A stretch of DNA of 64,000 nucleotides from Bacteroidota bacterium (lineage in GTDB: Bacteria; Bacteroidota; Bacteroidia; Chitinophagales; LD1): assembly GCA_947476645.1 (NCBI GenBank), contig CANJRM010000006.1, positions 3,146-67,145 on the forward strand, in the 5' to 3' direction. Below are positions 1-64,000 of this stretch, piece by piece (positions within the stretch are counted from its first letter, which is position 1; every line of letters begins with the position of its first letter). Under the pieces are notes generated by a model, which saw nothing but the letters and a program-made list of their open reading frames with translations, was not told the origin of the DNA and did no database searches. A program made the translations under genes and the position numbers.

Positions 1-707
1 CAGATTTGGATATTGCGATGGTGGCAACTGTGTTTGGTGCAGTAGGAACTGCGGGTCAGCGTTGCACTACTACACGCAGATTGATTATTCATGAAAGCAA
101 GTATGCCGAAGTGAAAAAGCGAATTGCGAAAGCGTATGCGCAACTTAAAATTGGAAATCCTTTAGATGAAAAAAATCATGTAGGTCCGCTGATTGATAAG
201 CAAGCAGTGAAATTATATGAAGCAGCGATTGCACAAGCCAAGAAAGAAGGCGGAAAGATTTTGGTAGAAGGCGGAGTATTGAAAGGGAAGAATTTCGAAA
301 GCGGCTGTTATGTAAAGCCATGTGTAATTGAAGCAAAAAATACAATGAGCATTGTGCAACATGAAACTTTTGCGCCTATTCTCTACATCATGTCTTACAA
401 AAATTTGGATGAAGCTATTGCTTTGCAAAATGGAGTGGTGCAAGGTTTGTCATCGAGTATCATGACCAACAATATTCGCGAAGCAGAATTATTTCTTTCT
501 GCCAACGGCAGCGATTGCGGAATTGCGAACGTGAACATTGGCACCAGCGGTGCTGAAATTGGCGGAGCCTTTGGTGGCGAAAAAGAAACAGGTGGCGGCA
601 GAGAAAGCGGAAGCGATGCCTGGAAGAATTATATGCGCAGACAAACCAACACCATCAACTATGGCACAAAACTGCCGCTTGCACAGGGAATAAAATTTGA
701 ATTGTAA
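1..707 (+). CDS. Aldehyde dehydrogenase family protein, C-terminal part (ALDH7/antiquitin-like semialdehyde dehydrogenase). The 5' end lies outside the window.
   Basis: The reading frame of ORF 6..707 is open to the window edge. It has the catalytic-Cys region [13 protein letters not shown], the motif ETFAPILY and a [23 protein letters not shown] tail typical of the ALDH7 subfamily. Confidence 0.8.
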
Positions 708-712
708 TGCTG

Positions 713-1108
713 TTAATGACCGAGATTAATATTTACATGCTTCGATTTAATCTGTAAATGTTTTTTCTCCACCTTCATTCCGCCTTTGCTTCCCTTTACT
801 TCTAATCCTTTTTTATTGGCTTCTACTCCATGTCCGTGACTGTTTTCGGCAGACACCTCATGCTTGTGCACTTCAACACCTGCACCGTTTTTATTCTTGG
901 CTTCAGCGCCTTTATTGTTCACCGTTGCACCGCCACCTTTACTACTTGTTACCGCTGCCTCTTTCTTTTTTACCTCAACACCGCTGCCTTTTCCATTAGA
1001 AACACTCGCGCCTTTGTTAGTGGCGGTTACTCCTTTTTGTTGCGCTGAAATTGTATTTGATAAAAGCAGAACAGCAAAAACCGAAAGAATGATTTGAAAA
1101 TTTTTCAT
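713..1108 (-). CDS. Small secreted low-complexity Lys/Gly/His-rich protein (hypothetical)
   Basis: N-terminal signal peptide MKNFQIILSVFAVLLLSNTISAQ. The rest is degenerate KG-x-x-V-E/T repeats with a His-rich C-terminal half (HKHE, SHGHG, KKH, SKH, LGH). Confidence 0.6.
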   Translation of the reverse strand: MKNFQIILSVFAVLLLSNTISAQQKGVTATNKGASVSNGKGSGVEVKKKEAAVTSSKGGGATVNNKGAEAKNKNGAGVEVHKHEVSAENSHGHGVEANKKGLEVKGSKGGMKVEKKHLQIKSKHVNINLGH

Positions 1109-1225
1109 TGTAAATTGTTTAAGGTAAAAATAGTTGGAAACGGCAATAACAGAAAATATTTACGCTGAACAAAAACACCTTGAGCTTTGTTTATTATTCA
1201 TACTTTCACAAAAACTATACATTCT

Positions 1226-2050
1226 ATGAAAAAGCTTTTTACTCTTTGCTCAGTTTTCCTGCTATTCTTTTTTGCAAAGGCACAGATTACCACCTTTCAC
1301 AACTTTATAACCTATTCCATAAACGGAGATACAATTGACCTGTCGCAGTATTACGGCAAAAAAGTAATGGTGGTAAATGTAGCCGCGCATTGTGGCTATA
1401 CTCCTCAATTCACACAACTTCAGCAGATGTACGACTCGTTTCAAACGCATAATTTTGAAATCATTGGTTTCCCAAGCGATGATTTTCACCAACAAGGCAC
1501 CGACTCAGAATTGATTGCTACCTGCGGTTCTTACAATGTTACTTTTCCTTTAACCGAAAGTGTGCATGTGAAAACAAATGCCTCACAGCATCCCATTTAT
1601 CAATGGCTTACTCATGCCTCGCAAAACGGAGTTTCTGACGCCACAGTAAGCTGGAACTTCAACAAGTTTTTGATTGACGAAGCCGGGCACTGGGTTCAAT
1701 ATTATTCGCAAAATACTTTACCCAACGACCAGGCCATTATCAATTGGATTCTTTCTCCTTCTGCTTTGGGAGTTTCTCCTTCAGTTAGTTTAGATGAGTT
1801 GATTGAAATGAAATCTTCTAATCCAACTTCTACTTCTATTGATTTTGTGGTTAAGAATTCGGGTTTAAAAAATCTGAACGTTCAATTGTTTTCGACTGCA
1901 GGAGATTTAATTGGTTCTGTTTACAACGGTTCAGTTGAAAGCAATCAAAACATCAGCTACTCGGTAAGTAATTTGGCTTCGGGAATTTACTTTGTAAAAA
2001 TTCAGGCTGACGGATTGCAGAAGACACTGCGATGCTCTGTCATAAATTAA
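1226..2050 (+). CDS. Glutathione peroxidase-family protein fused to a T9SS type A C-terminal sorting domain
   Basis: GPx motifs VNVAAHCGYTPQ (peroxidatic Cys), FPSDDFHQQ and WNFNKFLID. Signal peptide MKKLFTLCSVFLLFFFAKAQ starts at the internal ATG 1226. The C-terminal ~80 aa ends in GIYFVKIQADGLQKTL, which is CTD-like. Confidence 0.8.
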   Translation: MKKLFTLCSVFLLFFFAKAQITTFHNFITYSINGDTIDLSQYYGKKVMVVNVAAHCGYTPQFTQLQQMYDSFQTHNFEIIGFPSDDFHQQGTDSELIATCGSYNVTFPLTESVHVKTNASQHPIYQWLTHASQNGVSDATVSWNFNKFLIDEAGHWVQYYSQNTLPNDQAIINWILSPSALGVSPSVSLDELIEMKSSNPTSTSIDFVVKNSGLKNLNVQLFSTAGDLIGSVYNGSVESNQNISYSVSNLASGIYFVKIQADGLQKTLRCSVIN

Positions 2051-2056
2051 TTGCAC

Positions 2057-2090
2057 AAAAAAGGCGAGCAAAATTTGCTCGCCTTTTTTA
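2057..2090. terminator. Bidirectional rho-independent terminator between the convergent GPx and panB genes
   Basis: AAAAAAGGCGAGCAAAATTTGCTCGCCTTTTTTA: a GC-rich 9-bp stem flanked by an A-tract and a T-tract. Confidence 0.75.
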
Positions 2091-2105
2091 TTTCCATTCG
2101 CAGTT

Positions 2106-2921
2106 TTAATACTGCTCTTCCTTATTTGGAAAATTTTTGCTCTTCACATCATCTACATATTGCTTCACCGCATTTTCAATTTCGTCATACAGATTTAAGT
2201 ATCTGCGCAAAAAGCGTGGTTTAAATTCTTTGGTAATGCCAAGCATATCATGCGAAACAAGTACTTGTCCATCGGTTCCTCCACCTGCGCCAATGCCAAT
2301 GGTAGGAATGAGTAATTTTTTGGAAACAGTTGTTGCGAGTTTTGCAGGAATTTTTTCAAGCACAATGGCAAAGCATCCGCTCTTTTGCAAAAGCAATGCG
2401 TCTTCTATCAACTTTTTTGCTTCCAATTCTTCTTTAGCACGCACCGTATAAGTGCCGAATTTGTAAATGGATTGTGGAGTTAAACCCAAATGCCCCATCA
2501 CCGGAATTCCCGCAGTAAGAATGCGCTCTACGCTTTCTCGAATTTCGCCACCACCTTCTAATTTCACTGCGTGTGCTCCTGCTTCCTTCATAATGCGAAT
2601 AGCAGATTCAAGTGCTAATCTCGAATTACCCTGATAATAACCGAAGGGCAAATCAACCACCACCAACGCACGCGTAACACCACGCACTACAGCCGATGCG
2701 TGATAAATCATTTGGTCGAGTGTAATAGGCAAAGTGGTTTCGTGACCTGCCATTACATTCGAAGCCGAATCGCCAACGAGAATCACATCAATACCCGCGC
2801 TATCAATAATGCGCGCCATCGAAAAATCGTAGCTCGTAAGCATCGAAATTTTTATTCTAGCCTTTTTAAAATCCTGAAGGGTGTGTGTGGTAATTCGCTT
2901 AATTTCTTTGTGAACCGACAT
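2106..2921 (-). CDS. panB: 3-methyl-2-oxobutanoate hydroxymethyltransferase
   Basis: Full-length PanB-like sequence (LTSYD, VGDSxxNVxxGHETTLP, KLEGG, IGIGAG). The start is taken at the internal Met (MSVHKE), giving ~271 aa. The longer ORF reaches 2987. Confidence 0.9.
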
Positions 2922-3017
2922 GCGCTGTTTTTTGATTGAGCACGAAAGTCTGCATAAGGTTTTGTAATGCAAAATATTTAAGCCCAAAAGAAGATTTCTG
3001 ATACATTTGCCCGCTCT

Positions 3018-4046
3018 ATGAAAAAAGGTATTTTGATTTTTGCTACGCTGTTTTTAATCTGCTTTGCTGGCTGTAAACGAGATTTTGATTTAACAGCTCC
3101 TTACAAGGAAATTCCGGTGGTATATGGTTTGTTGGATGTAGATTCTACCACGCATTACATTCGTGTGCAAAAGGCATTTTTGATTGATGGCGATGCAAGT
3201 GTAGCGGCAGGAATTACCGATTCAATTTATTATTCAGATTCAGTAGTTGTAAAACTGATTGGTTATTTCAATGGCAGTCGTAAAGATTCTTTTTACCTGC
3301 ATAAAATAGATGGAAACACCATCGGCTTGCCAAAAGATTCAGGTTTGTTTGCCAATACACCGAACATACTTTACACCTTCAATGGCATTTTAAAAGCTAC
3401 TGAAACTTATCGTTTGGAAGTTTCGCGTGGCGGGAAAATCATTGCTCACACTACTGACAATGCAAATATTGAACTGGCAAACAATTTCACAGTGAATACT
3501 CCTTTTACTTCTTATAAGATGAAGTTGTCGAATGTAAGCCCCTATAAATTTACTTGGCTTCCTGTGCCAAATGCAGGCATTTATGATTTGACCATACGAT
3601 TCTTCTATACAGAAATAACTCCTTCGGATGTAACTGACAAATACATTGACATTCCGTTTTTTAAATCAAACATACCTGACCTTGGTTCAAGCAGTAACGT
3701 AACTGCACAGTTTACGGCCGATATATTGCTGAGTAAACTTGCTAGTGGTTTAGAGCAATCCCCTGATATTACCCGCCAATTCAGAAAAATGGATTTTATG
3801 TTTGCTGCCGGTGGAACAGAACTTTCCAATTTTGTAGTATCACAACGTGCACAAACAGGAATTACATCGGGCGAAGCACTTCCTGTTTACACCAATATTA
3901 CCGATGGCACCGGACTTTTATCTTCCCGTTTGTATAAACAGGTGGATAGCGTTTTGCTTAACCCGGCAGCGTTAGACACGTTGGCATGCAGCCCTATCTC
4001 CAGAGCGCTGCGTTTTAAAAATCAGTTCGGGGCGATTTGTAATTGA
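3018..4046 (+). CDS. Hypothetical lipoprotein (possibly DUF4249-like)
   Basis: Lipoprotein signal [19 protein letters not shown]. The 342-aa ORF has coding-like composition. The family assignment is tentative. Confidence 0.65.
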
Positions 4047-4095
4047 TAATTCGCTAACGCTCATTTTTTATATTCGCACATCAAATTTTTGAACG

Positions 4096-5064
4096 ATGGG
4101 CAATGCCGTAAAACTCTCTACTTTTCTTGAAGCCAATACCAATATTGATTTGGCAAAACTTATTTTATCATTAGCGGAGGGCTGTAAAATTATTGGTCGA
4201 CTAGTCAACAACGCTGGGCTTAGCGGAATCATAGGAACTACCGGTGACACCAATGTGCAGGGCGAAACGGTGCAGAAGTTGGATGACCTTTCCAACAAAA
4301 TTTTGATGGATTATTTGCGTGCGAGCGAAACCTGTGCAGGCTATTTGAGTGAAGAAAACGAAGGCATTGCCACACTAAACCAAAACGGCAAATACATTAT
4401 TTCGGTTGACCCGCTCGATGGTTCATCTAATATTGATGTGTGCGCACCCATCGGAACCATCTTCAATATTTACGAAAGACTTTCTGGAGCGGGTGACGTG
4501 AGCGATGCTGATTTTTTTCAGAAAGGAATGGAAACCAAAGCAGGCGGTTATGTAATTTATGGCAGTTCTACCATTCTTGTTTTTTCAACGAGTAATGGAG
4601 TAACCGGCTTTACCTTGAGCACAGAGGATAATGATTTTTATCTCTCACATCCTGATATGAAGATGCCGGAGAAGGGGAAAATTTATTCGCTCAATCAAGG
4701 CAATACAGAAAAGTTTGGCGAAGGGGTAAAGAACTTTATTGCCTATTGTACTATGGTAGATAAAGAAACTTCGCGACCGTATTCATTGCGTTACATCGGC
4801 TCAATGGTGGGCGATTTGCATCGCAACTTAATCAAGGGTGGAATTTTCATTTACCCGGCTAACAAAGGCGAAAAGAAAGGCAAACTTCGTTTGCTGTATG
4901 AATGCATTCCCATGTCGTTTCTAACTGAACAGGCAGGAGGCAAAGCAACAGATGGCACACAACGTATTCTCGAAATACAACCTACTGAACTTCATGAACG
5001 AACCGCAATATTTATAGGGTCTAAGAATTTGGTGGAAAAAGCTGAAGAATTTTTGAAGGGATAG
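4096..5064 (+). CDS. fbp: Fructose-1,6-bisphosphatase class 1
   Basis: Motifs NVQGETVQKLD, LSEENE, VDPLDGSSNIDV, YSLRYIGSMVGDLHRNL and LRLLYECxPMSFLxEQAGG. Confidence 0.93.
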   Translation: MGNAVKLSTFLEANTNIDLAKLILSLAEGCKIIGRLVNNAGLSGIIGTTGDTNVQGETVQKLDDLSNKILMDYLRASETCAGYLSEENEGIATLNQNGKYIISVDPLDGSSNIDVCAPIGTIFNIYERLSGAGDVSDADFFQKGMETKAGGYVIYGSSTILVFSTSNGVTGFTLSTEDNDFYLSHPDMKMPEKGKIYSLNQGNTEKFGEGVKNFIAYCTMVDKETSRPYSLRYIGSMVGDLHRNLIKGGIFIYPANKGEKKGKLRLLYECIPMSFLTEQAGGKATDGTQRILEIQPTELHERTAIFIGSKNLVEKAEEFLKG

Positions 5065-5113
5065 CGTATAACTGCAATAAGCAGCAGCACCAAATTCCGC
5101 TTGCCATTTTAAT

Positions 5114-6283
5114 ATGAAAAAAACAGGATTGCTTTTTAGTTTGATGCTGACGTTGCAAATTTTATTTGCACAAAATGCTCCTGTAGCATACAACGATACT
5201 TTCAGCATCAACAAGAATATCACTACTGCTTTTTATGTAATCGCTAACGACTATGACCTTGATGGAGACCCGCTCACCATTACGATTTTAGTTTCGCCTC
5301 AGCATGGCACAGCTTCTGTTTCGGGCAATAACATTGTTTACATACCTTCATTAAATTATACCGGCAGTGATTCTATCACTTATGTTATTTGCGACACGAC
5401 TGACAAGTGTGATACAGCTACCGTTTTTATAACCATTAATGGAAGTAACAATCCTCCTGTAGCGAATGACGATAACTACTTAGTGCAGCAAAACATCAAT
5501 ACCATTCTTGCTGTTTCGAGTAATGACTATGACCCCGATGGCGATGCACTTACGCTTACAATTATAACACCTCCGCAACACGGCACGGCAACGGTGATTA
5601 ACACCACGCAAATTTTTTACTCGCCAACCAGTTTCTATTACGGAGTAGATACAATTGTTTATGTGCTTTGCGATAACAACAATCTGTGCGATACCGCTGT
5701 AGTTTATATTGTAGTAAATGGCTCTAACAATCCACCAATATCTGCTGATGACAGCTATAGTTTTACAGATTCTGTTTCGAGTAATGTGCTTTCAGTTTTA
5801 AATAATGATAGCGACCCGGAGAACGATACCATACACGTGACTCAGGTTTTTGATAATGATACGCTAAATAATCTTGGAGCTATAAGTTTAGAATCAGGCA
5901 ATGTAATATTTGCACGAAGTGCACTTGGTTGTGGAACAGAAACGTTTCAGTATTTAGTTTGCGATTATCAAATGTGCGACACAGGAAACATTACCATCAC
6001 AATTACTTGTCCCGATAATATTTTTCTTCCACAGGGTTTTTCGCCTGATGGTGATGGCAAAAACGACAAACTTGTTTTTACAGGTTTAGAATATTTTGCT
6101 CCTGCCACTTTAAAAGTTTTCAATCGTTACGGCTCTATTGTTTATGAAAACACGGAGTACAAAAATGATTGGAATGGGACGTATATTGAAAACGAGAAGC
6201 CTCTTCCTGACGGCACTTATTTTTACACGCTTCAGTTGAATGACAAAAGGCGCTACAACAATTACCTTATCATCAATCGTTAG
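5114..6283 (+). CDS. Secreted cadherin-like / tandem-95-type repeat protein with a T9SS type B (gliding-motility-associated) C-terminal domain
   Basis: Signal peptide, then three ~100-aa repeats (NxPPVANDD..., NDYDxDGDxLT, PQHGTA, YxPxxxYxGxDxIxYVxCD). C-terminal FSPDGDGKNDKLVF...FNRYGSIVYE...WNGT...LPDGTYFY. Confidence 0.85.
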   Translation: MKKTGLLFSLMLTLQILFAQNAPVAYNDTFSINKNITTAFYVIANDYDLDGDPLTITILVSPQHGTASVSGNNIVYIPSLNYTGSDSITYVICDTTDKCDTATVFITINGSNNPPVANDDNYLVQQNINTILAVSSNDYDPDGDALTLTIITPPQHGTATVINTTQIFYSPTSFYYGVDTIVYVLCDNNNLCDTAVVYIVVNGSNNPPISADDSYSFTDSVSSNVLSVLNNDSDPENDTIHVTQVFDNDTLNNLGAISLESGNVIFARSALGCGTETFQYLVCDYQMCDTGNITITITCPDNIFLPQGFSPDGDGKNDKLVFTGLEYFAPATLKVFNRYGSIVYENTEYKNDWNGTYIENEKPLPDGTYFYTLQLNDKRRYNNYLIINR

Positions 6284-6393
6284 TTGCCTGAATTCACACT
6301 TCTTATTTAAAAGGAGCGATTAGATTTTGTTGCTTACATTCGGCATCGTATTTTTCGACAGCGAATTATCTTCCACTACGTTTAAAATCGCAC

Positions 6394-9300
6394 ATGAAAA
6401 AAATTTTACTCGCCATTTCAACGGCTCTGCTATTTTGTTTTGCGCATGCACAAACACCTACATGGGCAACAGACATTGCTCCTATACTTTATGCAAACTG
6501 CGCTAAGTGTCACCACACTGGAGGAGCGGGACATTTTCCGCTCATGACATTTTCTGATGCTTATGCCAATGGATTCAATATGGCAAATGATGTGAGCAAT
6601 AAAATTATGCCTCCTTGGCCACCCGATGAAAACTACAAACACTTTGCTCATGAGCGCGTAATTTCACAAACTGATATTGATGCCATAAACAATTGGGTAA
6701 GCGGTGGAAGACCAATGGGAAATATTACACAGGCACCTACGCAACCAACTTATACCAACGGCTCTCAATTGGGCTCAGTAGATTTATCAGTTCAAATTCC
6801 AACTTATACAATTGGAGCTAATAACGATGTGTATCGTAATTTTCCAATCCCATCAGGATTACTACAAGGAAAATATATAACTGCTTTCGAAGTAATACCC
6901 GGTAATCCGATGATTGTGCATCACGTTCTTATTTTTCAGGATTCAACTAATGTTCCTGCCCAGTTAGATGCAGGTGATGCAGGCCCCGGATATACCGATG
7001 CAGGAGGAACAGGTTCGCTGGCTTCAAAATTAATTGGAGGATTTACTCCCGGTGCTTCACCTTATTACACACCAGTAGGTACAGGATTTCGTTTGCCTGC
7101 AAACACAAATATTGTTGTGCAGGTGCATTACCCGGCAGGTAGCCAGGGTTTGATAGACAGCACAAGAATTAATTTCAAACTTACTTCGGTTGCTCAGCGC
7201 GAAATCACGGTGTATCCCTTGGTTAATCATTTACAAAACATGACGAATGGTCCAATCAATATTCCTGCTAATACAACCAAGACTTACTACGAACAATACA
7301 ACATGCCTGCCACTAACTTTACTATTCTTTCGGCATTTCCACACATGCATTTAATTGGAAGAACCATTGAGTGCTTTGCTACTACTAGTATTCCTAACGA
7401 TACGGTTCGGTTTGTAAATGTTCCTGATTGGAATTTTCACTGGCAGGACACTTATGTTTTTCCGAATGCTGTGAAACTGCCTGCGAGTTCTATTATTAAA
7501 GCAAAAGCATTTTATGATAACACGGCAAACAATCCCGATAATCCCAATTCTCCACTCGCAGCAGTTCACGCAGGTGAAGGTACTACCGATGAAATGATGA
7601 TGGTGTTTTTTGGGTTTATGCCATATCAAAGTGGTGATGAAAATTTAATTATTGACCGAAGAGTAATTCCACAAGGTGCCACAACTTTTTGTTCGGGTCA
7701 ACAAGTTGTTCTAAAAACAATTGAAGGAACAGGTTATACCTATCAGTGGTATAAAAACGGTGTAAGCATAAACGGAGCAAATACTTTTTCTTACACAGCA
7801 ACACTAGCAGGAAATTATCACGTTATTATTTCGCTGGGGCCAAATACTTCAAACTCCGATACTATTGCGGTTAATGTAAGTGCTTCTCCTAATGCAATTA
7901 TTTCTGCTGCTTCAAATTCTTTTTGTCCGAATGGTTCGGTACAATTAAGTGCAAGCACAGGTAGTGGTTATACCTATGAATGGTTGAACAATGGAGTTCC
8001 AATCAACGGAGCAACTTCTTCTACTTATACAGCGAATGCAGCAGGAAATTATACTGTGCAGATTTATAATGGATGTTATGCGCTTTCATCTGCTACAACT
8101 ATTGCGGCAGCTTCTGCTCCTTCAAATGTTGTTACTCCTTCGGGGGCAACAACATTTTGTACGGGAGGTACTGTTTCTTTAAACGCAGCAAATGGGTTGA
8201 CTTATCATTGGAGCAACAACTCCACTACGCAAAGTGTTTCAATAAATCAAAGTGGTAATTACACGGTTACTGTTACTAATGCGAATAATTGCACAGCTGT
8301 TTCTTCGCCAGTAAGCGTTACGGTGAATACACTTCCTTCGGCTACTGTAACACCGAATGGTGCTACTGCTTTTTGCGATGGCAGTAGCGTAGTTCTATCG
8401 GCTGTTGCAGGATTAAATTATAGCTGGAGCAATAGTTCATCTGCATCTTCTATAACTGTTACACAAACCGGAAATTTTTCGGTGACTGTTACCGATGCAA
8501 ATACTTGTAGTGCTTCTTCGTCATCCATTCACGTAACAGTTAATCCTTTGCCAACCGCTTCTATAAGCGCAAGTGGAACTACTGAATTTTGTGATGGAGG
8601 AAATGTAACGCTCACTGCTGCCAATGCAACTTCATATTTATGGAGCGATGCTTCTACCACAGCTTCTGTCAATGCAACTGCAAGCGGAGATTATTCGGTG
8701 ACTATTACCGATGCAAACGGATGCACCAATTCAACTTTGCAAACAGTTACAGAGTTTCCGGTGCCCGATAATTCTATTACTACTGACAGACCCACAACTA
8801 TTTGCCCCGGTGAGAGTGTAACGCTTACTGCTGCCAACGGTATGAGTTATAGTTGGAGTAACAGTTCATCTGCACAAAGTATTACTGTTTCTGCCAATGG
8901 AGTTTTTTCAGTTACGGTTACGGATAGCCATAGCTGCACAGCAGTTTCTTCGCCTGTAACAATTGCTGTAAGTAACAACGCAGTTGCATCTGTTACGCCA
9001 TCGGGTGCAACAAATCTTTGCGAAGGTGGTTCAGTTCAATTGACCGCTTCATCGGGCGATGTATATCTGTGGAGTAACGGAGAAACTTCACAAACTATCC
9101 ATGTAAATGCAACAGGAAACTTTGCAGTTACAGTAACTACATCGGGAACTTGTGTGGCACTTTCAGATACTACTTATGTTGTTGTCAATTCAAATCCAGT
9201 AGTTTCTCTTTCAGGAAATATGGATACGGTTTGCAATTCTACAGGTATTATTTATTTGATTGGCGGAACACCTTTTGGTGGAACGTATTCAGGCAGCTCG

Positions 9301-9687
9301 GTTACAGGAACTTTTTTTGATGCTTCTGCTGCATTGCCTGGAACGAATACAATTACCTATATGTTTACCGATAACAACGGATGCAGCGGCTCTGCTACCG
9401 AAACAATTGAAGTGGAAGTTTGCACCGGAGTAAATGATTTAGCAACAAGCAGAATTCATATCTATCCGAATCCGAACAATGGAAATTTTGAAATTGATTT
9501 AGGAGAATCAAACAACGCAACTACTCAACTGAAAATAGTTGATGCCACCGGAAAAATAATTTTGAATCAATTCTTCAAGGGAAATAAAACTTCATTGCAG
9601 TTGAATGAAGTTGCGTCAGGAATATATCTGCTCGAACTGAAAACTGTTACAGAAACGCGAAGAACAAAATTGATAATTCAGAAATAG
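6394..9687 (+). CDS. Multidomain T9SS cargo: N-terminal c-type heme motif, PHM/DBH-like copper monooxygenase fold, ~9 Ig-like repeats and a T9SS type A CTD
   Basis: Signal peptide. CAKCH at 6499..6513 followed by IMPPW. HHVLIF, VQVHY, HMHLIG and GTTDEMMM occur in the order of the PHM CuH/CuM ligands. Repeats are ~75 aa with FCxG...Y.W...G.Y.V.V....C. The C-terminal end has IYPNPNNGNFEI...GIYLLELKT. Confidence 0.85.
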   Translation: MKKILLAISTALLFCFAHAQTPTWATDIAPILYANCAKCHHTGGAGHFPLMTFSDAYANGFNMANDVSNKIMPPWPPDENYKHFAHERVISQTDIDAINNWVSGGRPMGNITQAPTQPTYTNGSQLGSVDLSVQIPTYTIGANNDVYRNFPIPSGLLQGKYITAFEVIPGNPMIVHHVLIFQDSTNVPAQLDAGDAGPGYTDAGGTGSLASKLIGGFTPGASPYYTPVGTGFRLPANTNIVVQVHYPAGSQGLIDSTRINFKLTSVAQREITVYPLVNHLQNMTNGPINIPANTTKTYYEQYNMPATNFTILSAFPHMHLIGRTIECFATTSIPNDTVRFVNVPDWNFHWQDTYVFPNAVKLPASSIIKAKAFYDNTANNPDNPNSPLAAVHAGEGTTDEMMMVFFGFMPYQSGDENLIIDRRVIPQGATTFCSGQQVVLKTIEGTGYTYQWYKNGVSINGANTFSYTATLAGNYHVIISLGPNTSNSDTIAVNVSASPNAIISAASNSFCPNGSVQLSASTGSGYTYEWLNNGVPINGATSSTYTANAAGNYTVQIYNGCYALSSATTIAAASAPSNVVTPSGATTFCTGGTVSLNAANGLTYHWSNNSTTQSVSINQSGNYTVTVTNANNCTAVSSPVSVTVNTLPSATVTPNGATAFCDGSSVVLSAVAGLNYSWSNSSSASSITVTQTGNFSVTVTDANTCSASSSSIHVTVNPLPTASISASGTTEFCDGGNVTLTAANATSYLWSDASTTASVNATASGDYSVTITDANGCTNSTLQTVTEFPVPDNSITTDRPTTICPGESVTLTAANGMSYSWSNSSSAQSITVSANGVFSVTVTDSHSCTAVSSPVTIAVSNNAVASVTPSGATNLCEGGSVQLTASSGDVYLWSNGETSQTIHVNATGNFAVTVTTSGTCVALSDTTYVVVNSNPVVSLSGNMDTVCNSTGIIYLIGGTPFGGTYSGSSVTGTFFDASAALPGTNTITYMFTDNNGCSGSATETIEVEVCTGVNDLATSRIHIYPNPNNGNFEIDLGESNNATTQLKIVDATGKIILNQFFKGNKTSLQLNEVASGIYLLELKTVTETRRTKLIIQK

Positions 9688-9725
9688 AAAAAGTTGAGGA
9701 CGTTTAAGTTCGTCTTGTAAAGTTA

Positions 9726-9787
9726 TGTCACGCTGAGCTTGTCGAAGCGCATTGATAAAAATATCCTTCGACAAGCTCAGGATGACA
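9726..9787. repeat. Dispersed palindromic intergenic element (GTCAnnCTGAGCTTGTCGAAG...CTTCGACAAGCTCAGnnTGAC family), copy 1
   Basis: A ~22-bp inverted repeat around a ~17-nt loop, between convergent genes. A second copy is at 15411..15471. It probably also acts as a terminator hairpin. Confidence 0.8.
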
Positions 9788-9793
9788 TTCAGT

Positions 9794-11416
9794 TTACTGT
9801 TTTACTAAGCGAAGAATTTTGTTTGCTGAGGCAGTGCTAACTTCTACTAAATAAACTCCTGATGGCAAGTCAGCCGTTTTTAATTTGTTGTTCACAGGAT
9901 TCAATTCCTGCCAAATTAATTGGCCTGCTGCGCTGAGTATTTTTACTGAATATTTTTCTTCACCCACCATTTGCAATTTGCAATCGCTGTTTGCAGAAAC
10001 AGGATTCGGAAATAACCACACCTTCAAATCATCTGTAAGTTCTTCAACAGAATTTACCAAAGGCGGATTGTATTCTGCCAATACAATATCATTTACAGCC
10101 GCAAAATCCAAAGCAATACTTCCGTAAAAACCGGTATAAGAATAATAACCAGCCATAGCTACCACACCTGAATTGGAAACGGCTACTGAAAATCCGCAGT
10201 CAGTACTAACACCACCTGCAGTTGTAATCCATCGAACATTTCCCGATGGAGAATAACTCACTAAAAAAATATCGCGGTCGTAGGCATGCAAAACATTTCC
10301 GTCAAAATCAATCACGTCCTGATACATGCCCGTGGCAAAAATATTTCCATTGGCATCGGTGGTCACACCCCAACCAATATCCAACTGATGTCCTCTGCCC
10401 GCTCGCACCCATAAATTATTTCCTGCTGAATCGTAACGCGCTACAAATACATCATTGTAATCGCTATACGTAACCGTATGCGAATCAAAGTATGCAGTGC
10501 CCGCAAAATATCCGACTACGACAGCATTTCCATTGGCATCGCTGCAAACTCCGTGTGCTGCATCTTCATACGTGCTGCCTGCACGCTTTAGCCAATCGTA
10601 ATTTCCGTTAGCATCAATTTTGCTTAAAAAAATATCGTAACTCGAAGTGGCAGAATTGATATTGCCCGCACCTATTTTAAAATTACCTCCAAAATATCCG
10701 GTTACAAAAACAGAGTGGTCGTTATCAAAAGCCACTCCTGTAATCTGGTTGGCATTATTTCCTCTTCCCGATTTTGCCCATACCACATTACCTGCTGAAC
10801 TATATTTTGCAACAAATGATTCGTTGTAAAGATTGGTTGTAGAAAGATGAAAAGTGTCGAGCATCATATTGTATTCGTAAGAACCGCCTACGTAAACGCT
10901 TCCTGCGTTATCTACATCAACACTCATGCTTAAATCTGAATTTGCTCCACCCATTTGGCGCACCCAAACTAAATTTCCATCGGTCGTATATTTTGCCACG
11001 AAGCCATCTGCATCACCTTTGCTTAACAGCATCGTAGTTTCAAACCAGGCAGTATCGTTGAAATATCCGGTTACATACAAATAGCCGCTCTTGTATTTTA
11101 TGGAATTGCCTGATTCGTTATCGTCACCACCGGCAAGTTTTACCCAAACCACATTTCCCTGTGGGTCATACTTGGTAATAAACACATCAAAAATTCCTCT
11201 GCCTTGCGCACCAATGCCTGAAAAATTTGCACCACCTGCAATATTTCCCGTTACGTAAGCATTGCCCTGTTCGTCAAGTGTGATGGAGTTAGCAGCATCG
11301 CTGCCTATACCGCCCTCTCCTTTAGCCCATGTCCACGATTGTGCGCTGCCGATACCAGATAAGAAGAGCGAAAAGAGTAAGAGTAGATTTCTGTTCAAAG
11401 TGATTTGGGTATTCAA
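9794..11416 (-). CDS. SBBP-type beta-propeller repeat protein with T9SS type A CTD
   Basis: Signal peptide. About 8 repeats of the pattern GN.VW.K..GG...D.G..I..D..GN.YVTGYF. C-terminal LFPNPVS...GVYLVEVST. Confidence 0.8.
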   Translation of the reverse strand: MNTQITLNRNLLLLFSLFLSGIGSAQSWTWAKGEGGIGSDAANSITLDEQGNAYVTGNIAGGANFSGIGAQGRGIFDVFITKYDPQGNVVWVKLAGGDDNESGNSIKYKSGYLYVTGYFNDTAWFETTMLLSKGDADGFVAKYTTDGNLVWVRQMGGANSDLSMSVDVDNAGSVYVGGSYEYNMMLDTFHLSTTNLYNESFVAKYSSAGNVVWAKSGRGNNANQITGVAFDNDHSVFVTGYFGGNFKIGAGNINSATSSYDIFLSKIDANGNYDWLKRAGSTYEDAAHGVCSDANGNAVVVGYFAGTAYFDSHTVTYSDYNDVFVARYDSAGNNLWVRAGRGHQLDIGWGVTTDANGNIFATGMYQDVIDFDGNVLHAYDRDIFLVSYSPSGNVRWITTAGGVSTDCGFSVAVSNSGVVAMAGYYSYTGFYGSIALDFAAVNDIVLAEYNPPLVNSVEELTDDLKVWLFPNPVSANSDCKLQMVGEEKYSVKILSAAGQLIWQELNPVNNKLKTADLPSGVYLVEVSTASANKILRLVKQ

Positions 11417-11460
11417 TACTAAACAAAGAAAAACATTTTAATGCAACCTTTAAAAAACGA

Positions 11461-11488
11461 AAAGGGTTTCAGTTAACTGAAACCCTTT
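11461..11488 (-). terminator. Rho-independent terminator downstream of the 280-aa T9SS gene
   Basis: AAAGGGTTTCAG-TTAA-CTGAAACCCTTT, a perfect 12-bp stem. Confidence 0.65.
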
Positions 11489-11508
11489 CCATTAAATTAA
11501 TCGGCTGA

Positions 11509-12351
11509 TTATTCTGTTATAGAAAATCTGCGAGTGGTTACGTTCTTTCCATCGGTAATAGAAAGAAAATAAACGCCTGCGGGTAAATTGTTGCGTTCAA
11601 CTGAAGTGCTGTTCACTCCAATTTTTGCTTCAAACTCATTTGATGAAACCGCTTTGCCTGTAACATCAGTGATGCGGATTGTGTAAACCGCATTTTTTGC
11701 AGAAACAAACGAAAGTGTTGCATTAGTGTTCATTGGATTTGGAACAAATTGTAATGAAGAAAACACATCCGATACTTCAATCACATTTGAACCTGCGCAT
11801 GTAGCACCTGTTGAATTCAGGTTAGTAGCATTTACCGAAGTATCTACACTGGCACAAGCACCAGCGGCAGTTTTAACTCTTATGAAAAGACGAATTCCTG
11901 TTTGGTCAACTAGGTTTGCAGGAATATCCTGTGGAGTAGCTCCACCGTTAATCCAAGCTCTTAAGGTTAAAGCAAATTTGTATTGACCTGCAGCATCGGT
12001 TGTTGTTCCCTGAATTCTTAAGAATCCATCTTCACTTGCCGAATATCTTTTGTCAGCCTGGTCAGTTCCCCAACACAAACCGCAAGGTAAATTGTCAACC
12101 CCAAGAAACTGAATGCTATCTACGTTCTGATGTCCTAAGAAATCAAAAGCTGAATACATCGTGAACTGAATATCGTGTGTATAAGCCGTGCCCTGAACAA
12201 CACAGGGTGTAAGGTCAGGAGCGTCAAACCCGCCACTTGCAGGACCTCCTAGAGGTGTTCCGGTAGTAGCTGAAGAACATACCTGACTGCTGGCTGTGAA
12301 ATTTAAAAATACAAGGGCAATAAATGAAAGTGTAGAAATTACTTTTCTCAT
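11509..12351 (-). CDS. Secreted T9SS-CTD protein, member 1 of a local paralog family
   Basis: Signal peptide. Shares the NLPCGLCW / IxGTTxDxGxYK / IRVK motifs with the next gene. CTD has FVPNPMNTNATL...GVYFLSITDG. Confidence 0.8.
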   Translation of the reverse strand: MRKVISTLSFIALVFLNFTASSQVCSSATTGTPLGGPASGGFDAPDLTPCVVQGTAYTHDIQFTMYSAFDFLGHQNVDSIQFLGVDNLPCGLCWGTDQADKRYSASEDGFLRIQGTTTDAAGQYKFALTLRAWINGGATPQDIPANLVDQTGIRLFIRVKTAAGACASVDTSVNATNLNSTGATCAGSNVIEVSDVFSSLQFVPNPMNTNATLSFVSAKNAVYTIRITDVTGKAVSSNEFEAKIGVNSTSVERNNLPAGVYFLSITDGKNVTTRRFSITE

Positions 12352-12400
12352 GATTTAGTTTTTGAGTTATTAAATAGCGAATACTTCGCGGCTCAAAACA

Positions 12401-12432
12401 AAAAAGTCTCCCCGAATACGGGAAGACTTCTT
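12401..12432 (-). terminator. Rho-independent terminator downstream of the 286-aa T9SS gene
   Basis: On the minus strand: AGTCTTCCCGTATTCGGGGAGACTTTTTT, a stem with one G:U pair followed by a U-tract. Confidence 0.65.
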
Positions 12433-12456
12433 GTATAAAGTTTTCAACAGAAAAAA

Positions 12457-13317
12457 TTATTCTGAAATAGTGATACGTTTAGTAAGGAAAGTTCTTTCGC
12501 TTCCAATAGTATAGAAGTAGATGCCTGGAGCAAGAGTACCTCTGTCTAATGTAGAAATATTTTCGCCAGCTTTTACTTCAATTTCTTTGTTGTAAACTTC
12601 GCTGCCAATCATGTTAGTTACTCTTTCTGTAACAGTCATTGTTTTTTCAGAGAAGAATCTAACAGTTGCTTTGCTGGTAAAAGGGTTTGGAACCACACTC
12701 AATTCGCTCATTGGATTGCCCAAATCCTGAATTCCAACACCTGAACAATTAGCATTAGCTGAATAACCAGCCGGTTTAGAAAACGCTACTGCTTGTGAAG
12801 TATCTAATGCTACATCAGCATCTCCGTTGTTTTTCACGCGCACATAGTATTTCAAACCTACTGATTCTGCATTGATAGGAATAGCAACTCCTAAACCAAT
12901 ATCAACTCCTACACGGATAAACAATTTGTAAACACCAGGGTCGCTACAAGTAGTTCCGGTTACTTTGATACAACCTTCTTCTTGATTGTTGTAAGTGTTA
13001 TTAGTATGATTAGTAGCCCAGCACAAACCTGCAGGTAAGTTACCGATAGAGTCAATTTTTAATGTTTGAACTGTAACTAAGTTACCTTGGTATCTTGCGG
13101 TATCGTAGTTTTTGAATTGGATTACAGTTGTTGAAACAACACCATTGATAACCGGAGCTAAGCTATCAGATGTTGGTCCTAAGCCCGGCTTTGTTAGCGA
13201 ACCATCAGGAGTACATTGTGTAGGTCCTGATGGGGTACCATTATGACCGCAGTACTGCGCGTATGAGTTACCATACAAAAGGCAGAAAGATAAAAGTGTA
13301 AAAATTAATTTCTTCAT
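12457..13317 (-). CDS. Secreted T9SS-CTD protein, member 2 of the local paralog family
   Basis: The start is taken at MKKLIFTLLSF (13317). A TAcaTTTG -7-like box at 13348..13355 (minus strand) lies inside the longer ORF, which argues for the shorter start. Motifs NLPAGLCW and CTD VVPNPFTSKATV...GIYFYTIGS. Confidence 0.8.
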   Translation of the reverse strand: MKKLIFTLLSFCLLYGNSYAQYCGHNGTPSGPTQCTPDGSLTKPGLGPTSDSLAPVINGVVSTTVIQFKNYDTARYQGNLVTVQTLKIDSIGNLPAGLCWATNHTNNTYNNQEEGCIKVTGTTCSDPGVYKLFIRVGVDIGLGVAIPINAESVGLKYYVRVKNNGDADVALDTSQAVAFSKPAGYSANANCSGVGIQDLGNPMSELSVVPNPFTSKATVRFFSEKTMTVTERVTNMIGSEVYNKEIEVKAGENISTLDRGTLAPGIYFYTIGSERTFLTKRITISE

Positions 13318-13416
13318 AAAGTTGTTCGTTTTAATTATTGAATTACACAAATGTAATGAATCAATTTGTTTTTAGAACAAATTTTATTCACAAATATTTA
13401 TAACAGAGTGACGGCT

Positions 13417-15321
13417 TTATTGAACAACTACCTTGGAGTTCAATCGGCCTTTTGCGGTTTCTAAAACCACAAAGTAAACACCTTTGTTCAGTGCTGTTAA
13501 GTCTAACTCTTCGGAATAATCGCCTGAGAAGTTTTGAATAGGCTTGTCAACCACCACCTGCCCAATCATATCTTCAATATGCAGGCGAATGTTCTGTGCT
13601 TCTTCTGCCGTAAATTTCAAGGTGAATTTTCCGTTGTTAGGGTTTGGATAAACACTTAAGTTGTAGATAGAGTTGAAAGAAATTTCTTCAAAGCCGGAAA
13701 CGTTAACGGTATCTGGACTTGCTAAAGTGCGGCAAGAAGGATAAGCCACGCTATAAACTTCGGCAGTGTAAACGCCATTACCTAAGTAAGCAAGAAATTT
13801 TCCATGCTGACCTACCACTAAGTTTCCATTGTAGAACCAATCAACCGCCAATCCCGAAGGGAAAGGAGTTACGAAAGCAGATGTGCCGTTGAAAATAACA
13901 CTGATACTTGCCGGTGGCGATTGAATTCTCACCACTGTTTTCCATTCAGATTCTGCCGAACAGCCCGTTGTCTGATTGGTAACTTTAACTTTGTATTTCC
14001 CTGCTAAATTGGTATAGAAAGCAGAATCATTTACACCATTGATATAAATGGTATCGCGATACCATTCGAAATTGCAACCCGGGTAACCATCACCAATAGA
14101 AAGGCGTGTGCTATCGGTTGAGCAAATAGTATCGGCTCCTGCTAAAATTACAGGAGTAACAGGTGTTGGGTTTACGATAACATGTAAGGTGTCGCTTAGC
14201 ACAATTCCCGGTATAGTATCGAAACGAACATTGCCGTTGGCATTGTTTGTATTACCTGCTAAAACCTGAAGACCTAAACCAACAGTGCAAGTCATAGTTT
14301 CTAAATCATCATCTGCCAAACCAAAGAGAGCAATAGTGGTAGATGAGTTTCCGCAGAGGTCATCATCCCAAAGTTCCATGCTTAAAGAAGTTGTGCCGAA
14401 AGGAACAGGATAGTTTAGGTTATTCCATGAAGGGGTTGTAGTTGAAGGAGCCGAATTGCTGCAATCGTTTGTAGTGCCTAATGCCCCAACAACCATATAT
14501 GGCTCGGGGTCTTGAATAGCCGATGCTTCGTTCCAGTCAGAATACCAGCCGTGGTTTATACCATAGATACTGATTGACTTAACAATGTATTGATAAAAGA
14601 CAGTGTTCAGAATAATATCAAAGGTATCGGGAACACTGGTTGCATTAGTGAAATGATAAACGCCAGGGTCTTTGCCTTCGTAAGGTGTGCCGTCAATGTT
14701 CCAATACCAACGGGTGAGGTTTGGCAATTGAGCGGTACGGGTAGCGTGTAAGTCAACGGTAATACTATCACAAGCACTTGAACCATTGTTGCCATAAGTA
14801 AAGGTGGTTACACCTAACACTGTATCGGGCAATACATAAAGGGTATCGTAATACTGCTGTGCTACATTGTTTTGGTTTACATCGCCAATGGGAGTTCCAT
14901 GTGCAGTTACATCGGCATAAAGATGCACAGCTATTGGATAAACACCAGCCACTAAAGCAGTACCACAAAAATGCGCACAGCCAATAGAATCTCCGTTTTC
15001 TACATCGAAATAACTATTGTTTGAAATTACATAACTGATGCCACCCGGCAAACCGCTTATTCCCGCTACTGTAATATGCCGAAGGTTTACCGAATTACAC
15101 TGACACAAAGCCAACACACTTGGGTCGGTCAATAGCTTAGGCATAAAAAAGTTTAGGAGTTTATCGTAAGGATGGTTGGCATAAGCGGTATCTAAACGAT
15201 TGCACAAACCACCATTTGGAGGGCAAGTGATAAATGCCGGTGTACACATAGAACACTGCGCATTAATTTGCTGAATACTGAATGCAGAAACTACGAGTAA
15301 AAAGAGAATAAATTTTTTCAT
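13417..15321 (-). CDS. Large secreted T9SS-CTD protein, a distant member of the same family
   Basis: The start is taken at MKKFILFLLVVSAFS. It has a GISGLPGGISY motif, an Ig-like module (CSTDSTRLS...YxWY...G.Y.V.V) and CTD VYPNPNNGKFTL...GVYFVVLET. Confidence 0.8.
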   Translation of the reverse strand: MKKFILFLLVVSAFSIQQINAQCSMCTPAFITCPPNGGLCNRLDTAYANHPYDKLLNFFMPKLLTDPSVLALCQCNSVNLRHITVAGISGLPGGISYVISNNSYFDVENGDSIGCAHFCGTALVAGVYPIAVHLYADVTAHGTPIGDVNQNNVAQQYYDTLYVLPDTVLGVTTFTYGNNGSSACDSITVDLHATRTAQLPNLTRWYWNIDGTPYEGKDPGVYHFTNATSVPDTFDIILNTVFYQYIVKSISIYGINHGWYSDWNEASAIQDPEPYMVVGALGTTNDCSNSAPSTTTPSWNNLNYPVPFGTTSLSMELWDDDLCGNSSTTIALFGLADDDLETMTCTVGLGLQVLAGNTNNANGNVRFDTIPGIVLSDTLHVIVNPTPVTPVILAGADTICSTDSTRLSIGDGYPGCNFEWYRDTIYINGVNDSAFYTNLAGKYKVKVTNQTTGCSAESEWKTVVRIQSPPASISVIFNGTSAFVTPFPSGLAVDWFYNGNLVVGQHGKFLAYLGNGVYTAEVYSVAYPSCRTLASPDTVNVSGFEEISFNSIYNLSVYPNPNNGKFTLKFTAEEAQNIRLHIEDMIGQVVVDKPIQNFSGDYSEELDLTALNKGVYFVVLETAKGRLNSKVVVQ

Positions 15322-15410
15322 TTTTATTTTTTGAGCCGCCAAATATAAAGATGTAATTTAAATCGGTTTGGTGGCATGGTACGGTTGTAATAAGAAAGGG
15401 CATAAGCTAA

Positions 15411-15471
15411 TGTCATCCTGAGCTTGTCGAAGGATTGTGGAGTAAAAGGCTTCGACAAGCTCAGCCTGACA
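15411..15471. repeat. Dispersed palindromic intergenic element, copy 2
   Basis: TGTCATCCTGAGCTTGTCGAAGG...GCTTCGACAAGCTCAGCCTGACA, in the same family as 9726..9787. Confidence 0.8.
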
Positions 15472-15505
15472 TTTCGGGATATTTTGTAATTAAGTAATGT
15501 TTAAA

Positions 15506-15945
15506 GACAGATTTCGACAGTTTTGAGTCAATTTACACGAGTTTGGAAACCTTCCACAACTTCGCTGGAGGGCTGAGACATTCGTCTCTGCCTTCTATAG
15601 CTTCCATAGAACGTTAGGACATTCGTCTTTGCCTTCTATGGCTTCCATAGAGGGTTCAGATATTCGTCCTTGCCTTCTATAACTTCCATAGAGCGTTAGG
15701 ACATTCGTCTCTGCCTTCTATAGCTTCTATAGAACGTTAGGACATTTGTCTCTGCGTTTCATAACTTCCATAGAGCGTTAGGACATTCGTCTTTGCCTTC
15801 TATGGTTTCCATAGAACGTTCAGACATTCGTCTTTAGCTTCTATGGCTTCCATAGAGGGTTGAGATATTCGTCTTTTCCTTCCATGGCTTCCATAGAACC
15901 TTCGGAAACTCGTCCGACAGCTTTGTGTTTTCATATAAGTGTTAA
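15506..15945. repeat. Non-coding 41-bp tandem array. Eight well-conserved units at 15577..15904 are flanked by degenerate units, and each unit has an internal 7-8 bp inverted repeat.
   Basis: Unit consensus GACATTCGTCTCTGCCTTCTATRGCTTCCATAGARCGTTAG, with internal dyad TTCTATGG-CTT-CCATAGAA. 41 is not a multiple of 3 and neither strand has a long ORF. It ends ~90 bp upstream of the LRR gene. Confidence 0.9.
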
Positions 15946-16035
15946 AGAATTAACAGCCCTGCCTACCGGCAGGCAGGCGCCACGCAGACCCCTACCCCGC
16001 CAAATTTATTTTACATTTACTACAAATCTCCCACC

Positions 16036-18525
16036 GTGAAGAAATCTCTAGTGCGCACTCTTGCATTGTCTTGTGTCTTCTGTCTTGTGTCTCTTGTCTC
16101 AAAAGCGCAGTGGGTTACCATACCCGACACGGCATTTGTATCCTACCTGCAAGCTACTTTCCCTGCCTGCATGAATGGAAATTTAATGGATACTACTTGT
16201 AGTGGAATTGTAAATGCTCATGGGGTTTATTGTAGTCATAGAACACATCTGAGAGACCTTACAGGAATAGAATACTTTGACAACTTAGATACACTGAATT
16301 GTTCTTATGATTCGCTGACATCTATAGGTTTACTGTCTAATACTATAAGATGGATAAATTGCTCAAACAATAAACTGAGCAGTTTATTGATGCTGCCAAA
16401 TTCTTTAACGGAACTCTTGTGTGAGTTCAACAAATTAACGACTCTACCTATTTTACCGAATGGTTTGATTTGTTTGTATTGCAGTGTTAATCAGTTAGTC
16501 AACTTACCTGTATTGCCAAATTCTTTGTATAGGCTTTATACGGACCAAAATCAACTTTCAAGTTTGCCAGTATTGCCAGATTCCTTGTTTGAAATTTATT
16601 GTGATGAAAATCACCTCACAGTTTTACCCGCTTTACCTAACACGTTGCGTGGTTTAAATTGTACTAATAATCAACTAACTGTGTTACCTCCTTTACCAAG
16701 TTTATGGTCTTTACAGTGTGGCAATAATCAACTTTCTGTTTTGCCAGTCCTACCTGATTCTATTTCTATTTTTTCTTGTAATAATAATATTCTCACAAGT
16801 TTACCCTCGCTGCCAGTCTTTTTATACGGTAGATTCAATTGCCGAATGAACCAACTTTCGATTTTACCTGCTTTACCCAATCGGGTTACGGAACTTTTTT
16901 GCGACCATAACCAACTAACGAGTTTACCCGAACTTCCAGATTCGTTATATTATCTCTATTGCAACAGCAATCCAAGCTTAATGTGCATGCCAGAATTAAA
17001 AAAGGTAATGGATTTTAGGTTCGATAGCACTGGAATTATATGCCTTCCCAATTATCCTCGCTCAAATACATACAGCAGTCCCTCGCTTACTTCAGTTCCC
17101 CTCTGTGACCCATTCAACACCAACGGCTGCTCCGTATATTGGAACATCAACGGCAAAGTTTACAACGATACCAGCGGCAACTGCCTAAAAGATATAGGCG
17201 AAACCAACGTGCAGAATATGAAGGTAAATCTGTATGAAAACGGTGTGCTTACTCAGCAAAACTACAGCGGTGGTTATGGTATTTATTCTTTTTATACCGA
17301 CACAGGCACCTTTGAAACTACCGTAGATACCACAGGAACTCCCTTTGATATTCTTTGCCCCGTAAGTCGTTTTGATACTTCGGTTATTACCGCGCTTGAT
17401 TCTTTTGATTACAATATGGATTTTGCCATGCAGTGCAAGCCTGGTTTTGATGTGGGGGTTTGGTCGGTGGTTCCTAATACTTCTATTCGCCCCGGAGCTT
17501 TGGTTCACCTGGCGGTGAGTGCAGGTGACTGGGCAAAGTTTTGGGGGCAAACCTGCCATACCGAAAATTTAAGCGGGTTGTTTCAGATGACTATCGGTGG
17601 TCCTACTACTTATATTTCGCCCGAGCCGGGTGCTCTTACGCCTGTGGCAGCGGGCAATGTGCTTAGCTATACTATAGCCGACTGGGCTGCCATTGACCCG
17701 CTTACTGCGTTCAATGTTATTATACAGGTAGACACTTCTGCGTTTGCGGGTCAGTATTTTTGTGTGGCGCTTTCGGTTAACCCTTTTATTGGTGATAACA
17801 ATTTTGCTAATAATGTGCTGCAACTTTGCGAGCCCGTAGTTAACTCTTATGACCCTAATGTGAAAGTGGTTTACCCCGCGGGCGATTGGGATACTTTGTT
17901 GCAGCCGTGGTTTACCTATACTGTTCGTTTTCAAAACACGGGCAACGCTACCGCCCAGCATATTTATGTAACCGATACGCTGGATACTGATTTAGATGCG
18001 TGTTCTTTTCAATTGCTGGGTTACAGTCATGTGCCCATGATTGAAATAAAAGAAAATGCTGTGCGATTTAATTTTCCCAATATCAATTTGCCCGATAGTA
18101 ATGCGAATGAGTTGGCGAGTCACGGTTATGTGCAGTACCGAGTGAAAATGAAACCGGGTCTTGCCACGGGAACGCACATCAACAATACCGCGTTTATTTA
18201 TTTTGATTTTAATGCGCCCGTGGTTACGAATACTACGAACAATACGATTACGAATGCAACGGGCATCAAAGAGTTCGGAATGCAGAATTTAGAATTCAGA
18301 ATGAATCCAAATCCGACCTCCACAGCGGTAAATATTTCTGTTGATGATGAAATGATTGGAAGTTCACTCACTGTTTATGATGTAACCGGAAGAAAGATGG
18401 CGGGTGTTGAACTGAAAACTTTAAACTACAAACTGGAAACTTCTGCCTTTGCGACTGGTGTTTACTTTGTTACTATCGAAAGTGAGAAAGGACGAATTAC
18501 GAAGAAGTTGGTGGTGGAGCGTTAG
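16036..18525 (+). CDS. Leucine-rich repeat (short bacterial IpaH/YopM-type LPxLP LRR) protein with a central beta-rich domain and T9SS type A CTD
   Basis: GTG start followed by signal peptide MKKSLVRTLALSCVFCLVSLVSKAQ. About 12 repeats of 20-22 aa (L..LP.LP..L..L.C..N.L). CTD has MNPNPTSTAVNI...GVYFVTIESEKG. Confidence 0.85.
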   Translation: MKKSLVRTLALSCVFCLVSLVSKAQWVTIPDTAFVSYLQATFPACMNGNLMDTTCSGIVNAHGVYCSHRTHLRDLTGIEYFDNLDTLNCSYDSLTSIGLLSNTIRWINCSNNKLSSLLMLPNSLTELLCEFNKLTTLPILPNGLICLYCSVNQLVNLPVLPNSLYRLYTDQNQLSSLPVLPDSLFEIYCDENHLTVLPALPNTLRGLNCTNNQLTVLPPLPSLWSLQCGNNQLSVLPVLPDSISIFSCNNNILTSLPSLPVFLYGRFNCRMNQLSILPALPNRVTELFCDHNQLTSLPELPDSLYYLYCNSNPSLMCMPELKKVMDFRFDSTGIICLPNYPRSNTYSSPSLTSVPLCDPFNTNGCSVYWNINGKVYNDTSGNCLKDIGETNVQNMKVNLYENGVLTQQNYSGGYGIYSFYTDTGTFETTVDTTGTPFDILCPVSRFDTSVITALDSFDYNMDFAMQCKPGFDVGVWSVVPNTSIRPGALVHLAVSAGDWAKFWGQTCHTENLSGLFQMTIGGPTTYISPEPGALTPVAAGNVLSYTIADWAAIDPLTAFNVIIQVDTSAFAGQYFCVALSVNPFIGDNNFANNVLQLCEPVVNSYDPNVKVVYPAGDWDTLLQPWFTYTVRFQNTGNATAQHIYVTDTLDTDLDACSFQLLGYSHVPMIEIKENAVRFNFPNINLPDSNANELASHGYVQYRVKMKPGLATGTHINNTAFIYFDFNAPVVTNTTNNTITNATGIKEFGMQNLEFRMNPNPTSTAVNISVDDEMIGSSLTVYDVTGRKMAGVELKTLNYKLETSAFATGVYFVTIESEKGRITKKLVVER

Positions 18526-18550
18526 TCAATCATTTTTTACGGGTAAAACA

Positions 18551-18581
18551 TTTGCAAAAGTGGTTTGTAAACCTATATTTG
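18551..18581 (+). promoter_or_regulatory. Candidate Bacteroidota sigma-A promoter for rplL
   Basis: TTTG (18551..18554), 19 nt, then TATATTTG (18574..18581). This matches the TTTG-N19-TAnnTTTG consensus and would leave a ~135-nt leader. Confidence 0.5.
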
Positions 18582-18722
18582 CCGTCCGTTTTGAAAAAAG
18601 CTTCCAACTCTTTCAAGGCGGAACGTTCTTTAAAGCCAAAATTTACCGATGTGTGTGAGAGCATTTGGGTAAACGAAAGCAGTAAAGAGCAATAATGGTT
18701 TAACTACAAAAAAACATACAAC

Positions 18723-19094
18723 ATGGCAGATTTAAAAGCATTAGCAGAAACATTGGTAAACCTTACGGTTAAAGATGTTCAGGAATTAGCAACAATTTTG
18801 AAAGCAGATTACGGTATTGAGCCGGCAGCAGCAGCAGTAGCTGTAGCAGCAGGACCAGCAGCAGCAGCAGCTGTAGCTGAAAAAACTGAGTTTGATGTAA
18901 TCTTGAAAAGCGCAGGCGCGCAAAAACTAAACGTGGTTAAGGTGGTTAAAGACCTTACCGGTCTTGGCTTGAAAGAAGCTAAGGATTTAGTTGACGGAGC
19001 TCCTAAGGCTGTGAAAGAAAAAACAGACAAAGCAACTGCTGAAGACTTGAAAAAGAAATTAGAAGATGTAGGCGCTGAAGTAGAGATTAAGTAA
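18723..19094 (+). CDS. rplL: 50S ribosomal protein L7/L12
   Basis: Full-length 123 aa with an Ala-rich hinge and C-terminal [27 protein letters not shown]. Confidence 0.95.
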
Positions 19095-19116
19095 TTAATC
19101 TTTCTCGCAAAAAATA

Positions 19117-19146
19117 AAAGGCACTCCAAAAGGGTGCCTTTTTTAT
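19117..19146 (+). terminator. Rho-independent terminator after rplL
   Basis: AAAGGCAC-TCCAAAAGG-GTGCCTTTTTTATTT. Confidence 0.7.
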
Positions 19147-19281
19147 TTGCAACAAAAGCAAATTTGTAAAGCACATTAAAACATTTTGCAGAATTAAACG
19201 TTCCTTTAATTAGAAGTTCAGGAAAAGTTTTTGCTACCTTAGAACTGCGAATCGAATTATCTAACCTTAAAATTGTTCCTT

Positions 19282-19596
19282 ATGAACGTAGTAATTCATC
19301 CGGTGCATTTCGATGCATCAACACAACTGGTGGAGTTTATTAATAAAAAGCTCACCAAATTAGAAACGTTTTTTGACCGTATTGTGGAGACGGAGGTTTT
19401 CTTAAAACTGGAGTCGAAGCAGAATGTGAAAGAGAAAGTAGTGGAAATTAAAGTTCACGTTCCCGGCAAAACATTATTTGTAACCAAATCATCTAAAACT
19501 TTTGAGCAAAGTACTGACCTGGCTTTACAAACCTTGTCGTTACAGCTTAAGAAACAGAAAGAAAAATTGAAAACTCATAAGAGTATCGCTAGTTAA
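19282..19596 (+). CDS. hpf: Ribosome hibernation promoting factor / RaiA family (short form)
   Basis: About 104 aa starting at the ATG 19282 (the track ORF begins at TTG 19273). Pattern IxxHPVHFDASxxLxEFIxKKLxKLxxFFDRI is typical of sigma-54 modulation/HPF proteins. Confidence 0.85.
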   Translation: MNVVIHPVHFDASTQLVEFINKKLTKLETFFDRIVETEVFLKLESKQNVKEKVVEIKVHVPGKTLFVTKSSKTFEQSTDLALQTLSLQLKKQKEKLKTHKSIAS

Positions 19597-19600
19597 AAAA

Positions 19601-19631
19601 CAAAAGGCGGGACAAATGTCCCGCCTTTTGT
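19601..19631. terminator. Bidirectional terminator between hpf and the NUDIX gene
   Basis: CAAAAGGCGGGACAAATGTCCCGCCTTTTG. Confidence 0.75.
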
Positions 19632-19645
19632 TTTTGTATGAGGTT

Positions 19646-20209
19646 CTAAATCTTTCCTTCCTGCAATAAAATATTCGCCTTTAGAATACTGGCTACCGAA
19701 AGCCCGTCACGAATTTCACCGCGCATTGCCATTTCATAAACTTCCGCAAACGGAAGTTTCTTGATGATGAAGAGTTCGTCCTCTTCTGGTCGCTCGCCTA
19801 CATAAGTAAGACCACGGGCAATGTAGGTATAGGAAACTTCATCGGTACATGAATTGGAAAGCTGCATTTCCAAAATCAGTTCGAAGTTCTCGGCTGATAA
19901 TCCTGCTTCTTCTATCAATTCGCGCTTGGCTGTTTCTAATGGCGAAGTTCCTTCTTTGCAACCGCCTTCAACAATTTCCCATTCGTAGCTTTCCTGCGGA
20001 TATCGGTATTGACCCACTATCCAGGTGTTGTTGTTTTCATCGAGCGGAATAACGGCAATGGCATGTGTTTTAAAATGAACCACTCCGTAAATACCATCGT
20101 TACCCGCAGGGTTTTTCACTTTGTCTTCAATCACTTTTATCCACGGGTTCTCGTACTTTATTTCCGATGAAAGTTTTGTCCAGGGATTGTGTGCCTCGTT
20201 TTTCTTCAT
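19646..20209 (-). CDS. NUDIX hydrolase (ADP-ribose pyrophosphatase-like)
   Basis: Nudix box GGCKEGTSPLETAKRELIEEAGL. Confidence 0.85.
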   Translation of the reverse strand: MKKNEAHNPWTKLSSEIKYENPWIKVIEDKVKNPAGNDGIYGVVHFKTHAIAVIPLDENNNTWIVGQYRYPQESYEWEIVEGGCKEGTSPLETAKRELIEEAGLSAENFELILEMQLSNSCTDEVSYTYIARGLTYVGERPEEDELFIIKKLPFAEVYEMAMRGEIRDGLSVASILKANILLQEGKI

Positions 20210-20298
20210 GCCGCAAAACTATTTACTTATTGAAAATGAAATCGGCATACGAAAAATACTTTGTGTTTCTATGAATAAAACTTTTCTTCGCTGCCCCA

Positions 20299-21525
20299 AT
20301 GAACAAACGCAAAATATTCAACGACCCCGTGCACGGTTTTATTACCATTCCGCACGAGTTGCTGTTTGATATTATAGAGCATCCGTATTTTCAACGTCTG
20401 CGCAGAATCAAGCAGCTGGGCTTGAGCGATTATGTTTATCCCGGTGCTATTCACACGCGCTTTCATCATGCGCTTGGTGCTTTTCATTTAATGCGCAAGG
20501 CGCTTTCCATTCTTAAAATTAAAGGCATTAAAATTTCGGAGGAAGAAGAGTTGGCTGCTGAGATTGCGATTCTGTTACACGACATTGGTCACGGACCTTT
20601 CAGTCACACGCTTGAACATAGTTTGATAGAGGGCGTTCATCACGAATCACTTTCGAAAATGTATATGAAGAAACTGAACGAGCACTTTAAAGGCAAGTTG
20701 AGTTTAGCAATTGAAATTTTTGAAGGCAGTTATAAAAAGAAGTTTTTGCATCAACTAGTTTCATCGCAACTGGATGTTGACCGTTTGGATTACTTAACCC
20801 GCGATTCATTTTTTACAGGAGTGAGCGAAGGAACAATTTCTTATGAGCGCATTATTGAAATGATGAACGTGCGCCACGATGAGTTGGTGGTGGAGCAAAA
20901 GGGAATTTACTCTATAGAGAGTTTCATCATAGCACGAAGGTTGATGTATTGGCAGGTGTATTTACATAAAACAGTTTTGTGTGTAGAGCAAATGATGGTG
21001 AAGGCAATAGAGCGGGCAAAATATTTAATAGCGAAAGGAGAGAAATTAGATGCTTCACCCGCGCTTGCATATTTCCTGCACAACAAGGTAAAGCTTAAAG
21101 ATTTTGAAAAGGATTCTAAAGTGTTGAACTACTATTCGCAGTTAGATGATGTAGATATTTTTGCTGCGTTTAAGTACTGGCAGCATTGCAATGATAAAGT
21201 GTTGCGCACGCTTTGTGAAGCTATCCTCGACCGCAAACTTTTTAAAATTGAAATCAGCAACAAAGCATTTTCGTACAAGAAGATAAAAGAGTTGAACGAG
21301 CGCGCCATGAAAAAATTTAAAGTGAGCGAAGAAGAGGCAGGATATCTTGTTTTTTCTGACTCGACCTCTAATTACGCTTATAATCCTTCTGAAGACCGAA
21401 TCAATATTATGCTCGGCAAAAACGAAGTGATTGATATTGCCCAGGCAAGCGACCAGTTGAATATTTCGGTGCTTTCTGTTCCTGTTACAAAATATTATGT
21501 TTTCTATCCGAAGAACTTGTTATAA
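20299..21525 (+). CDS. HD-domain phosphohydrolase (SAMHD1/EF1143-like dNTP triphosphohydrolase family)
   Basis: Motifs NDPVHGFI, FQRLRRIKQLG, HTRFHHALG, LLHDIGHGPFSH and DVDRLDYLxRDS. Confidence 0.85.
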   Translation: MNKRKIFNDPVHGFITIPHELLFDIIEHPYFQRLRRIKQLGLSDYVYPGAIHTRFHHALGAFHLMRKALSILKIKGIKISEEEELAAEIAILLHDIGHGPFSHTLEHSLIEGVHHESLSKMYMKKLNEHFKGKLSLAIEIFEGSYKKKFLHQLVSSQLDVDRLDYLTRDSFFTGVSEGTISYERIIEMMNVRHDELVVEQKGIYSIESFIIARRLMYWQVYLHKTVLCVEQMMVKAIERAKYLIAKGEKLDASPALAYFLHNKVKLKDFEKDSKVLNYYSQLDDVDIFAAFKYWQHCNDKVLRTLCEAILDRKLFKIEISNKAFSYKKIKELNERAMKKFKVSEEEAGYLVFSDSTSNYAYNPSEDRINIMLGKNEVIDIAQASDQLNISVLSVPVTKYYVFYPKNLL

Positions 21526-21534
21526 ATTTGGAGT

Positions 21535-21801
21535 ATGGAAACAATCACACTTACGCTTACTTCTTCCAAGAAAAAAATTAATGAGCTAATTCAGATGGCT
21601 AAAGAAATGGGGATAAGCACTAAGGAAGAACGTAGACTTACTGATGAAGAAATGGCATTGCCCGGAGCTAATGCTACTCCGGAACAAATTGAAAGGTGGT
21701 TGGCAGAGGATGATGGTGAAAGCTATACAGAAGAAGAAGCGTTCAGAATGGTTAAAGAAGAATTGGTGAAGTATCGCAAATCGAAAAAGAATGGTGATTA
21801 G
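21535..21801 (+). CDS. Putative antitoxin (small acidic protein upstream of the ParE-like gene)
   Basis: 88-aa ORF that overlaps the next ORF by 11 nt. It is Glu/Lys-rich and has no recognisable enzymatic motif. Confidence 0.55.
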   Translation: METITLTLTSSKKKINELIQMAKEMGISTKEERRLTDEEMALPGANATPEQIERWLAEDDGESYTEEEAFRMVKEELVKYRKSKKNGD

Positions 21802-22078
21802 TTATCGTAAGCGGGCCATCAATTCTCTGCAGAAAAGTGCTTCGTTTATTGAAAGTGAAAATACTGAAGGAAGCGGAGAGAGATGGGCGGAAAAAGTTCG
21901 ACTTACGATTCGTTCATTGGCTGAATCAAAAGCCAAATTCTCTCTTTGCAAAGCACCACAACTCGCACGGTGGAATTACTCTTGTTATTCCCATAATGGC
22001 TGGGTGATAGCTTTTAAAATTACTCCAAACAAATTTGAAGTCTGTCGTATTATCTGGGGAGCCAACCTTAATTACTAA
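21791..22078 (+). CDS. Putative RelE/ParE-family type II toxin
   Basis: 95 aa whose layout resembles ParE (xxYxKRAxxxLxxxxxFI...W...V...I..L...). It is translationally coupled to the upstream ORF. The call is by pattern only. Confidence 0.55.
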   Translation: MVISYRKRAINSLQKSASFIESENTEGSGERWAEKVRLTIRSLAESKAKFSLCKAPQLARWNYSCYSHNGWVIAFKITPNKFEVCRIIWGANLNY

Positions 22079-22112
22079 TTCTCTCACCACAAATAAAGTT
22101 CAATACAACTTA

Positions 22113-23348
22113 ATGAAACAAATCCTTCTCCTCGCCTCTCTCGCTATTTCTCTCCAAGCATTTGCTTTAGACTTTACCGGTAACAAACTTATCTCCTACA
22201 AAATTTGGAACACCGTTACAAAGGAGGAACTGCGGGAGAAAATGAAGAAGAATCATGTTCCTAAAGCCATACTGAATCCAAAGTATGATATTGACATTTA
22301 TGACATCACTTATAAAACCTGTTGGATTGATAGTTCGTGTATTCTCGCTTCGGGTTTAGTGTTTGTACCCCGTGGCTACAATAAACCCATGGCCGAAGTA
22401 GTCTATCATCACGGAACGCGTGTGGAGAAAGGTAGGAAGAAAGATATTGGCGGAGTAGATTATATATGCCTTGGTTTAGCGGTTGACGGTTACCTGGTTC
22501 TTCAGCCCGATTATATAGGATTAGGTCATGGTGATAAGTTTCACCTGTATCAGCAATACAAATCTTTAGGTCAGGCAAGTGTAGATATGGTTTATGCTGC
22601 GCGTGAATTAAAGGATTCACTGAAGTTTGAACTAAATAGCCAATTATTTCTAACCGGTTACTCCGAAGGTGGCTATGCAGCAGTAGCTACCAACAAGTAT
22701 ATTCAGGAAAGCTATCCTGATTTAAAAGTAACTGCAAGTTCCGGTAATAGTGGAGCTTATGATATGGCAGGCGTGCAAAGTGAAATAATGTTTAGAAAGT
22801 ATGGTCACCCGCATTATTTGCCTTTTCTTTTGCGCGGCTTAAACGAAGTATATCAAATGGTTCCGGACATCAATACCATTTATAAGGCTCCTTACGATTC
22901 AATTATACCGGCCATGTTTGACGGCTCGCATAGCTTTAGAGATATAGATAAGGTACTGCCTGAAATTCCAAAAGATATGGTTCGCGATACCTTTGTTAAT
23001 CTATTCCTTACTGACCCTAATTTCGCTCTTAATAAAGCACTTGCCGATAATTCACTCTGCCACTGGAAACCTGAAAACCCTATTCAGCTATGTTACTGCG
23101 ATAAAGACGAACAGGTGAATTACAAAAATTCGTTTGTGGCTCGCGATGGGATGAAGAAAATGGGTGCTAAGCACATTATACTTCAAGAGGGCGGAAAAAA
23201 ATACGGACATAATAAGTGCGCTGCTTTTGCTTCCATGTATTCTCAACTCTATTTCGATAGTTTCCGCAACGGTAGTAAATATGGAAGTAGGGGCAATGCC
23301 GGAAAAAGATTCATGCTGGCTTTAGCCCGGTTGGCCGTTAAGCCATAG
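22113..23348 (+). CDS. Secreted alpha/beta hydrolase (lipase-like)
   Basis: The start is taken at MKQILLLASLAISLQAFA (ATG 22113). Nucleophile elbow GYSEGG. Confidence 0.75.
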   Translation: MKQILLLASLAISLQAFALDFTGNKLISYKIWNTVTKEELREKMKKNHVPKAILNPKYDIDIYDITYKTCWIDSSCILASGLVFVPRGYNKPMAEVVYHHGTRVEKGRKKDIGGVDYICLGLAVDGYLVLQPDYIGLGHGDKFHLYQQYKSLGQASVDMVYAARELKDSLKFELNSQLFLTGYSEGGYAAVATNKYIQESYPDLKVTASSGNSGAYDMAGVQSEIMFRKYGHPHYLPFLLRGLNEVYQMVPDINTIYKAPYDSIIPAMFDGSHSFRDIDKVLPEIPKDMVRDTFVNLFLTDPNFALNKALADNSLCHWKPENPIQLCYCDKDEQVNYKNSFVARDGMKKMGAKHIILQEGGKKYGHNKCAAFASMYSQLYFDSFRNGSKYGSRGNAGKRFMLALARLAVKP

Positions 23349-23421
23349 TTGAAAAATATTTTCTTCGCACACACAATAAAAAATAATAGGCGCGTTAAAC
23401 GTGCATATTCAAGAACCCGAG

Positions 23422-24459
23422 ATGGAGATTACAGCGAAGGAATTAGCGGTTTTGCTCAATGCAAAACTGGAAGGAAACCCCGAAGCGAGGGTGAATAAAC
23501 TCGCCAAAATTGAAGAAGCCGACAAGGATTCTTTCTGCTTTCTCGGCAACCCAAAATATTTTCATTATGCGCAAACTGCAAAGGCGGGTATTCTTCTTTG
23601 CGATGAAACACTTGAATACAACGCAGCGAATATCACTGCTGCGCTTCGTGTTAAGGAACCGTATCAGGCGTTTCAAAAACTTATGGAACTCTATGCTTCC
23701 ATGAATGGCAATTCAAAAACTTCGGGTATTGAAGAGCATGCACACATCGGTAAGAATTCAACTTACGCAGAAAACTTTCACCTCGGCAGTTTCAGTTATG
23801 TAGGCGAGAACGTAAAGATTGGAAAGAACGTAACCATCTATCCTAATTGTTTTATTGGTGACAATGCAGAAGTTGGGGACGATACAATTCTCTACGCAAA
23901 CGTTTCTGTTTACCACGATTGCAAAATAGGCAGCAGAACAATTCTTCATTCTGGTTGTGTAATAGGCAGCGATGGTTTTGGTTTTGCTCCCCAGCCCGAT
24001 GGCGTTTTCAAAAAAATTCCGCAGACGGGAAATGTAGTTCTCGGCAACGATGTAGAAATCGGAGCAAACACCTGTATTGACCGCGCGGTAATGGGTTCCA
24101 CCAAAATTGGTGACGGAGTTAAACTTGATAACCTGATTCAGGTAGCACACAATGTTGAGATAGGCGACAACACTGTTATTGCTGCACAGGCAGGAATTTC
24201 TGGCTCTACAAAATTTGGAAAGAATGTAATGATTGGTGGGCAGGCAGGTATTACGGGTCACCTTACAATTGCCGATGGAGTGAAGATACAAGCGCAAGCC
24301 GCGGTCATTCGCGATATTACCGAAAAAGGAAAAGGAGTTTCGGGTGCACCGGCTATTGATGCGCGTGAGCATTACCGCATTTTGGCTTCCATGAAAATTT
24401 TGCCGCAGTTAATTCAGCGGGTAAAGGATTTGGAGAAAAAATTAGAGGAGAAGAAATAG
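23422..24459 (+). CDS. lpxD: UDP-3-O-(3-hydroxyacyl)glucosamine N-acyltransferase
   Basis: LpxD N-terminal domain plus a long left-handed beta-helix of hexapeptide repeats. It sits in the lpx cluster. The start is taken at MEITAKELA; the track ORF starts at GTG 23401. Confidence 0.9.
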   Translation: MEITAKELAVLLNAKLEGNPEARVNKLAKIEEADKDSFCFLGNPKYFHYAQTAKAGILLCDETLEYNAANITAALRVKEPYQAFQKLMELYASMNGNSKTSGIEEHAHIGKNSTYAENFHLGSFSYVGENVKIGKNVTIYPNCFIGDNAEVGDDTILYANVSVYHDCKIGSRTILHSGCVIGSDGFGFAPQPDGVFKKIPQTGNVVLGNDVEIGANTCIDRAVMGSTKIGDGVKLDNLIQVAHNVEIGDNTVIAAQAGISGSTKFGKNVMIGGQAGITGHLTIADGVKIQAQAAVIRDITEKGKGVSGAPAIDAREHYRILASMKILPQLIQRVKDLEKKLEEKK

Positions 24460-24529
24460 TTCAGTTTACGTTAATCGGGTATTTAATGTGATGTAAAATA
24501 ATAGTTTTGTCACCCTTTAGAAATCGTTA

Positions 24530-25933
24530 ATGACGCATTCTTTACAACAAACAATTAAACAAGAGATTTCGCTCACAGGCGTTGGCTTGCACACGGGTCA
24601 AAACGTGACGGTGAAATTTCTTCCTGCCCCGCCTAACCACGGCATCAAGTTTCAGCGTATTGATTTACCTGAAAAGCCCATCATCAATGCCGATTGCGAT
24701 TTAGTTACTACCGTTCAGCGCGGAACTACTTTAGAGAAAGGAGCGGCTATGGTAGCCACAGTAGAGCATTTAATGAGTGCCCTCATTGGTATGCAGGTTG
24801 ATAATTGTTTAGTGCAGGTGGACGGCATAGAAATTCCAATCATTGACGGAAGTGCCCGATATTTTGTTGAAGCTTTAGAGAAAGCCGGCATTCAGGAACA
24901 AAGCGAAGAGCGCGATATTTTTGAATTGCGTCAGAACATTCATTATGCAGATAAAGACAGTGGCGTTGAATATCTAGCCATGCCTTCGAACCGTTATAAA
25001 GTTACTGCACTCATTGATTACAAAAGCGAAGTCCTCGGTCAGCAACATGCTACCATGGACAAGATGAACGATTTCAAAAAAGAAATTGCTCCAAGCCGCA
25101 CGTTTTGCTTTTTGCATGAACTCGAAATGTTGTATGAAGCAGGTTTAATACGCGGTGGCGATTTGAACAATGCGATTATAGTAGTTGACAAACCTGTTAG
25201 CGAAGAAGAGCGCGTGAAACTCGCAGCCCTCTTCAACAAGCCCGATATTAAAGTAGTAGAAGAAGGCATTCTGAACAATGTGGAATTACATCATCACAAC
25301 GAGCCTGCCCGCCATAAACTTTTAGATGTTGTAGGCGATTTGGGATTGATAGGAACTCCAATCAACGCCAACATCATAGCCACCAAACCCGGACACAAAC
25401 ACAATGTGGAGTTTGCCAAAATTTTAAAGCAACACATTAAACAGGAACGATTGAAAGACCCTGCTCCGGCATACGACCAAAACGTTCCTCCTGTTTACGA
25501 CTCTACAGGCATCGAAAAAATTCTTCCGCACCGTTATCCGTTTTTGTTGATTGATAAAATTATTTCGCTCAACGATAACGAAGTGGTGGGCGTAAAAAAC
25601 GTAACCATGAACGAAGAGTTTTTTCGTGGTCACTTTCCCGGCAATCCGATAATGCCCGGTGTGTTGCAGTTAGAAGCCATGGCACAAACAGGTGGTATTC
25701 TCGTTTTGCATAAACTTCCCGACCCGCAGAACTACGATACTTACTTCATTAAAATCGACAAAGTAAAATTCAAACATAAAGTAGTGCCGGGCGATACCAT
25801 TCTTTTTAAAATGGAATTGCTTTCGCCTATGCGCAGAGGAATTATTGAAATGAAAGGTCGCGCTTACGTGGGTAATAAATTGGTTAGCGAAGCCGAACTG
25901 ATGGCAAAGATTCAACGCAAAGACGGGAAGTAA
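24530..25933 (+). CDS. lpxC/fabZ: Bifunctional UDP-3-O-acyl-GlcNAc deacetylase / 3-hydroxyacyl-ACP dehydratase
   Basis: LpxC N-terminal half (GVGLHTGQ, HKHNVEF) and FabZ hot-dog half (LPHRYPFLLIDKI, FFRGHFPGNPIMPGVL) in a single 467-aa ORF. Confidence 0.93.
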   Translation: MTHSLQQTIKQEISLTGVGLHTGQNVTVKFLPAPPNHGIKFQRIDLPEKPIINADCDLVTTVQRGTTLEKGAAMVATVEHLMSALIGMQVDNCLVQVDGIEIPIIDGSARYFVEALEKAGIQEQSEERDIFELRQNIHYADKDSGVEYLAMPSNRYKVTALIDYKSEVLGQQHATMDKMNDFKKEIAPSRTFCFLHELEMLYEAGLIRGGDLNNAIIVVDKPVSEEERVKLAALFNKPDIKVVEEGILNNVELHHHNEPARHKLLDVVGDLGLIGTPINANIIATKPGHKHNVEFAKILKQHIKQERLKDPAPAYDQNVPPVYDSTGIEKILPHRYPFLLIDKIISLNDNEVVGVKNVTMNEEFFRGHFPGNPIMPGVLQLEAMAQTGGILVLHKLPDPQNYDTYFIKIDKVKFKHKVVPGDTILFKMELLSPMRRGIIEMKGRAYVGNKLVSEAELMAKIQRKDGK

Positions 25934-25937
25934 ATTC

Positions 25938-26036
25938 GAGAATGTGAGAATTTGAAAATTCGAAAATGAAAAACCTAACGATTCTGCTTTCTGTATTCCC
26001 ATTTCCAAATTTCCGAATTTCCGAATTTCCGAATTA
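25938..26036. repeat. Intercistronic A/T-rich imperfect inverted repeat that includes a tandem 8-mer (ATTTCCRA x4)
   Basis: The left arm has GAGAATTTGAAAATTCGAAAATG. The right arm has ATTTCCAAATTTCCGAATTTCCGAATTTCCGAATT, which is roughly its reverse complement. Confidence 0.6.
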
Positions 26037-26042
26037 GAAACT

Positions 26043-26834
26043 ATGAACCAACCTTTTTCCTATATCCACCCCCAAGCCGAAGTAGCCGATAACGTAGTGG
26101 TAGAACCGTTTGTAACTATTTCGAAAGATGTAATAGTTGGCGAAGGAACCTGGATTGGTCCGCACGTGACGATTATGGAAGGTGCGCGCATTGGCAAAAA
26201 CTGCAAAATATTTCCGGGCTCCGTTATCTCTGCTATTCCTCAGGATTTAAAATACAAAGGCGAAAAATCGCAGGTGGTTATTGGCGATAACGTTACCATT
26301 CGCGAATACGTTACTGTAAACAAAGGAACCGAAGCTTCTATGAAAACCGTCATTGGCAACAACACCTTGCTGATGGCTTACGTGCACATTGCACACGATT
26401 GCGTAATTGGCAACAACTGCGTGCTGGCAAACAACGCCAACCTCGCGGGACATGTAGAAGTAGGCGATTACACCATCCTCGGTGGCTCCACCAACTTTCA
26501 GCAATTTGTAAAAATCGGTCGCCACGTAATTGTGAGTGGAGGCTGCTTAGTCAATAAAGATATTCCGCCTTTTGTGCGCGCTGCCCGCCACCCTACTACT
26601 TACGCGGGTGTCAACTCCATTGGCCTGCGCAGACGCGGCTACTCCACCGAGCAAATCAACGAGATACTCGATGTTTACCGCATTCTCTACATCCGCGGCT
26701 TCAACACCAGCACCGCCCTCAAATACATTGATGCCGATATTGAATCAAGTGCCGACAAAGACGAAATCGTCAACTTCATCCGCGAATCTGTCCGCGGCAT
26801 CATGAAGGGCTTCAAGAGTTCAAGCGAAGAATAA
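26043..26834 (+). CDS. lpxA: Acyl-ACP--UDP-N-acetylglucosamine O-acyltransferase
   Basis: 263 aa. Starts with IHPQAEV, has hexapeptide repeats and a C-terminal helical domain (GLRRRGYS). Confidence 0.92.
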   Translation: MNQPFSYIHPQAEVADNVVVEPFVTISKDVIVGEGTWIGPHVTIMEGARIGKNCKIFPGSVISAIPQDLKYKGEKSQVVIGDNVTIREYVTVNKGTEASMKTVIGNNTLLMAYVHIAHDCVIGNNCVLANNANLAGHVEVGDYTILGGSTNFQQFVKIGRHVIVSGGCLVNKDIPPFVRAARHPTTYAGVNSIGLRRRGYSTEQINEILDVYRILYIRGFNTSTALKYIDADIESSADKDEIVNFIRESVRGIMKGFKSSSEE

Positions 26835-26847
26835 AATAGCTATTGGG

Positions 26848-27150
26848 TTACCCTCGCAAAGCCTCGGGTCGGGCTTTCACTGCAATCTTTTTTGAAACAA
26901 AAAAGGATTTCCGTTCTATCCCTAACCCGAATACAAACAGCCGGTTCTGTCTTTTGTATTTGCATTTGTCTCCCGCTGGCGGGAGTGGCACGCGGCTCTG
27001 CGCGTGACGAGGGTGGAATGCATTTGCTCGAACAAATACTAGAAACAGAAAATTCCTTACGGAGTTAAATCCAAATTTGTATTTGCTCCAGCGGAGCATT
27101 CTATTTGTAGAAAATGAAAAACACAAATCACTCACGCTCCGTAGGAGCCG
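26848..27150. repeat. Cluster of short GC-rich hairpin motifs in an intergenic region
   Basis: Examples are CTCCCGCTGGCGGGAG (26970..26985), CACGCGGCTCTGCGCGTG (26989..27006), CCTCGGGTCGGGCTTTCACTGCAATC and CGCTCCGTAGGAGC. The 95-aa track ORF here has non-protein-like composition. Confidence 0.55.
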
Positions 27151-27155
27151 TCAGG

Positions 27156-28778
27156 TTACATCTTTACCCACCTTCTCTTTACACTACCTTCTTTAGTTTT
27201 TATTTCGGCTATGTAAACACCTTGCGCCAACTGGCTAACATCAATGTTTTTGTTTTGCAATTGTGTGGCTTGGTTTACCAAAGCACCAGTAATGTTGTAA
27301 ATGTTTACTAGTTGCACTTCTGTCCCATTGGTTTCTAAAAATAATTGGTCGGTAGTTGGATTTGGATATATTTTAAAGGCAGTCGTGCTTTCAGTTTCAT
27401 TTATGTTTGAAACCACTCCTAATTTAACTATCCAGAAATCTGATGCATTATCCTCCCCATGATAGCCACTTCCAGCACTACCGTGATGTCCAGTTACGTC
27501 ACCAGTAATCGATTCTGAAAAACCTGCAACAACGTAACCCCCGTCTAAAGATTGAATAACAGAATATGCCTCCTCAGAACCTTCACCACCTAATGCTTTT
27601 TGCCATTGTATATTTCCGTTAGCATCTAATTTTACAACCCAATAATCTTGAGTAAAACATCCACTACATCCAATTCCATGATGTAGGCCTGTTACATCAT
27701 GATCGTCAGACTCAGTCCACCCACCTACAATGTATCCTCCATCTGTCGTCTGTTGTATAGAGTTCGCTTCGTCATTGTATATGCCCCCAAGTGATTTTTG
27801 CCATTGCAGAATTCCTGTACTGCTTAATTTCATTACCCAATAATCTTCGCCACCTAAATTTACAGTAACATCTCCGTCATTTGATCCAGATATGCCTGCT
27901 ACAATATAACCACCATCTGTAGTTTGCTGGACAGCACGTGCCTCATCTGCACCATAGCCACCAAAACATTTTTGCCATTCTATACTGCCTGATGTGTCTA
28001 CTTTCACAATCCAATAGTCGCTACTTACACCTACATTATGACCTGTAACATCACCATCAAAAGAGCCAGTTAAACCCGCCATGATATATCCGCCATCAAA
28101 TGTTTGCCCAATAGACATTACTCTATCTGCACCATTACCACCTAAGGATTTTTGCCATTGAATATTTCCTGATGCATCTAATTTTACTAACCAGTAATCT
28201 GATGAAGAACCATGTAGCCCTATTACATCACCATCTGTGGAAACTGGTATCCCAGCTACAATGTATCCTCCGTCAGTTGTCTGTCGTACATCATAGCTAA
28301 TATCTACACTTGATCCACCTAGCGTTTTTTGCCATTGTATATTACCTATTAGCCCTAATTTCACAATCCAAATGTCATGTTGCGGATTACCACTGTTGCC
28401 ATGATGACCTGTTACATCTCCGTTAAATGAGTCAGCGTATCCTGCAACAATATAACCACTGTCCTGTGTTTGATGAATAGAGTAGGCAAAATCAGTATTC
28501 GTTCCACCAAGCATTTTCTGCCATTGGATAGCACCTAAACTATTTAACTTTACTATCCAATAATCCCAGAAAAATCCACTATGTAACCCTGATGCATCTC
28601 CGCTATTTGATAAAGAATACCCCGCAACAATATATCCTCCATCGTAAGTTTGCTGGATTGACCTTGCAACCTCGCCATTTGATCCACCCAATGATTTTTG
28701 CCACTCAATATATGGTGCTTGAGCAGCAATACATAACGAAAATATTAGCGGAAAGAAAAGAGAAAAAATATTTTTCAT
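27156..28778 (-). CDS. Beta-propeller-like repeat protein (WQK...GG...DGGYIVAG...GDVTG...DYWIVKL repeats) with T9SS type A CTD
   Basis: Signal peptide, ~9 repeats of ~50 aa, and CTD IYPNPTTDQLFL...GVYIAEIKTKEG. Confidence 0.8.
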   Translation of the reverse strand: MKNIFSLFFPLIFSLCIAAQAPYIEWQKSLGGSNGEVARSIQQTYDGGYIVAGYSLSNSGDASGLHSGFFWDYWIVKLNSLGAIQWQKMLGGTNTDFAYSIHQTQDSGYIVAGYADSFNGDVTGHHGNSGNPQHDIWIVKLGLIGNIQWQKTLGGSSVDISYDVRQTTDGGYIVAGIPVSTDGDVIGLHGSSSDYWLVKLDASGNIQWQKSLGGNGADRVMSIGQTFDGGYIMAGLTGSFDGDVTGHNVGVSSDYWIVKVDTSGSIEWQKCFGGYGADEARAVQQTTDGGYIVAGISGSNDGDVTVNLGGEDYWVMKLSSTGILQWQKSLGGIYNDEANSIQQTTDGGYIVGGWTESDDHDVTGLHHGIGCSGCFTQDYWVVKLDANGNIQWQKALGGEGSEEAYSVIQSLDGGYVVAGFSESITGDVTGHHGSAGSGYHGEDNASDFWIVKLGVVSNINETESTTAFKIYPNPTTDQLFLETNGTEVQLVNIYNITGALVNQATQLQNKNIDVSQLAQGVYIAEIKTKEGSVKRRWVKM

Positions 28779-28832
28779 ACAACAATGTTTCCATTTCTTA
28801 TTTACTAGGAAGAAGTCTTGCGTAATCAGTAG

Positions 28833-29108
28833 TTATTCCTCCTGTACAATTTTTAATTCAGGTGTGATGGAAATAGTATTAGGATGCCCAGTAGATGGAT
28901 AGACCATATTCTCTTTAATGTAATAATAAGGTTGCCCAGGTATTGCCATGGTATTAATTGCGGTAGGGTAAATCAAGTTTCCCACAACAGTAAAAAGTGC
29001 GATTGGTTTTGTTGGGTCAAGCGAATAAACTACATCGCCTTTAAGCTCATATTTTTTCCCTTCTGTTAAGAAGGTACTTTTATTTACAGAGTATAGATAG
29101 GTTCTCAT
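28833..29108 (-). CDS. Hypothetical small protein
   Basis: The ORF has coding-like composition. The first ATG is at 29108. The track ORF begins at a TTG (29156) that lies inside a repeated motif. Confidence 0.45.
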   Translation of the reverse strand: MRTYLYSVNKSTFLTEGKKYELKGDVVYSLDPTKPIALFTVVGNLIYPTAINTMAIPGQPYYYIKENMVYPSTGHPNTISITPELKIVQEE

Positions 29109-29455
29109 ATTTGCTATTGTTAGTGTTTTAGTATCGCCTTTGCGGTTCGTCACCAACAGCTATTCTCATGCAAATCTAAACTTCCTTTTCCTTTCCAAAA
29201 AATTTTCTTTTTGCCGTTGTTGGTGTTTAGTCCCGCAGTCTCTGCGGACGTCACCAACAACTATTTTCGTCTAGGCACTCTCTCCTTCTTACTTCCCTAC
29301 GCAATGCGAGTTCCACCCCCTCCAAAAAAAAATTTCTCAATCTCAAAAACTCTTTTTTCTTTTGCATCAACATTCAGAAAACAACATTTCATAACTCACT
29401 CTTCTGGTTCTAAACAAAAACCAAGATTGAATTAGAAGGGCTAAAAATCTTCAAC

Positions 29456-30190
29456 ATGGAAACAGGACACGCAAAAAATGTAGCCAACTTTGGCAAAATC
29501 AAAACCTTCGTTACAGGCTATGGTGCCGCTTACGCGCCCGCCAACCCAAAACTCGTTATTGCAGCCATCACACCCAAATTCACCGCCAGCGACTTAGCCG
29601 TAAAAGCCGTTGAACCCGTTCACAAACCTTACAAAGATGCCATTGACTTGCGCAAAACCTCCTTCGCTCCCGTAAACGCCATCTTAACCAGTGCCTTCAA
29701 AGTGCTCAAATCAAGCGATGGCGTTTCCGACACCACTGTTAACGATGCCTTCACCCTCCTCAAAAAAATAAAAGGCACCAACCGCCCTCCAAAAAAGAAA
29801 ACAGGTGGTAGCGAACCCACACCCGATTCACACTCCACCTCCCAGCAAAGCTACGACATGCGTCTGGCAAACATCGTTGACTTTATTGCCCTCCTCGCTG
29901 CCACTCCCCAATACACCCCCAATGAAGTAGAAATAAAAGTGGCTAACCTTCAGGCAGGCGCGGCAGACCTTGCAGTAGTGAACACCGCTGTGGCTACCGC
30001 ATATCAACCTTATTCAACTGCACTCAAAAACCGCGACACAGAACTTTACGCTCCCGAAACAGGGCTTTACGACATAGCCGCAAAAATCAAAACCTACGTT
30101 TCCGGCATCACCACCCTTTCCGCCACCGATAAAAAACTCGTCACCTCCCTCAAATTCACCAAACCTCTCGATAAAGCCCTGCACCTTTAA
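29456..30190 (+). CDS. Hypothetical protein (METGHAKNVANF... family), no signal peptide
   Basis: 244-aa ORF rich in Ala/Thr/Lys/Pro, followed directly by a strong terminator. Confidence 0.7.
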   Translation: METGHAKNVANFGKIKTFVTGYGAAYAPANPKLVIAAITPKFTASDLAVKAVEPVHKPYKDAIDLRKTSFAPVNAILTSAFKVLKSSDGVSDTTVNDAFTLLKKIKGTNRPPKKKTGGSEPTPDSHSTSQQSYDMRLANIVDFIALLAATPQYTPNEVEIKVANLQAGAADLAVVNTAVATAYQPYSTALKNRDTELYAPETGLYDIAAKIKTYVSGITTLSATDKKLVTSLKFTKPLDKALHL

Positions 30191-30206
30191 ACGCCTCCTG
30201 TTTCCC

Positions 30207-30240
30207 AATCAAAAATGCCCCTTCATGGGGCATTTTGATT
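30207..30240 (+). terminator. Rho-independent terminator
   Basis: AATCAAAAATGCCCC-TTCA-TGGGGCATTTTGATT. Confidence 0.75.
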
Positions 30241-30261
30241 AAAAAACCTTTACAACAACCG

Positions 30262-30533
30262 TATTTTGAATGCATGAAGCGTACTGCGCAGTACAACAGC
30301 AATACTTTAAACTCCTTCAAGAGTATTTCAAATTACAACAGCAGTACTACTGAATACTTCAAGTCTATTTCAAAATACAACAGTCATACAACAGAATACA
30401 TGGAGCATATTGGTAAATCCACCAAGGCTATTTTCAAATACAACCCCCGTAATTTAAAATGCAACAGGCATATTTTCATTTCCCGCAACGCTATAACAAC
30501 CTGCCAAATAAATACTGCAACTCTTCTTTGGGT
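30262..30533. repeat. Degenerate 21-bp phased tandem array (~13 units, partly with 42-bp super-period)
   Basis: Units anchored by TAY start at 30282, 30303, 30324 and so on to 30513 with no indels. Recurrent unit types are TATTTCAAAATACAACAG and TACnnnnnAnnCTTCAAG. Confidence 0.8.
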
Positions 30534-30545
30534 TAAATCGTTTTT

Positions 30546-30595
30546 GTATTCACTTCTGCATTCTGCAATCGTTAATCTTCAATCGCTAATCAAAA
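30546..30595 (+). repeat. Dispersed ~50-bp intergenic repeat, copy A
   Basis: GTATTCACTTCTGCATTCTGCAATCGTTAATCTTCAATCGCTAATCAAAA. Its reverse complement recurs at 47749..47810. Confidence 0.85.
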
Positions 30596-30679
30596 GATAT
30601 TTTAGATTTTCTTTCCTCCTGAAGCCTCCGCTTCGGCATCCTGCGCGCGCCCTCGCCCCTTTCTTTTTATTATTGCACC

Positions 30680-31435
30680 ATGCTTCGAAAAATCCTCCTT
30701 CTCGCACTCAGCATTCAGCTGAGTATTTTTTCAAACGCTCAGGCACCCTTCACTTCGCCTTACAAACTTTCGCTTGCGGTTGATATGCCATTAGGCACAA
30801 ACGCCATTGGCTTGCTCGGCACATCGTATTTACTCGGCACCACCCATTCACTTCCTTCACAGGAAAGCATTCTCAAACTCGACCGCAACTCCATCAACAA
30901 ATTCGACCGCGGTGCCACTTATCAAAACTCAAAAACCTGCGGCTACATAAGCGATGCCACTATGTATGCAGCAATCGCTTTGCCGCTCTTGCATCTCATC
31001 AATCCCAACTCAAGAAAAGACTTTGGAAAAATTGCAGTAATGACAGCCGAAGTATTTGCACTCAACATTGCCGTCACCAATTTGTTTAAAGAAACCATTC
31101 ATCGTCCGCGCCCCTTGGTTTACAATCCCGATGTGCCCATCTCGCAAAAACTCAAGAAAGATAATTTCAAATCATTCTTCAGCGGGCATACTTCTACTGT
31201 CTCGTCCATGAGCTTTTTCTTTGCCGCTACTTATGCCACGTACAATCCAAATTCAAAATTGAAACCTGTGGTGTGGTCGCTGTGTGCGGCTTTGCCTATT
31301 CTCACAGGAGTGCTTCGCTACAAAGCCGGCAAACATTATTGGACAGACGTAATCACGGGCTACTTAGTAGGAGCTGCTATTGGAGTAGCTGTGCCTTATC
31401 TGCACAGCGTAAAATGGAAATTTAATAAGCAGTAA
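30680..31435 (+). CDS. PAP2-family phosphatase
   Basis: Motifs KETIHRPRP, SFFSGHTS and RYKAGKHYWTDVITG. Confidence 0.85.
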   Translation: MLRKILLLALSIQLSIFSNAQAPFTSPYKLSLAVDMPLGTNAIGLLGTSYLLGTTHSLPSQESILKLDRNSINKFDRGATYQNSKTCGYISDATMYAAIALPLLHLINPNSRKDFGKIAVMTAEVFALNIAVTNLFKETIHRPRPLVYNPDVPISQKLKKDNFKSFFSGHTSTVSSMSFFFAATYATYNPNSKLKPVVWSLCAALPILTGVLRYKAGKHYWTDVITGYLVGAAIGVAVPYLHSVKWKFNKQ

Positions 31436-31453
31436 AAAAAGACGTTTGTCTTT

Positions 31454-33370
31454 TTATCTGTTTCTCATCAGCAACGTACGAATTTCTTTCACCGGTGCCG
31501 AGCCAAAGCTCAGAAATTTTTCGTGGAATTTTTTTAGCGTAAATCGTTTGTCAAGTTTAGCTCTCAACTCTTCACGCAGCTCATAAATTTCGGTAAGCCC
31601 TGTAAAGTAACTCGTCAACTGCACCTGACTCAACGTAACGCGCTTATATTTTTCCGCAGCTTCCGTCTCCTGTTGAAAAGCTTCATTCACGAGCAAATTG
31701 CGCACTTCTTTTTCACTCCAGTTATTGCAATGAACATTATAGTCGAGAATAAAGTTGCACGCTTCGCGCAAATTCCACTTGTAATAAAACAACAACATCT
31801 CTGGCGAATCATGAAAGCCCTGCTCAATCATCATACGCTCTACATAACAAGCCCATCCTTCAATCGTAGCTCCGTTTCCAAGAATGGTTTTAATCATACT
31901 AGCTGAACGGTTAGCATAAATACCTTGTGTATAATGTCCGGGTATTGCCTCATGAATATTCAATATCGGTAACACATAGTCGTTGTATTCTCGCAAATAA
32001 CTTTCTGCTTGTTCTGGGGTGTAATTAGTCAAGGGAGTTACATTGTAATATGTAGTTCCCGTGCGGTCGTAAGGACCTGGCGAGTTAATACTTGCTCCGG
32101 CAACGCCTGCCATATACTCCGGTGTTTTGCGCACTTTCAACGGCTTGGTCGAATCCAAATCAATCAACTGTCTTTCATTAATAAACTTCGTTAACTCCGG
32201 CAATTGCTTTTCTATAGTCGTCATAAAATCTTCTCGCTTGCAATGTTTCACCGACAAGGCATCAATCAATTCCTTCACCGCTACAAGTTTGTCTTTAGGC
32301 ATTTCCTTAGTGCCCATATGTGGGCTCCAAAGCTTCTGTGTTATCGTAAACATTTCGCCCTGCACAAATTCTTTGCGCTGCTCAGCCTTCTTATACATCT
32401 CCTCTGCTGTATATTGCGAATTGATGTCAAGTGCAAATTTCTTCTGGTATAGTTCTTTGCCTATTCTGAAACTGTGTGCTGCATCTTTTTCCGTTTCAGG
32501 CAAAATGCTTTTCAGAAAACTAACATAGCCTTGCACCGCAGCTTTTGCTTTATCTGCATTGGCTTTAAACTCTCTTTGCTCCACACTATTCAATCCCGAT
32601 TTTGCCAATGAATCGGGCAATACTTTATCAAAGAAATAAAGCGAACCTTCATTCTGTTTTATAGCAAGTTGCGTATGCTCTTTTGTAGGGTTGGTAATGT
32701 TTGCTTGTGCTGCTTTGTAATATTCAGGAACTAAGCTTAACTTCTTTTTTAGTGAAAGTATTTTATCCTTCAATGCAATTCTGTTATAATCCAGAATATC
32801 AAAAATGCTTCCGCCAATATTGTACGAAGATGGATCCCACTCATAACTCTTAAACTCATTTACATTGAACCGAACACCTGCCAAAAAATTTTCTACTAAA
32901 CGGTAATCGGTTTTCTCATTTGGTTTGAGCGAATCGAAATTGAGTCTTTGCATCCAACCATCAACAGTTTTACAAAACCGTAATTCGGTTTCGCGCGATT
33001 CTTTATCAGGAATCACTAACAGTGAATCATATTTATGAAAGCCCGATGAAGTAGCCCAGCCCGGGTAAGTTCTCCATAGCATTTCAATAAAATCGAGCTT
33101 GAAAGTTTCAAAAGGACTTTCCTTGAACTCCTTGGCTTTGTTTACAATTACCGGCTGGTCGCCATCTGCAACCACTTTTTCTTTCTGCTTGCCTTCATAT
33201 TCTTTGCGTTGACCCTGCGCTTCCTTAGTCGCGTTTGATGGACGTAAATTTTGAGGCTTATTTAATTGTTCTTTTTCTTCTTGCGTTTGCGTGCCTTTGT
33301 CTTGGGCTTGTGCAGAAATTGCAACTAACAAAAACAGCACAGCAATAAAAGGAGAGATAGATTTTTTCAT
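31454..33370 (-). CDS. DUF885-family protein (secreted, putative metallopeptidase-like)
   Basis: HEAIPGHYTQ motif. The start is taken at MKKSISPFIAVLFLLVAISAQA (33370), which removes the overlap with the upstream gene. Confidence 0.8.
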   Translation of the reverse strand: MKKSISPFIAVLFLLVAISAQAQDKGTQTQEEKEQLNKPQNLRPSNATKEAQGQRKEYEGKQKEKVVADGDQPVIVNKAKEFKESPFETFKLDFIEMLWRTYPGWATSSGFHKYDSLLVIPDKESRETELRFCKTVDGWMQRLNFDSLKPNEKTDYRLVENFLAGVRFNVNEFKSYEWDPSSYNIGGSIFDILDYNRIALKDKILSLKKKLSLVPEYYKAAQANITNPTKEHTQLAIKQNEGSLYFFDKVLPDSLAKSGLNSVEQREFKANADKAKAAVQGYVSFLKSILPETEKDAAHSFRIGKELYQKKFALDINSQYTAEEMYKKAEQRKEFVQGEMFTITQKLWSPHMGTKEMPKDKLVAVKELIDALSVKHCKREDFMTTIEKQLPELTKFINERQLIDLDSTKPLKVRKTPEYMAGVAGASINSPGPYDRTGTTYYNVTPLTNYTPEQAESYLREYNDYVLPILNIHEAIPGHYTQGIYANRSASMIKTILGNGATIEGWACYVERMMIEQGFHDSPEMLLFYYKWNLREACNFILDYNVHCNNWSEKEVRNLLVNEAFQQETEAAEKYKRVTLSQVQLTSYFTGLTEIYELREELRAKLDKRFTLKKFHEKFLSFGSAPVKEIRTLLMRNR

Positions 33371-33401
33371 AAACAAAATTTTTGAGAGCGTGAATCTAAA
33401 A

Positions 33402-34121
33402 TTATGCATCGTATTTACGCAACAGTTTCAGTAGCGTTTCCATGTCTTTTGGCAGCGGAGCATGTAAAGTAATTTCAGTTCCTTTTACCGGATGTGTAAA
33501 CGTAAGTTCATACGCATGAAGTGTTAACCGCGAAATAGTAGGACGCTCTTCCTCGCCACTTGCCTTGTAATTTTTTTTGAGCTTTGAGAAATAGAAAGCT
33601 TCCGTATTAGCATAAACTTCATCCACCAAAAGTGGGTTTCCCAAATAGGCTAAGTGAACTCGTATCTGATGCGTTCTCCCTGTTTTAATTTCCACTTTCA
33701 ACAGTGCAGCATGTTTAAATTGTTCTTCCACTTCATAAAGCGTGAGTGCGTTTTTCCCTCGCTTGTTAATGAGCATGGTTCCCGGTTTTGTTTTGCTTTC
33801 AGCAATAGGCAAATCAATTTCTCCTGAAGCAGACTTCATTCTTCCCGAAACAAAAGCCAGATATTTTTTCTTCACTTCATGATTCTGAAACTGCAAAGAG
33901 AGATGCCGGTGTGCAGCTTCGTTTCGTGCAAAACAAAGTATACCACTGGTGCCGCGGTCAATACGATGCACTATAAATAATTTTCCAAAATCCTTTTCAA
34001 AAATATTTTGAAGCGTTTCACGCTCGGTATGTATGCGGTCAGGAATGACAGTAATACCCGATGGTTTGTTGACCACCAGTATATCATCATCATAAAAAAT
34101 TATTTCAGGAGTATTCTTCAA
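33402..34121 (-). CDS. RluA-family pseudouridine synthase
   Basis: Motifs VNKPSG, HRIDRGTSG and GRTHQIRVHL. Confidence 0.88.
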   Translation of the reverse strand: MKNTPEIIFYDDDILVVNKPSGITVIPDRIHTERETLQNIFEKDFGKLFIVHRIDRGTSGILCFARNEAAHRHLSLQFQNHEVKKKYLAFVSGRMKSASGEIDLPIAESKTKPGTMLINKRGKNALTLYEVEEQFKHAALLKVEIKTGRTHQIRVHLAYLGNPLLVDEVYANTEAFYFSKLKKNYKASGEEERPTISRLTLHAYELTFTHPVKGTEITLHAPLPKDMETLLKLLRKYDA

Positions 34122-34627
34122 GGATTGCAGTTGGTAAAATAATGAGTGCCGTTTTGTATGGTTAAATCGATTGCCAGTTTAGAGCTACTCAAATAACCCG
34201 AGCCGCTTACTGTGCCGGTATAATGTCCGGTGGCATTTTGTGTAAAAATGTCGAAGGTATATTTATTGGAAACAGTTGCAATAACCGTAAATGAATCGCC
34301 ATTGAAATTAGCAATGTAAAAAGTTGACAAACTTGGACCTGCCTTTATCTGCAATGAATGATTTTTTGTTCCTGCGGTTGAAGTTGTTATAGCACTCCAC
34401 GTGCGAATAAATTTTTCGCGTACAAGCACGTTGCAGTTATCACCACCATAACCCAAGGCGCATGGCTGCTCGCAATTTTTACCTCCATACCAAAGTTTGC
34501 AATCGCAACTGCCATCATTGCAAACTCCCCCATGCATGCAACTCGTGTCAGCGCATTTGCTTTTGCAATTGTTCAATAAAACACTAAGCACCAGAATTAA
34601 AACACTAACCGATAAGCTTCTCTTCAC
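34118..34627 (-). CDS. Lipoprotein with a canonical EGF-like cysteine module
   Basis: Lipobox LLNNC. The sequence C-ADTS-C-MHGGV-C-NDGS-C-D-C-KLWYGGKN-C matches EGF spacing C-x4-C-x5-C-x4-C-x-C-x8-C. There is a 4-nt overlap with the rluA-family gene. Confidence 0.7.
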   Translation of the reverse strand: MKRSLSVSVLILVLSVLLNNCKSKCADTSCMHGGVCNDGSCDCKLWYGGKNCEQPCALGYGGDNCNVLVREKFIRTWSAITTSTAGTKNHSLQIKAGPSLSTFYIANFNGDSFTVIATVSNKYTFDIFTQNATGHYTGTVSGSGYLSSSKLAIDLTIQNGTHYFTNCNP

Positions 34628-34694
34628 CTATGAAAAATTAAATCTGGTTTCAAATAAATTACATTCACCCGCCAATCCAAAGACAAAATTATTC

Positions 34695-37061
34695 ATGCGC
34701 TGCGTTGCATTTCTCTTTTTAATTTTTCTTGCCTCATCCATTGTTAACGCGCAATCTTTTACAAAAAATATCAAAGGAAAAATTACCGATAAAGACAGCA
34801 AACAACCTTTAGCGGGCGTGAATGTATTGGTAATTAATTCTAATCCGCCTCAGGGAGCTACAACTGATTTGGATGGAAATTTCATAATTGGTAATGTGTC
34901 GGTTGGTCGACACAATATCAAGTTCACATACATTGGTTATGAAGATGCATCGGTGAACGAAGTGCTCGTTAGTTCAGGCAAAGAAATTTTTCTGACCATA
35001 GAAATGCAGGAGAAAATTACGAAGATGAACGCGGTTGAAATTACTTACCAGCGCGATAAATCAAAAGCCAATAATGATTTAGCTCCCATAAGTGCCCGTT
35101 CTTTTTCCGCTGAAGAAATGAATCGTTATGCAGGCACACAAAACGACCCTGCACGTATGGCGCAAAGTTTTGCAGGAGTGGTAACTGCTAATGATGAAAA
35201 CAATCAGATTGTTGTGCGCGGAAATTCTCCGCGCGGTTTGTTGTGGCGCATGGAAGGAGTTGAAATTCCAAATCCGAATCATTTTGCAGGAAGTGAAGGT
35301 TCTACAGGTGGCGGTGTGAGTATTCTTTCATCGAACATGCTCACCAACACTGACTTTTATTCAGGTGCTTTTGCTGCCGAATACGGTAACGCACTCTCCG
35401 GAGTTTTTGACGTGAACTTGCGAAAAGGAAATTCTGAAAAATGGGAGTTTGCTTTGAAGGTGGGTGTGTTAGGTGCAGAGACAACACTCGAAGGTCCATT
35501 TAGTAAAAAATATAAAGGTTCTTATCTGATTAACTACCGTTATTCTACACTCGAACTTTTTGCACTCCTTGGTTTTAAAATTGGTGGCAACGTAACTCCG
35601 AAGTATCAGGACTTATGTTTCAATTTTTATTTCCCCACTAAAAAAATAGGAACGTTTACCATTTTCGGTATTGGGGGCATGAGCAGTTTGGGCGATTATG
35701 CAAAACACGATTCATCTTCCTGGAAAACTCTTTCTGATAAAAGTGAATTTGCGCAAAAGCAAATGATGGGGGTTACAGGTTTAACTCATTTGCTATTGCT
35801 GAAAGACAATCGGACATATTTGAAAACTACTCTTAGTTACAGCTACACCAACAACACCAGCACTGACGACACGCTCGATTACGATTTCAAAAAGTTCAAT
35901 ATCAACGACCAGAAATTTATCTACAAAACATTTCGCGGAGCAATGATGCTCAATTCGAAATTAGATGTGATGAATACTATTCGTGTGGGTATTATCTATA
36001 GCAATATTGATTACAAACTTTACAGCGAAGCGTTCTCTTACCTCTCATCAAAAACCGAAACGCAGGTAAAAAACACTGGCAATACATCGATGTTTCAAGC
36101 TTATGCGCAATGGAAACATCGTTTCACCGAACGCTTTCAATTGAACACAGGAGTGCATTTTCTTTTCTCCTTTCTCAACAATAAATTTTACGTAGAGCCG
36201 CGCATGAGTGGTGAGTGGCGCGTGAAAGAAAACAACACACTTAGCTTTGGTCTGGGTTTACACAGCCGTGTGGATGCTGTAAGCACTTACGTTTCGTATG
36301 CGGGTAACGCCACACAAAATAATTTCCCGAATAAAAATCTTGATTTTTCGCGCGCACTGCATGTTGTAGCAGGCTACAATTTAAATTTCAAGAAGGATTT
36401 TCGTTTCAAAGCCGAAGCCTATGTGCAGTACCTCTTCAGCATTCCAATTGGGACAGATTCTGCCAATAGAACTTTCTCCATTGTAAATTATGATGACGGT
36501 TTTGTAAATATTCCCTTGCAGAATAAAGGCACAGGTTACAACTACGGTTTGGAAATTACTCTGGAGAAATATTTCTCAAAGAATTACTTCTTCATGTTTA
36601 CCACTTCACTATTCAATTCAAAATATAAAGGAGCTGACAATGTTTGGCGCAATACAGCTTATAACGTCAACTACGTAGTAAATGCTTTAGGCGGAAAAGA
36701 GTTTGTTGTTGGGAAAAAGAAAAACAACAGCATTGGTGTAAATGCAAAAATTATTTGGCGCGGAGGAAACAGAGTTACTCCTGTTGATTTAGAAAAATCA
36801 ATCGCAGCTAATCAAACGGTTTATAAAACCAATGAAGCATTTACCGAAAAACTTCCCGACTATTTTCGTGTTGACTTTGGTGTAAGTTTCAGACGCAACA
36901 AAAAGAAATACTCCTGGGTGCTTGGCTTTGATGCGCAAAACATCATAAACCGCGAAAACGTGGCTTACAAACTTTACGACCCCGAAAAAAAAATGATTGT
37001 TACAAAAAGGAATCTGGGAATTGTTCCCGTATTTAGTTGGAAGGTAGAATTTGGGATTTAG
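34695..37061 (+). CDS. TonB-dependent receptor with an N-terminal carboxypeptidase-regulatory-like domain
   Basis: The start is at MRCVAFLFLIFLASSIVNAQ (ATG 34695). CarbopepD_reg-like IKGKITDKDSKQPLAGVNVLV...TDLDGNF, a plug region, and a C-terminal beta-barrel ending in F. Confidence 0.85.
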   Translation: MRCVAFLFLIFLASSIVNAQSFTKNIKGKITDKDSKQPLAGVNVLVINSNPPQGATTDLDGNFIIGNVSVGRHNIKFTYIGYEDASVNEVLVSSGKEIFLTIEMQEKITKMNAVEITYQRDKSKANNDLAPISARSFSAEEMNRYAGTQNDPARMAQSFAGVVTANDENNQIVVRGNSPRGLLWRMEGVEIPNPNHFAGSEGSTGGGVSILSSNMLTNTDFYSGAFAAEYGNALSGVFDVNLRKGNSEKWEFALKVGVLGAETTLEGPFSKKYKGSYLINYRYSTLELFALLGFKIGGNVTPKYQDLCFNFYFPTKKIGTFTIFGIGGMSSLGDYAKHDSSSWKTLSDKSEFAQKQMMGVTGLTHLLLLKDNRTYLKTTLSYSYTNNTSTDDTLDYDFKKFNINDQKFIYKTFRGAMMLNSKLDVMNTIRVGIIYSNIDYKLYSEAFSYLSSKTETQVKNTGNTSMFQAYAQWKHRFTERFQLNTGVHFLFSFLNNKFYVEPRMSGEWRVKENNTLSFGLGLHSRVDAVSTYVSYAGNATQNNFPNKNLDFSRALHVVAGYNLNFKKDFRFKAEAYVQYLFSIPIGTDSANRTFSIVNYDDGFVNIPLQNKGTGYNYGLEITLEKYFSKNYFFMFTTSLFNSKYKGADNVWRNTAYNVNYVVNALGGKEFVVGKKKNNSIGVNAKIIWRGGNRVTPVDLEKSIAANQTVYKTNEAFTEKLPDYFRVDFGVSFRRNKKKYSWVLGFDAQNIINRENVAYKLYDPEKKMIVTKRNLGIVPVFSWKVEFGI

Positions 37062-37119
37062 CTTCAGCTGTGAACACAAAAATTAATTCAAAAGTCATTT
37101 TTTATTTTCAGTTTCGGAA

Positions 37120-37611
37120 ATGAAATTACAATTCAGACAAGCAACAGCAGAAGACATTCCACTCATAAATGAACTCGCGCAAAAAATATGGCGCGAACAT
37201 TATCCGGCAATTATTAGCATGGAGCAAATAGAATTTATGTTGCTCAATCGGTATTCTACAAGAGCAATTGAAGAAGGAATGAAAAGTGGTGAAAAATATT
37301 TTCTCGCTTATAGCGGTAATATGGCAGTAGCTTATGCTTCTATTGAATGGAAAGATGAATTCTATTATCTGCACAAATTTTATCTCGATGTTTCTAAACA
37401 CCGCAGCGGAATAGGAAAACAATTTTTTGATTATCTGCTTTCACAAATAGATTCTTCAAAGCCAATAAAGCTACAGGTAAATCGAACCAATTATAAAGCC
37501 ATCAATTTTTATTTCAAAGTAGGCTTCATTATTGAAACCGTTGGCGACTTCGATATTGGCGGAGGATATTTTATGAATGATTTTGTGATGCGTAGACCAC
37601 CGCATAAATAA
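37120..37611 (+). CDS. GNAT-family N-acetyltransferase
   Basis: 163 aa with an acetyl-CoA binding-like RSGIGKQFF motif. Confidence 0.8.
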   Translation: MKLQFRQATAEDIPLINELAQKIWREHYPAIISMEQIEFMLLNRYSTRAIEEGMKSGEKYFLAYSGNMAVAYASIEWKDEFYYLHKFYLDVSKHRSGIGKQFFDYLLSQIDSSKPIKLQVNRTNYKAINFYFKVGFIIETVGDFDIGGGYFMNDFVMRRPPHK

Positions 37612-37702
37612 GTGCCCCAAAGCATTTTGAACACCCGATAATTAGCCCTCTTTTGACTTGACAGGGGTTTGCATTGAATTTATCTTAGCGGAAATTTTTA
37701 AA

Positions 37703-38458
37703 ATGAAACCTCTATTTACCTTATTCTTAAGTTTCGTATTTGCCACAACATTTTCGCAAATGGCATCAACCACTAAACGCACTGACTTTACTGTTTCTAT
37801 TGATGAAAACACGGTAGTAAAGGACATGAGCGGTCAGCGCGTGCCTTATGCTTTTGTAATGAAAATGATGGCAACCGGGCAATACACTATTGACTTAGTG
37901 AAAGACACGCATGGCAATGCGATTGAATGCAAACTTCGCGCAGTCAAAAAAGAAGATGCGGGTAAACGCGAAACATACATGCGCACTCCCGGCACAGAAA
38001 ATCTTCCGAAGCCATTGATTGGTCAAGCGCTTCCTAATTTTGAACTGGGAACTTTAGACAGCAAGTTGATTACTTCTGATGATGTGAAAGGAAAAGTGAC
38101 GGTGTTTTGTTTTTGGTATGGAAACTGCAAAACGTGTATTAATGAAATTCCTTTGCTCAATGAATTGAGCAATAACTATGCATCAACATCCGATGTTGTT
38201 TTTCTTGCGCCCACTACTGACTACCGCGATTCGGTTTCGCATTTCATCAACACTCATCCTTTCAACTATACGGTTTGCCCTCATGCAACGGCATTGACAG
38301 ATGCGCTGAAAGTTGAAATCTATCCTACTCACTTAGTAGTTGGTCGCGATGGAAGAATCATTAGTTCTTATTCGGGTGGTTTGCCCGGAGTAGATGATTT
38401 AATTAAGCGCGACATTGATGCCGCGTTGAAAAAGACGCTTTCGATGGTGGGGAATTAG
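37703..38458 (+). CDS. TlpA/AhpC-like thioredoxin-fold protein
   Basis: Signal peptide MKPLFTLFLSFVFATTFSQ (ATG 37703). Redox motif WYGNCKTC inside a thioredoxin-like C-terminal half. Confidence 0.75.
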   Translation: MKPLFTLFLSFVFATTFSQMASTTKRTDFTVSIDENTVVKDMSGQRVPYAFVMKMMATGQYTIDLVKDTHGNAIECKLRAVKKEDAGKRETYMRTPGTENLPKPLIGQALPNFELGTLDSKLITSDDVKGKVTVFCFWYGNCKTCINEIPLLNELSNNYASTSDVVFLAPTTDYRDSVSHFINTHPFNYTVCPHATALTDALKVEIYPTHLVVGRDGRIISSYSGGLPGVDDLIKRDIDAALKKTLSMVGN

Positions 38459-38469
38459 TTTACTAAACT

Positions 38470-38724
38470 CTACCCTAGTACCGCTACAAGACCTCCCAGC
38501 AAAGAAACTCCACCCAAACCGGTGGTGCTATATAAGGCCACATTAAAGTTAGCCCCCTGCGATATCATAACCATGGTAATTAAAAAGCCAAACACGCAAA
38601 GAAAAGCACCAATGCCTATTAGGAAAAAGCCAATTCTTCTTCGCTTATCATGCGCTTCAGTTGATGGATTTGTCTTAAGCGATTCTTTATCTTCTGCCTT
38701 TGAGTTAGGATTTGAGCTTTCCAT
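38470..38724 (-). CDS. Small two-TM membrane protein (hypothetical)
   Basis: 84 aa with a charged N-terminus followed by two hydrophobic segments. Confidence 0.5.
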   Translation of the reverse strand: MESSNPNSKAEDKESLKTNPSTEAHDKRRRIGFFLIGIGAFLCVFGFLITMVMISQGANFNVALYSTTGLGGVSLLGGLVAVLG

Positions 38725-38763
38725 GACTATGTAGATTGGTAACTTGAAAGAAACACTTTTATT

Positions 38764-39951
38764 TCAACCCACAAAATACATTTTCAACTTCCCTTTATTC
38801 TTTGCTTCAATCTCTCCACGGTATTCGCAGTTGAATTTATCTTTCACTAAACCATAAGTCGTTTCCGAAATATTGATTTTACCGGCTTCACTATTTTGTT
38901 CCATACGGGCTGCCGTGTTTACCGTATCGCCCCAAATATCATAGGCGAATTTCTTTACTCCTACAATACCAGCAACTACATGACCGGAGTGAATTCCTAT
39001 TCGCACCTCAAACGAATCCGGATTTTCTTTTCTGCGGTTCAACATAAAATTCCTGATTTCAATAGCAGCATTCACCGTGTCTTTTGCATGATTAGGATTA
39101 GCCACCGGCAAACCACTTGCGGCTAAGTAAGCATCGCCTACCGTTTTTATTTTTTCGATGTTGTGCTTATGAAGAATATTGTCGAAAGCACTGAAACATT
39201 CGTTAATCTCTTTTACTAAATCATGTGCCGATAGATTTTCGGCATGCGTAGTGAACCCCTTGAAATCAGTAAACAGAACGGTTACCTCATCAAACTGTTT
39301 AGCATCTGAGTATCCTTTTACTTTCAATTCCTCTGCTACTTCAGCAGGAAGAATATCTAACAACAAACTATCAGAACGTTTCTTTTCCTGTTGTATACTA
39401 TTCATAAACCAGGCAGAAGCGGCAAAAACAACGGTTAAAGAGGTGCCTATATTCATAATATAGAACAGAGTTCTTACGCCATTTGAAACATAAGACTTGT
39501 ACCCTAGCAAAGCCGGTTCAAATACAGCTGACACTACCAGAATGAAAAGAAACATCAGCATCCAGAAAACGGATTGCCTGATAGATAGAAAGATAACCGC
39601 ACCCAGCGGGCCAAGGAAAGCCCATGAAATTACCAAACCGCTTTGGTCCATGCTACCGATAGTCCATTGAATAAATGCTGTCACCCACATGATACACGTG
39701 AGTTGAGCGTAAACCAAAATTTTGTAATTCTTAGAATAGTGTGCAATAACGATTGATGAACCGACCACCCCAACAAATACTAAAGGGAGAAAGGCAATCA
39801 ACCCAATTCCAAAAACATAAACATAGAGCGCGGACCATACGATACCGCAAGCACTGCACATAGAAGCAATCAGCAGTATCAGCAATTTCCGGAAAGACAG
39901 TTCCTGTGAATCGCCTTCTTCTTTAGCAAATAATTTTAGCGTATTAATCAT
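38764..39951 (-). CDS. Membrane-anchored class III adenylate/guanylate cyclase
   Basis: About 6 N-terminal TM helices. Catalytic domain has VTVLFTDFKGFT, KTVGDAYLAASG, RIGIHSGHVVAGIVG and YDIWGDTVNTAARME. Confidence 0.88.
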   Translation of the reverse strand: MINTLKLFAKEEGDSQELSFRKLLILLIASMCSACGIVWSALYVYVFGIGLIAFLPLVFVGVVGSSIVIAHYSKNYKILVYAQLTCIMWVTAFIQWTIGSMDQSGLVISWAFLGPLGAVIFLSIRQSVFWMLMFLFILVVSAVFEPALLGYKSYVSNGVRTLFYIMNIGTSLTVVFAASAWFMNSIQQEKKRSDSLLLDILPAEVAEELKVKGYSDAKQFDEVTVLFTDFKGFTTHAENLSAHDLVKEINECFSAFDNILHKHNIEKIKTVGDAYLAASGLPVANPNHAKDTVNAAIEIRNFMLNRRKENPDSFEVRIGIHSGHVVAGIVGVKKFAYDIWGDTVNTAARMEQNSEAGKINISETTYGLVKDKFNCEYRGEIEAKNKGKLKMYFVG

Positions 39952-39978
39952 TTAGTAAACTATATCGACTGTTTTAAA

Positions 39979-40020
39979 TCAACTCACAAAATACATCTTC
40001 AACTTCCCTTTGTTCTTGGC
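39979..40020 (-). pseudogene. 3'-terminal relic of a second cyclase paralog
   Basis: About 41 of 46 nt are identical to 38764..38808. It encodes AKNKGKLKMYFVS*, compared with AKNKGKLKMYFVG* in the intact gene. No upstream ORF is attached. Confidence 0.6.
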
Positions 40021-40184
40021 CGATACCGGTGAGTTTATTTAGAAAGTTCATCATGCTGGCGAATGTAAAAATTGAAAGACGAAAGCTATTAAAAGTAAGC
40101 TGCCACGCAAAGAATTACTGATTGAAAACTTCATGGCTTTTATCTTTCCATGGTTCAATATATACTTCTAAAATTGCCTGTTAT

Positions 40185-43100
40185 TTACTTCTCAGTTTTG
40201 GTCCTTAGGTTAAGCATGCCTTTCAGCATTTCAACATCTGATGATAGCGAGGCAAACTTCTGTTCCATGCCTTCATTTTTGTGTTGCAGTTCTGTAATCA
40301 GTTTTAATAATTCCTGAGTAGCTGAAATATTTAAAGTTGTCAGTGCTTCGTAATCTACCGCGCGGAAATCTTTTACTTCGTGGCCGTAAACAAATACTTT
40401 TCCATCGCCTTCCAAGTTTACATTAAAGCCGGTGGCATCTGCCGCTGTTACTTCATAAATATCAGTGTTGTGTTCAGTTATCAGTTTCACACGGTCACCG
40501 GTTTTTAATGTGTTTGTAAGTGCAATTCTACAGTTTTTAATATCTGCCAGTTTGTAAATATCGGGCACTACATCAGTAAGCTTAGAAACAGCTGTAGGGT
40601 AAATTTTTTCAACCTCCTGGGCAATTACTTTTTTGTAATTGTTGTTTCCTTTGCCTATGGTATCAATAAACCGGTAGTTGGTAATTTGCAGCTGCATTAA
40701 GGTGTTCAGGTCATCGGCATTATCGGTGCGGCCGGTAATGTGCTTAATACGTGCATCGGAATAGGCATTAAATTCAGTGGCCGCTATTCGGTCGCTGGCA
40801 TAAATTGAATAAGGTGTTGGATTGCCAGCGCCATTTACACCGGTAATGGCATTGGAGTTTAAGTATCCATAGCTGCCTGCATTATAACTTTGATTACCGA
40901 TTACTACCAGTTTAGCCTGTGTAGGGTTGTTAGTACCCATTCCAAAATTTCCGTCAGCGGTAATCCGCATTTTTTCGGTAGCCGAACCCCCGTTTCCTGT
41001 AGCAAAACACATAGGGCCATAAGTGGTAGCAATTCCGGACGAGCCGTTAGGTATGCCAAATACCGTTGCACCGCTCGAATTGCCCAGTAAGTTAATTTCA
41101 CCTCCGCTCTGCGCACCTACCATTAACCGGCCTACACCGGCTGATTGATTGGCATACACCCGTTCGTTTACGGTAGCGGCTGTTTTAAAAATATCTAAAT
41201 CAAATACCGGTTGATTTATTCCCATTCCTAATTTTCCGCCACTGCTTAGTGATAACCGGTTTGTATTGTTTGTATAAAAATCGATACCGAACTGATTACC
41301 GCCATAGGTTCGTTTTGAAGCAATTGCCTCGCCCGTAGTATTATCACCAAATTTTAATGCGTTGGTAGTATTACCGTTGTTCAAATTGTCATGATCGCAT
41401 TTAATACCACCTCCAATTTCTACATTACCGGTAAAGTTGGCGTTACCTTTAACGCTTAACCGGTTAACAGGGTATGAGGTACCAATACCTACATTACCGG
41501 AATTGAAATTACTAATGTCATTACCACTTACGGTCCATTGCAGTAAAGTTGCACTGGTTTGACCCGTAGCCCCGTCCACCGCAAAGCTATAGGTGTCGTG
41601 GCACGTTAAATCTACAATCTGCAAACTTTTTGCAATTGAGGCACCTACATATCCAAAATTACCGGATACTGCGAATGCAGTCGGAGACTGCCCTACGCCT
41701 ACTGAACCTAATACCGAAGGTGCTGCGGGATTGGTTATATCAACTGCCTTCAGCGTATTATCCCCCACGCATGTTACGTAAGCATAATTGCCGGATAGGG
41801 CTACACCGGCAGGATTTTGCCCTATTGCCACTGAACCCACCATAACCGGCAATACCGGATTACTAATGTTAATGACCAGCATACTGGTGTTATTAAGTGT
41901 GTACAGGTAATTACCCGAAAGGGCCGCTCCATAAACACCACCGGTAGCCATAGTGCCTACCACGGCAGGTGCAGCCGGATTGCTGATATTTACCACATAC
42001 AGCGTATCGGTATGAACCAGGTAAGCATAATTGCCCGATAGCACTATCGAAACCGAGCCGAAGAGGTTTCCTGGCATAGATATAGAACCTGCCAAAACCG
42101 GTGAAGCAGGATTGGCTACATCAAATACCTTCAAGCCACAACCCAAATAACTGTTGGCTACATAAACATAATGGCCCGATACAGCCAGGTCACGGGTCCA
42201 GTTACCTGTTGCCACGGAGCCCACAACTGCTGGCGATGAAGGGTTACTTATATTTATTACCCACACGGTATCGAAAGTATTCACATAAGCATAATTGCCC
42301 AATACAGCTATCGACTCGGGACTTATACCGGCATACACCGAACCCATTTGTGTTGGAAATTCGGGGTTACTTATATTTACTACCTGCATGGTGCTATTGC
42401 CAACCGTTACATAAGCATAATTACCCGATATGGCTACTTCCCTTGGTTCACTAACCAAAGTAATTGAACCCACTATGCGCATACCCGGGCATGCTGACAA
42501 AGGTGATGATATCAGAAGGTTAGCCCCGGGAGATACCCAACTTGCCAGCCCACCGGTATCGCTTTGCAATAGGCGACCGGCCCCCTGTGTGCCGTCTTTA
42601 ATGCTTAGCTTTCCATTGATAATTTGATTTCCGTTGTTAGTTTGATTGGCGTTAACTACCAGTTTATTATTATCAAACTCGCCATATATTAAAGGGGCTG
42701 TGGTGTCGCTGTTTTCAATATAAAGGCGGTTGCTGCCCGTTTCGTTGTAACCCGCTTTGTAGCCTAAAAATACATTGGCATTTCCATTACCGGTATACCC
42801 GGAATAAGCACCAACAAAAGTATTGTTAGCCCTGGTGTTATTTAGTGTTGTTCCTTTGCCCGCGTTACTACCTAAAGCCACATTATAGTTACCGCCTAAA
42901 GTCATTCCTGCCACGTAACCTAAACCGGTATTCTCATTACCGGTTTGGCAATATTGTAAAGCACTTCGCCCTATAGCGGTATTGCGCATGCCCGTAACAG
43001 AACGACCGGCATAAGGCCCTACGCCTACATTATCATCACCGGTTTGATTGACATAAAGAGCAGCAACACCGATGGCTACATTCTGGAAACCCGAAGTATT

Positions 43101-44816
43101 AGATGTTCCGGCAAAGCTGCCAAGGAATATACTTCTGGTGTCCATGTTATCATTTATACCGGCAGCCCTACCTATAGCTACTGTTCCATTGTCGGGTACA
43201 TCTATGCGCCCGTGCACCATGGTAAAATATTCTTTTCCGCCCAGTGTAAAATGAATGCTGCTGTCGTTGCTCTGTTCGGTTTCAATACGGGTGGCGCGGT
43301 TGTTGCCGGCAATTAAACTCATAGTATCGTTGCCGCCTGCAGTTACGCTGGCCCATTGGGCATTACCGGCAGCATCGCTTACCAATAATTTTCCTGCTCC
43401 CGCCCCGGTGGTCATTTGAAAATATTTGCTGGTTAAACTGTCGTTTATGGTTAAATGCCTGGTAATAAAATCGCCATAAATAAGTGGCGTTAAGGTTGCA
43501 CTGTTATCTATAAATAGTTTGTTGTTGTTGTTTCCGTTAAACCCTGCACTGTATCCTATTAAAACGTTACCGGTACCTGTGTTGTTGCCGTAACCTGCAC
43601 CATAGCCTAAGAAAGTATTATTTGAACCGGTGGTGTTACTATTCCCTGACCATCCACCAAGCGAGAGATTGTATTGTCCGGTTGTATTATATTGCATGCT
43701 TACATAACCCACAGATGTGTTAGTATTTGTATTGCTGTAAACATCATTCAGCCCTGAATATTTACCCATGTAAACCGAATTACCGGTATTGGTCACTTCA
43801 ATGGTGCCTTTATTCATTTTGAAATATTCTTTACCGCCCAAAGTAAAGTGAATAGCACTGTCGTTTGTCTGCTGTGTTTCAATTCTTGTAGCGCGGTTGG
43901 TGCTGGCTATTAAACTCATAGTATCGTTGCTTCCGCCTGCAGGTAGGGTAACGTTATTGCCTCCCGAAATGCTTAACGAACTGCCATTGATAGATAAGGT
44001 TTGTGCATCGGCACCCGTTGCACCAGTAGCACCTTGAACACCTTGCGCGCCAGTTGCACCTTGTACCCCTGTTGCCCCTGTGTTTCCTTGTGCACCTTGT
44101 GCCCCTGTATTGCCCTGAGCTCCTTGAGCGCCAGTTGCTCCGGTCGTTCCATTTGTTCCTGCCGGTCCTTGTATTAATCCGGCATCTGTCCAACTGCTGC
44201 CAGTCCACACCCACAGATGGCCTGTATCTTGTGTGATATACCCATCACCGTTTGTGTTTCCGGAAGCCGGAAGATTTGCGGACGTTGAAACACTTCCCTG
44301 AATTACAACTGATGTTCCGTTTGCTCCTGTTGCTCCATTGGCACCAGTGGCTCCCGTATTGCCCGTTACACCTTGTAGTCCGGTCACTCCATCAGCACCA
44401 GTGGCTCCGGTGGCACCTGCCGGTGAGTTGGCAGCATATAAGGCATAAGGAACACTCAGCAGTTGTGAGGTGCCCATGTCGGTATAATTACCAGTATTGT
44501 TTATATCGGTTTCTACCTGCAAATACTTTGCTCCGCTGCCCCAGTTTACCGTTGAAAGGTTACCGGTGCTGCCTATCTGCACATTCACTAAGCCAAACTG
44601 ATTAGCGGTGGTGTTGATGGTTTCGGTATAAACCGAAGTGCCCGATGCACTTCCATCATGAATAGTAAAGCGTAAGCTAACCGGTGTGGAGTTAGCTACC
44701 GGCAAGCTGCTGTTATTGCGGACTACAGCCTGGTAGTTCATTTGCTGGGGAACTTGAGCGTAGGAGCAGATAACTAATAACATAGCTATGGCAATAAGTG
44801 GGAGATTTTTTAGCAT
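40185..44816 (-). CDS. Giant tail-fibre-like protein: signal peptide, two collagen-like G-X-T tracts, duplicated modules with YadA-head-like Gly/Asn repeats, ~7 LVIVD repeats and a C-terminal peptidase-S74 intramolecular chaperone domain
   Basis: G-X-Y tracts at 44316..44420 and 44010..44168. Duplicated GGNDTMSLIAxxNRATRIExxQxNDSxIHFTLGGKEYF modules. Repeats of type LSGNYAYV...VxNISNPxxPxxVGS. The S74-like region has YSDARIKHITGRTDNADDLNTLMQLQITNYRF (40188..40760). Confidence 0.85.
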   Translation of the reverse strand: MLKNLPLIAIAMLLVICSYAQVPQQMNYQAVVRNNSSLPVANSTPVSLRFTIHDGSASGTSVYTETINTTANQFGLVNVQIGSTGNLSTVNWGSGAKYLQVETDINNTGNYTDMGTSQLLSVPYALYAANSPAGATGATGADGVTGLQGVTGNTGATGANGATGANGTSVVIQGSVSTSANLPASGNTNGDGYITQDTGHLWVWTGSSWTDAGLIQGPAGTNGTTGATGAQGAQGNTGAQGAQGNTGATGVQGATGAQGVQGATGATGADAQTLSINGSSLSISGGNNVTLPAGGSNDTMSLIASTNRATRIETQQTNDSAIHFTLGGKEYFKMNKGTIEVTNTGNSVYMGKYSGLNDVYSNTNTNTSVGYVSMQYNTTGQYNLSLGGWSGNSNTTGSNNTFLGYGAGYGNNTGTGNVLIGYSAGFNGNNNNKLFIDNSATLTPLIYGDFITRHLTINDSLTSKYFQMTTGAGAGKLLVSDAAGNAQWASVTAGGNDTMSLIAGNNRATRIETEQSNDSSIHFTLGGKEYFTMVHGRIDVPDNGTVAIGRAAGINDNMDTRSIFLGSFAGTSNTSGFQNVAIGVAALYVNQTGDDNVGVGPYAGRSVTGMRNTAIGRSALQYCQTGNENTGLGYVAGMTLGGNYNVALGSNAGKGTTLNNTRANNTFVGAYSGYTGNGNANVFLGYKAGYNETGSNRLYIENSDTTAPLIYGEFDNNKLVVNANQTNNGNQIINGKLSIKDGTQGAGRLLQSDTGGLASWVSPGANLLISSPLSACPGMRIVGSITLVSEPREVAISGNYAYVTVGNSTMQVVNISNPEFPTQMGSVYAGISPESIAVLGNYAYVNTFDTVWVINISNPSSPAVVGSVATGNWTRDLAVSGHYVYVANSYLGCGLKVFDVANPASPVLAGSISMPGNLFGSVSIVLSGNYAYLVHTDTLYVVNISNPAAPAVVGTMATGGVYGAALSGNYLYTLNNTSMLVINISNPVLPVMVGSVAIGQNPAGVALSGNYAYVTCVGDNTLKAVDITNPAAPSVLGSVGVGQSPTAFAVSGNFGYVGASIAKSLQIVDLTCHDTYSFAVDGATGQTSATLLQWTVSGNDISNFNSGNVGIGTSYPVNRLSVKGNANFTGNVEIGGGIKCDHDNLNNGNTTNALKFGDNTTGEAIASKRTYGGNQFGIDFYTNNTNRLSLSSGGKLGMGINQPVFDLDIFKTAATVNERVYANQSAGVGRLMVGAQSGGEINLLGNSSGATVFGIPNGSSGIATTYGPMCFATGNGGSATEKMRITADGNFGMGTNNPTQAKLVVIGNQSYNAGSYGYLNSNAITGVNGAGNPTPYSIYASDRIAATEFNAYSDARIKHITGRTDNADDLNTLMQLQITNYRFIDTIGKGNNNYKKVIAQEVEKIYPTAVSKLTDVVPDIYKLADIKNCRIALTNTLKTGDRVKLITEHNTDIYEVTAADATGFNVNLEGDGKVFVYGHEVKDFRAVDYEALTTLNISATQELLKLITELQHKNEGMEQKFASLSSDVEMLKGMLNLRTKTEK

Positions 44817-44874
44817 GGTATAGTGTTTAATTATTAATTGCTGAATTGCCCGCGAATGTATCTGCTACTCTGCT

Positions 44875-44899
44875 GAAAAAACTTGTCTTAAGACAAGTT
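44875..44899 (-). terminator. Rho-independent terminator of the Crp-family gene
   Basis: Perfect 20-bp palindrome AACTTGTCTTAAGACAAGTT, followed by TTTTT on the minus strand. Confidence 0.7.
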
Positions 44900-44917
44900 C
44901 GGAGAGATGTTGGGAAT

Positions 44918-45496
44918 TTAACTTTTAGCCAGTCTCGCCCTTATGCGCGAAAGCGAAGTATCGGTTATAGAGAGGTAAGAAGCCAGGTCTTTCTGTTTTA
45001 TCCTTTGTTCGAGATTGGGATAAGTATTGCGGAAATGGAGGTAACGTTCTTCGGGTGTATTTACAACAAGGAACCGGATACGCTCAGCGGCTTCGGCAAT
45101 AATTTGCTTATAAAGTTGATTGACCATTTTCTGAATACGGATGTTCTTGTCCGTTACCTTCTCCAATTCTCTTGCATCTGCGCAAAGCATCAGCGTGTCT
45201 TCCATGGCCACAATGTTTTCATCAGCAGGTTTACCCAACAGGGTAGTTTGCAAGGCACCTGAATTCATTTTCTCAGGTACAAACAACAAAGCCTTTTCTA
45301 CTCCTTCTTCATCAATGATGTAATGATACAAGAGCCCCTTCAATACTTTTACTGCGTTGTAATTATACTCGCCCACCTTTACCAGGTGTTCTCCTTTTTT
45401 GAGTTGCTTGATTTTAATAATAGAAGCGAGCTCGACCAAATCATTTGGACCGAGAAAGGTAAACTGACGGAATGCTTCTTTTATTTCTTCGAACAT
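44918..45496 (-). CDS. Crp/Fnr-family transcriptional regulator (cNMP-binding domain plus HTH)
   Basis: About 192 aa from MFEEIKEAF, with a beta-roll region and C-terminal HTH (QKDLASYLSITDTSLSRIR). Confidence 0.8.
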   Translation of the reverse strand: MFEEIKEAFRQFTFLGPNDLVELASIIKIKQLKKGEHLVKVGEYNYNAVKVLKGLLYHYIIDEEGVEKALLFVPEKMNSGALQTTLLGKPADENIVAMEDTLMLCADARELEKVTDKNIRIQKMVNQLYKQIIAEAAERIRFLVVNTPEERYLHFRNTYPNLEQRIKQKDLASYLSITDTSLSRIRARLAKS

Positions 45497-45580
45497 ATTG
45501 TTATAGAATCTGCTTTTGTAAATCTTCAAAATACATTTTCACCTACTCTTATATCTTCGCCTCCTCAAAACTAAAATACT

Positions 45581-47710
45581 ATGTCACAAATTGCCACTAT
45601 CGAAAAAAGAAATAACGGAGTAGCCATTGTTTGGCTCGACCAGCAGAACGAAAAGATTAATAAAGTATCGCTGGAGTTTGTGGAAGGCATTGATAAAATA
45701 TTTCAGGAACTGGAAAACGATAACTCGGTTAAAGCTGCGGTTATTATCAGCAAAAAGAAAGACTGGATTGCCGGTGCCGATATTGAAATGTTTGGCAAGG
45801 TGAAACAGAAGGGCGATTTTATTCAGTTTACCCGCAACGGCCATGTGTCGTTAAACAAATTAGAGAAAGGAAAGAAACCGGTGGTGGCTGCAATCAACGG
45901 TGCTTGCCTTGGTGCAGGAACAGAAATTGCCTTGGCTTGTCATGGTCGTATTGTTAGCGATGATAAGAGCACACACTTTGCTTTGCCTGAAGTTATGCTC
46001 GGCTTGTTGCCTGGTGGTGGGGGTACTCAACGTCTTCCGCGTTTGATAGGAATACAGAAAGCACTCGACATGATGCTGACCGGTAAAAAGATTTACGGTA
46101 AAAAAGCAAAGAGCATTGGTCTTGCCGATAAAGTAACGAACAAAGAAAGTTTGTTGAACGCAGCTATTGATTTCGCTTTGCAACTCGCCAACAAACCTTT
46201 AGTACGCGAAGACAAAAGAACTTTCGTTGAAAAATTTTTAGAGAGCAATCCATTAACGCGCAGAATAATTTACAGCAAGGCAAAGGAGATGGTGATGAAA
46301 CAAACGCAGGGAAATTATCCTGCGCCTCTTCGCATTTTGGAATGTGTGCAGATAGGAATGGAAGAAGGAATGGAGCGCGGGCTCGATGCCGAAGCGGTGA
46401 AGTTTGAAGAATTGATTTTGACAAACGAGAGCCGTCAGTTGATTCGCATTTTCTTCAACATGACCGAGAAGAAAAAGAACCCGTATGCAACGGACTTGAT
46501 TAAATCTACCGATAACATTGCCATGATTGGCGCGGGCTTTATGGGTGCAGGCATTGCACAAGTGAGTGCGGTGGACGGAATAAATGTTTTGCTCAAAGAC
46601 ATTAAAGAAGAAACGCTTCAACAAGCCAAGCAAACTATATGGAGCGATTTAGCCAAGAAGATTAAACGCAAAACCATGACTCAGCCCGAGGCAGAGCAAA
46701 TAGTTAACCGCGTTCAATCGAAATTGGATTACAATGGCTTTGATAAAGTTGACATTATTGTTGAAGCGGTGTTTGAAGAAATAAAACTGAAGCAACGCAT
46801 AGTAGCTGATTGCGAAGCAGCTTCTTTACCTAACACTATTTTTGCAAGCAACACTTCTGCTCTTCCAATTTCACATGTGGCAGAAAAAGCAGCGCGACCT
46901 GAGAACATTATTGGTATGCACTACTTTTCTCCTGTTCCCAAAATGCCTTTGCTCGAAATTATAAAGACACCAAAAACTGCCGACTGGGTTACGGCTACTT
47001 GTTTTGAACTCGGCATTCGTCAGGGCAAGACTTGCATTGTAGTGAATGACGGCCCGGGCTTTTATACCACACGTATTCTGGCGCCTTACATGAACGAATG
47101 TTTCCTCTTGATAGAAGAAGGTTGCGAAGCAGGCTTTATTGACAAAGCGATGAAGCAATGGGGTTTCCCTGTGGGACCTGTGACTTTGCAGGATGAAGTA
47201 GGCATTGATGTAGGCGCGCATATTATGAAAGGCGAGCTTGCCGAAATGGCGAAACTGCGCGAAGGTGCACGCACCAGCGATGCTATTTTGAAAATGTTTA
47301 ACGATGGTTACCACGGCAAGAAGAACAAGAAGGGCATGTATAAATATGATGAGAAAGGAAAGAAGCAGGGCATTAACGAAGACATCTACAAATACTTCGG
47401 TAATCCTAAACGCAAAGAGTTTACGATAGAGACTATACAGAACCGCATGGGCATGATGTTCCTGAACGAGTGCCTGCACTGTCTGGAAGAAAATATTTTA
47501 GAAAGCCCTACCGATGGCGATGTTGGTGCAGTGTTTGGGTTAGGCTTTCCTCCGTTTACCGGTGGACCTTTCCGTTATCTGGACCACCAGGGTGCTGATA
47601 AAATTGTTGCGCTGATGGAAGACTTATCTTCTAAATACGGTGCGCGCTTTAAGCCCGCTAATATTTTGAAGGAGTATGCGAAGGAGGGGAGGAGGTTTCA
47701 TGCTAATTAA
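45581..47710 (+). CDS. Fused enoyl-CoA hydratase / 3-hydroxyacyl-CoA dehydrogenase (FadB/FadJ type)
   Basis: Crotonase N-terminal part (AAINGACLGAGTEIALAC), a Rossmann motif IGAGFMGAGIA, and 3HCDH C-terminal domains. 709 aa. Confidence 0.9.
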   Translation: MSQIATIEKRNNGVAIVWLDQQNEKINKVSLEFVEGIDKIFQELENDNSVKAAVIISKKKDWIAGADIEMFGKVKQKGDFIQFTRNGHVSLNKLEKGKKPVVAAINGACLGAGTEIALACHGRIVSDDKSTHFALPEVMLGLLPGGGGTQRLPRLIGIQKALDMMLTGKKIYGKKAKSIGLADKVTNKESLLNAAIDFALQLANKPLVREDKRTFVEKFLESNPLTRRIIYSKAKEMVMKQTQGNYPAPLRILECVQIGMEEGMERGLDAEAVKFEELILTNESRQLIRIFFNMTEKKKNPYATDLIKSTDNIAMIGAGFMGAGIAQVSAVDGINVLLKDIKEETLQQAKQTIWSDLAKKIKRKTMTQPEAEQIVNRVQSKLDYNGFDKVDIIVEAVFEEIKLKQRIVADCEAASLPNTIFASNTSALPISHVAEKAARPENIIGMHYFSPVPKMPLLEIIKTPKTADWVTATCFELGIRQGKTCIVVNDGPGFYTTRILAPYMNECFLLIEEGCEAGFIDKAMKQWGFPVGPVTLQDEVGIDVGAHIMKGELAEMAKLREGARTSDAILKMFNDGYHGKKNKKGMYKYDEKGKKQGINEDIYKYFGNPKRKEFTIETIQNRMGMMFLNECLHCLEENILESPTDGDVGAVFGLGFPPFTGGPFRYLDHQGADKIVALMEDLSSKYGARFKPANILKEYAKEGRRFHAN

Positions 47711-47748
47711 AAACATCTGCAAGCACTAATCGTTAATCTCCCATTGTA

Positions 47749-47810
47749 TTTTGATTAGCGATTGAAGATTAATCCCGATAGGTATCGGGACAGAATGCAG
47801 AAGTGAATAC
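47749..47810 (-). repeat. Dispersed ~50-bp repeat, copy B (inverted), interrupted by an 18-bp palindrome
   Basis: TTTTGATTAGCGATTGAAGATTAA[TCCCGATAGGTATCGGGA]CAGAATGCAGAAGTGAATAC. The bracketed palindrome replaces the CGATTG found in copy A. Confidence 0.85.
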
Positions 47811-47893
47811 AGACATACCTAAAGAATAAATAGTTGTTCGTGACGTATTGTAAAGCCGATACTAAACACCAATAACGGCAAAACCAATAAGTA

Positions 47894-48082
47894 ATGGACG
47901 ATATACTAATCTCTCTCTTCCTTTTTGCAATAGGAGTTTTCTTAATAATGATAATGGGGAAACGCTCATCAAAACACGCATTAAATTTTATTGAAACAAT
48001 TCAGTCATACCTCTGGGGAAGTTTTTTTATACTGGGTAGCGTTTTTGTTCTTTTAAGATTCCTTTATCATCTCATACACTAA
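47894..48082 (+). CDS. Possible small two-TM membrane protein
   Basis: 62-aa ORF with two hydrophobic helices. There is no other support. Confidence 0.35.
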   Translation: MDDILISLFLFAIGVFLIMIMGKRSSKHALNFIETIQSYLWGSFFILGSVFVLLRFLYHLIH

Positions 48083-48255
48083 CAATAAATAATCTTCGTC
48101 CCCGCAGACCCTCCACCTCAGAACCCTGCGCAAGAACAACTTCTTCTACCTGTTCCATAGAACCTCAAAAAAATATAAAAGGCAACTTTTTTGCTCAGTT
48201 CGCGTCTTAAAATTATACCTGTTTTTTAAAGGTTTTCGTTACTAAAGAAAACGTT

Positions 48256-48468
48256 ATGAATAAGTATAAACATCTGTCTGATGAGGCGCGGAAACTCCGT
48301 AGCAAGATAAAGATGTGCCTATCTAAAAGAAGCTACGAAACCAAAGAAGAAGCTTACCAAAAGGGTCAGGAGATTTATAAGTGTAAGCATTGCGGCAAAT
48401 GGCACCGCAGCGGGCAATTATCACGGTTTATGTATCATTTAAGAAAGGGACATTACAGATTTGGATAG
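48256..48468 (+). CDS. Possible small basic Cys/His (zinc-ribbon-like) protein
   Basis: 70-aa ORF containing YKCKHCGKWH plus an upstream Cys. The A-rich upstream region is compatible with a Bacteroidota start context. Confidence 0.4.
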   Translation: MNKYKHLSDEARKLRSKIKMCLSKRSYETKEEAYQKGQEIYKCKHCGKWHRSGQLSRFMYHLRKGHYRFG

Positions 48469-48535
48469 TCAAGCCTGGCAAGAACGAAAATTGCTTCCCG
48501 CCCTTTATCTTTTTGTTCTAATTGATTAAAAGCGC

Positions 48536-49186
48536 TCTTTAATGCATTGGAGCCCATTTCTAATCAATTAAGTTTGCTCTCTAATGCATTAAGTTGTCTT
48601 CCTAATGCATTAGAGATCCTTTCTAATACATTAAGCGGTCGCACTAAAGCATTAAAAACCCTCTCCAATGCATTAAAATCTCTTTCTAATTCATTAAAGA
48701 GCCTTTCTAATGAATTAAAATGCCTTTCTAATGCATTAGAAACCCTTTCTAATCAACCTGAAACATGCTCAGGTGCACCCGAGCATGTTTCAGGTGAACC
48801 CAAGAGCCTTTCAGGATGACCCGAGCCTTACTCATGTCCACCTGAGCGCGTTTCCGATGTATCAGCGCGTTCTCTAAATGCTATAAAAAAGGGCTTGCGT
48901 GCACTCAAATGTGGTTTGCGTGCACGCGAGACGTTCTTGCATGCATGCAAAGGGTTCATGCATGTACGCAAGACCTTCATGTGAGTACGCCAGACAGTTC
49001 TGCATGAACGCAAAACGTTCAAGCGTGTACGCAAGCCAGTTATGCATGCACACAAGCCCTGCTTGAATGAACGCAGTGGAGCTTCGCGTGTACGCAAGCC
49101 CTTCTTGTATGAATGCAAAAGCCTTTCACATAGATATAATTAGGATTTGCATGCATGCAAATGTCTTTTATATGGATGAAAAGGCA
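48536..49186. repeat. Strictly phased 21-bp tandem array (31 units, no indels) of dyad-symmetric cores that drift from TTCTAATGCATTAGAA-type to CTTGCATGCATGCAAG / TGCGTGCACGCA-type
   Basis: The unit register was verified at 48536, 48557 and so on to 49166. The dyad centre sits at the same unit position throughout. Perfect 18-bp palindromes occur at 48725..48742 and 49145..49162, and a 38-bp palindrome at 48757..48794. Confidence 0.9.
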
Positions 49187-49314
49187 ATAAGCAAAGACGT
49201 AAAGGAATATTTCCTCTCCGCCTCAGCAGACATCTGTACTTTCTTTTCTTTCTCTTTCCAAAAACTTTTAGTTTTACCTTCGACAACTTCATTCTTTAAC
49301 CTAAACTAAAACCT

Positions 49315-49587
49315 ATGCCTAAGTATATCATTGAAAGAAACATTCCGGGTGCAAGTAAATTGACACCCGAGCAACTAAAAGGTATTTCACAAACCTCGTG
49401 CACCGTGCTGGGTGGCATGGGTCCGCAAATACAATGGAAACACAGTTATGTGGCGGGCGATAAAATTTATTGCGTTTACATAGCTCCTAACGAAGAGGCT
49501 ATTCGAGAGCATGCTGCCAAAGGCGGCTTTCCTGCAAATCTGGTTACCGAGGTTTCGCATATTATTGACCCTACTACGGCTGAGTAA
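49315..49587 (+). CDS. DUF4242-family protein
   Basis: MPKYIIERNIPGA...GPQIQWKHSYVAGDKIYCVYIAPNEEAIREHAAKGGFPA...IDP matches the family pattern. Confidence 0.8.
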   Translation: MPKYIIERNIPGASKLTPEQLKGISQTSCTVLGGMGPQIQWKHSYVAGDKIYCVYIAPNEEAIREHAAKGGFPANLVTEVSHIIDPTTAE

Positions 49588-49758
49588 CTTCTCCCTTTTC
49601 ACGAGTAAGGAAACCTTGGATTCACAAGAAGGTGTATTTCCGCTATGTAGAGTCAGAAAATCTTCCGAAGGTCTAATTACTATTTTGTTTACATAGCAAT
49701 CGGCTGCAAAATATTTTATACTTACAACCGCAAAAAGCAGAAGGAAAACCAAACACTT

Positions 49759-50352
49759 ATGCAAGCACCTAATTACAATTTCGACAAGCGGAGGTTCGAG
49801 ACTTTTTTTGATGGCATAATTGCTATTATTCTTACCATTCTCGTACTGGAACTAAAACTACCCGAAACCGAACATGCCGAAAATTTAAGCACGCAACAGC
49901 AATTGGTTTGTCTACTACCCATGTTTGTGAGTTACACAGGTTCGTTTCTTTTAATTGTAGGTATATGGCTCGACCACCACATTCTGTTTTTGAACGTGCA
50001 AAAACTCACCAAGCCCTATGTGTTGCTCAACATGCTTTTTATTCTGTCGCTTTCGATTGTGCCTTTTACTACCGCCTTTGCCGGCAATCATTATCACGAC
50101 AACTTTGCTGTGGCTTTGCTTTTTGCCAATTACTTTGTGATGAATGTGTTTTTTGGAATGTTATACTGGTATGGCTCTGTAAAGAAACTGGTATCCAAAG
50201 AGTTCCTTGATGATAATAAAACCACGTCTATCTATTCAGCTATTGGTATTATAGGTTTAGCATTCGCTATTCCGCTGGCTTATTTCAATACTTATTTATC
50301 GTTTGCTTTAGGCATTCTTATTTTTTCGGGTCACCTTTTGAAGAAGAAGTAA
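49759..50352 (+). CDS. TMEM175/DUF1211-family potassium channel
   Basis: RFETFFDGIIAIILTILVLEL signature (RxxxFxD) in the first of 6 TM helices. Confidence 0.8.
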   Translation: MQAPNYNFDKRRFETFFDGIIAIILTILVLELKLPETEHAENLSTQQQLVCLLPMFVSYTGSFLLIVGIWLDHHILFLNVQKLTKPYVLLNMLFILSLSIVPFTTAFAGNHYHDNFAVALLFANYFVMNVFFGMLYWYGSVKKLVSKEFLDDNKTTSIYSAIGIIGLAFAIPLAYFNTYLSFALGILIFSGHLLKKK

Positions 50353-50465
50353 CAGGCGGCAGGCAAGGAATTTAGTGTTTAGAAAGTAAACCGTTGGATA
50401 AAACGGATAGAACGTTTTCTATCTTCTAGTTAGCACATTCAATAAATACTTTAATTCGCTTTGCA

Positions 50466-51875
50466 ATGAACCGCAAAGAGTTTAATCGTCTTAGTGCTTT
50501 AGCTGTGGCTTCAATCCTGGTGTCGCCTTATGTGCAAGCAGCGGTTGATGTTTCCAAACGTCCTTCTCATTCCAAAAGAAAGTTCGTGAGCAAAGCTGTT
50601 GATGCATTGATTGAAGAAATAAAACAAAACATCAGCGATAAAGAATTAGCTGCGCTGTTCGAAAACTGTTACCCCAACACACTCGACACCACCGTATTTT
50701 TTGACCTCAACAATGGTGTGCCCGATACTTATGTAATAACCGGAGATATTGATGCCATGTGGCAGCGCGATTCATCGGCACAGGTAAATCCCTATTTGCC
50801 GCTTTGCGCAAAAGACAAAGAGTTGTCACTGATGGTTGAAGGACTTATTCGCAGACAAACGCGCAACATTCTCCTCGACCCTTATGCCAATGCGTTTTAT
50901 AAAGATGAAGCAAAAGTAAGCCGGTGGAAGAACGATAAAACCGAAATGAAACAGGGCGTACACGAGCGCAAATGGGAACTCGATTCGCTTTGTTATTGCA
51001 TACGACTCACATATCGTTATTGGAAAATTACAGGCAATCAAGCTATGTTCAACGATAACTGGTTACAAGCTATGAAGCTAGCTGTGGCAACCATGAAAGA
51101 GCAACAGCGCAAAAACGATAAAGGTTCTTATCACTTTCAACGCGTTGGCAATGCTCACGACACTTTAATCAATGGTGGATATGGAAGTCAAGTAAAATAT
51201 ACGGGCATGATTTGTTCGGCTTTTAGAAACAGCGATGATGCCACTACTTACCTTTACAACATCCCCGAAAATCTTTTTGCGGTAACTGCATTGCAACAAC
51301 TGGCAGAAATGATTCAAACTGTTTTCCCTCAGGAACCGTTGGCAAAAGAATGTTTGGAGTTAGCCGGTGAAGTTGAGAACGCGGTAAAAGAATACGGCAT
51401 TACAAGCCATAACGACTTCGGAAAAATATATGCTTATGAATGCGATGGCAAAGGCAACTATCTGTTTATGGAAGATGCGGGCATTCCGGGCTTAGTTACC
51501 ATTCCTTATCTCGGTTACGGAAACGTGAACGATGAAATATATCAGCGCACGAGAAGTTTTGCATTGAGCAAAGCCAATCCTTATTTTTATAAATCAGAAA
51601 AATATGAAGGCACAGGAAGCCCGCATTTGGATTGGAAAGGAAATATGATTTGGCATTTGGGAATTATTTCGCGGGCCTTTACTTCCATCAAAGACGAGGA
51701 AATAAAATACTGCCTTCAGTTACTTAAAACTACTCATGCAGGTAAAGGATTTATGCATGAAGGCTTCCGCAAAAACAATCCGAACGATTTTACCCGTTCG
51801 TGGTTTGCCTGGGCTAACAGTTATTTTGGCGAAATGCTGTTGAAAGTTTACAACGAGAAAAAGTATTTGTTGTAG
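50466..51875 (+). CDS. Glycoside hydrolase family 125 (metal-independent exo-alpha-1,6-mannosidase, DUF1237)
   Basis: TGDIDAMWQRDSSAQ motif. About 470 aa with an N-terminal signal that has a Tat-like NRKEFNRLSALAVA. Confidence 0.8.
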   Translation: MNRKEFNRLSALAVASILVSPYVQAAVDVSKRPSHSKRKFVSKAVDALIEEIKQNISDKELAALFENCYPNTLDTTVFFDLNNGVPDTYVITGDIDAMWQRDSSAQVNPYLPLCAKDKELSLMVEGLIRRQTRNILLDPYANAFYKDEAKVSRWKNDKTEMKQGVHERKWELDSLCYCIRLTYRYWKITGNQAMFNDNWLQAMKLAVATMKEQQRKNDKGSYHFQRVGNAHDTLINGGYGSQVKYTGMICSAFRNSDDATTYLYNIPENLFAVTALQQLAEMIQTVFPQEPLAKECLELAGEVENAVKEYGITSHNDFGKIYAYECDGKGNYLFMEDAGIPGLVTIPYLGYGNVNDEIYQRTRSFALSKANPYFYKSEKYEGTGSPHLDWKGNMIWHLGIISRAFTSIKDEEIKYCLQLLKTTHAGKGFMHEGFRKNNPNDFTRSWFAWANSYFGEMLLKVYNEKKYLL

Positions 51876-52001
51876 CGCTACCGAACTTGCACTTCAACTT
51901 TTCGAAAACATACACTGTGTTTTCCGTTGTGTAAATAATCTTAATGCCATTTGTGCGAATACCGATTAATTCCATTTTTATTGTCGTATTCAATTCACTT
52001 G

Positions 52002-52646
52002 ATGAAATATCTGGCAGTACTGGTTTCGTGTTTCTTCTTTCTTTCATCTAAATCGGCCGACACGCTTTACGTGGAGGATTTTAAGGATGAAAGATATCTG
52101 CGCTTTCTCGATTCTATGAAGGCGTATGAAGTTTCATACTCCGTAGCAAAAAACATTGCCGATTCTGTAAAAAGCATTATAGGCAGTAACGCGCTTGACG
52201 ATTTCTTTTTAGGCAGATTCACTTCCGATGCCGAAACTTCTTCGGGCGAATATTTTTACAGTTTTAATACAGATATAAAAGTTGAACTGGGTCATGTAAA
52301 CAGTGCCTACCGCGGCATGAAAAATGAAGCCAAGTTTCCGTGGAAATATTTAGAAACGCAGTATAAAAGATTAGATGCACTTAAAATTTTGCCAAGCGGA
52401 GTAATGACCGGAGCTGAGTTACCTAACGTGTATATTTATCTGAAACCAACTACTACAGTTATTTATCGTAAGGTGAGAAGATACACGGTAGTTGACCCGA
52501 GTGTAAAGTTTTTTATGAAGGATAACGGAAAAACAAAAACCGCTTACATACGCAAGTTCTACTACATCCAAATAGGTAACGACCACGAAAGAATCGACAG
52601 CATCGAAAAATTAGACCCTATTAAATTCCAACATATTTCGTTTTAA
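52002..52646 (+). CDS. Hypothetical secreted protein
   Basis: Signal peptide MKYLAVLVSCFFFLSSKSA at the internal ATG 52002. Confidence 0.6.
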   Translation: MKYLAVLVSCFFFLSSKSADTLYVEDFKDERYLRFLDSMKAYEVSYSVAKNIADSVKSIIGSNALDDFFLGRFTSDAETSSGEYFYSFNTDIKVELGHVNSAYRGMKNEAKFPWKYLETQYKRLDALKILPSGVMTGAELPNVYIYLKPTTTVIYRKVRRYTVVDPSVKFFMKDNGKTKTAYIRKFYYIQIGNDHERIDSIEKLDPIKFQHISF

Positions 52647-52801
52647 GTTTCTCTTACGGTTAACACCTATCATTCTTCCAATTCCGTATGATTGATTCTG
52701 TATTACTAAACAATACTGCTCATAATCGGGACAAAAAATTTTATGCATTATCGCATCCGCTTTTATTTAATAGTGAGTTAACTTGAGCATAACTGGATAT
52801 C

Positions 52802-54604
52802 ATGAATACACCTCCCGATAAGGAGAATACATACGGAACCGTTACACCCGAAGTACCCAATACTAAATACTTTTTAACCACCGAGCAATTCAACAAAGGG
52901 GTAGGCACACATTTTATAAGACATGCTAACCGCACTTTAGAGAAAGGGCAAAAATTTATGGTGGGGCTTTCGCACGGGCAATCGCCTGCCGGTGTGTATC
53001 AGTATATTTTTGAGCATTACAGCGAACTCAAAAATCCGGAGAACATTCTTTACACCTTTGTCAATTCGCCCAGTAACAGGCAACGTAGTCTGGAAGATAT
53101 TATGGATGCGCGCGAGTTTGTAAAAAAACTTTTTCGCAATCGTTTAATCACCCGCGAACAAATTATTGGTTACAGCTTCAGTCAAGAAAGTATGGAAGCA
53201 TACGCGACCGATTTCAATCAATCGGTTTCGGCTTATCTTAAAGAGCATAACAAAGAAGGATTTGATTATGTGTTTCTCTCCTGCAATCCGCGTGGAATGG
53301 TGGCGGCTATTGAACGCAAATCAACCGCATTCAACTCTACTGATATTGCCGTTGTAGTCGACAGCAACAAGCAGAAAAAAATTACGGGCACTCCTTATTT
53401 TCTCATGCGCTCCAAACGCATTGCCTTTCTTGCTACCAAAGCCGATAAGAGACGACCTCTTGCATGGCTTTTTGCGATTGATGCCAAGCCCGACCAAAGC
53501 CCCGGCTTTTTGCGTTACATACCGAGCGTGCAAAAACGCATGACGGTTTTTATTGACGACAAAGCATTGACCTGGCCGCAAATAGAAGTGAAACGCGAAA
53601 CACCTTATGGCATAAGTACCATACGTGTAGATACAGCTAACTCCTATAAAGAAAACGCCAAAGAAAAATTACCGGTAGTGGTGCTCATTCATGGTTTTCT
53701 TGGTTTGAATTCTTACGATGGGTTGCTGTCAATTCTTCCTTCGCATTTATACATAGCTGCTGCTATGCATTACGGCTCTATACCAAACGACCTTCCACCT
53801 TCCGAATATTCGCACCACATTGCCAGCAATATTGATGCAGTGGTAGATTACTTCGGTTCGAAGGGTCACCCTATTTATATTTACGACCACTCCATGGGCA
53901 ACATCTACTTTATGATGATTGACCGTGAGTTGAATAAATATCCTGCGGTAAAAAAATATTTGCGCGGGCGCATTGGAGCTAATCCTTTCTTTGGTGAAGA
54001 AGCTAAACATGCCACCATTGGTTTTCTCGACAACGTTATTCTGCCTGCATTAAAACATATCAAAGGTCTTGCTGCTAAAACCATGTTGGTTACCCTGCGA
54101 GGAGTTATTCCTATGGATTCAAAAAACGGTGTGCGCAAACGCGGCATTCAGCTTTCCGATTGGCTCATTAGTAAAGAGAGCAACATGCGCGAACGTATTT
54201 GGGCTGCTGCTAAAGAACGTATACTTTACCTGATGACGAATATGGATTCGTTGCCGCATCTCAATCGCATTCCTATTGAGCGCGCGTTAAATCGTTTACC
54301 TGCAAAGGTGTTTGCTATTCAAACACACTCAGCCCTTGAGCAAAGCATTGTGTTCGACAACCAAAAAGGGTTGGTGAATATTCCCAACAAAAATATTCCT
54401 GTGCTTATTCTCAAAAGCGAACGTGACGGAGTAGCCCGTTTTGTGCCTCGTATTTACAAAGGCCCAAACATTGAAGTAATGGATGTAACCAATCACAACG
54501 AATACGACCTCTTCCGCGAACATCTCTTTCATATGGCGCATCCGCATCGCACCACGCGAATTATTGATGAATTTATCAGAAAGACAGAAGAAGACAATAA
54601 GTGA
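52802..54604 (+). CDS. Fusion protein: NagB/6-phosphogluconolactonase-like N-terminal domain plus a C-terminal alpha/beta hydrolase
   Basis: N-terminal FMVGLSHGQSPAGVYQYI resembles the LSGGSTP motif of the sugar-phosphate isomerase/lactonase fold. The C-terminal part has VVLIHGFLGLNSY and the nucleophile elbow DHSMGN. Confidence 0.7.
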   Translation: MNTPPDKENTYGTVTPEVPNTKYFLTTEQFNKGVGTHFIRHANRTLEKGQKFMVGLSHGQSPAGVYQYIFEHYSELKNPENILYTFVNSPSNRQRSLEDIMDAREFVKKLFRNRLITREQIIGYSFSQESMEAYATDFNQSVSAYLKEHNKEGFDYVFLSCNPRGMVAAIERKSTAFNSTDIAVVVDSNKQKKITGTPYFLMRSKRIAFLATKADKRRPLAWLFAIDAKPDQSPGFLRYIPSVQKRMTVFIDDKALTWPQIEVKRETPYGISTIRVDTANSYKENAKEKLPVVVLIHGFLGLNSYDGLLSILPSHLYIAAAMHYGSIPNDLPPSEYSHHIASNIDAVVDYFGSKGHPIYIYDHSMGNIYFMMIDRELNKYPAVKKYLRGRIGANPFFGEEAKHATIGFLDNVILPALKHIKGLAAKTMLVTLRGVIPMDSKNGVRKRGIQLSDWLISKESNMRERIWAAAKERILYLMTNMDSLPHLNRIPIERALNRLPAKVFAIQTHSALEQSIVFDNQKGLVNIPNKNIPVLILKSERDGVARFVPRIYKGPNIEVMDVTNHNEYDLFREHLFHMAHPHRTTRIIDEFIRKTEEDNK

Positions 54605-54660
54605 TTTAGCTGCTTAAAGTGCGCTTCAGTTTTTTATGTTTGCACTCCAAAATTTAAGTC

Positions 54661-55542
54661 ATGAAATATTTTATCCGTCCTTTAGTTATTCTGATTCTTC
54701 CTTTTGCTCTTGCTTCATGTGTTACACAAAAGAAATATGCTGCGTTGCAAGGCGACCTGCAAAAAGCCAATGAACTGTTGCATGCCTGCAACGAGCAAAA
54801 AGACCTTTGCAAATCTGATTTGAAAGTTTGTCAGGCAAACCTCAATGGCAAACAGGAACAATACAACATGTTGAATGAACAACTCACCGATTGCAAATCT
54901 CAACGCGATAAACAATTGACACAAGTGGGTGATTTAACGGTGCTTTCAAAAAGCGCGAATGACAACATCAACCAAACACTTGCACAATTAGAAAGCAAAG
55001 ACAAATACATTCAAATGTTGCTCGCTGCAAAAACAAAAGCCGATTCTATCAATCTGGCTTTGGCAATAAATTTGAAAGGCGTATTGAAAGATGGTTTAGA
55101 TGACAAAGACGTTGAAATTAAAGTTGACAAAACTGTGGTGTTCATTAACCTGAGCGACAAAATGCTTTATCAGGTAGGAAGCTACACCCTCACATCAAAA
55201 GCTAAACAGGTTTTAGGCAAAATTGCTGCTATTGTAGAAACGCGTCCTGAAGTGGAAGTGATGGTGGAAGGTTATACCGACAATAAATCTATCAGCAATA
55301 ATTGCATTGCCGATAACTGGGATTTAAGTGTAAAGCGCGCAACCAGTGTGGTGCGTGTGTTGCAAAACGATTACAAGATTGACCCTAACAAATTGATTGC
55401 AGCAGGTCGCGGACAATACAACGCACTTGCAAGTAACGATGATGCCGAAGGACGCGCCACCAATCGAAGAACGCGAATCATCATTATGCCTAAGTTAAAT
55501 CAGTTCTACGATTTGCTCGACCCTTCAAAGGCTGCAAAATAA
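54661..55542 (+). CDS. OmpA-family lipoprotein with an N-terminal coiled coil
   Basis: Lipobox LASC. OmpA_C motifs VEGYTDN, NWDLSVKRATSVV and GRATNRRTRIII. Confidence 0.85.
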   Translation: MKYFIRPLVILILPFALASCVTQKKYAALQGDLQKANELLHACNEQKDLCKSDLKVCQANLNGKQEQYNMLNEQLTDCKSQRDKQLTQVGDLTVLSKSANDNINQTLAQLESKDKYIQMLLAAKTKADSINLALAINLKGVLKDGLDDKDVEIKVDKTVVFINLSDKMLYQVGSYTLTSKAKQVLGKIAAIVETRPEVEVMVEGYTDNKSISNNCIADNWDLSVKRATSVVRVLQNDYKIDPNKLIAAGRGQYNALASNDDAEGRATNRRTRIIIMPKLNQFYDLLDPSKAAK

Positions 55543-55632
55543 TTCACACAAACCTTTACATCACTTATCCGCTTCATGTTCTTGAAGCAGCAGTGCTTGT
55601 TTTACTTGTCCCCAAATTTTTGAAACAGAACC

Positions 55633-56595
55633 ATGAGCATATCTTTTAAAGAAGCAGCTAACAAAATAGAACTGCATTATTTTTTCTCTGACGAATCGCA
55701 TAGCATGAACGCGCTTGTTCGCAATAAGTGTGAGCACAACCTGCTGGGCATTCTAAAAGAAATATCTATGGTGCTTAACGCGCGCCTCAAAGTAGAAAGC
55801 GAAGCTTACACCGAAGGTGGATTGAAAGAACGTTTTGTTCTATTGAGCAATAGCGAATTCCTTCGCAGTTTTACTGCTAGTCTTTTTCATTACGTTTTGC
55901 CGCTTGAAGTGGACATTGAAAAAACAGTGAGCGAAGAGAATAAAGAAGATACCAAACAACGCATTGAGAAACTTCGCAAAGAGTTGAAAGAATATGAGCG
56001 CGATAATGATTTGAAAATTGATATAGAAAATGTGGAGACCCTCTTCCGCAACAACTTAAAGATTATCAAACTCAAATCAAATTTCTATCGCCAACTAAGC
56101 AGTTGCGAAAAGGTGACGAAGTTTGCCGTGCAGCGCGTAAATGCCGATGGTGAATACAGCGGCAAGGCAAACACCATCAACCGCAAACGGTTTGATACTT
56201 ACATGCTGATAGCCGATACTTTAAAACCTGAAACAGACGAAGCAGCAGTGATTGAAATTATTTCTCCGGTGCTTAAAACCGGCAGCTATAAATGGAAAGG
56301 CATTTATGTGCAAACGGGAAAAATCATCAACTTCTACATGAAGGATGAAGCATTTAAAAACGAAGTCATCAGCCAGAGCATTCCGTTTAAAAACGGCACT
56401 CGCATAGAATGCACACTCGAAAGCACTCGCAAAATGAACGAGTTCGGCACTGAAGTAGTAACGGGATATTCTGTATTAGTGGTTACAAAAAAACTCGATG
56501 ACGAAGTAGCAATGGAAATGCCGAAGGTGCGAACCACACCTAAAAAGAAAGAAGCAGAGCTCAAGCAACTTGATTTGTTTGGAAGTTTATTCTGA
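55633..56595 (+). CDS. Hypothetical protein with a C-terminal QLDLF (beta-clamp-binding-like) motif
   Basis: 320-aa ORF with a central Lys/Glu coiled-coil-like segment. The C-terminus reads ...KKKEAELKQLDLFGSLF. Confidence 0.65.
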   Translation: MSISFKEAANKIELHYFFSDESHSMNALVRNKCEHNLLGILKEISMVLNARLKVESEAYTEGGLKERFVLLSNSEFLRSFTASLFHYVLPLEVDIEKTVSEENKEDTKQRIEKLRKELKEYERDNDLKIDIENVETLFRNNLKIIKLKSNFYRQLSSCEKVTKFAVQRVNADGEYSGKANTINRKRFDTYMLIADTLKPETDEAAVIEIISPVLKTGSYKWKGIYVQTGKIINFYMKDEAFKNEVISQSIPFKNGTRIECTLESTRKMNEFGTEVVTGYSVLVVTKKLDDEVAMEMPKVRTTPKKKEAELKQLDLFGSLF

Positions 56596-56674
56596 TTTAG
56601 CTCTGCGCAATGATTGGGAACAAATGAATAACACTCCGTATTTTATTTTGATTTGCAGCTGCTAATAAACCCAC

Positions 56675-57352
56675 ATGCGCAGACTCATCAGTTTTTCTGT
56701 TCTCTTATTTTTAAAAGGTCTGTCGGCTGTATTCTATAAATTCAAAGTGGGTTGGCCTCCTCAACAAATTCGATGGAACGAAGTGCGCCTTATTATTTTT
56801 CTCAATCACACTTCGCTTTTTGAACCTATCTTTCTGGGCTTTCTTCCAACAAGTTTTTTATGGCGGCTTTCAGGTCACTTGGCAGCACCAGGTGCCGACA
56901 AAACATTGAACCGCCCTTTGGTAGGAACGCTTTATAAATTACTAAGCCCCGGCATTACTTCCATTACCCGCAAACGCGATGATACCTGGGAACATTTTAT
57001 GGATACTATTTCAGATGATTCGATTATTGCAATAGCCCCCGAGGGTAGAATGAAACGCAAAAACGGATTAGACCTTGATGGAAATAAAATGACAGTGCGT
57101 GGAGGAGTAGCAGATATTCTTGCGCTGTTGCAAAACGGGCAAATGGCAATTGGTTATAGTGGTGGACTGCATCACGTGCAAATACCGGGTGAAGGATTGC
57201 CTAAACTTTTCAAAACACTGAAGATAAATATTGATACTTTGGAAATTGCAGATTACAAAGCAAGCTTTAATGCAACTGTAGGAAGCAGCGAATGGAAAAA
57301 GCAAGTGCTTGATGATTTGCAACATAGGCTAGAAACAAAAATTCCTGTTTGA
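56675..57352 (+). CDS. Lysophospholipid (PlsC-family) acyltransferase-like protein
   Basis: NHTSLFE (variant of HX4D) and APEGRMKR motifs. Confidence 0.7.
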   Translation: MRRLISFSVLLFLKGLSAVFYKFKVGWPPQQIRWNEVRLIIFLNHTSLFEPIFLGFLPTSFLWRLSGHLAAPGADKTLNRPLVGTLYKLLSPGITSITRKRDDTWEHFMDTISDDSIIAIAPEGRMKRKNGLDLDGNKMTVRGGVADILALLQNGQMAIGYSGGLHHVQIPGEGLPKLFKTLKINIDTLEIADYKASFNATVGSSEWKKQVLDDLQHRLETKIPV

Positions 57353-57362
57353 AATTTTACGC

Positions 57363-57821
57363 ATGAAAGAATATCGTTTTGCTGCTGTGTTAGAAGATGC
57401 CGGAGGTGGAGGCATGTATATTCCTTTTCCGTACGATGCAAAAAAAGAATTTGGAAAAGGCCGCGTGCCTATTGAATGCACTATTGATGGCGAACCTTAT
57501 CGCGGCACTATGATTAAATACGGAACTCCGTATCATGTTATCATTGTGCTCAAAGCCATTCGCGAAAAAATAAAGAAGGGAGCCGGTGATACAGTTAAAG
57601 TATGGCTCAAAGAAGACAGCGGAGTAAGAACAGTAGAACTGCCTGACGATTTTAAAAAGCTGTTGAAGAAACATAAACTCGAAACTACCTTTGATAAAAT
57701 GAGTTACTCGCACAAAAAAGAATGGATGCTTTGGATTAATGATGCAAAAAAAGAAGAAACACGCCTGCGCAGAATGGAAAAGACAATGGAAAAATTAAAA
57801 GAGAAAAATCAAGGCAGTTAA
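57363..57821 (+). CDS. DUF1905 / YdeI-family protein
   Basis: GGGGMYIPFPYDAKKEFGKGRVPIECTIDGEPYRG... is followed by a YdeI-like C-terminal part. Confidence 0.75.
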   Translation: MKEYRFAAVLEDAGGGGMYIPFPYDAKKEFGKGRVPIECTIDGEPYRGTMIKYGTPYHVIIVLKAIREKIKKGAGDTVKVWLKEDSGVRTVELPDDFKKLLKKHKLETTFDKMSYSHKKEWMLWINDAKKEETRLRRMEKTMEKLKEKNQGS

Positions 57822-57831
57822 AATCCCCCTA

Positions 57832-58416
57832 TTGCAAAAAGCATATTTCATTTTACTCTTCATTTGGTGTAGTTCAGTTTCAGCACAAACTATTTCGTTT
57901 GACATTTGCGTGTTTGGTTCTACCATTGGCAGAATGAATGTTTCGCATGTAAAAGAAGCTGATGGCAATGAACTTTACACCATCGAATCAAATTCGCAAG
58001 CGCGCATTCTCTGGATAACAAAAACATATCACTCCAAATTTGAAGTGCGTTATAAAGACGGTAAAATGATTTCGTCTTCGCACATGGAAACCGAAAACAA
58101 CAAACCAAAACGTTGGTCGAAAGTTGTTTATGACGGCAAAAAATATGATGTAGATTCAGATAAAGGCAAGCGCAGTTTTACTGAATTGCCTGCTTACACT
58201 GACTTAAGTCTTTACTTTGATGATTACAAAAAAGTGAATCGTGTTTTCTATTTGCCGGATGCAGATTTCAATAACATTACTCACGTTAACGACAACACCG
58301 TTGAGTTTAAAAGTGCCGATGGTCACCGCAATGTTTACTTTTTTGAAAAGGGAATTATCAAGCAAATGGAATTTCATTTGGCACTCGCCACAGTTTATAT
58401 GACGCGCGTGAATTAG
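57832..58416 (+). CDS. Hypothetical secreted protein
   Basis: TTG start followed by signal peptide QKAYFILLFIWCSSVSAQ. 194 aa. Confidence 0.55.
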   Translation: MQKAYFILLFIWCSSVSAQTISFDICVFGSTIGRMNVSHVKEADGNELYTIESNSQARILWITKTYHSKFEVRYKDGKMISSSHMETENNKPKRWSKVVYDGKKYDVDSDKGKRSFTELPAYTDLSLYFDDYKKVNRVFYLPDADFNNITHVNDNTVEFKSADGHRNVYFFEKGIIKQMEFHLALATVYMTRVN

Positions 58417-59183
58417 AAGCGAAGGTGCTTTACCGTCAATCCTTCATTGATAAGTTGTTTGAGCGAATCAATACCAATTTTCAAATGCTGCTCAACAAAA
58501 CCAGTGGTTACTTTCAAATCACTCTTTTCGGTCTTCACACCTTGCGGCACCATGGGTTGGTCAGAAACTAAAAGTAAAGCGCCCACAGGAATTTCATTTT
58601 TAAACGCAGTGATAAAAATGGTTGCGGTTTCCATATCAATTGCCATTACGCGTATTTCGCGCAGATATTCTTTGAACTTATCGTCCCACTCCCACACTCT
58701 TCGGTTAGTGGTATAAACAGTTCCTGTCCAATAATCCTGACCTGAATCGCGAATGGTAGTAGAGATAGCTTTTTGCAAAGCGAAAGACGGAAGTGCCGGA
58801 ACTTCTATAGGAAAATAATCGGCAGAGGTTCCTTCACCACGCACAGCAGCTATGGGTAGAATGAAATCGCCTATTTCATTTTTCTTTTTCAAGCCACCGC
58901 ACTTGCCTAAAAACAAAACTGCCTTTGGCTCAATAGCCGAAAGCAAATCCATCATAGTAGCTGCATTAGGGCTTCCCATACCGAAGTTGATAATCGTAAT
59001 GCCATCAGCCGAGGCATTCATCATCGGTCTGTCTTCACCTACTATAGGCACATTGTGCTGCTTAGCAAACATGTGCACGTAGTTATCGAAATTGGTGAGT
59101 AGAATATATTTATCGAAGTCTTTCAATTCGCGACCGGTGTAACGGGGCAACCAGTTCTGTACAATTTCTTCTTTCGTTTTCAT
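58413..59183 (-). CDS. amn: AMP nucleosidase (short, catalytic-domain-only form; PNP/UDP_1 fold)
   Basis: Motifs LFLGKCGGLKK, PIAAVRGEGTS and AIDMETA. Confidence 0.8.
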   Translation of the reverse strand: MKTKEEIVQNWLPRYTGRELKDFDKYILLTNFDNYVHMFAKQHNVPIVGEDRPMMNASADGITIINFGMGSPNAATMMDLLSAIEPKAVLFLGKCGGLKKKNEIGDFILPIAAVRGEGTSADYFPIEVPALPSFALQKAISTTIRDSGQDYWTGTVYTTNRRVWEWDDKFKEYLREIRVMAIDMETATIFITAFKNEIPVGALLLVSDQPMVPQGVKTEKSDLKVTTGFVEQHLKIGIDSLKQLINEGLTVKHLRF

Positions 59184-59270
59184 AAGAATAGATGTTAGAT
59201 GTGAGACATTAGCTGATAGACAAATGCAAAATACATTTTAATGATTTTATTTTCGGTCTAAGTTAAAAAC

Positions 59271-59723
59271 ATGACCGAAGTAATCTTTTCCAATTACAAT
59301 TTCAGAACTGAAGAGCGCAGCGGCAATCGTTTTATTTTTGATGAAGTGCGAAAGAAAATGGTGGCGCTTACTCCTGAAGAATGGGTGCGCCAGCACATTC
59401 TTCATTATTTAATTACCGATAAAAAAATTCCGAAGGGATTGATTGCCGTAGAGCGCGGCATTGAACTGAATGGTTTACAAAAACGTTTTGATGTAGTGGT
59501 ATTCAACAATCAAGGTAAACCTAAAATGCTGATTGAATGTAAAGCCCCCGAAGAAAAACTAAATGCTAAAGTGTTTGAACAAATTGCGCGTTATAATCTT
59601 TCGCTCAAGGTAGATTACTTATGGGTAACTAATGGAGAAAATAATTTTTGTTCGAAACTCAAAAATGGAATTGAGTTGCTGAAAGAAGTTCCGGGGTATG
59701 ATGAGTTGATTAAGGCAGATTAA
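59271..59723 (+). CDS. Type I restriction enzyme HsdR N-terminal domain-containing protein (stand-alone)
   Basis: LTPEEWVRQ...VERGIELNGLQKRFDVVVF...IECKAP pattern of HSDR_N_2. Confidence 0.75.
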   Translation: MTEVIFSNYNFRTEERSGNRFIFDEVRKKMVALTPEEWVRQHILHYLITDKKIPKGLIAVERGIELNGLQKRFDVVVFNNQGKPKMLIECKAPEEKLNAKVFEQIARYNLSLKVDYLWVTNGENNFCSKLKNGIELLKEVPGYDELIKAD

Positions 59724-59922
59724 CTCTTGCATTGCCACTGTAAATAGCATAAATCAATAACGCTACTATACCGAGTGTAATTACCCACGAAACTTTACTG
59801 GCAAAATTCAATGTCCATCCAAACACCGGAATTTTTTTAGGAACAAGAATACGTGGGTCACTTTCATCGTAATAGAAGAGTCCGTATTTCCAAGGATTTG
59901 GTGTGTTTGAGTTTTCAGCCAT
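59710..59922 (-). CDS. DUF5808-like small membrane protein
   Basis: GLFYYDESDPRILVPKKIPVFGWTLNF followed by one TM helix. Confidence 0.55.
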   Translation of the reverse strand: MAENSNTPNPWKYGLFYYDESDPRILVPKKIPVFGWTLNFASKVSWVITLGIVALLIYAIYSGNARVNLP

Positions 59923-59954
59923 GGGTTTATTATTTACAGTAAAGATGAAATTTT

Positions 59955-60368
59955 TTATAAAAAATCTCTCGTCCGCAATTTTCTGCCCGCCTTTTTATCA
60001 GAAAGTAATTTCTTCTTTTCTCTGATGGCTCGTTTTACTGCTTTTGGAATATGAGTAGGAATTCGCTTCTTCTCCTTCTCCATTGCCTTGGCTAGCATTT
60101 CGTAAAACTTCTTGATTACATGCTGCTTGTTGGAAGATTGCGAGCGATGCTGGCTGCTGCAAATAGTAAATATGTTTTCATCACTCACACGATTTTTCCA
60201 TCGGTTGATAAACTTCTCCTTCTCCTCTTCGCTTAACAAAGAAGAGCCCGCTACATCAAACAACAATTCAACGCGGGTTTCGGTTTTGTTTACATGCTGC
60301 CCGCCAGCTCCGCTGCTGCGCGAAGTGCGAAACGTAAACTCCGATTCAAAGTTTCTTTTCTCTTTCAT
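59955..60368 (-). CDS. arfB: Alternative ribosome-rescue factor ArfB (peptidyl-tRNA hydrolase, GGQ domain plus basic tail)
   Basis: SRSSGAGGQHVNKTETRVEL and a Lys/Arg-rich C-terminal tail. The ORF could also start at 60380. Confidence 0.88.
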   Translation of the reverse strand: MKEKRNFESEFTFRTSRSSGAGGQHVNKTETRVELLFDVAGSSLLSEEEKEKFINRWKNRVSDENIFTICSSQHRSQSSNKQHVIKKFYEMLAKAMEKEKKRIPTHIPKAVKRAIREKKKLLSDKKAGRKLRTRDFL

Positions 60369-60435
60369 GATAAAAATCAAACTTCTTTTAAGTGCAAATG
60401 TTTTAGTTCACATTTACGCGCGCAATTTACACAAG

Positions 60436-61527
60436 ATGAAAAGAACCAAACTTTATTTTTTAGCCATTCCATTTTTGTTCACCCTTTATTTAGTGAGCTG
60501 TAATTTTCTAAAAACGAAAGTGGCGCTGGATATAGCTGCAAAACCTTTTGAGAAACTTTCGGAGTATCATTTCTTTGTGGGAACAATGAATGAGTTGAAG
60601 GCGAACACACGTGTTCTTCCTTATGATTTAATTACTCCGCTCTTCAGCGATTACGCTTTTAAAGCACGCTTCGTTTACATGCCCGAAGGCAAAAGTGCTG
60701 AATATGATACCGCCAAAGTTTTGGATTTGCCTGTTGGTTCATGTCTCATCAAAAACTTTTATTACCCCGATGATTTTCGAAACCCGACAGGCAAAAGAAG
60801 AATTATGGAAACACGTTTGCTCGTTCACCGCGAAAAAGCATGGGAAGCACTCGACTACATTTGGAACGATGAACAAACCGAAGCTGTTTTAGAAAATGCA
60901 GGCGACATCAAAAAAGTTTCGTGGACACATTACGATGGTTTGAAAAAAGAGATTGATTACATCATCCCAAATAAAAATCAATGCAAGGGTTGCCATTGGA
61001 ACAATGGCGTTGCTATAGTTCCTATTGGACCGAAAGTGCGCAACCTCAATCGCGATTTTGAATATGCAGAGGGTAAAGAAAATCAATTAGCGCATTGGGC
61101 TAAAGCAGGTTATTTGAAAAATGCTCCTTCACCAAATGACGCTCCGCGCATTGCTGATTGGAAAGATTCTGTTCATTATTCGGTGAATGAACGTTCGCGC
61201 GCTTACCTTGAAATGAACTGCGGACATTGCCACAATCCGAATGGGCCAGCTTATACTTCTGGTTTGTACTTGAATTTAGAAAACAGCAACCTCGAAAATC
61301 TTGGCTTTTGTAAAACGCCTGTTGCTGCGGGTAAAGCTACGGGCAATTTGTTTTACGACATTGTTCCTTCAGAGCCTCAAAAATCTATCCTATTCTTTCG
61401 CATGGTAAGCGATGACCCGGGTATTCGTATGCCAGAGGTTGGTCGTTCGCAATTGCATACAGAAGGAGTGAATTTGATTGAGCAGTGGATTAGGGAAATG
61501 AAACCTAACGCCTGCAACAAATTGTAA
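60436..61527 (+). CDS. Di-heme c-type cytochrome-like lipoprotein (HNE_0200 / SO_2930-like family)
   Basis: The start is at MKRTKLYFLAIPFLFTLYLVSC (ATG 60436). Two CXXCH motifs: CKGCH and CGHCH. Confidence 0.75.
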   Translation: MKRTKLYFLAIPFLFTLYLVSCNFLKTKVALDIAAKPFEKLSEYHFFVGTMNELKANTRVLPYDLITPLFSDYAFKARFVYMPEGKSAEYDTAKVLDLPVGSCLIKNFYYPDDFRNPTGKRRIMETRLLVHREKAWEALDYIWNDEQTEAVLENAGDIKKVSWTHYDGLKKEIDYIIPNKNQCKGCHWNNGVAIVPIGPKVRNLNRDFEYAEGKENQLAHWAKAGYLKNAPSPNDAPRIADWKDSVHYSVNERSRAYLEMNCGHCHNPNGPAYTSGLYLNLENSNLENLGFCKTPVAAGKATGNLFYDIVPSEPQKSILFFRMVSDDPGIRMPEVGRSQLHTEGVNLIEQWIREMKPNACNKL

Positions 61528-61575
61528 GAAGCAAAACCACTTCTTCTTTTATCTTCGTGCTCTATTTTTTTAGCC

Positions 61576-62970
61576 ATGCACAAACGACAGAAATACCGCG
61601 ACCTCATTACCCAAACTTTTGATTTTCCTCAGCGCGATTTTAAGGAAGAGAAAAATTTGCTTTACTGGAACGACCTTCCGCTGATGGATATTATTGCGCA
61701 ATACGGCACTCCGTTGCGCCTGACTTATCTCCCAAAGATTACGCAGCAGATTCAAAAAGCAAGACGACTGTTTAATTCATCTATTGCCAACAACGATTAC
61801 CGTGGCGATTATCATTACTGCTACTGCACCAAGAGTTCGCATTTTTCTTTTGTGGTGGAAGAAGCATTGAAAAACAAAGTGAATCTTGAAACTTCTTCTG
61901 CTTTTGATTTTGAAATTTTGAAAAGATTAGAAGAGAAAAAGAAAATCAAGAAGGAAGCTTACATCGTTTGCAACGGATTTAAACCGCAGCATTACATTGA
62001 TAAAATTCTGGAGGCTTACAGCAATGGCTATAAAAACATAATTCCCGTTTTAGATAATTTGGATGAGTTGGAGAGATACGGCACACCAAGCGAACCCATG
62101 AACATTGGTATTCGCATTGCGGCTGAAGAAGAACCGAAGTATGAGTTTTATACTTCGCGTTTGGGCGTTCGTTACAACGATATTGTTCCTTTCTATCAGC
62201 AGAAAATTCAGGACAATCCGAATTTCAAATTGAAGATGCTTCACTTTTTTATTGACACGGGAATAAAAGACGTGAACTATTACTGGACGGAGTTTCACAA
62301 AGCACTGGGTGTGTATTGCGATTTGAAAAAGATTTGCCCCGAGTTGAATACCATCAACCTTGGTGGAGGAATGCCTATCAAACATTCACTTGCTGCCGAT
62401 TTCGATTACGAATACATGATAAACGAAATTGTTTCGCAGATTAAAATAACCTGCAATAATGAAGGTGTTGATGAGCCCGATATTTTTACCGAATTCGGGA
62501 GTTACACCGTTGGCGAAAGCGGTTGCGTTATTTTTAGCGTGCTCGGAGTAAAGAATCAAAATGACCGCGAAACCTGGTATATGCTCGATGGCTCGTTGAT
62601 GAATAATCTGCCTGATATCTGGGGCTTATCGCAACGTTTCATCATGCTACCCATCAACAAGTGGGACGATGATTACAAGCATGTGAACTTAGGTGGCATT
62701 ACCTGCGATGTAGGCGATTACTACAATAGCGATGCACACATCAATCAGGTTTATCTTCCTAAAATTAAACAGGGAGAAAAACTTTTTATCGGCTTCTTCA
62801 ACACGGGTGCTTATCAGGATACTTTGAGTGGTTATGGCGGAATAAAACATTGTCTGCTTCCATCGCCCCCACATATTTTAATTGATGAAAAGAAAAGAGG
62901 AGAATTTACCTACAAGGTTTTTGCCGAAGAACAAACTTCGGATAGTATGATGAAGATTCTGGGTTATTAA
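61576..62970 (+). CDS. Arginine decarboxylase-like PLP enzyme (Orn/DAP/Arg decarboxylase fold type III, short Bacteroidota form)
   Basis: QYGTPLRLTYLPKI, YCYCTKSS (PLP Lys region), LGGGMP and GAYQDTLSG. Confidence 0.8.
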   Translation: MHKRQKYRDLITQTFDFPQRDFKEEKNLLYWNDLPLMDIIAQYGTPLRLTYLPKITQQIQKARRLFNSSIANNDYRGDYHYCYCTKSSHFSFVVEEALKNKVNLETSSAFDFEILKRLEEKKKIKKEAYIVCNGFKPQHYIDKILEAYSNGYKNIIPVLDNLDELERYGTPSEPMNIGIRIAAEEEPKYEFYTSRLGVRYNDIVPFYQQKIQDNPNFKLKMLHFFIDTGIKDVNYYWTEFHKALGVYCDLKKICPELNTINLGGGMPIKHSLAADFDYEYMINEIVSQIKITCNNEGVDEPDIFTEFGSYTVGESGCVIFSVLGVKNQNDRETWYMLDGSLMNNLPDIWGLSQRFIMLPINKWDDDYKHVNLGGITCDVGDYYNSDAHINQVYLPKIKQGEKLFIGFFNTGAYQDTLSGYGGIKHCLLPSPPHILIDEKKRGEFTYKVFAEEQTSDSMMKILGY

Positions 62971-63057
62971 ACTAACCACTAAGGACATTAAGCACACTAA
63001 GAAAAGTTTGATAGAAACCCTGTCCTGCCCGACTTCGTCATTCAGGCGGGAACAAGT

Positions 63058-63702
63058 TTAGGAAGCGTTTTCTTTCTCCTCTTCAAGCTGCTTCTTTTTC
63101 TGCTTGTAATAAGAGCGCGCTTCTTTTTCTATAAATTCCAACACGGCTTCTTTGCCGTGTTTTTTTTCGGCTGAAGTAATAAAGGTAACCGGCAGTTCAG
63201 CCCATTCTTTCAGCAATTCGTTTTTAAACGACTGAATATTTTGCAGGGTGTCTTTCCCTCCAGCTTTATCGGCTTTGGTAAAAATGACAACGAGGGGCAC
63301 GTGGTTTTTTCCCATCCAGCCGATGAATTCCAAATCAACTTTTTGTGGCGGTATGCGCGCATCTATTAACTGAAACACATACATCAATTGCTCGCGGTGA
63401 AGAATGTAATTGCGAATCATATTATCCCACTTGTTACGCATTTCAATGGAAACACGTGCAAAGCTGTAACCAGGCAAATCGACAAACTGAAGTGTTTCAT
63501 TAATGTCGAAGAAGTTAAGCGTTTGAGTTTTGCCTGGGGTGTTCGACACCTTCGAAAGTTTTTTTCTGCCACACAAATAATTGATAAGTGAACTCTTGCC
63601 CACGTTCGACCTGCCTATGAATGCAAACTCCGGCACTTCGCCCTTCGGGCATTTTGCCACATCTACATAACTCGCTTTATACTCGGCTGATTTTATTTGC
63701 AT
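63058..63702 (-). CDS. yihA: Ribosome biogenesis GTP-binding protein YihA/YsxC (EngB)
   Basis: G1 motif GRSNVGKSSLIN, DLPGY, and TKADK (G4). Confidence 0.9.
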   Translation of the reverse strand: MQIKSAEYKASYVDVAKCPKGEVPEFAFIGRSNVGKSSLINYLCGRKKLSKVSNTPGKTQTLNFFDINETLQFVDLPGYSFARVSIEMRNKWDNMIRNYILHREQLMYVFQLIDARIPPQKVDLEFIGWMGKNHVPLVVIFTKADKAGGKDTLQNIQSFKNELLKEWAELPVTFITSAEKKHGKEAVLEFIEKEARSYYKQKKKQLEEEKENAS

Positions 63703-63761
63703 GCCGCAATGATAGCGAATAACAATTCGGGAATTTTATCCGATTACATTTGCGCGCTTTT

Positions 63762-64000
63762 ATGAGCAACGCAGTTACTCCATACAACGATACACGAAGC
63801 AAGAAAGCGCAGGTGGAAGAAATGTTTGACAACATTGCTCACCGTTACGATTTTCTGAATCATCTTTTAACGCTCGGTATTGATATTGTTTGGCGCAAAA
63901 AAGCGGTGAAGTTTATCGGCACTGTTCAACCCAAAAGAATTTTAGATGTAGCCAGCGGCACCGGAGATTTTGCCTTTGAAGCATTGACGCTTAGCCCTGA
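63762..64000 (+). CDS. ubiE: Demethylmenaquinone / ubiquinone-family methyltransferase UbiE/MenG, 5' part (continues beyond the window)
   Basis: ATG at 63762. Contains [28 protein letters not shown] and the SAM motif [10 protein letters not shown]. The frame is open to the window end. Confidence 0.85.

Follow-up and report, generated by a model that had tools for sequence, protein, structure and literature searches.

The gene at 6394..9687 of the window, by which we mean the whole 64-kb stretch of DNA that was analysed, raises the question of whether a bacterium exports a copper monooxygenase that receives its electrons from a heme domain built into the same polypeptide. PHM and DBH, familiar from textbooks, catalyse peptide-hormone amidation and noradrenaline synthesis in animals; enzymes of this class carry two coppers per chain approximately 11 Å apart and use ascorbate as reductant. 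The product of the gene at 6394..9687 consists, in order, of a probable signal peptide, a cytochrome c-like domain, a PHM/DBH-like two-copper core, eight Ig-like modules, and a T9SS type A C-terminal sorting domain (CTD) (table 1), and seven public metagenome contigs encode an identical protein. A first-pass annotation had read the sequence in much this way; all of its motif coordinates in this open reading frame were reproduced on recomputation, and its overall reading was largely supported, with favourable outcomes of the checks that could be run computationally. We consider it reasonably probable that the protein is a T9SS-exported redox enzyme in which a mono-heme c-type cytochrome is joined to a non-coupled two-copper monooxygenase core of the PHM/DBH type, the heme replacing ascorbate.

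Table 1. Features of the gene and its product, with positions in the window
Feature	Residues	Position	Strand	Basis
Whole gene	1097 aa	6394..9687	+	intact ORF; motif and Pfam scan
Putative Sec signal peptide, MKKILLAISTALLFCFAHA, then Q20	1-19	6394..6450	+	read by eye
Mono-heme c-type cytochrome-like domain	20-120	6451..6753	+	profile matches
Candidate heme c attachment motif C36-A-K-C39-H40 (CAKCH)	36-40	6499..6513	+	invariant in genuine family members examined
M72-P-P-W75 (in IMPPW, aa 71-75, 6604..6618)	72-75	6607..6618	+	invariant in family alignments
PHM-like N-terminal jelly-roll, CuH-type site	~125-265	6766..7188	+	profile, Foldseek, Pfam, hhalign
CuH-type ligands (in HHVLIF, aa 176-181)	H176, H177	6919..6924	+	PHM H107, H108
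CuH-type ligand (in VQVHY, aa 242-246, 7117..7131)	H245	7126..7128	+	PHM H172
PHM-like C-terminal jelly-roll, CuM-type site	~266-420	7189..7653	+	profile, Foldseek, Pfam, hhalign
CuM-type ligand (in HMHLIG, aa 317-322; H-M-H at 7342..7350)	H317	7342..7344	+	PHM H242
CuM-type ligand (in HMHLIG)	H319	7348..7350	+	PHM H244
Family-specific loop Y374-D-N-T-x-x-N-x-x-N-P-x-x-P		7513..7554	+	alignments, hhalign gap
CuM-type ligand (in GTTDEMMM, aa 396-403, 7579..7602; DEMMM at 7588..7602)	M401	7594..7596	+	PHM M314
Seven tandem Ig-like (PKD/BiPBP_C-like) repeats	421-936	7654..9201	+	self-alignment; Pfam PKD, BiPBP_C
Eighth, divergent Ig-like module	937-1015	9202..9438	+	self-alignment; weak Bact_surface_Ig-like at 981-1007
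T9SS type A C-terminal sorting domain	1023-1095	9460..9678	+	PF18962, TIGR04183

We addressed the ancestry of the core with sequence profiles and a predicted structure. A family profile compared with the PDB matched PHM (E 1.9e-7) and DBH (E 2.2e-6), and in the hhalign comparison with PHM (probability 95.9%, E 5.9e-9) the HH, QVHY, HxH, and DEM motifs of the two fell in register. The AF2 model (pLDDT 80.9, above 85 in the core; pTM 0.75) retrieved PHM or DBH in all of its top 31 Foldseek matches (E 5.5e-15 to 3.5e-11, TM on target 0.59-0.72), with no convincing Foldseek match beyond these enzymes. In particular, PHM, the catalytic core of PAM (PDB 1PHM/1OPM/1SDW), showed the same two jelly-roll fold (E 5.5e-15, TM 0.65-0.72), although its sequence identity to the product was only ~17%; the structural likeness anticipated in the first-pass annotation was recovered, and in the profile alignments the six ligands matched those of PHM residue for residue. 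Its expectation that the Pfam copper models would recognize the protein was borne out by the family rather than by the product alone, which missed the gathering thresholds of Cu2_monooxygen (PF01082; 19.7 bits vs 30) and Cu2_monoox_C (PF03712; 16.7 bits vs 23). However, at E<=0.01 the two models matched 30 of 30 and 29 of 30 aligned relatives, respectively, in the correct order and with best E values of 9.5e-10 and 4.7e-9, and the family profile and hhalign comparisons were significant. These results support the core as a homologue of PHM and DBH, the copper type II ascorbate-dependent monooxygenases of Pfam clan CL0612.

The metal-binding motifs of this core, HHVLIF, VQVHY, HMHLIG, and GTTDEMMM, were found at the positions and in the order previously claimed, and they aligned with the CuH and CuM ligands of PHM: an adjacent His-His was followed ~65 residues on by a His in Q-x-H-Y, and an H-x-H by the Met of D-E-M. 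The equivalents of all six PHM ligands were present, as were those of PHM Q170 (Q243) and Q272 (Q351), both of which are conserved. The ten proposed ligands of the protein, comprising C36, C39, H40, and M72 of the cytochrome-like domain and the six copper residues, were invariant in 30/30 aligned sequences, in ~199/199 genuine Bacteroidota members, and in 120/120 Planctomycetota-type relatives that are ~30% identical to the product. Given this invariance, and a chance expectation for CXXCH that we estimate at ~0.005 per protein of 1097 aa, the motifs are not chance occurrences, and the alignment supports the six residues as the predicted ligands of a two-copper site.

Directly before the CuM Met motif lies a family-specific loop ~8 residues longer than its PHM counterpart, in which Y374, N376, T377, N380, N383, P384, and P387 were invariant in the 30-sequence alignment, and Y374, D375, N376, N380, N383, and P384 were kept in the Planctomycetota-type clade. 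Its place beside CuM suggests that the loop may help to form a defined substrate pocket. This bears on the alternative that heme and both coppers are present while no substrate is hydroxylated, the protein being a surface electron-transfer protein or an oxidase that reduces O2 or peroxide, or that passes electrons from a substrate through copper and heme to an external acceptor. Such a role would be consistent with substrate-binding residues that are not identifiable, with the lack of a conserved partner gene (the commonest neighbour occurred in 9 of 84 loci), with the thioredoxin-fold (redoxin) domains that Planctomycetota-type relatives carry fused to the module or next to it, and with a T9SS-targeted glutathione-peroxidase-like gene at 1187..2050 of the window, which hints at a link to peroxide or thiol redox chemistry. 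However, Q243, Q351, and the complete His2-Met site of CuM, by which PHM, DBH, and TBM characteristically activate O2 to abstract hydrogen from C-H bonds, are kept without exception, and the deep conservation of the loop suggests a defined substrate pocket; we therefore regard this alternative as rather unlikely.

The proposed monooxygenase would further depend on a heme in its N-terminal domain. The predicted layout of residues 20-120 in the AF2 models comprised a helix (24-35) directly followed by CXXCH, a second helical segment (53-68) followed by M72-P-P-W, and a helix (92-103) carrying the invariant W101, an order that matches the usual arrangement of class I cytochromes. CAKCH and the downstream IMPPW were located where the first-pass annotation had placed them, with M72 32 residues past H40; H40 would be the proximal heme ligand, and M72, which lies between the middle and C-terminal helices where class I cytochromes have their distal Met or His, is a candidate distal (sixth) ligand. 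In Pfam searches the product matched Cytochrome_CBB3 (E 0.011) and Cytochrom_C (E 0.031), both below the curated thresholds, and the family consensus of the domain reached E 7.4e-6 with Haem_bd (26.4 bits vs a cutoff of 27) and 2.3e-4 with Cytochrome_CBB3. When the domain profile was compared with the PDB, the matches were nearly all c-type cytochromes, including a c555 trimer (7e-5, summed over repeats), CcoP (0.012), hydrazine synthase alpha (0.06, with both its CXXCH helix and its C-terminal helix aligned), and c6 (0.07), and the names given to relatives by JGI include 'mono/diheme cytochrome c family protein' and 'cytochrome c553'. The isolated domain was modelled by AF2 at pLDDT 88, and its Foldseek search gave no significant match (best c6A/c6, E 2.7-4.2, TM 0.35). 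The earlier assignment to cytochrome c was supported, more weakly than that of the copper core, by profile matches that were sub-threshold but consistent and by the invariance of CXXCH and M72. The sub-threshold scores and the non-significant fold search would also suit a CXXCH domain that binds no heme and has a structural, disulfide, or metal-handling role, a small-molecule reductant acting directly on the copper core. Nevertheless, AF2 models made without heme frequently miss in fold searches, and clades with only ~30% identity to each other share C-x-x-C-H, M-P-P-W, and W101 without exception; together with the cytochrome-dominated profile matches and the class I order of secondary structure, this makes a heme-free domain improbable.

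The residues that hold the substrate in PHM allowed us to consider what the proposed enzyme might act on. None of the three carboxylate-binding residues of PHM is conserved: R240 is replaced by F315 (A/F/G/S at this position in Bacteroidota, T/A/S/G in the Planctomycetota-type clade), N316 by M403 (L/M, mostly L), and Y318 by F405 (Y/F about equally, or G/A/H). Because this peptidylglycine-binding triad is missing, the substrate is expected to differ from that of PHM and not to be a glycine-extended peptide. The protein is therefore very unlikely to be a genuine bacterial peptidylglycine alpha-hydroxylating monooxygenase that begins the amidation of secreted peptides by hydroxylating their C-terminal glycine, even though no solved structure is closer and no profile match better than PHM, and all copper ligands and the Q170/Q272 equivalents are conserved. 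In addition, the product has no PAL (lyase) domain, the partner of PHM, and none appeared when its neighbours in the window were scanned with Pfam or among the recurrent neighbour families; DBH (PDB 4ZEL), to which tyramine beta-monooxygenase and MOXD1 are related, fitted about as well as PHM in profile and fold (E 2.2e-6; Foldseek E 5.5e-15). PHM also differs in lacking both the extra Y-D-N-T..N..N-P loop and a front-fused cytochrome c-like domain, in residing in the lumen of secretory granules whereas the bacterial protein is predicted to be secreted by T9SS, and in using ascorbate, an unlikely reductant here. DBH resembles the product in having an extra N-terminal domain (DOMON) before the copper core, and relatives of DOMON bind heme in other proteins; however, DOMON is a beta-sandwich and not an alpha-helical, CXXCH-bearing c-type cytochrome-like domain, the DBH dimerisation domain has no counterpart in the product, and the substrate pockets are unrelated.

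Behind the core, the tandem Ig-like repeats comprise two of 78 aa (421-498 and 499-576) and five of 72 aa, the last ending at residue 936, so that with the divergent module the total is eight and not the approximately nine counted earlier, although the presence of such repeats was confirmed. The family has a median length of 529 aa and most members lack Ig repeats; as far as the compared sequences show, the stalk is a trait of this lineage only and not a family feature. A surface adhesin with a decayed, non-catalytic binding module at its N-terminus, as the eight modules, the CTD, and the neighbouring T9SS cargo genes with cadherin/Ig repeats might suggest, is hardly credible given that most relatives carry no such repeat and that the catalytic ligands, unexpectedly for a decayed module, are all invariant.

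The signals for export were clear at the C-terminus, where PF18962 (E 7.8e-14, 52.2 bits vs 27) and TIGR04183 (E 3.2e-13, 49.5 bits vs 23) both exceeded their curated cutoffs, in agreement with the type A CTD of the first-pass annotation. The CTD was present in 27/30 aligned relatives, and at least eight further CTD-bearing genes lie within the window. By eye, the N-terminus resembles a Sec signal followed by the Gln typical for Bacteroidota, and this residue, Q20, was kept in 90% or more of the relatives. The literature searched did not describe any T9SS cargo to which heme is covalently bound.

The fusion of the two redox domains was constant over a wide range of relatives. With the core alone as query, 6478 clusters made at 50% identity matched at E<=1e-3, the stricter limit of 1e-30 left 568, and at least 572 species-representative genomes carry the family, the close relatives of the product being all from Bacteroidota. 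In most full-length sequences of the 150 top-ranked representatives, the core started at residue ~125-135, which indicates that a cytochrome domain precedes it. More distant Planctomycetota-type proteins, such as the 'ascorbate-dependent monooxygenase' of Tundrisphaera lichenicola (P0315; the label was assigned by NCBI) and a 'redoxin family protein' of Isosphaeraceae (P0389), contain the same two-domain module at ~30% identity (blastp E 9e-63), with the ten ligands, MPPW, W101, and the Y-D-N..N..N-P loop kept in 120/120 sequences or nearly so. These proteins, which are likewise uncharacterised, lack the T9SS CTD and the Ig stalk; they have EF-hand-like tails or an N-terminal redoxin, or carry the module twice in tandem. 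One Planctomycetota-type locus sits within an NRPS cluster. The constant fusion, and the recurrence of the module with varied accessories, argues that the heme and copper domains work together; judged from these alignments, cytochrome c and the PHM-like core are the conserved unit of the family, to which an Ig stalk has rarely been added. The architecture had been considered uncharacterised, and our full-text literature searches gave no study of it; the heme-fused PHM-like family is nevertheless very large and already visible in databases, apparently without having been characterised.

On the basis of these data, we propose the following route for the enzyme. Sec would take the pre-protein over the inner membrane; in the periplasm, the cytochrome c maturation system would bond heme to C36 and C39 and copper would be loaded, and the folded holo-protein would then be exported by T9SS via its type A CTD to the cell surface or the medium, extended on the eight-module Ig-like stalk. 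The working unit would be the cytochrome domain together with the copper core and the conserved linker between them. The His/Met heme would accept single electrons from an external donor and pass them to the CuH-type site (H176, H177, H245) and on to the CuM-type site (H317, H319, M401), where O2 would be activated and a substrate C-H bond hydroxylated as in PHM and DBH. The homology, the fold, the alignment and invariance of the ligands, the secretion signal, and the constant fusion are shown by the data above; the loading with heme and copper, the direction in which electrons flow, the monooxygenase chemistry, and the place of the protein in or outside the cell are predictions built on them. 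We infer that heme, instead of ascorbate, would be the electron source, so that the heme domain would stand in for the ascorbate (and upstream cytochrome b561) of the animal enzymes. A similar design is known from cytochrome c-fused copper nitrite reductases and caa3-type oxidases, in which a tethered c-type donor serves copper, and from cellobiose dehydrogenase, whose cytochrome domain reduces the copper of LPMO outside the cell. In all of these, a built-in or docking heme domain gives single electrons to copper; however, their copper domains (cupredoxin, CuA, and the LPMO histidine brace) are unrelated and none has the PHM/DBH fold, so the comparison points to a possible mode of working and not to family membership.

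How electrons cross the solvent gap of ~11 Å from CuH to CuM is still debated, and a soluble bacterial version with a built-in heme donor would let electron entry be triggered and followed optically. A further question is what reduces a cytochrome that lies outside the outer membrane; to our knowledge, no electron donor is known for cytochromes in this location, and no conserved neighbour of the family's genes suggests one. PHM has been described as widespread in eukaryotes (PMC8812541), and wherever the literature searched touched on the point, the family was described as eukaryotic; the heme-fused proteins would give the PHM/DBH family a very large new branch. More tentatively, and with somewhat less than even confidence, we suggest that the protein may be the first self-contained, heme-driven member of this family, representing an unrecognised class of extracellular or periplasmic oxygenases in thousands of Bacteroidota and Planctomycetota lineages that would, without ascorbate, hydroxylate a substrate from the environment or the cell envelope (a peptide, natural product, or polymer), and that it may also be the first documented T9SS cargo with covalent heme. 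Such enzymes would be a possible source of ascorbate-independent C-H hydroxylation catalysts and, as secreted O2-activating copper enzymes of Bacteroidota and Planctomycetota that are common in fresh water and soil, may aid the turnover of organic matter in the manner of LPMOs.

The monooxygenase gene is a single long ORF of 1097 amino acids, and recomputation placed every motif listed in the first-pass annotation at its claimed position within it (see table). Taken alone, the protein matched Pfam Cu2_monooxygen (residues 133-246, E = 1e-3) and Cu2_monoox_C (residues 298-408, E = 5e-3) in the correct order and below the gathering thresholds, and as a single-sequence query against the PDB it returned just weak cytochrome c6 matches; a family profile was required to reach PHM. 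At least 1915 relatives were found with the N-terminal 439 residues, and among 30 aligned relatives Cu2_monooxygen was detected in all 30 (best E = 9.5e-10) and Cu2_monoox_C in 29 (best E = 4.7e-9). The profile from this alignment retrieved PHM (E = 1.9e-7) and human DBH (E = 2.2e-6) from the PDB, and in hhalign the catalytic core of rat PHM aligned over 247 columns with a probability of 95.9% (E = 5.9e-9), the last ~60 residues of the rat sequence used being approximate and the remainder in agreement with the PDB-profile alignment. An AlphaFold2 model of residues 1-439 (pLDDT 80.9, pTM 0.75; core mostly >85) was compared with the PDB using Foldseek, and the top 31 matches were all PHM or DBH (E = 5.5e-15 to 3.5e-11; TM on the target 0.59-0.72). 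The HMM searches, albeit through the relatives, and the predicted structure thus bear out the PHM-like assignment of the first-pass annotation. Lower ranks were occupied only by double jelly-roll viral capsid proteins at E ~1e-5 (birnavirus VP2, TM 0.15); PHM is itself a double jelly-roll protein, and the VP2 matches reflect the relationship discussed in that context, not homology of function (PMC8812541). Its fold, its profile homology, and the full set of six ligands place the core in the PHM/DBH family, as a divergent member scoring below the Pfam per-sequence thresholds.

The six residues proposed as a PHM-like ligand set paired with their PHM counterparts in the same order, and they did not vary in the 30 aligned sequences or in all ~199 genuine members of the 205 sequences examined, the six exceptions being incomplete ORF calls or unrelated proteins joined via Ig repeats only. 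Apparent ligand-less "paralogs" at the relatives' loci L023, L029, L030, and L071 were rejected as unrelated proteins linked through shared Ig repeats alone, and the ORF calls in L054 and L073 are truncated. In contrast to PHM proper, the family does not retain the substrate-carboxylate residues: position 315, the counterpart of R240, is variable, N316 is replaced by L/M, and the Y318 position holds Y/F. These substitutions indicated that the window protein is not a peptidylglycine enzyme, and the reading of it as a true PHM ortholog was ruled out by the same substrate-binding residues. In addition, a conserved loop (Y374-D-N-T..N..N-P..P), ~8 residues longer than that of PHM, directly precedes the CuM methionine and is a signature of the cytochrome c and PHM-like family.

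Features of the window and of related loci (motif positions recomputed; PHM counterparts from the PDB-profile and hhalign alignments)
Feature	Sequence	Residues or length	Coordinates	Strand	PHM counterpart or site
Monooxygenase ORF	window	1097 aa	6394..9687	+	
Modelled region	window	aa 1-439	6394..7710	+	
CAKCH	window	aa 36-40	6499..6513	+	
IMPPW	window	aa 71-75	6604..6618	+	
HH of HHVLIF	window	aa 176-177	6919..6924	+	H176, H177 = H107, H108; CuH
VQVHY	window	aa 242-246	7117..7131	+	H245 = H172 (LQVHY); CuH
Conserved Gln	window	Q243			Q170
H-M-H of HMHLIG	window	aa 317-319	7342..7350	+	H317, H319 = H242, H244; CuM
Conserved Gln	window	Q351			Q272
DEMMM of GTTDEMMM	window	aa 399-403	7588..7602	+	M401 (DEM) = M314 (DEM); CuM
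T9SS cargo genes	window		5114..6283, 9794..11416, 11509..12351, 12457..13350, 13417..15342, 16036..18525, 27156..28778		
Peroxidase-like gene	window	287 aa	1187..2050	+	
LpxC-FabA/FabZ-like fusion	window		24530..25933	+	
Flavo-1 RNA motif	window		26863..26936	-	
LVIVD/collagen/Peptidase_S74 protein	window	1543 aa	40185..44816	-	
NRPS cluster locus	L085		435..19195		
Redoxin gene	L085		5582..6205		
One-module protein, EF-hand-like tail	L085	584 aa	6228..7982		
Protein of two tandem modules, EF-hand-like tails	L085	1064 aa	8001..11195		
Tandem gene pair	L074		3222..6331		
Tandem gene pair	L076		4357..7581		

In the N-terminal domain, C36, C39, H40, M72-P-P-W75, and W101 were invariant among the 30 aligned sequences and among the genuine members of the 205-sequence set. 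The predicted secondary structure (helix 24-35, CXXCH, helices 53-68, MPPW, helix 92-103) has the usual element order of class I cytochromes c. Profile matches were sub-threshold for the window protein (Cytochrome_CBB3, E = 0.011; Cytochrom_C, E = 0.031); at E <= 0.01, Cytochrome_CBB3 was found in 7 of 30 relatives and Haem_bd in 2 of 30, and the family consensus reached 26.4 bits with Haem_bd (E = 7.4e-6), under the cutoff of 27, and also matched Cytochrome_CBB3 (E = 2.3e-4). A domain-only profile retrieved almost exclusively c-type cytochromes from the PDB (c555 trimer, 7e-5; CcoP, 0.012; hydrazine synthase alpha heme domain, 0.06; c6, 0.07); with hydrazine synthase alpha, the alignment spans the CXXCH helix as well as the C-terminal helix. 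However, a model of the isolated domain (pLDDT 88) had no significant structural neighbor in Foldseek, the best being cytochromes c6A/c6 (E = 2.7-4.2), so that structure comparison did not confirm a cytochrome c fold. The domain claimed in the first-pass annotation thus receives support, weaker than that for the copper core, from its invariant residues and profile matches but not from its fold; because the sequence evidence is consistent though sub-threshold and the fold search was unsuccessful, we consider heme binding by this domain likely rather than certain.

The N-terminus of the window protein (MKKILLAISTALLFCFAHA/Q) resembles a Sec signal peptide as judged by eye, and the C-terminus carries the anticipated T9SS type A sorting domain, which matched PF18962 (E = 7.8e-14) and TIGR04183 (E = 3.2e-13) above the curated cutoffs. 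Residues 421-1015 hold an Ig-like array, as described, but with eight units instead of about nine: seven tandem repeats of clear mutual homology (78 aa in two of them, 72 aa in the other five) and a single divergent module. The median family member has 529 aa, comprising cytochrome c, copper core, and CTD without Ig repeats, and about one-quarter have ~650 aa with two Ig modules. Besides the window protein, just a handful of close relatives (L004, L005, L007, and the protein P0121, 81% identity) reach 1100-1240 aa, which indicates that the Ig stalk is a lineage-specific addition. An adhesin-only reading was ruled out by the ligand invariance, together with the finding that most family members have no Ig repeats.

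A core-only HMMER scan of 1.84 billion representatives returned 6478 clusters at E <= 1e-3, of which 3627 reached E <= 1e-10 and 568 reached E <= 1e-30. Among the 150 best, most full-length sequences have a core that begins at residue ~125-135, with the cytochrome domain ahead of it. Carriers include at least 572 species-representative genomes, of which the best 80 were labelled nearly all as Bacteroidota (Chitinophagales, Saprospiraceae, and Flavobacteriales), including the cultured Flavipsychrobacter stenotrophus. Tandem pairs of full-length genes (cytochrome c, PHM-like core, and CTD), with all ligands intact, were found in a MAG labelled Chitinophaga pinensis (L074) and in a MAG of an uncultured bacterium (L076). 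A second, larger clade contains at least 5623 proteins, and its named members were labelled Planctomycetota, such as Tundrisphaera lichenicola ("ascorbate-dependent monooxygenase") and Isosphaeraceae ("redoxin family protein"). These proteins share the cytochrome c and copper-core module at ~30% identity and retain all ten ligand residues (the six copper ligands plus C36, C39, H40, and M72) in 120 of 120 sequences; they have neither the CTD nor Ig repeats, and in their place show EF-hand-like tails, N-terminal redoxin domains, or tandem module duplications. The cytochrome-copper fusion is thus constant while accessories and cellular destination vary, which provides the strongest available argument for cooperation between the two domains.

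When ORFs from 84 loci were clustered by all-against-all blastp, no conserved gene neighbor was found past local synteny (maximum 9 of 84), a cluster of 10 of 84 being an antisense ORF within the monooxygenase gene; these loci yielded neither an operon partner nor a gene for a chaperone or substrate, and two individually viewed contexts concurred. In the window, the gene is surrounded by other T9SS cargo genes. Directly upstream lies a Big_9/cadherin protein with a type B (CHU_C) CTD, and at least six others have type A CTDs, with N-terminal parts mostly without Pfam match except for one DUF7619 domain and one set of SBBP repeats. No clear Bacteroidota-type promoter element was seen upstream of the monooxygenase gene. 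Located 4.3 kb upstream, a further gene encodes what looks from its domains like a secreted thioredoxin-fold peroxidase (glutathione peroxidase PF00255, E = 6.8e-24; AhpC-TSA, 1.8e-6; T9SS type A CTD, E = 4.3e-9). A functional link with the monooxygenase is conceivable because the module in Planctomycetota-type relatives has redoxin domains fused to it or next to it; the peroxidase-like neighbor did not recur in the other 83 loci. In a distant relative (L085, a contig of Logan SRR21362870), three cytochrome c and PHM-like modules lie inside an NRPS cluster with Condensation, AMP-binding, PP-binding, thioesterase, and sulfotransferase domains, adjoined by a redoxin gene. In this single case, the modules may act as a tailoring hydroxylase, and peptide or natural-product hydroxylation may occur in that lineage.

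Three further features of the window were recorded. The LpxC-FabA/FabZ-like fusion protein (PF03331, E = 2e-88; PF07977, E = 7e-31) has a bifunctional arrangement typical of Bacteroidota. The only Rfam match, Flavo-1 (RF01705; 47.5 bits against a gathering threshold of 42, E = 4e-7), fits a Bacteroidota origin. Another protein combines LVIVD repeats (E = 4e-45), collagen triple-helix repeats (E = 5.5e-14), and Peptidase_S74 (E = 2e-6), the "chaperone of endosialidase" typical of phage tail fibers and spikes, which is unusual in a chromosomal setting.

We propose that the window protein would be exported by Sec, that heme would be attached and copper loaded in the periplasm, and that the T9SS would then carry the holo-protein, already folded, to the cell surface or into the medium, a route based on established pathways and the signals found in the protein. 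Single electrons from a donor would pass through the His/Met heme to CuH and on to CuM, where O2 would be activated and a C-H bond of a non-peptidylglycine substrate hydroxylated, as we infer from homology and ligand conservation. Tethered cytochromes c that feed a copper center are known from unrelated copper enzymes, namely cytochrome c-fused nitrite reductases and caa3 oxidases, and CDH with LPMO provides a functional precedent for transfer from a heme domain to copper; for a cytochrome c tethered to a PHM/DBH fold, no precedent was found. The earlier claim that the architecture is uncharacterized in bacteria agrees with our full-text literature search, which found no account of PHM-like enzymes in bacteria, of their fusion to cytochrome c, or of a T9SS cargo that bears heme. 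PHM has been described as widely distributed among eukaryotes and PNGase F among bacteria (PMC8812541). The architecture is already in databases, as precomputed Pfam hits and under names such as "ascorbate-dependent monooxygenase" and "mono/diheme cytochrome c family protein." The novelty therefore lies not in the sequence itself but in the recognition and characterization of the cytochrome c and PHM-like architecture.

Follow-up and report, generated by a model that had tools for sequence, protein, structure and literature searches.

[quoted passage not shown] MAT fibres were described in 2024 in the predator Bdellovibrio (Caulton et al., Nat Microbiol, PMC10769870), where the family is defined by a signal peptide, a conserved beta-rich N-domain of ~130 aa, mosaic tips and surface display. 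We base the assignment on the N-terminal domain, which is homologous to that of S74-ending Bdellovibrio proteins that fit this definition. This domain is the hallmark of the family and the decisive extra feature of the protein, and it was missed in an earlier note on the same DNA, whose observations were otherwise confirmed overall and whose interpretation is partly supported. We regard the gene as a new and interesting member of the MAT family, not as a new kind of thing.

The N-terminal domain and the relation to MAT proteins

Read by eye, the leader shows a hydrophobic core between a basic n-region and an Ala-x-Ala-like SYA, in agreement with the Sec signal peptide that had been proposed. 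Gln21 (position +1) and Pro23 are nearly invariant among 41 homologues, and in nearly all of the 150 relatives listed, the domain that follows begins at residue ~20-28. This 113-aa domain lies directly behind the leader and is modelled by AF2 as six strands and one helix (pLDDT 89). Structure comparison against PDB and BFVD gave no close fold for it, and Pfam, NCBIfam and PHROG gave no match; a search with its own profile (E<=1e-10) finds 23,991 representative proteins, corresponding to ~24,000 clusters of public protein sequences. In an hhalign comparison with the N-terminal parts of S74 proteins from Bdellovibrio, the whole domain aligned with 98% probability (E 2.8e-13), and a profile search of B. 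bacteriovorus Bd5 returned seven long ORFs, five of them with a C-terminal S74, which are tied to the MATs by definition and not one-to-one by published locus tag.

The likeness to Bdellovibrio MATs such as Bd3182 extends to the overall plan, as the signal peptide is followed at once by the conserved beta-rich N-domain, then by a long fibre of phage-tail-fibre-like modules and a C-terminal S74 with SDxxxK. In Bdellovibrio, this ending is found on 13 of 21 members, and Bd3182 cleaves itself (PMC10769870). Both genomes hold many paralogs with a common N-end and differing tips (21 members in HD100); the 13 paralogs here share the N-domain and the leader, carry S74, C1q, BclA_C-like or tail-collar heads, and are dispersed among cellular neighbours, with no conserved partner gene adjoining them. 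In contrast to the Bdellovibrio proteins, the N-domain is shorter (~113 vs ~130 aa, with 24% identity of the two profiles), there are true collagen G-X-Y tracts in the stalk, a seven-bladed LVIVD propeller is inserted ahead of the distal beta-helical part, and S74 carries an insert of ~70 aa. Since the host is not known as a predator, the biological role may also differ.

Integrity of the gene and its place in a variable cassette

The ORF reported earlier is real and lies on the minus strand, which had been left unsaid (Table 1).

Table 1. Features of the fibre gene and its surroundings (positions in the window)
Feature	Position	Strand	Basis or remark
Fibre ORF, 1543 aa	40185-44816	-	
Sec-type signal peptide, residues 1-20 (MLKNLPLIAIAMLLVICSYA)	44757..44816	-	Read from sequence; predicted cut before Gln21
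MAT-type N-terminal beta-sandwich, residues 21-133 (NYQAVVRN...SVPYALYA)	44418..44756	-	AF2, profile comparison
Collagen-like tract 1, residues 134-169, 12 G-X-Y triplets	44310..44417	-	Uninterrupted
Non-collagen linker, residues 170-216 (…GDGYITQDTGHLWVWTGSSWTDAG…)	44169..44309	-	Inside PHROG match region
Collagen-like tract 2, residues 217-270, 18 G-X-Y triplets	44007..44168	-	Uninterrupted
Shaft module A, residues ~294-493 (GSNDTMSLIA…IHFTLGGKEYF…Gly/Asn repeats…LFIDNS…AQWASVTA)	43338..43937	-	Duplicate of module B
Shaft module B, residues ~494-764	42525..43337	-	Longer copy of module A; duplication
LVIVD beta-propeller, residues 790-1080, 7 blades	41577..42449	-	Pfam, AF2
Distal fibre segment, residues 1081-1352	40761..41576	-	Ends at predicted scissile bond Y1352|S1353
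Peptidase_S74 intramolecular chaperone (putative), residues 1353-1543	40188..40760	-	Pfam, MyRF ICA match, AF2
Crp/Fnr-like gene, 203 aa	44918..45529	-	Directly upstream of fibre gene, same strand, same cassette
5.5-kb variable cassette (fibre and Crp-like genes)	40021..45551	.	Alternative contig, congeners

In a family this paralogous and mosaic, the gene might be a chimera of MAG assembly, in which the N-domain or collagen repeats common to different paralogs led to a merger of their parts, or else a decaying pseudogene. No full-length orthologue of the protein was found, the best matches covering <=49% of it, and short stretches of other contigs also match within the collagen tracts, although at tract 2 (217-270) this is expected for paralogs. 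Such an artefact is hardly credible given that four independent lake-metagenome runs in two studies gave single contigs (6.0-6.2 kb) that cover 39700-45619, including the whole gene, with 0 differences and 0 gaps, and that the 4.6-kb frame is open, with all domains intact and the catalytic residues conserved.

The fibre gene and its Crp/Fnr-like neighbour, which are contiguous in four assemblies, form a cassette bordered on one side by what is left of a cyclase 3' end (39979-40020) and on the other by a fadB-like promoter region. An alternative contig from the same metagenome joins 39986-40020 to 45552-45619 through 1817 other letters, five congeners have neither gene beside the fadB-like orthologue, and the order at this position in the genome G002 is fadB, cyclase, cyclase. 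The cassette is thus present in some co-existing lake strains and absent from others, and the gene is part of the flexible genome. The Crp/Fnr-like gene is single-copy in the genome and has a weak cNMP_binding match (E 5e-4, below the cut-off); it may have a regulatory link to the fibre gene.

Stalk, propeller and chaperone

The two collagen tracts, estimated in the earlier note at ~12 and ~18 triplets, contain exactly these numbers, and Pfam Collagen scores 52 bits on the protein against a cut-off of 27. PHROG tail-fibre families spanning residues 120-490 cover the linker. The internal duplication seen earlier is borne out by BLASTP between modules A and B (E 3e-28); module A has PHROG tail protein matches, and residues 545-656 of module B match the tail spike phrog_4636 (E 1.8e-11). 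The YadA-head-like repeats claimed for this region are not supported, as the YadA_head HMM had no match on the protein in the Pfam search even at E<=1, and this domain is present only in some homologues and paralogs. A collagen triple-helix stalk with a globular domain, presumably displayed on the surface, recalls Streptococcus Scl1/Scl2 and Bacillus BclA, and NCBIfam reports weak similarity to bacterial collagen-like proteins through the collagen part (42 bits vs a cut-off of 400); like BclA, paralogs in this genome bear BclA_C-like heads, and others C1q heads. Unlike these proteins, the fibre has neither an LPXTG anchor nor an exosporium leader, comes from a Gram-negative organism and has different end domains.

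Pfam LVIVD matches six stretches (151 bits, E 4e-45), and the AF2 model of residues 790-1080 (pLDDT >90) has 28 strands in seven four-stranded blades, in line with the earlier count of about seven repeats. The propeller, which also matches phrog_22523 (E 6e-28), is a candidate ligand-binding domain. Its Foldseek relatives include enzymes such as 6-phosphogluconolactonase-type and phosphotriesterase propellers. The protein might be an exported, MAT-like product whose main role is not adhesion, whether released to the medium, acting at the surface as a decoy or shield against phages, serving as a propeller enzyme or keeping its S74 uncleaved. We consider this unlikely, since Foldseek found only generic 7/8-bladed propellers (E ~1e-12, 10-16% identity), the Ser/Lys dyad of S74 is conserved, and LVIVD propellers are not known to contain catalytic residues. 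The fibre does lack a recognisable outer-membrane anchor, and a Pfam search found no T9SS C-terminal domain in it; strain-variable presence is typical of phage-interaction genes too. Against this stands the pairing of variable tips with an N-domain that is conserved, which marks a presentation system (PMC10769870).

The distal segment has three G-N-V/F/L-G-I/M-G-T…P…L motifs (at 1107, 1194 and 1289), matches the tail fibre phrog_1980 (E 6e-9) and is conserved in 24 homologues; the AF2 monomer model has low confidence at residues 1081-1355, which would be expected if three chains intertwine there. The Pfam S74 match at 1353-1410 is modest (28.3 bits vs a cut-off of 22); the Collagen, LVIVD and Peptidase_S74 models suggested as a check all score above their cut-offs. 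The S74 region, modelled with pLDDT 70-90, aligns in both halves to the MyRF ICA domain (7dc3), its direct sequence match among chaperone systems. It consists of an SDARIK dyad motif, a beta-rich insert of ~70 aa (1411-1487) and a C-terminal helix (1489-1534), which in the AF2 model is a candidate for the coiled coil noted earlier. S1353, D1354, R1356 and K1358 are conserved in ~20 of 24 homologues. By alignment, S1353/K1358 would correspond to S587/K592 of MyRF and S911/K916 of endoNF, where cleavage is N-terminal to Ser and depends on trimerisation (PMC8326128), and SDxxxK is in keeping with the cleavage foreseen near Ser-1353. With the phage chaperones (K1F endosialidase endoNF, T5 pb1) and MyRF ICA, the domain shares a Ser/Lys dyad in S(+5)K spacing, a C-terminal helix that could form a triple coiled coil and a position at the C-terminus of a fibre rich in beta structure; the extra insert that separates the coiled coil from the catalytic strand region is not shared. 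Unlike the phage proteins, the fibre has a Sec-type leader and cellular gene neighbours, and its cleavage is predicted.

A fibre probably made by the cell

The MAT-type N-domain, its lack of a PHROG match, the absence of phage genes from the window (40 kb to one side of the gene and 19 kb to the other, with cellular neighbours) and the absence of Phage_sheath_1 from the ~90%-complete genome together lead us to conclude that the protein is made by the cell and is not a phage part, as had been proposed; the missing sheath gene likewise argues against a prophage or tailocin beyond the window. S74 is a classic phage tail-spike module, and all modules behind the N-domain have tail-fibre or tail-spike PHROG relatives, so that the product could instead belong to a prophage, tailocin or eCIS as its tail fibre or receptor-binding protein, joined in the cytoplasm to a particle whose genes lie elsewhere in the genome. 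Fibres of such particles need no leader, whereas the Sec-type leader here is conserved across the family, and the dispersed paralogs also speak against a particle component. Among 2.9 million viral contigs, the N-domain occurs at three loci, of which both translated ones bear leaders. Location in a strain-variable cassette would suit a particle fibre, and eCIS fibres with S74, and with a beta-propeller plus collagen, have been catalogued (PMC12923769). These share the repertoire of collagen shaft, propeller and S74 but have eCIS baseplate-attachment (eBAP) N-domains and lie in eCIS operons. All told, we consider a particle fibre very improbable.

For the cell-made MAT fibre, we infer trimerisation, self-cleavage, surface display and ligand binding from homology to known systems. 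The precursor would be exported by Sec and its leader cut before Gln21. Three chains would associate through the S74 C-terminal coiled coil, as homology to endoNF, MyRF and Bd3182 suggests, with a possible contribution from the N-domain and the collagen tracts. In the correctly folded trimer, the Ser1353/Lys1358 dyad, present with the proper spacing, would cut Y1352|S1353, and the 191-aa chaperone would leave a mature chain of ~1332 aa (mechanism as in PMC8326128 and PMC10769870). The N-terminal beta-sandwich, the proposed cell-proximal docking end, may tether the fibre to a shared element of the cell surface, as the MAT authors suggest, while the two collagen triple-helix segments and the two duplicated beta-rich shaft modules would provide reach and flexibility. 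Three seven-bladed propellers and the distal beta-helical tip may then bind a ligand, which is probably a glycan on the surface of another cell or particle.

Relatives in the Bacteroidota

The novelty that the earlier note implied for a propeller combined with collagen was overstated, given the published MAT superfamily. Supplementary Table S3 of the MAT paper already lists FCB-group (Bacteroidota) members, one of them collagen-like, and its main text mentions neither collagen nor propellers (PMC10769870); fibres with a beta-propeller and collagen are described for eCIS (PMC12923769). LVIVD with S74 is common to many uncharacterised Bacteroidota proteins, and collagen, LVIVD and S74 occur together in at least two (P0029 and P0062), so the combination is not unique.

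These uncharacterised "tail fiber domain-containing proteins" (LVIVD and S74 in P0122, P0160 and P0136; collagen, LVIVD, YadA_head and S74 in P0029 and P0062) share with our protein a C-terminal unit of propeller, distal segment and S74 with insert. Over 88-100% of residues 790-1543, the unit is 33-41% identical, all of these relatives have leaders, and the same C-terminal half is found in many leader-bearing Bacteroidota proteins. The N-terminal halves, in contrast, are shuffled: many relatives begin with the leader domain "VGIGT..P..SAMLDV" (PF26696, precomputed annotation) and not with the NYQ domain, and in P0029 and P0062 the module order differs, with YadA-like repeats behind the propeller.

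Gene integrity and genomic setting

The fibre gene is real and intact and did not arise as a chimera of the assembly: single contigs of 6.0 to 6.2 kb span the interval 39700-45619, with 0 differences and 0 gaps, in four metagenome runs from lakes or fresh water, which belong to two studies. The gene forms one open frame on the minus strand; a reading of the same positions on the plus strand was rejected for its many stops. The GC content of the gene is slightly raised, which could come from its Gly/Ala/Thr-rich composition. The gene was found in none of the RNA runs searched, and a scan for sigma-70 promoters and terminators rated the real sequence no better than its shuffles.

The window consists of Bacteroidota DNA; it encodes T9SS sorting domains and CarboxypepD_reg/TonB receptors, and among public sequences it is closest to lake Chitinophagales/Bacteroidetes MAGs. 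The earlier note had pointed to a lack of phage genes nearby, and this held: the neighbours in the 64-kb window are cellular, none of them being a phage gene, and Phage_sheath_1 has no match in the ~90%-complete genome. On these two grounds we rejected a fibre that belongs to a prophage, a tailocin or an eCIS cluster. Fibres that combine a beta-propeller with collagen, and fibres that end in S74, have been described in a catalogue of eCIS, but those fibres carry eCIS attachment domains and no Sec-type leader (PMC12923769), whereas the protein studied here has such a leader.

Features of the fibre gene, its predicted product and its surroundings (window positions in nucleotides, protein positions in residues)
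Feature	Window position	Residues	Strand	Remarks
Adenylate/guanylate cyclase gene	38764-39951		minus
Repeat of the 3' end of the neighbouring cyclase gene	39979-40020			42 bp
Cassette boundaries	40020/40021 and 45551/45552			presence/absence polymorphism
Fibre gene	40185-44816		minus	single open frame, 1543 codons
Crp-like gene	44918-45529		minus	weak cNMP_binding match
Other neighbours				FadB-like, TonB receptor, GNAT, AhpC-like, GH125 and similar
Leader and start of mature chain				MLKNLPLIAIAMLLVICSYA, then QVPQQ; Sec-type, Gln at +1, read from sequence
N-domain (NYQ domain)	44418-44756	21-133		directly behind the leader
Collagen tract 1		134-169		12 uninterrupted G-X-Y triplets
Collagen tract 2		217-270		18 uninterrupted G-X-Y triplets
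Duplicated modules		~294-493 and ~494-764
Predicted LVIVD propeller		790-1080
Distal segment		1081-1355
Predicted S74 region		1360-1535

Predicted architecture of the fibre protein

Much of the architecture proposed in the earlier note is borne out. A Sec signal peptide had been claimed and the leader fits it, as read from the sequence; among the homologues, the Gln at +1 and the Pro that follows are nearly invariant. The two collagen-like tracts, put at ~12 and ~18 triplets, are exactly as described, with a match to Collagen (PF01391) of 52 bits against a Pfam-A cut-off of 27, and both G-X-Y runs are long enough for a predicted triple helix. The claimed internal duplication was recovered at an E value of 3e-28 once the protein had been split, self-BLAST of the whole protein having returned the identity match alone. 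The YadA-head-like repeats thought to follow it could not be substantiated, since YadA_head (PF05658) gives no match even at E<=1; that domain is present in some homologues and paralogs. With no YadA_head, no anchor domain and a C-terminal end formed by S74, the protein was rejected as a trimeric autotransporter adhesin. Searched as a whole against PDB sequences, it gave matches by collagen composition only.

The monomer model of residues 790-1543 was based on 24 aligned homologues. The LVIVD-type repeats suspected earlier were recognized by LVIVD (PF08309) in six stretches over residues ~800-1075, with 151 bits and above the curated cut-off of Pfam-A, and the AF2 model folds them, with pLDDT >90, into a four-stranded, seven-bladed propeller. 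Foldseek searches with the propeller/C-terminal model found generic 7/8-bladed propellers only, with matches in the PDB (BamB, WD40 and YbhE-type lactonases, at 10-16% identity), which confirms the fold but lets no function follow from it. To our knowledge, no function is known for LVIVD repeats, and the fibre gives them a testable context, that of a candidate binding part of a surface fibre.

The distal segment behind the propeller, in which a GNVGIGT…P…L-like motif recurs, is of low confidence in the monomer model, as would be expected if three chains intertwine there in a trimer. The S74 region that follows, with a pLDDT of 70-90, has a 46-residue helix (1489-1534) at its end. Together, the G-X-Y tracts, the intertwined-type distal segment and this helix are consistent with a predicted trimer.

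The C-terminal S74 chaperone put forward previously is likewise upheld, as Peptidase_S74 (PF13884) matches residues 1353-1410 with 28.3 bits against a gathering cut-off of 22, and the Ser-Lys dyad is present in the motif S-D-x-x-x-K (S1353-D-A-R-I-K1358). Across 24 homologues, the S, D, R and K of this motif are kept in 20 to 22 (S in 21, K in 20), and in this S74 subfamily a conserved beta-rich insert of ~70 aa separates the catalytic part from the coiled coil. Both halves of the domain can be aligned to the ICA domain of MyRF (7dc3), where S1353 falls on position 587, an Ala mutant in that structure, and K1358 on K592. Mass spectrometry mapped the cleavage of MyRF between P586 and S587; the counterparts of its S587 and K592 in endosialidase NF are S911 and K916, and the cleavage needs a trimerization that is driven by a C-terminal triple coiled coil (PMC8326128). 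By homology, the fibre protein should be cut between Y1352 and S1353, which would release a chaperone of 191 aa.

A very large N-terminal domain family

The domain between the leader and the first collagen tract (NYQAVVRN…SVPYALYA), which the earlier note had not singled out, is modelled by AF2 as a six-stranded beta-sandwich with a short helix (pLDDT 89). Foldseek found no close fold for it in the PDB and BFVD; its matches are generic Ig-like sandwiches (TM ~0.5, E >5e-4) and therefore give no functional lead. The domain is also absent as a model from the copies of Pfam-A, NCBIfam and PHROG that were searched. When 1.84 billion representative proteins were searched with its profile, it was found in 29,565 at E<=1e-3 and in 23,991 at E<=1e-10, starting in nearly all relatives at residue 20-28, right behind the signal peptide. 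As judged from these matches, the N-domain family is very large and unannotated. It is carried by 47 of 201 sampled Bacteroidota genomes, in 28 of 109 genera, and its carriers include cultured Pedobacter (Pedobacter agri and Pedobacter zeae) and one assembly labelled Fluviicola taffensis. Among 2.9 million viral contigs, it occurs at only three loci; the two that were translated both bear leaders, so their products would be exported too.

Probable membership in the mosaic adhesive trimer family

[quoted passage not shown] The MAT N-domain has no PDB homologue, and the authors of that study propose that it binds to a surface element; their Table S3 lists members from the FCB group, among them a 'collagen-like' protein of Saprospiraceae and an S74-like one of Dokdonia (PMC10769870).

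A profile of 43 Bacteroidota N-domains matches seven long ORFs of B. bacteriovorus Bd5 at their N-terminal ends (E 2e-6 to 5e-4), five of these ORFs have a C-terminal PF13884, and the Bacteroidota and Bdellovibrio alignments pair in hhalign over the whole domain (111 columns) with 98.0% probability and an E value of 2.8e-13. The fibre protein has the conserved beta-rich N-domain, the signal peptide, read from sequence, directly before it, and paralogs that share the N-terminal end and differ in their tips. Every MAT feature that can be addressed by sequence thus appears in it, and on this basis the gene is taken to encode a fibre of the MAT type, with a collagen stalk and a propeller, in a family that is known but has hardly been studied. 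The fibre differs from the Bdellovibrio MATs in its collagen stalk and LVIVD propeller, two modules that the founding paper does not mention in its main text (PMC10769870). The MAT family thereby extends from Bdellovibrio to abundant freshwater Bacteroidota. A protein annotated as 'tail fiber domain-containing protein' has been reported from outer-membrane vesicles of Tannerella forsythia (PMC10682907), and we found no characterized Bacteroidota S74 or collagen fibre in the literature.

Paralogs, relatives and shuffled modules

The N-domain heads 13 ORFs in this genome, the 12 others lying on contigs C1, C2, C16, C26 (two), C28, C32, C36, C51, C69, C112 and C163. The C-terminal parts of the paralogs vary, with S74, C1q, BclA_C-like, phage tail Collar and unassigned domains, and no recurrent neighbour or partner gene was found beside the 13. 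In congeners, the whole fibre protein has up to 65 partial matches, mostly within its N-terminal ~170 residues, and the databases searched hold no full-length orthologue.

The unit formed by residues 790-1543 (propeller, distal segment and S74 with its insert) is found again, with 33-41% identity and 88-100% coverage, in many Bacteroidota proteins that have a leader, several of them annotated as 'tail fiber domain-containing protein'. The earlier note knew of no characterized protein that joins an LVIVD propeller to a collagen stalk; two uncharacterized proteins, P0029 and P0062, carry collagen, LVIVD, YadA_head and S74 together, and the architecture of the fibre protein is not unique.

Outside the Bacteroidota, P0162, a protein of 1014 aa from a Verrucomicrobiae MAG, carries the unit at 33% identity and 99% coverage, behind a more divergent N-domain (NYQGRI…SVGYALTA), and suggests that the module set has spread across phyla. 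A second leader domain, AQ(N)VGIGT..P..SAMLDV..KG(L/V)LIPR, replaces the NYQ domain in many LVIVD-plus-S74 fibres (P0122, P0128, P0133, P0139, P0140, P0157, P0202 and the paralog at C7:59092-59274), in which it coincides with the precomputed label PF26696. Its use by many relatives shows module shuffling.

A fibre cassette in co-existing strains

The same lake metagenomes also contain an alternative contig, in which 39986-40020 and 45552-45619 are linked by 1817 other letters; in one run it has a depth of 42, against 12 for the fibre form. The fibre gene and its Crp-like neighbour thus lie on a 5.5-kb cassette (40021-45551) that is present only in some co-existing strains. Neither gene lies beside the FadB-like orthologue in any of five congeners. 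The cassette probably replaced a second cyclase paralog, whose last 42 bp remain at the cassette edge; the order in one congener, G002 (fadB, cyclase, cyclase, with the two cyclase genes in tandem), fits this replacement. The 30-letter end of the alternative allele found no placement in the congeners. Such a polymorphism within one lake population suggests that fibres contribute to strain-level ecological differences.

Working model and export

The most likely order of events, by analogy with the characterized systems, is that the precursor would be exported by Sec, that the S74 coiled coil would nucleate trimerization, that the S74 chaperone would then cleave itself off, that the N-domain would dock the fibre at the cell, and that the propellers and the distal tip would bind a ligand. 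Tentatively, and with some doubt, we entertain the wider possibility that MATs are not a predator speciality and form a large Bacteroidota presentation system, in which the N-domain docks swappable phage-derived heads, collagen-stalked LVIVD propellers among them, on an outer-membrane element, and in which cassettes of fibre and regulator are exchanged between co-existing strains. If this were true, cassette swaps would determine, strain by strain, what the cells attach to (algae, particles or prey) or how far they are exposed to phages. The fibre is of interest mainly because its N-domain family is so large, because it brings new modules and because the cassette is polymorphic between strains. 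Since the N-domain is widespread and occurs in cultured Pedobacter and Fluviicola, questions about MATs, such as the docking partner and the route of the trimer to the surface, may be addressed in tractable organisms that are not predators.

The fibre protein does not look like T9SS cargo, as it has no T9SS C-terminal sorting domain (CTD; Por_Secre_tail or type B). In the genome, 3.56 Mb and ~90% complete, Por_Secre_tail (T9SS cargo) has at least 150 matches, or roughly one every 24 kb. On contig C28, the N-domain/collagen paralog at C28:~560-2600 is immediately preceded on its own strand by a small ORF (C28:308-514, at most 188 aa) with a T9SS sorting domain at its end; no such ORF lies beside the fibre gene, and this paralog is the only one with one directly upstream. 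With that many CTD genes in the genome, the other proximities of a CTD to a paralog are as expected by chance. In a further paralog, a partial ORF at a contig end (C103:11425-11610), S74 gives way to a coiled coil and then to a weak CTD match of 23 bits, below the cut-off; if this CTD were real, self-cleavage would part the fibre from its sorting signal.

Follow-up and report, generated by a model that had tools for sequence, protein, structure and literature searches.

Genomic setting and layout of the array

The window analysed here, a 64-kb stretch of DNA from an uncultured Bacteroidota MAG, carries an array of short tandem repeats in the interval between a fadB-like gene and a DUF4242 gene. 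The array belongs to a lineage-specific segment of ~1.5 kb that also holds small dispersed repeats, a 62-aa ORF and a 70-aa gene, and whose base composition is unremarkable. Pfam calls for the neighbouring genes were ECH/3HCDH, SCO4226-like, TMEM175, GH125, Glucosamine_iso and OmpA. The features of the interval are as follows.

47749..47811, + strand: small repeated module; its reverse complement lies at 30545-30595 (79% identity)
47754..49227, no strand: lineage-specific segment between the fadB-like gene and the conserved DUF4242 upstream region; boundaries approximate
47828..47883, + strand: REP-like palindromic element, with more copies at 29110-29164 and 29209-29266
48256..48468, + strand: gene for a 70-aa basic zinc-binding protein, 46 bp upstream of the array
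48515..49186, no strand: whole array, 32 x 21 bp, indel-free, dyad axis between unit columns 9 and 10
49228..49314, + strand: native upstream region of the DUF4242 (SCO4226-like) gene, right edge of the lineage-specific segment

The same window also contains a 41-bp dyad array, a degenerate 42-bp array (~30.3-30.5 kb), which the module copy at 30545-30595 directly adjoins, and REP-like repeats. An Rfam search detected a Flavo-1 RNA in the window, and no tRNA was found in its 64 kb.

The ~1.5-kb segment is missing from four related lineages, in which the fadB-DUF4242 interval is short, holds other ORFs or is replaced by a different upstream gene. In L002 (84-93% nucleotide identity), the 1.6-kb interval is represented by 88 bp; other ORFs occupy it in L266 and L270, and L267-L269 have a different upstream gene. 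Conservation upstream of DUF4242 extends over ~85 bp in L266 and ~47 bp in L270-L273. Absence from related lineages had been named beforehand, in an earlier note on this DNA, as counting against a functional reading, and in the lineages examined the array is indeed absent. We found it solely in this lineage, in a variable intergenic hot spot, without sign of conserved function. The array is not visibly hypervariable: its copy number and sequence were identical in contigs from four samples whose divergence is very shallow (0-0.15% elsewhere).

The array runs over 48515-49186 as 32 head-to-tail 21-bp units in exact register with zero indels, as is seen when the sequence is printed 21 bases per line. 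The indel-free 21-bp register reported earlier therefore stands, but the reported count of 31 units does not, one more unit (48515, GTTCTAATTGATTAAAAGCGC) lying at the left end. Autocorrelation at lags 21/42/63/84 was 0.57/0.59/0.56/0.53, compared with ~0.25 at other lags, and a pattern spanning two units, TAATGCATTA-N11-TAATGCATTA, gave 10 matches against 0.01 expected when as many as 3 mismatches were allowed. Three contiguous blocks with differing palindromes share the one register, and each block consensus is a good palindrome.

48515..48766, no strand: block A, 12 units, consensus TTTCTAATGCATTAAAAACCC, dyad TCTAATGCATTAGA
48756..48795, no strand: near-perfect 40-bp palindrome, arms 95% complementary, centred on the axis of unit 48767 and crossing the A/B junction
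48767..48871, no strand: block B, 5 units, consensus TTTCAGGTGCACCCGAG, dyad CTCAGGTG/CACCTGAG
48872..48892, no strand: degenerate unit separating blocks B and C, register still kept
48893..49186, no strand: block C, 14 units, consensus TCTTGCATGCACGCAAAACCT, dyad CTTGCRTGCAYGCAAG

The block A dyad is perfect in unit 48725, and the last unit of this block (48746) is an A/B hybrid. The palindrome of block B is given as CTCAGGTGCACCTGAG, and its fifth unit (48851) is degenerate. In block C, where the palindrome is given as CTTGCATGCATGCAAG, the dyad CTTGCRTGCAYGCAAG is perfect in unit 49145; TRF and the comparison of unit identities both revealed a 42-bp super-period in this block. Units are ~27% diverged from their block consensus (180 deviations over the 32 units), and identity between units falls from 0.57-0.60 at 1-3 units apart to ~0.40 at 20 units.

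Dyad symmetry and covariation of the arms

A dyad at a fixed position in the unit had been proposed from the sequence, and our measurements bear this out. Complementarity around the axis between columns 9 and 10 was 63-67%, compared with ~25% at other centres. Over 8 arm positions it was 0.63 at the axis against 0.16-0.35 at other centres, a range that excepts the geometrically implied second axis on column 20. Columns 5-8 were strongly symmetric with 11-14 (72-88%) and columns 3-4 moderately so with 15-16; the outer columns 1-2 with 17-18 and the spacer were near background. Core columns 3-16 deviated 2.4x less than the spacer (5.9 vs 14.0 deviations per column; chi-square p = 5e-6), the deviation profile across the unit is mirror-symmetric, and the pattern YTYnnRTGnAYnnRAR is retained in all three blocks. 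The dyad is a real organising feature of the array. Many single units are poor palindromes, with just 3-5 of 9 pairs.

Changes on both sides of the dyad, as described before, also proved real. Column pairs 4/15, 5/14, 6/13 and 7/12 each carry two or three different Watson-Crick pairs, and arm pairing with G-U counted reached 70%, compared with 59% in shuffles (0 of 500 reached 70%); it dropped to 28-47% when the partner was slid. Shuffling of arms within blocks gave another result: observed pairing was 159 against 155.5 (P = 0.24), and the changes within blocks comprised 77 one-sided events and 3 compensated doubles, where 5.3 were expected. Arm covariation is confined to differences between blocks, and within blocks the palindromes are eroding via one-sided substitutions. 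The selection on dyad or hairpin that the earlier note inferred is not visible in these counts as an ongoing selection on pairing. That note had also read T:G pairing on the + strand into imperfect units; its quoted example is correct, but the strand signal is missing, since dyad mismatches comprised 24 G:T and 34 A:C and neither strand is favoured. These results call for caution with other tandem palindromes, in which two or three founder events and subsequent amplification can make the arms covary even without selection on structure.

Relation to described repeat classes

Units of typical VNTRs are near-identical, and their copy number varies between strains. The array shares with VNTR/MIRU loci, which evolve by slippage and unequal exchange, a non-coding tandem layout in which unit similarity decays with distance; it differs from the typical VNTR in the ~27% divergence of its units and in a copy number identical across the four samples. 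REPs bear a GTAG or CGTC tag, occur in alternating orientation and number hundreds of dispersed copies, and BOX elements have the structure boxA-boxB(n)-boxC. Unlike REP/BIME, the units described here are self-symmetric and stand head-to-tail at a fixed 21 bp, and the GTAG/CGTC tag is absent from the consensus. What they have in common with REP/BIME and BOX is a clustering of short imperfect intergenic palindromes with modular tandem amplification; roles proposed for those elements include mRNA stability, termination and protein binding (see also PMC3333891 and PMC3733652). The geometry is wrong for a CRISPR, with a 21-bp period and a variable part of 5-7 bp.

The earlier note knew of no described class that would match, yet intergenic dyad-symmetric minisatellites, little studied so far, have been reported in Bacteroidota. 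BrickBuilt (23-nt) and MITEPgRS/MITE464 (41-nt) are minisatellite-bearing MITEs of Porphyromonas gingivalis (Klein et al. 2015, PMC4596501). Both are intergenic, with units that combine conserved and variable positions, and BrickBuilt is dyad-symmetric (PMC4596501). Judged by these described features, they are the kind of element that the array most closely resembles. The array comes from the same phylum, is strictly intergenic (32 x 21 bp between the 70-aa gene and the DUF4242 gene) and, like BrickBuilt/PgRS, consists of units of ~20-40 nt joined head-to-tail with no spacers (theirs in up to ~23 copies), with conserved and non-conserved positions, a dyad that would allow long stem-loops (0.63-0.67; fold z = -10.5) and no Rfam match. 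Restriction to one species is a further likeness. For BrickBuilt and PgRS units, no matches outside P. gingivalis and P. gulae are reported (PMC4596501). The 41-bp array of the window echoes the 23- and 41-nt pair of P. gingivalis. Unlike BrickBuilt, the array has a period of 21 instead of 23 and holds three internally symmetric subtypes in one register beside a phage-type gene. It also has no leader, tail or IS5-like terminal inverted repeats; an inverted-repeat search over 47650-49350 returned intra-array pairs only and no flanking terminal repeats.

Proposed amplification and decay weighed against other readings

We hold, with about even confidence, that the array is a lineage-specific minisatellite that grew from amplified palindromic founder units and is now decaying. 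A 21-bp unit with a short palindromic core would have been tandemly amplified, repeatedly. Such a unit could fold back on the lagging-strand or nascent strand and promote replication slippage and unequal exchange, so that well-paired units would be amplified preferentially. The few symmetric multi-base switches between blocks may have come about through hairpin-templated (quasi-palindrome) template switching or, alternatively, through conversion in which units paired in inverted register; by either route one arm would be replaced in one step by a copy of the other. Whole-unit exchange would keep the period constant. The slippage and template-switch steps are events that we infer and did not observe. 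Passages in three papers describe template switching as homogenising the arms of inverted repeats and causing multinucleotide changes (PMC7202029, PMC8604942, PMC13100816). Amplification with template switching would also fit the hybrid unit and the 40-bp palindrome at the A/B junction. A sequence-specific cellular function would not be required, and the array would at most act locally, by influencing transcription or DNA topology in the stretch that separates the phage-type 70-aa gene from the DUF4242 gene. Mobile or phage-derived DNA fills the intergenic hot spot, and the array probably originated in this DNA or was brought in with it. Against growth and decay of a minisatellite stand the zero indels in 32 units despite 180 deviations, a register more orderly than simple neutral decay predicts, and the less-varying mirror-symmetric core with its cross-block pattern, which would be expected of a phased binding site as well. 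The identical copy number and sequence in the four samples also speak against it, shallow though their divergence is.

That the array is what remains of a heptad-repeat (coiled-coil) gene has next to no probability, although 21 bp corresponds to seven codons (LSNALKx, for example). In its favour, the period is divisible by 3 and no indel breaks the frame; the block A frame yields LSNALKx, in which Leu occupies positions a and d; and phage coding repeats with NAL heptads fit the block A DNA pattern. On viral contigs, 21-bp repeats fitting the same pattern lie mostly inside open frames of 0.5-6 kb, and viral pattern scans returned almost exclusively coding heptad repeats. In the array, by contrast, no frame is open throughout: every frame has at least 4 stops, and the longest open stretch is 309 nt. 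Substitutions fall 64/59/57 over the codon classes, with no codon periodicity and no third-position excess. Both strands give similar peptides only because the DNA is palindromic, and block C frames yield implausible peptides rich in Cys, Met and His. The 90-aa translation of an array ORF had no homolog among 5.8 billion clustered proteins, and the largest opposite-strand ORF gave one marginal match and no credible homolog among 1.84 billion representatives. Searches of Pfam, NCBIfam and PHROGs with the array ORFs returned no significant family match and just sub-threshold coiled-coil noise. Gene callers left the array body uncalled; the one call that touches the array is a 52-aa ORF clipping its final one and a half units. 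The array is non-coding and a heptad-gene reading is effectively refuted; a conserved heptad protein encoded by the + strand ORF, the alternative set beforehand, fails with it, and we rejected a coding origin on these grounds.

Tandem hairpins in a transcript or in single-stranded DNA (a structured RNA, a stabiliser or terminator array, or hairpins recognised as ssDNA) had been offered earlier as an alternative, and we regard them as very improbable as the functional form. The whole array folds at z = -10.5 relative to shuffles, arm positions covary between blocks, and read-through transcription is possible because the array lies between two same-strand genes. A good global fold would, however, be obtained from any self-complementary repeat array. 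Single units fold weakly (mean -1.7 kcal/mol for the + strand, -2.2 for the - strand), and 13 of the 32 have no stable + strand hairpin (0.0). No Rfam family matched the array at the gathering threshold or up to E = 10, which removes a known RNA family from consideration; the G:T and A:C counts show no strand-specific wobble tolerance, and within-block compensation is absent. Promoter-like matches were no commoner than in shuffles, with a single TAnnTTTG match in the whole lineage-specific segment, and we found no terminator-like sites; a promoter or terminator array is not supported.

Since single-unit hairpins are too weak, recognition of the duplex remains, and a dimeric DNA-binding protein may recognise the degenerate dyad YTYnnRTG/CAYnnRAR, a spacing of two helical turns (21 bp) placing all sites on one DNA face; we consider this possible but rather unlikely. 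That such binding would build a nucleoprotein filament, acting as a centromere-like or iteron-like site, a titration sink or an insulator, is tentative to the same degree. Mirror-symmetric conservation of a 14-16 bp core with a free 5-7 bp spacer, the strict indel-free register over 32 units and 6-bp half-sites around a 2-bp centre, which fit dimer operators, are all consistent with phased binding, as are the other arrays of the window, whose periods of 41 and 42 bp are roughly four helical turns. Phased repeat sites are known from F sopC (12 x 43 bp, with an inverted repeat in each), the lambda ori iterons and plasmid iterons of 19-22 bp; at such sites the binding sequence is constant and par or rep genes are adjacent. 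The array resembles these plasmid and phage sites in having tandem repeats of whole helical turns, each with a dyad. It differs in being chromosomal and intergenic, in its absence from relatives and in having three dyads: the blocks differ at 3-4 positions per half-site (columns 4-7 and 12-15), unlike sopC, parS or iterons. No par or rep gene stands among the neighbours with Pfam calls, none of which is of parA/parB or parM/parR type, and the nearby small ORFs have no family match; the direct repeats required of an iteron origin (17-22 bp) are present, with no rep-like gene nearby and no plasmid or phage similarity. One-sided dyad decay within blocks, with no excess of compensation, likewise argues against phased binding, and the 23-nt period of BrickBuilt is not a whole number of helical turns. 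Elsewhere in the 64 kb, none of the three dyads recurs as a credible isolated copy, and a regulon is not supported. One near-match to a dyad lies at 54778, inside an ORF.

The small basic zinc protein encoded 46 bp upstream could be taken to favour phased binding, as could its 70%-identical homolog in L024, which also lies beside a 21/42-bp array. The protein belongs to a rare family found mainly in phage contigs (10 clusters in all), with C21, C43, C46 and H50 among its invariant residues. Its structure model (pLDDT 82) had no significant match in PDB or BFVD, and none to any DNA-binding fold; tblastn in phages gave no match. Some 17 homolog loci on phage-like contigs lack an array, and L024, the sole closer homolog locus with an adjacent one, has an array without a dyad. 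A link between array and zinc protein is not supported by these results.

Alternatively, the array could be the internal minisatellite of a mobile non-autonomous MITE-like element (BrickBuilt/BOX type) that inserted between fadB and DUF4242 and whose repeats grew afterwards, which we judge improbable. Compared with L002, the segment represents an insertion or a deletion; two small dispersed repeats lie in its left part, one of them also abutting the 42-bp array, and such architecture is shared by BrickBuilt and PgRS in P. gingivalis. In a Prevotella MAG, four palindromic units of 21 bp and inverted flanks make up each of at least 12 dispersed elements. However, neither the array nor the segment is bounded by terminal inverted repeats or a target-site duplication, the segment holds two ORFs and is therefore not miniature, and the phage and plasmid collections contained no DNA similar to the array region.

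A broader proposal, which we find unlikely, is that helically phased dyad arrays (21 and 41-42 bp) form a widespread undescribed Bacteroidota class of one-faced scaffolds for a dimeric protein, in which whole-arm symmetric replacement re-sets specificity and the zinc protein family is a partner in some loci. A scaffold role of this kind would explain why the register has no indels, why the core is mirror-symmetric and why the spacer is free. If phasing and the symmetric core are selected, the arrays would constitute a chromosomal nucleoprotein site of a new type; if they are unselected, the arrays would be useful for marking intergenic hot spots that are mobile or hyper-recombinogenic, and would give rise to spurious ORF calls. 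Among the matches listed by pattern scans of genomes and metagenomes, non-coding arrays with comparable 21-bp dyad units are present in other Bacteroidota, including Aquaticitalea, Prevotellaceae, Dysgonamonadaceae and Daejeonella. Dyad-bearing BrickBuilt-like minisatellites are thus not limited to Porphyromonas, 21-bp versions recurring in several Bacteroidota lineages, and such arrays often lie just upstream of housekeeping genes.

Layout and symmetry of the array

When the sequence was laid out at 21 bases per line, one motif stayed in constant columns from 48515 to 49186. The array consists of 32 units of 21 bp and requires no indels; the earlier note had recognized it but counted 31 units, missing one on the left-hand side. 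Its exact 21-bp register was confirmed by this layout and by lag autocorrelation, which reached 0.57, 0.59, 0.56 and 0.53 at lags of 21, 42, 63 and 84 (background approx. 0.25). A two-unit pattern with up to three mismatches gave 10 matches, compared with 0.01 expected from shuffles. The dyad likewise occupies a fixed position in the unit, as had been claimed: its axis falls between columns 9 and 10 of the unit, with a complementarity of 0.63 over eight arm positions, versus 0.16-0.35 at other centres, except for a second axis on column 20 that is implied by periodicity and symmetry together. Among the column pairs, 5-8 with 11-14 are strongly symmetric (72-88%) and 3-4 with 15-16 moderately so, whereas the outermost pairs (1-2 with 17-18) and the spacer are near background. 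The units form three contiguous blocks of different subtypes.

Blocks of the array
48515-48766, block A: 12 units, dyad TCTAATGCATTAGA
48767-48871, block B: 5 units, dyad CTCAGGTG/CACCTGAG
48872-48892, degenerate unit: 1 unit, no dyad
48893-49186, block C: 14 units, dyad CTTGCRTGCAYGCAAG

A 40-bp near-perfect palindrome (48756-48795) spans the A/B junction, and block C shows a 42-bp super-period. Similarity between units falls from 0.57-0.60 at a distance of one to three units to approximately 0.40 at 20 units or more. This decay with distance and the super-period are typical of tandem arrays evolving by local duplication and exchange.

Locus, coding status and transcription signals

A 1.6-kb gap on an otherwise dense chromosome harbours the array.

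Genes around the array
45581-47710: fadB-like gene, left of the gap
48256-48468 (+): 70-aa gene, 46 bp upstream of the array
49315-49587: DUF4242/SCO4226-like gene, right of the gap

Four samples yielded contigs with 99.85-100% identity to the window, all with an identical array. The related lineages compared lack it, an outcome that the earlier note had listed as counting against its reading. The contig L002 (84-93% nucleotide identity) has only 88 bp between fadB and DUF4242, and neither the array nor the 70-aa gene is present at this locus in L266-L270. The fadB-DUF4242 interval measures 1260 bp in L266, where it holds two unrelated ORFs, and contains a 167-aa ORF in L270; L267-L269 carry another gene, a DEAD-box helicase, upstream of DUF4242. 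This comparison shows that the DNA preceding DUF4242 (47711-49314) is a variable hot spot. The last approximately 85 bp upstream of DUF4242 are conserved in L266, and approximately 47 bp in L270-L273, which delimits a lineage-specific segment at about 47754-49227 with the array as its right end. Two small dispersed repeats mark its left end: one at 47749-47811, whose reverse complement is a module of approximately 50 bp at 30545-30595 directly adjoining a degenerate 42-bp array, and a REP-like palindromic element (GTTGTTGGTGAC - hairpin - CACCAACAAC) with three intergenic copies (47828-47883, 29110-29164 and 29209-29266). An inverted-repeat search found no terminal inverted repeats flanking array or segment, and phage and plasmid collections held no similar DNA.

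The product of the 70-aa gene is basic and predicted to bind zinc, with C21, C43, C46 and H50 among its invariant residues. Its family, of proteins about 70 aa long with the N-terminus MNKYK, comprises only 10 clusters among 5.8 billion proteins (members at L007-L012, L023-L026 and L274-L284). Most relatives are found among phage-like runs of small genes or on IMG/VR contigs, with no array nearby; some are solitary between host genes on Bacteroidota-like contigs, and one member is labelled 'transposase-like' by one source. On contig L024, a 70%-identical homologue adjoins a 21/42-bp array without a dyad (263-569, 155 bp upstream of the homologue; CAATCAAAACATCACGGTCAG / CAATCAAAACCCCGCGAACGA; 86% matches, no indels). 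A structure model of the 70-aa protein (pLDDT 82) had no significant structural match, and no family matched. Since arrays near homologues are absent or lack the dyad, and no fold matches, a functional link between array and gene is not supported, although it is conceivable.

The array is not a gene. Each of the six frames contains at least four stops within it, the longest open stretch being 309 nt, and similar peptides (NAL..., ETCSGAPEHVSG) arise on both strands only because the DNA is palindromic. Deviations from the block consensus divide 64/59/57 among codon classes, so that neither strand shows a third-position excess. The 90-aa ORF of block A had no homologue in 5.8 billion clustered proteins; with this and the lack of codon periodicity, the conserved heptad-repeat protein that the earlier note had considered can be set aside. 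The 96-aa ORF of block C had one marginal match (E = 3e-4) among 1.84 billion representatives, and family libraries returned nothing but sub-threshold coiled-coil noise for the array ORFs. Gene callers placed no gene over the array body in the fetched contigs, a 52-aa ORF clipping only the last unit and a half. Viral contigs served as a control: most of their 21-bp repeats with the same DNA pattern lie within open frames of 0.5-6 kb.

Nor is the array a recognizable RNA. Rfam gave no family match at its gathering threshold, nor when E was relaxed to 10. Single units folded as RNA reach a mean of only -1.7 kcal/mol (+ strand) or -2.2 kcal/mol (- strand), and 13 of the 32 stay unfolded on the + strand, which argues against the tandem transcript hairpins suggested earlier; the z of -10.5 for the whole-array fold is expected of any run of self-complementary repeats. 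Mispaired mirror positions comprise 24 G:T and 34 A:C, favouring neither strand, and the earlier argument from T:G pairing on the + strand fails. A promoter and terminator search did not find promoter-like matches in excess of shuffles, nor any terminator-like site; the Bacteroidota-type TAnnTTTG has a single match in the lineage-specific segment.

Symmetric changes between blocks and their possible origin

Over all units, pairing reached 70% versus 59% in shuffles (0/500 reach it) and the covariation score 0.39 versus 0.23, both above shuffled and slid controls. Two or three Watson-Crick types occur at each of the pairs 4/15, 5/14, 6/13 and 7/12. The co-varying arms reported earlier are therefore real between blocks, but no compensation is seen within them: when 3' arm letters were shuffled only between units of one block, paired cells numbered 159 against 155.5 expected (P = 0.24) and the covariation signal was gone. 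Within blocks there are 77 one-sided deviations and 16 double ones, of which 3 are complementary versus 5.3 expected. Since the within-block signal is absent, the covariation comes down to two or three founder changes, each symmetric and affecting several bases, which ran from A to B and then on to C and were later amplified. It is no record of continuing compensation, and the palindromes within blocks are eroding on one side. The selection on the dyad or hairpin that the earlier note inferred is not supported to the extent that no ongoing selection on pairing is visible.

Some features are not easily explained by neutral decay. None of the 180 deviations from block consensus is an indel, deviations are 2.4-fold rarer in the core (columns 3-16) than in the spacer (chi-square p = 5e-6) and follow a mirror-symmetric profile, and the purine/pyrimidine pattern YTYnnRTGnAYnnRAR is common to all blocks. 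Indels are also absent from the L024 array and from another array in the window, of 41-bp units, at 81-86% matches, so this property may belong to the whole class. The indel-free order could reflect whole-unit exchange and conversion, in direct and inverted register, or selection on phasing.

We give about an even chance to the array being a lineage-specific non-coding minisatellite. Palindromic units would fold back in replication and thereby undergo slippage and unequal exchange, through which, we propose, good palindromes amplify into blocks. A rare hairpin-templated template switch would copy one arm onto the other, creating a new symmetric founder, and after amplification units would decay one-sidedly. 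Passages in three papers (PMC7202029, PMC8604942, PMC13100816) report that template switching homogenizes inverted-repeat arms and causes multinucleotide changes.

The main rival, phased binding sites for a dimeric protein, accounts better than a minisatellite for the symmetric core and for a register free of indels; however, three different dyads and the absence from relatives fit it poorly, no partner gene is seen nearby and no credible solitary sites elsewhere in the window, and we regard it as rather unlikely. A mobile, MITE-type origin is improbable for this array, which has no detected terminal repeats. Function as RNA or single-stranded-DNA hairpins, given the weak single-unit folds, seems more doubtful still, and a decayed heptad gene is barely credible.

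Related arrays and other repeats in the window

Pattern scans for analogous arrays returned, among the matches listed (the source species not being one of them), non-coding arrays from other Bacteroidota that have a 21-bp period and a palindromic core; their palindromy is partly by design because the search pattern is itself quasi-palindromic. Aquaticitalea sp. MAG_04 has two, of 17 and 22 units (L034, 7584-7940; L089, 110-571), which have the core GTGTGGACACATTG in common and array-specific spacers, and closely precede pyrG and an ornithine aminotransferase gene. The matches listed also include an array from Prevotellaceae with units drifting from one subtype to another along its length, and one or more such arrays in Dysgonamonadaceae and Daejeonella. 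In Prevotella sp. SARD13_bin.030, a MITE-like element is dispersed in at least 12 copies, each consisting of four 21-bp units (a 13-bp palindrome, TTCACGnCGTGAA, and 8 nt) between inverted flanks (GGAAAGTCCGGAAAAGCGAA ... TTCGCTTTTCCGGACTTTCC), with copies at L056, L059, L068, L085, L086, L093, L098, L121, L123 and L142.

The array is of a known, if neglected, kind, and the earlier note's statement that it knew of no matching element class has been overtaken. BrickBuilt elements of Porphyromonas gingivalis have 23-nt units and 19 copies, are always intergenic, and combine conserved and variable unit positions with dyad symmetry, no Rfam match and some promoter activity; MITEPgRS of the same species has 41-nt units (PMC4596501). 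Our array differs from BrickBuilt in its 21-bp period, in having no detected terminal repeats and in holding three symmetric subtypes in one register.

The window contains a second phased dyad array at 15577-15914, with 8 units of 41 bp (81% matches, no indels) and one inverted repeat per unit (TTCTATRG-ctt-CCATAGAA, 71-75% complementary). It lies between divergent genes at 13417-15342 (-) and 16036-18525 (+) and is flanked by REP-like hairpins (15413-15470 and approx. 15955-15980). The degenerate 42-bp tandem array occupies 30250-30597 (TACAACAGCAnTACT...TATTTCAAAA) and is preceded by a terminator-like hairpin at approximately 30216-30240. A Flavo-1 RNA motif (Rfam RF01705), indicative of a host within Bacteroidota, scored 47.5 bits, above the gathering score, at 26863-26936 (-), and Tandem Repeats Finder detected a GCA trinucleotide run of approximately 16 copies at 18825-18871.
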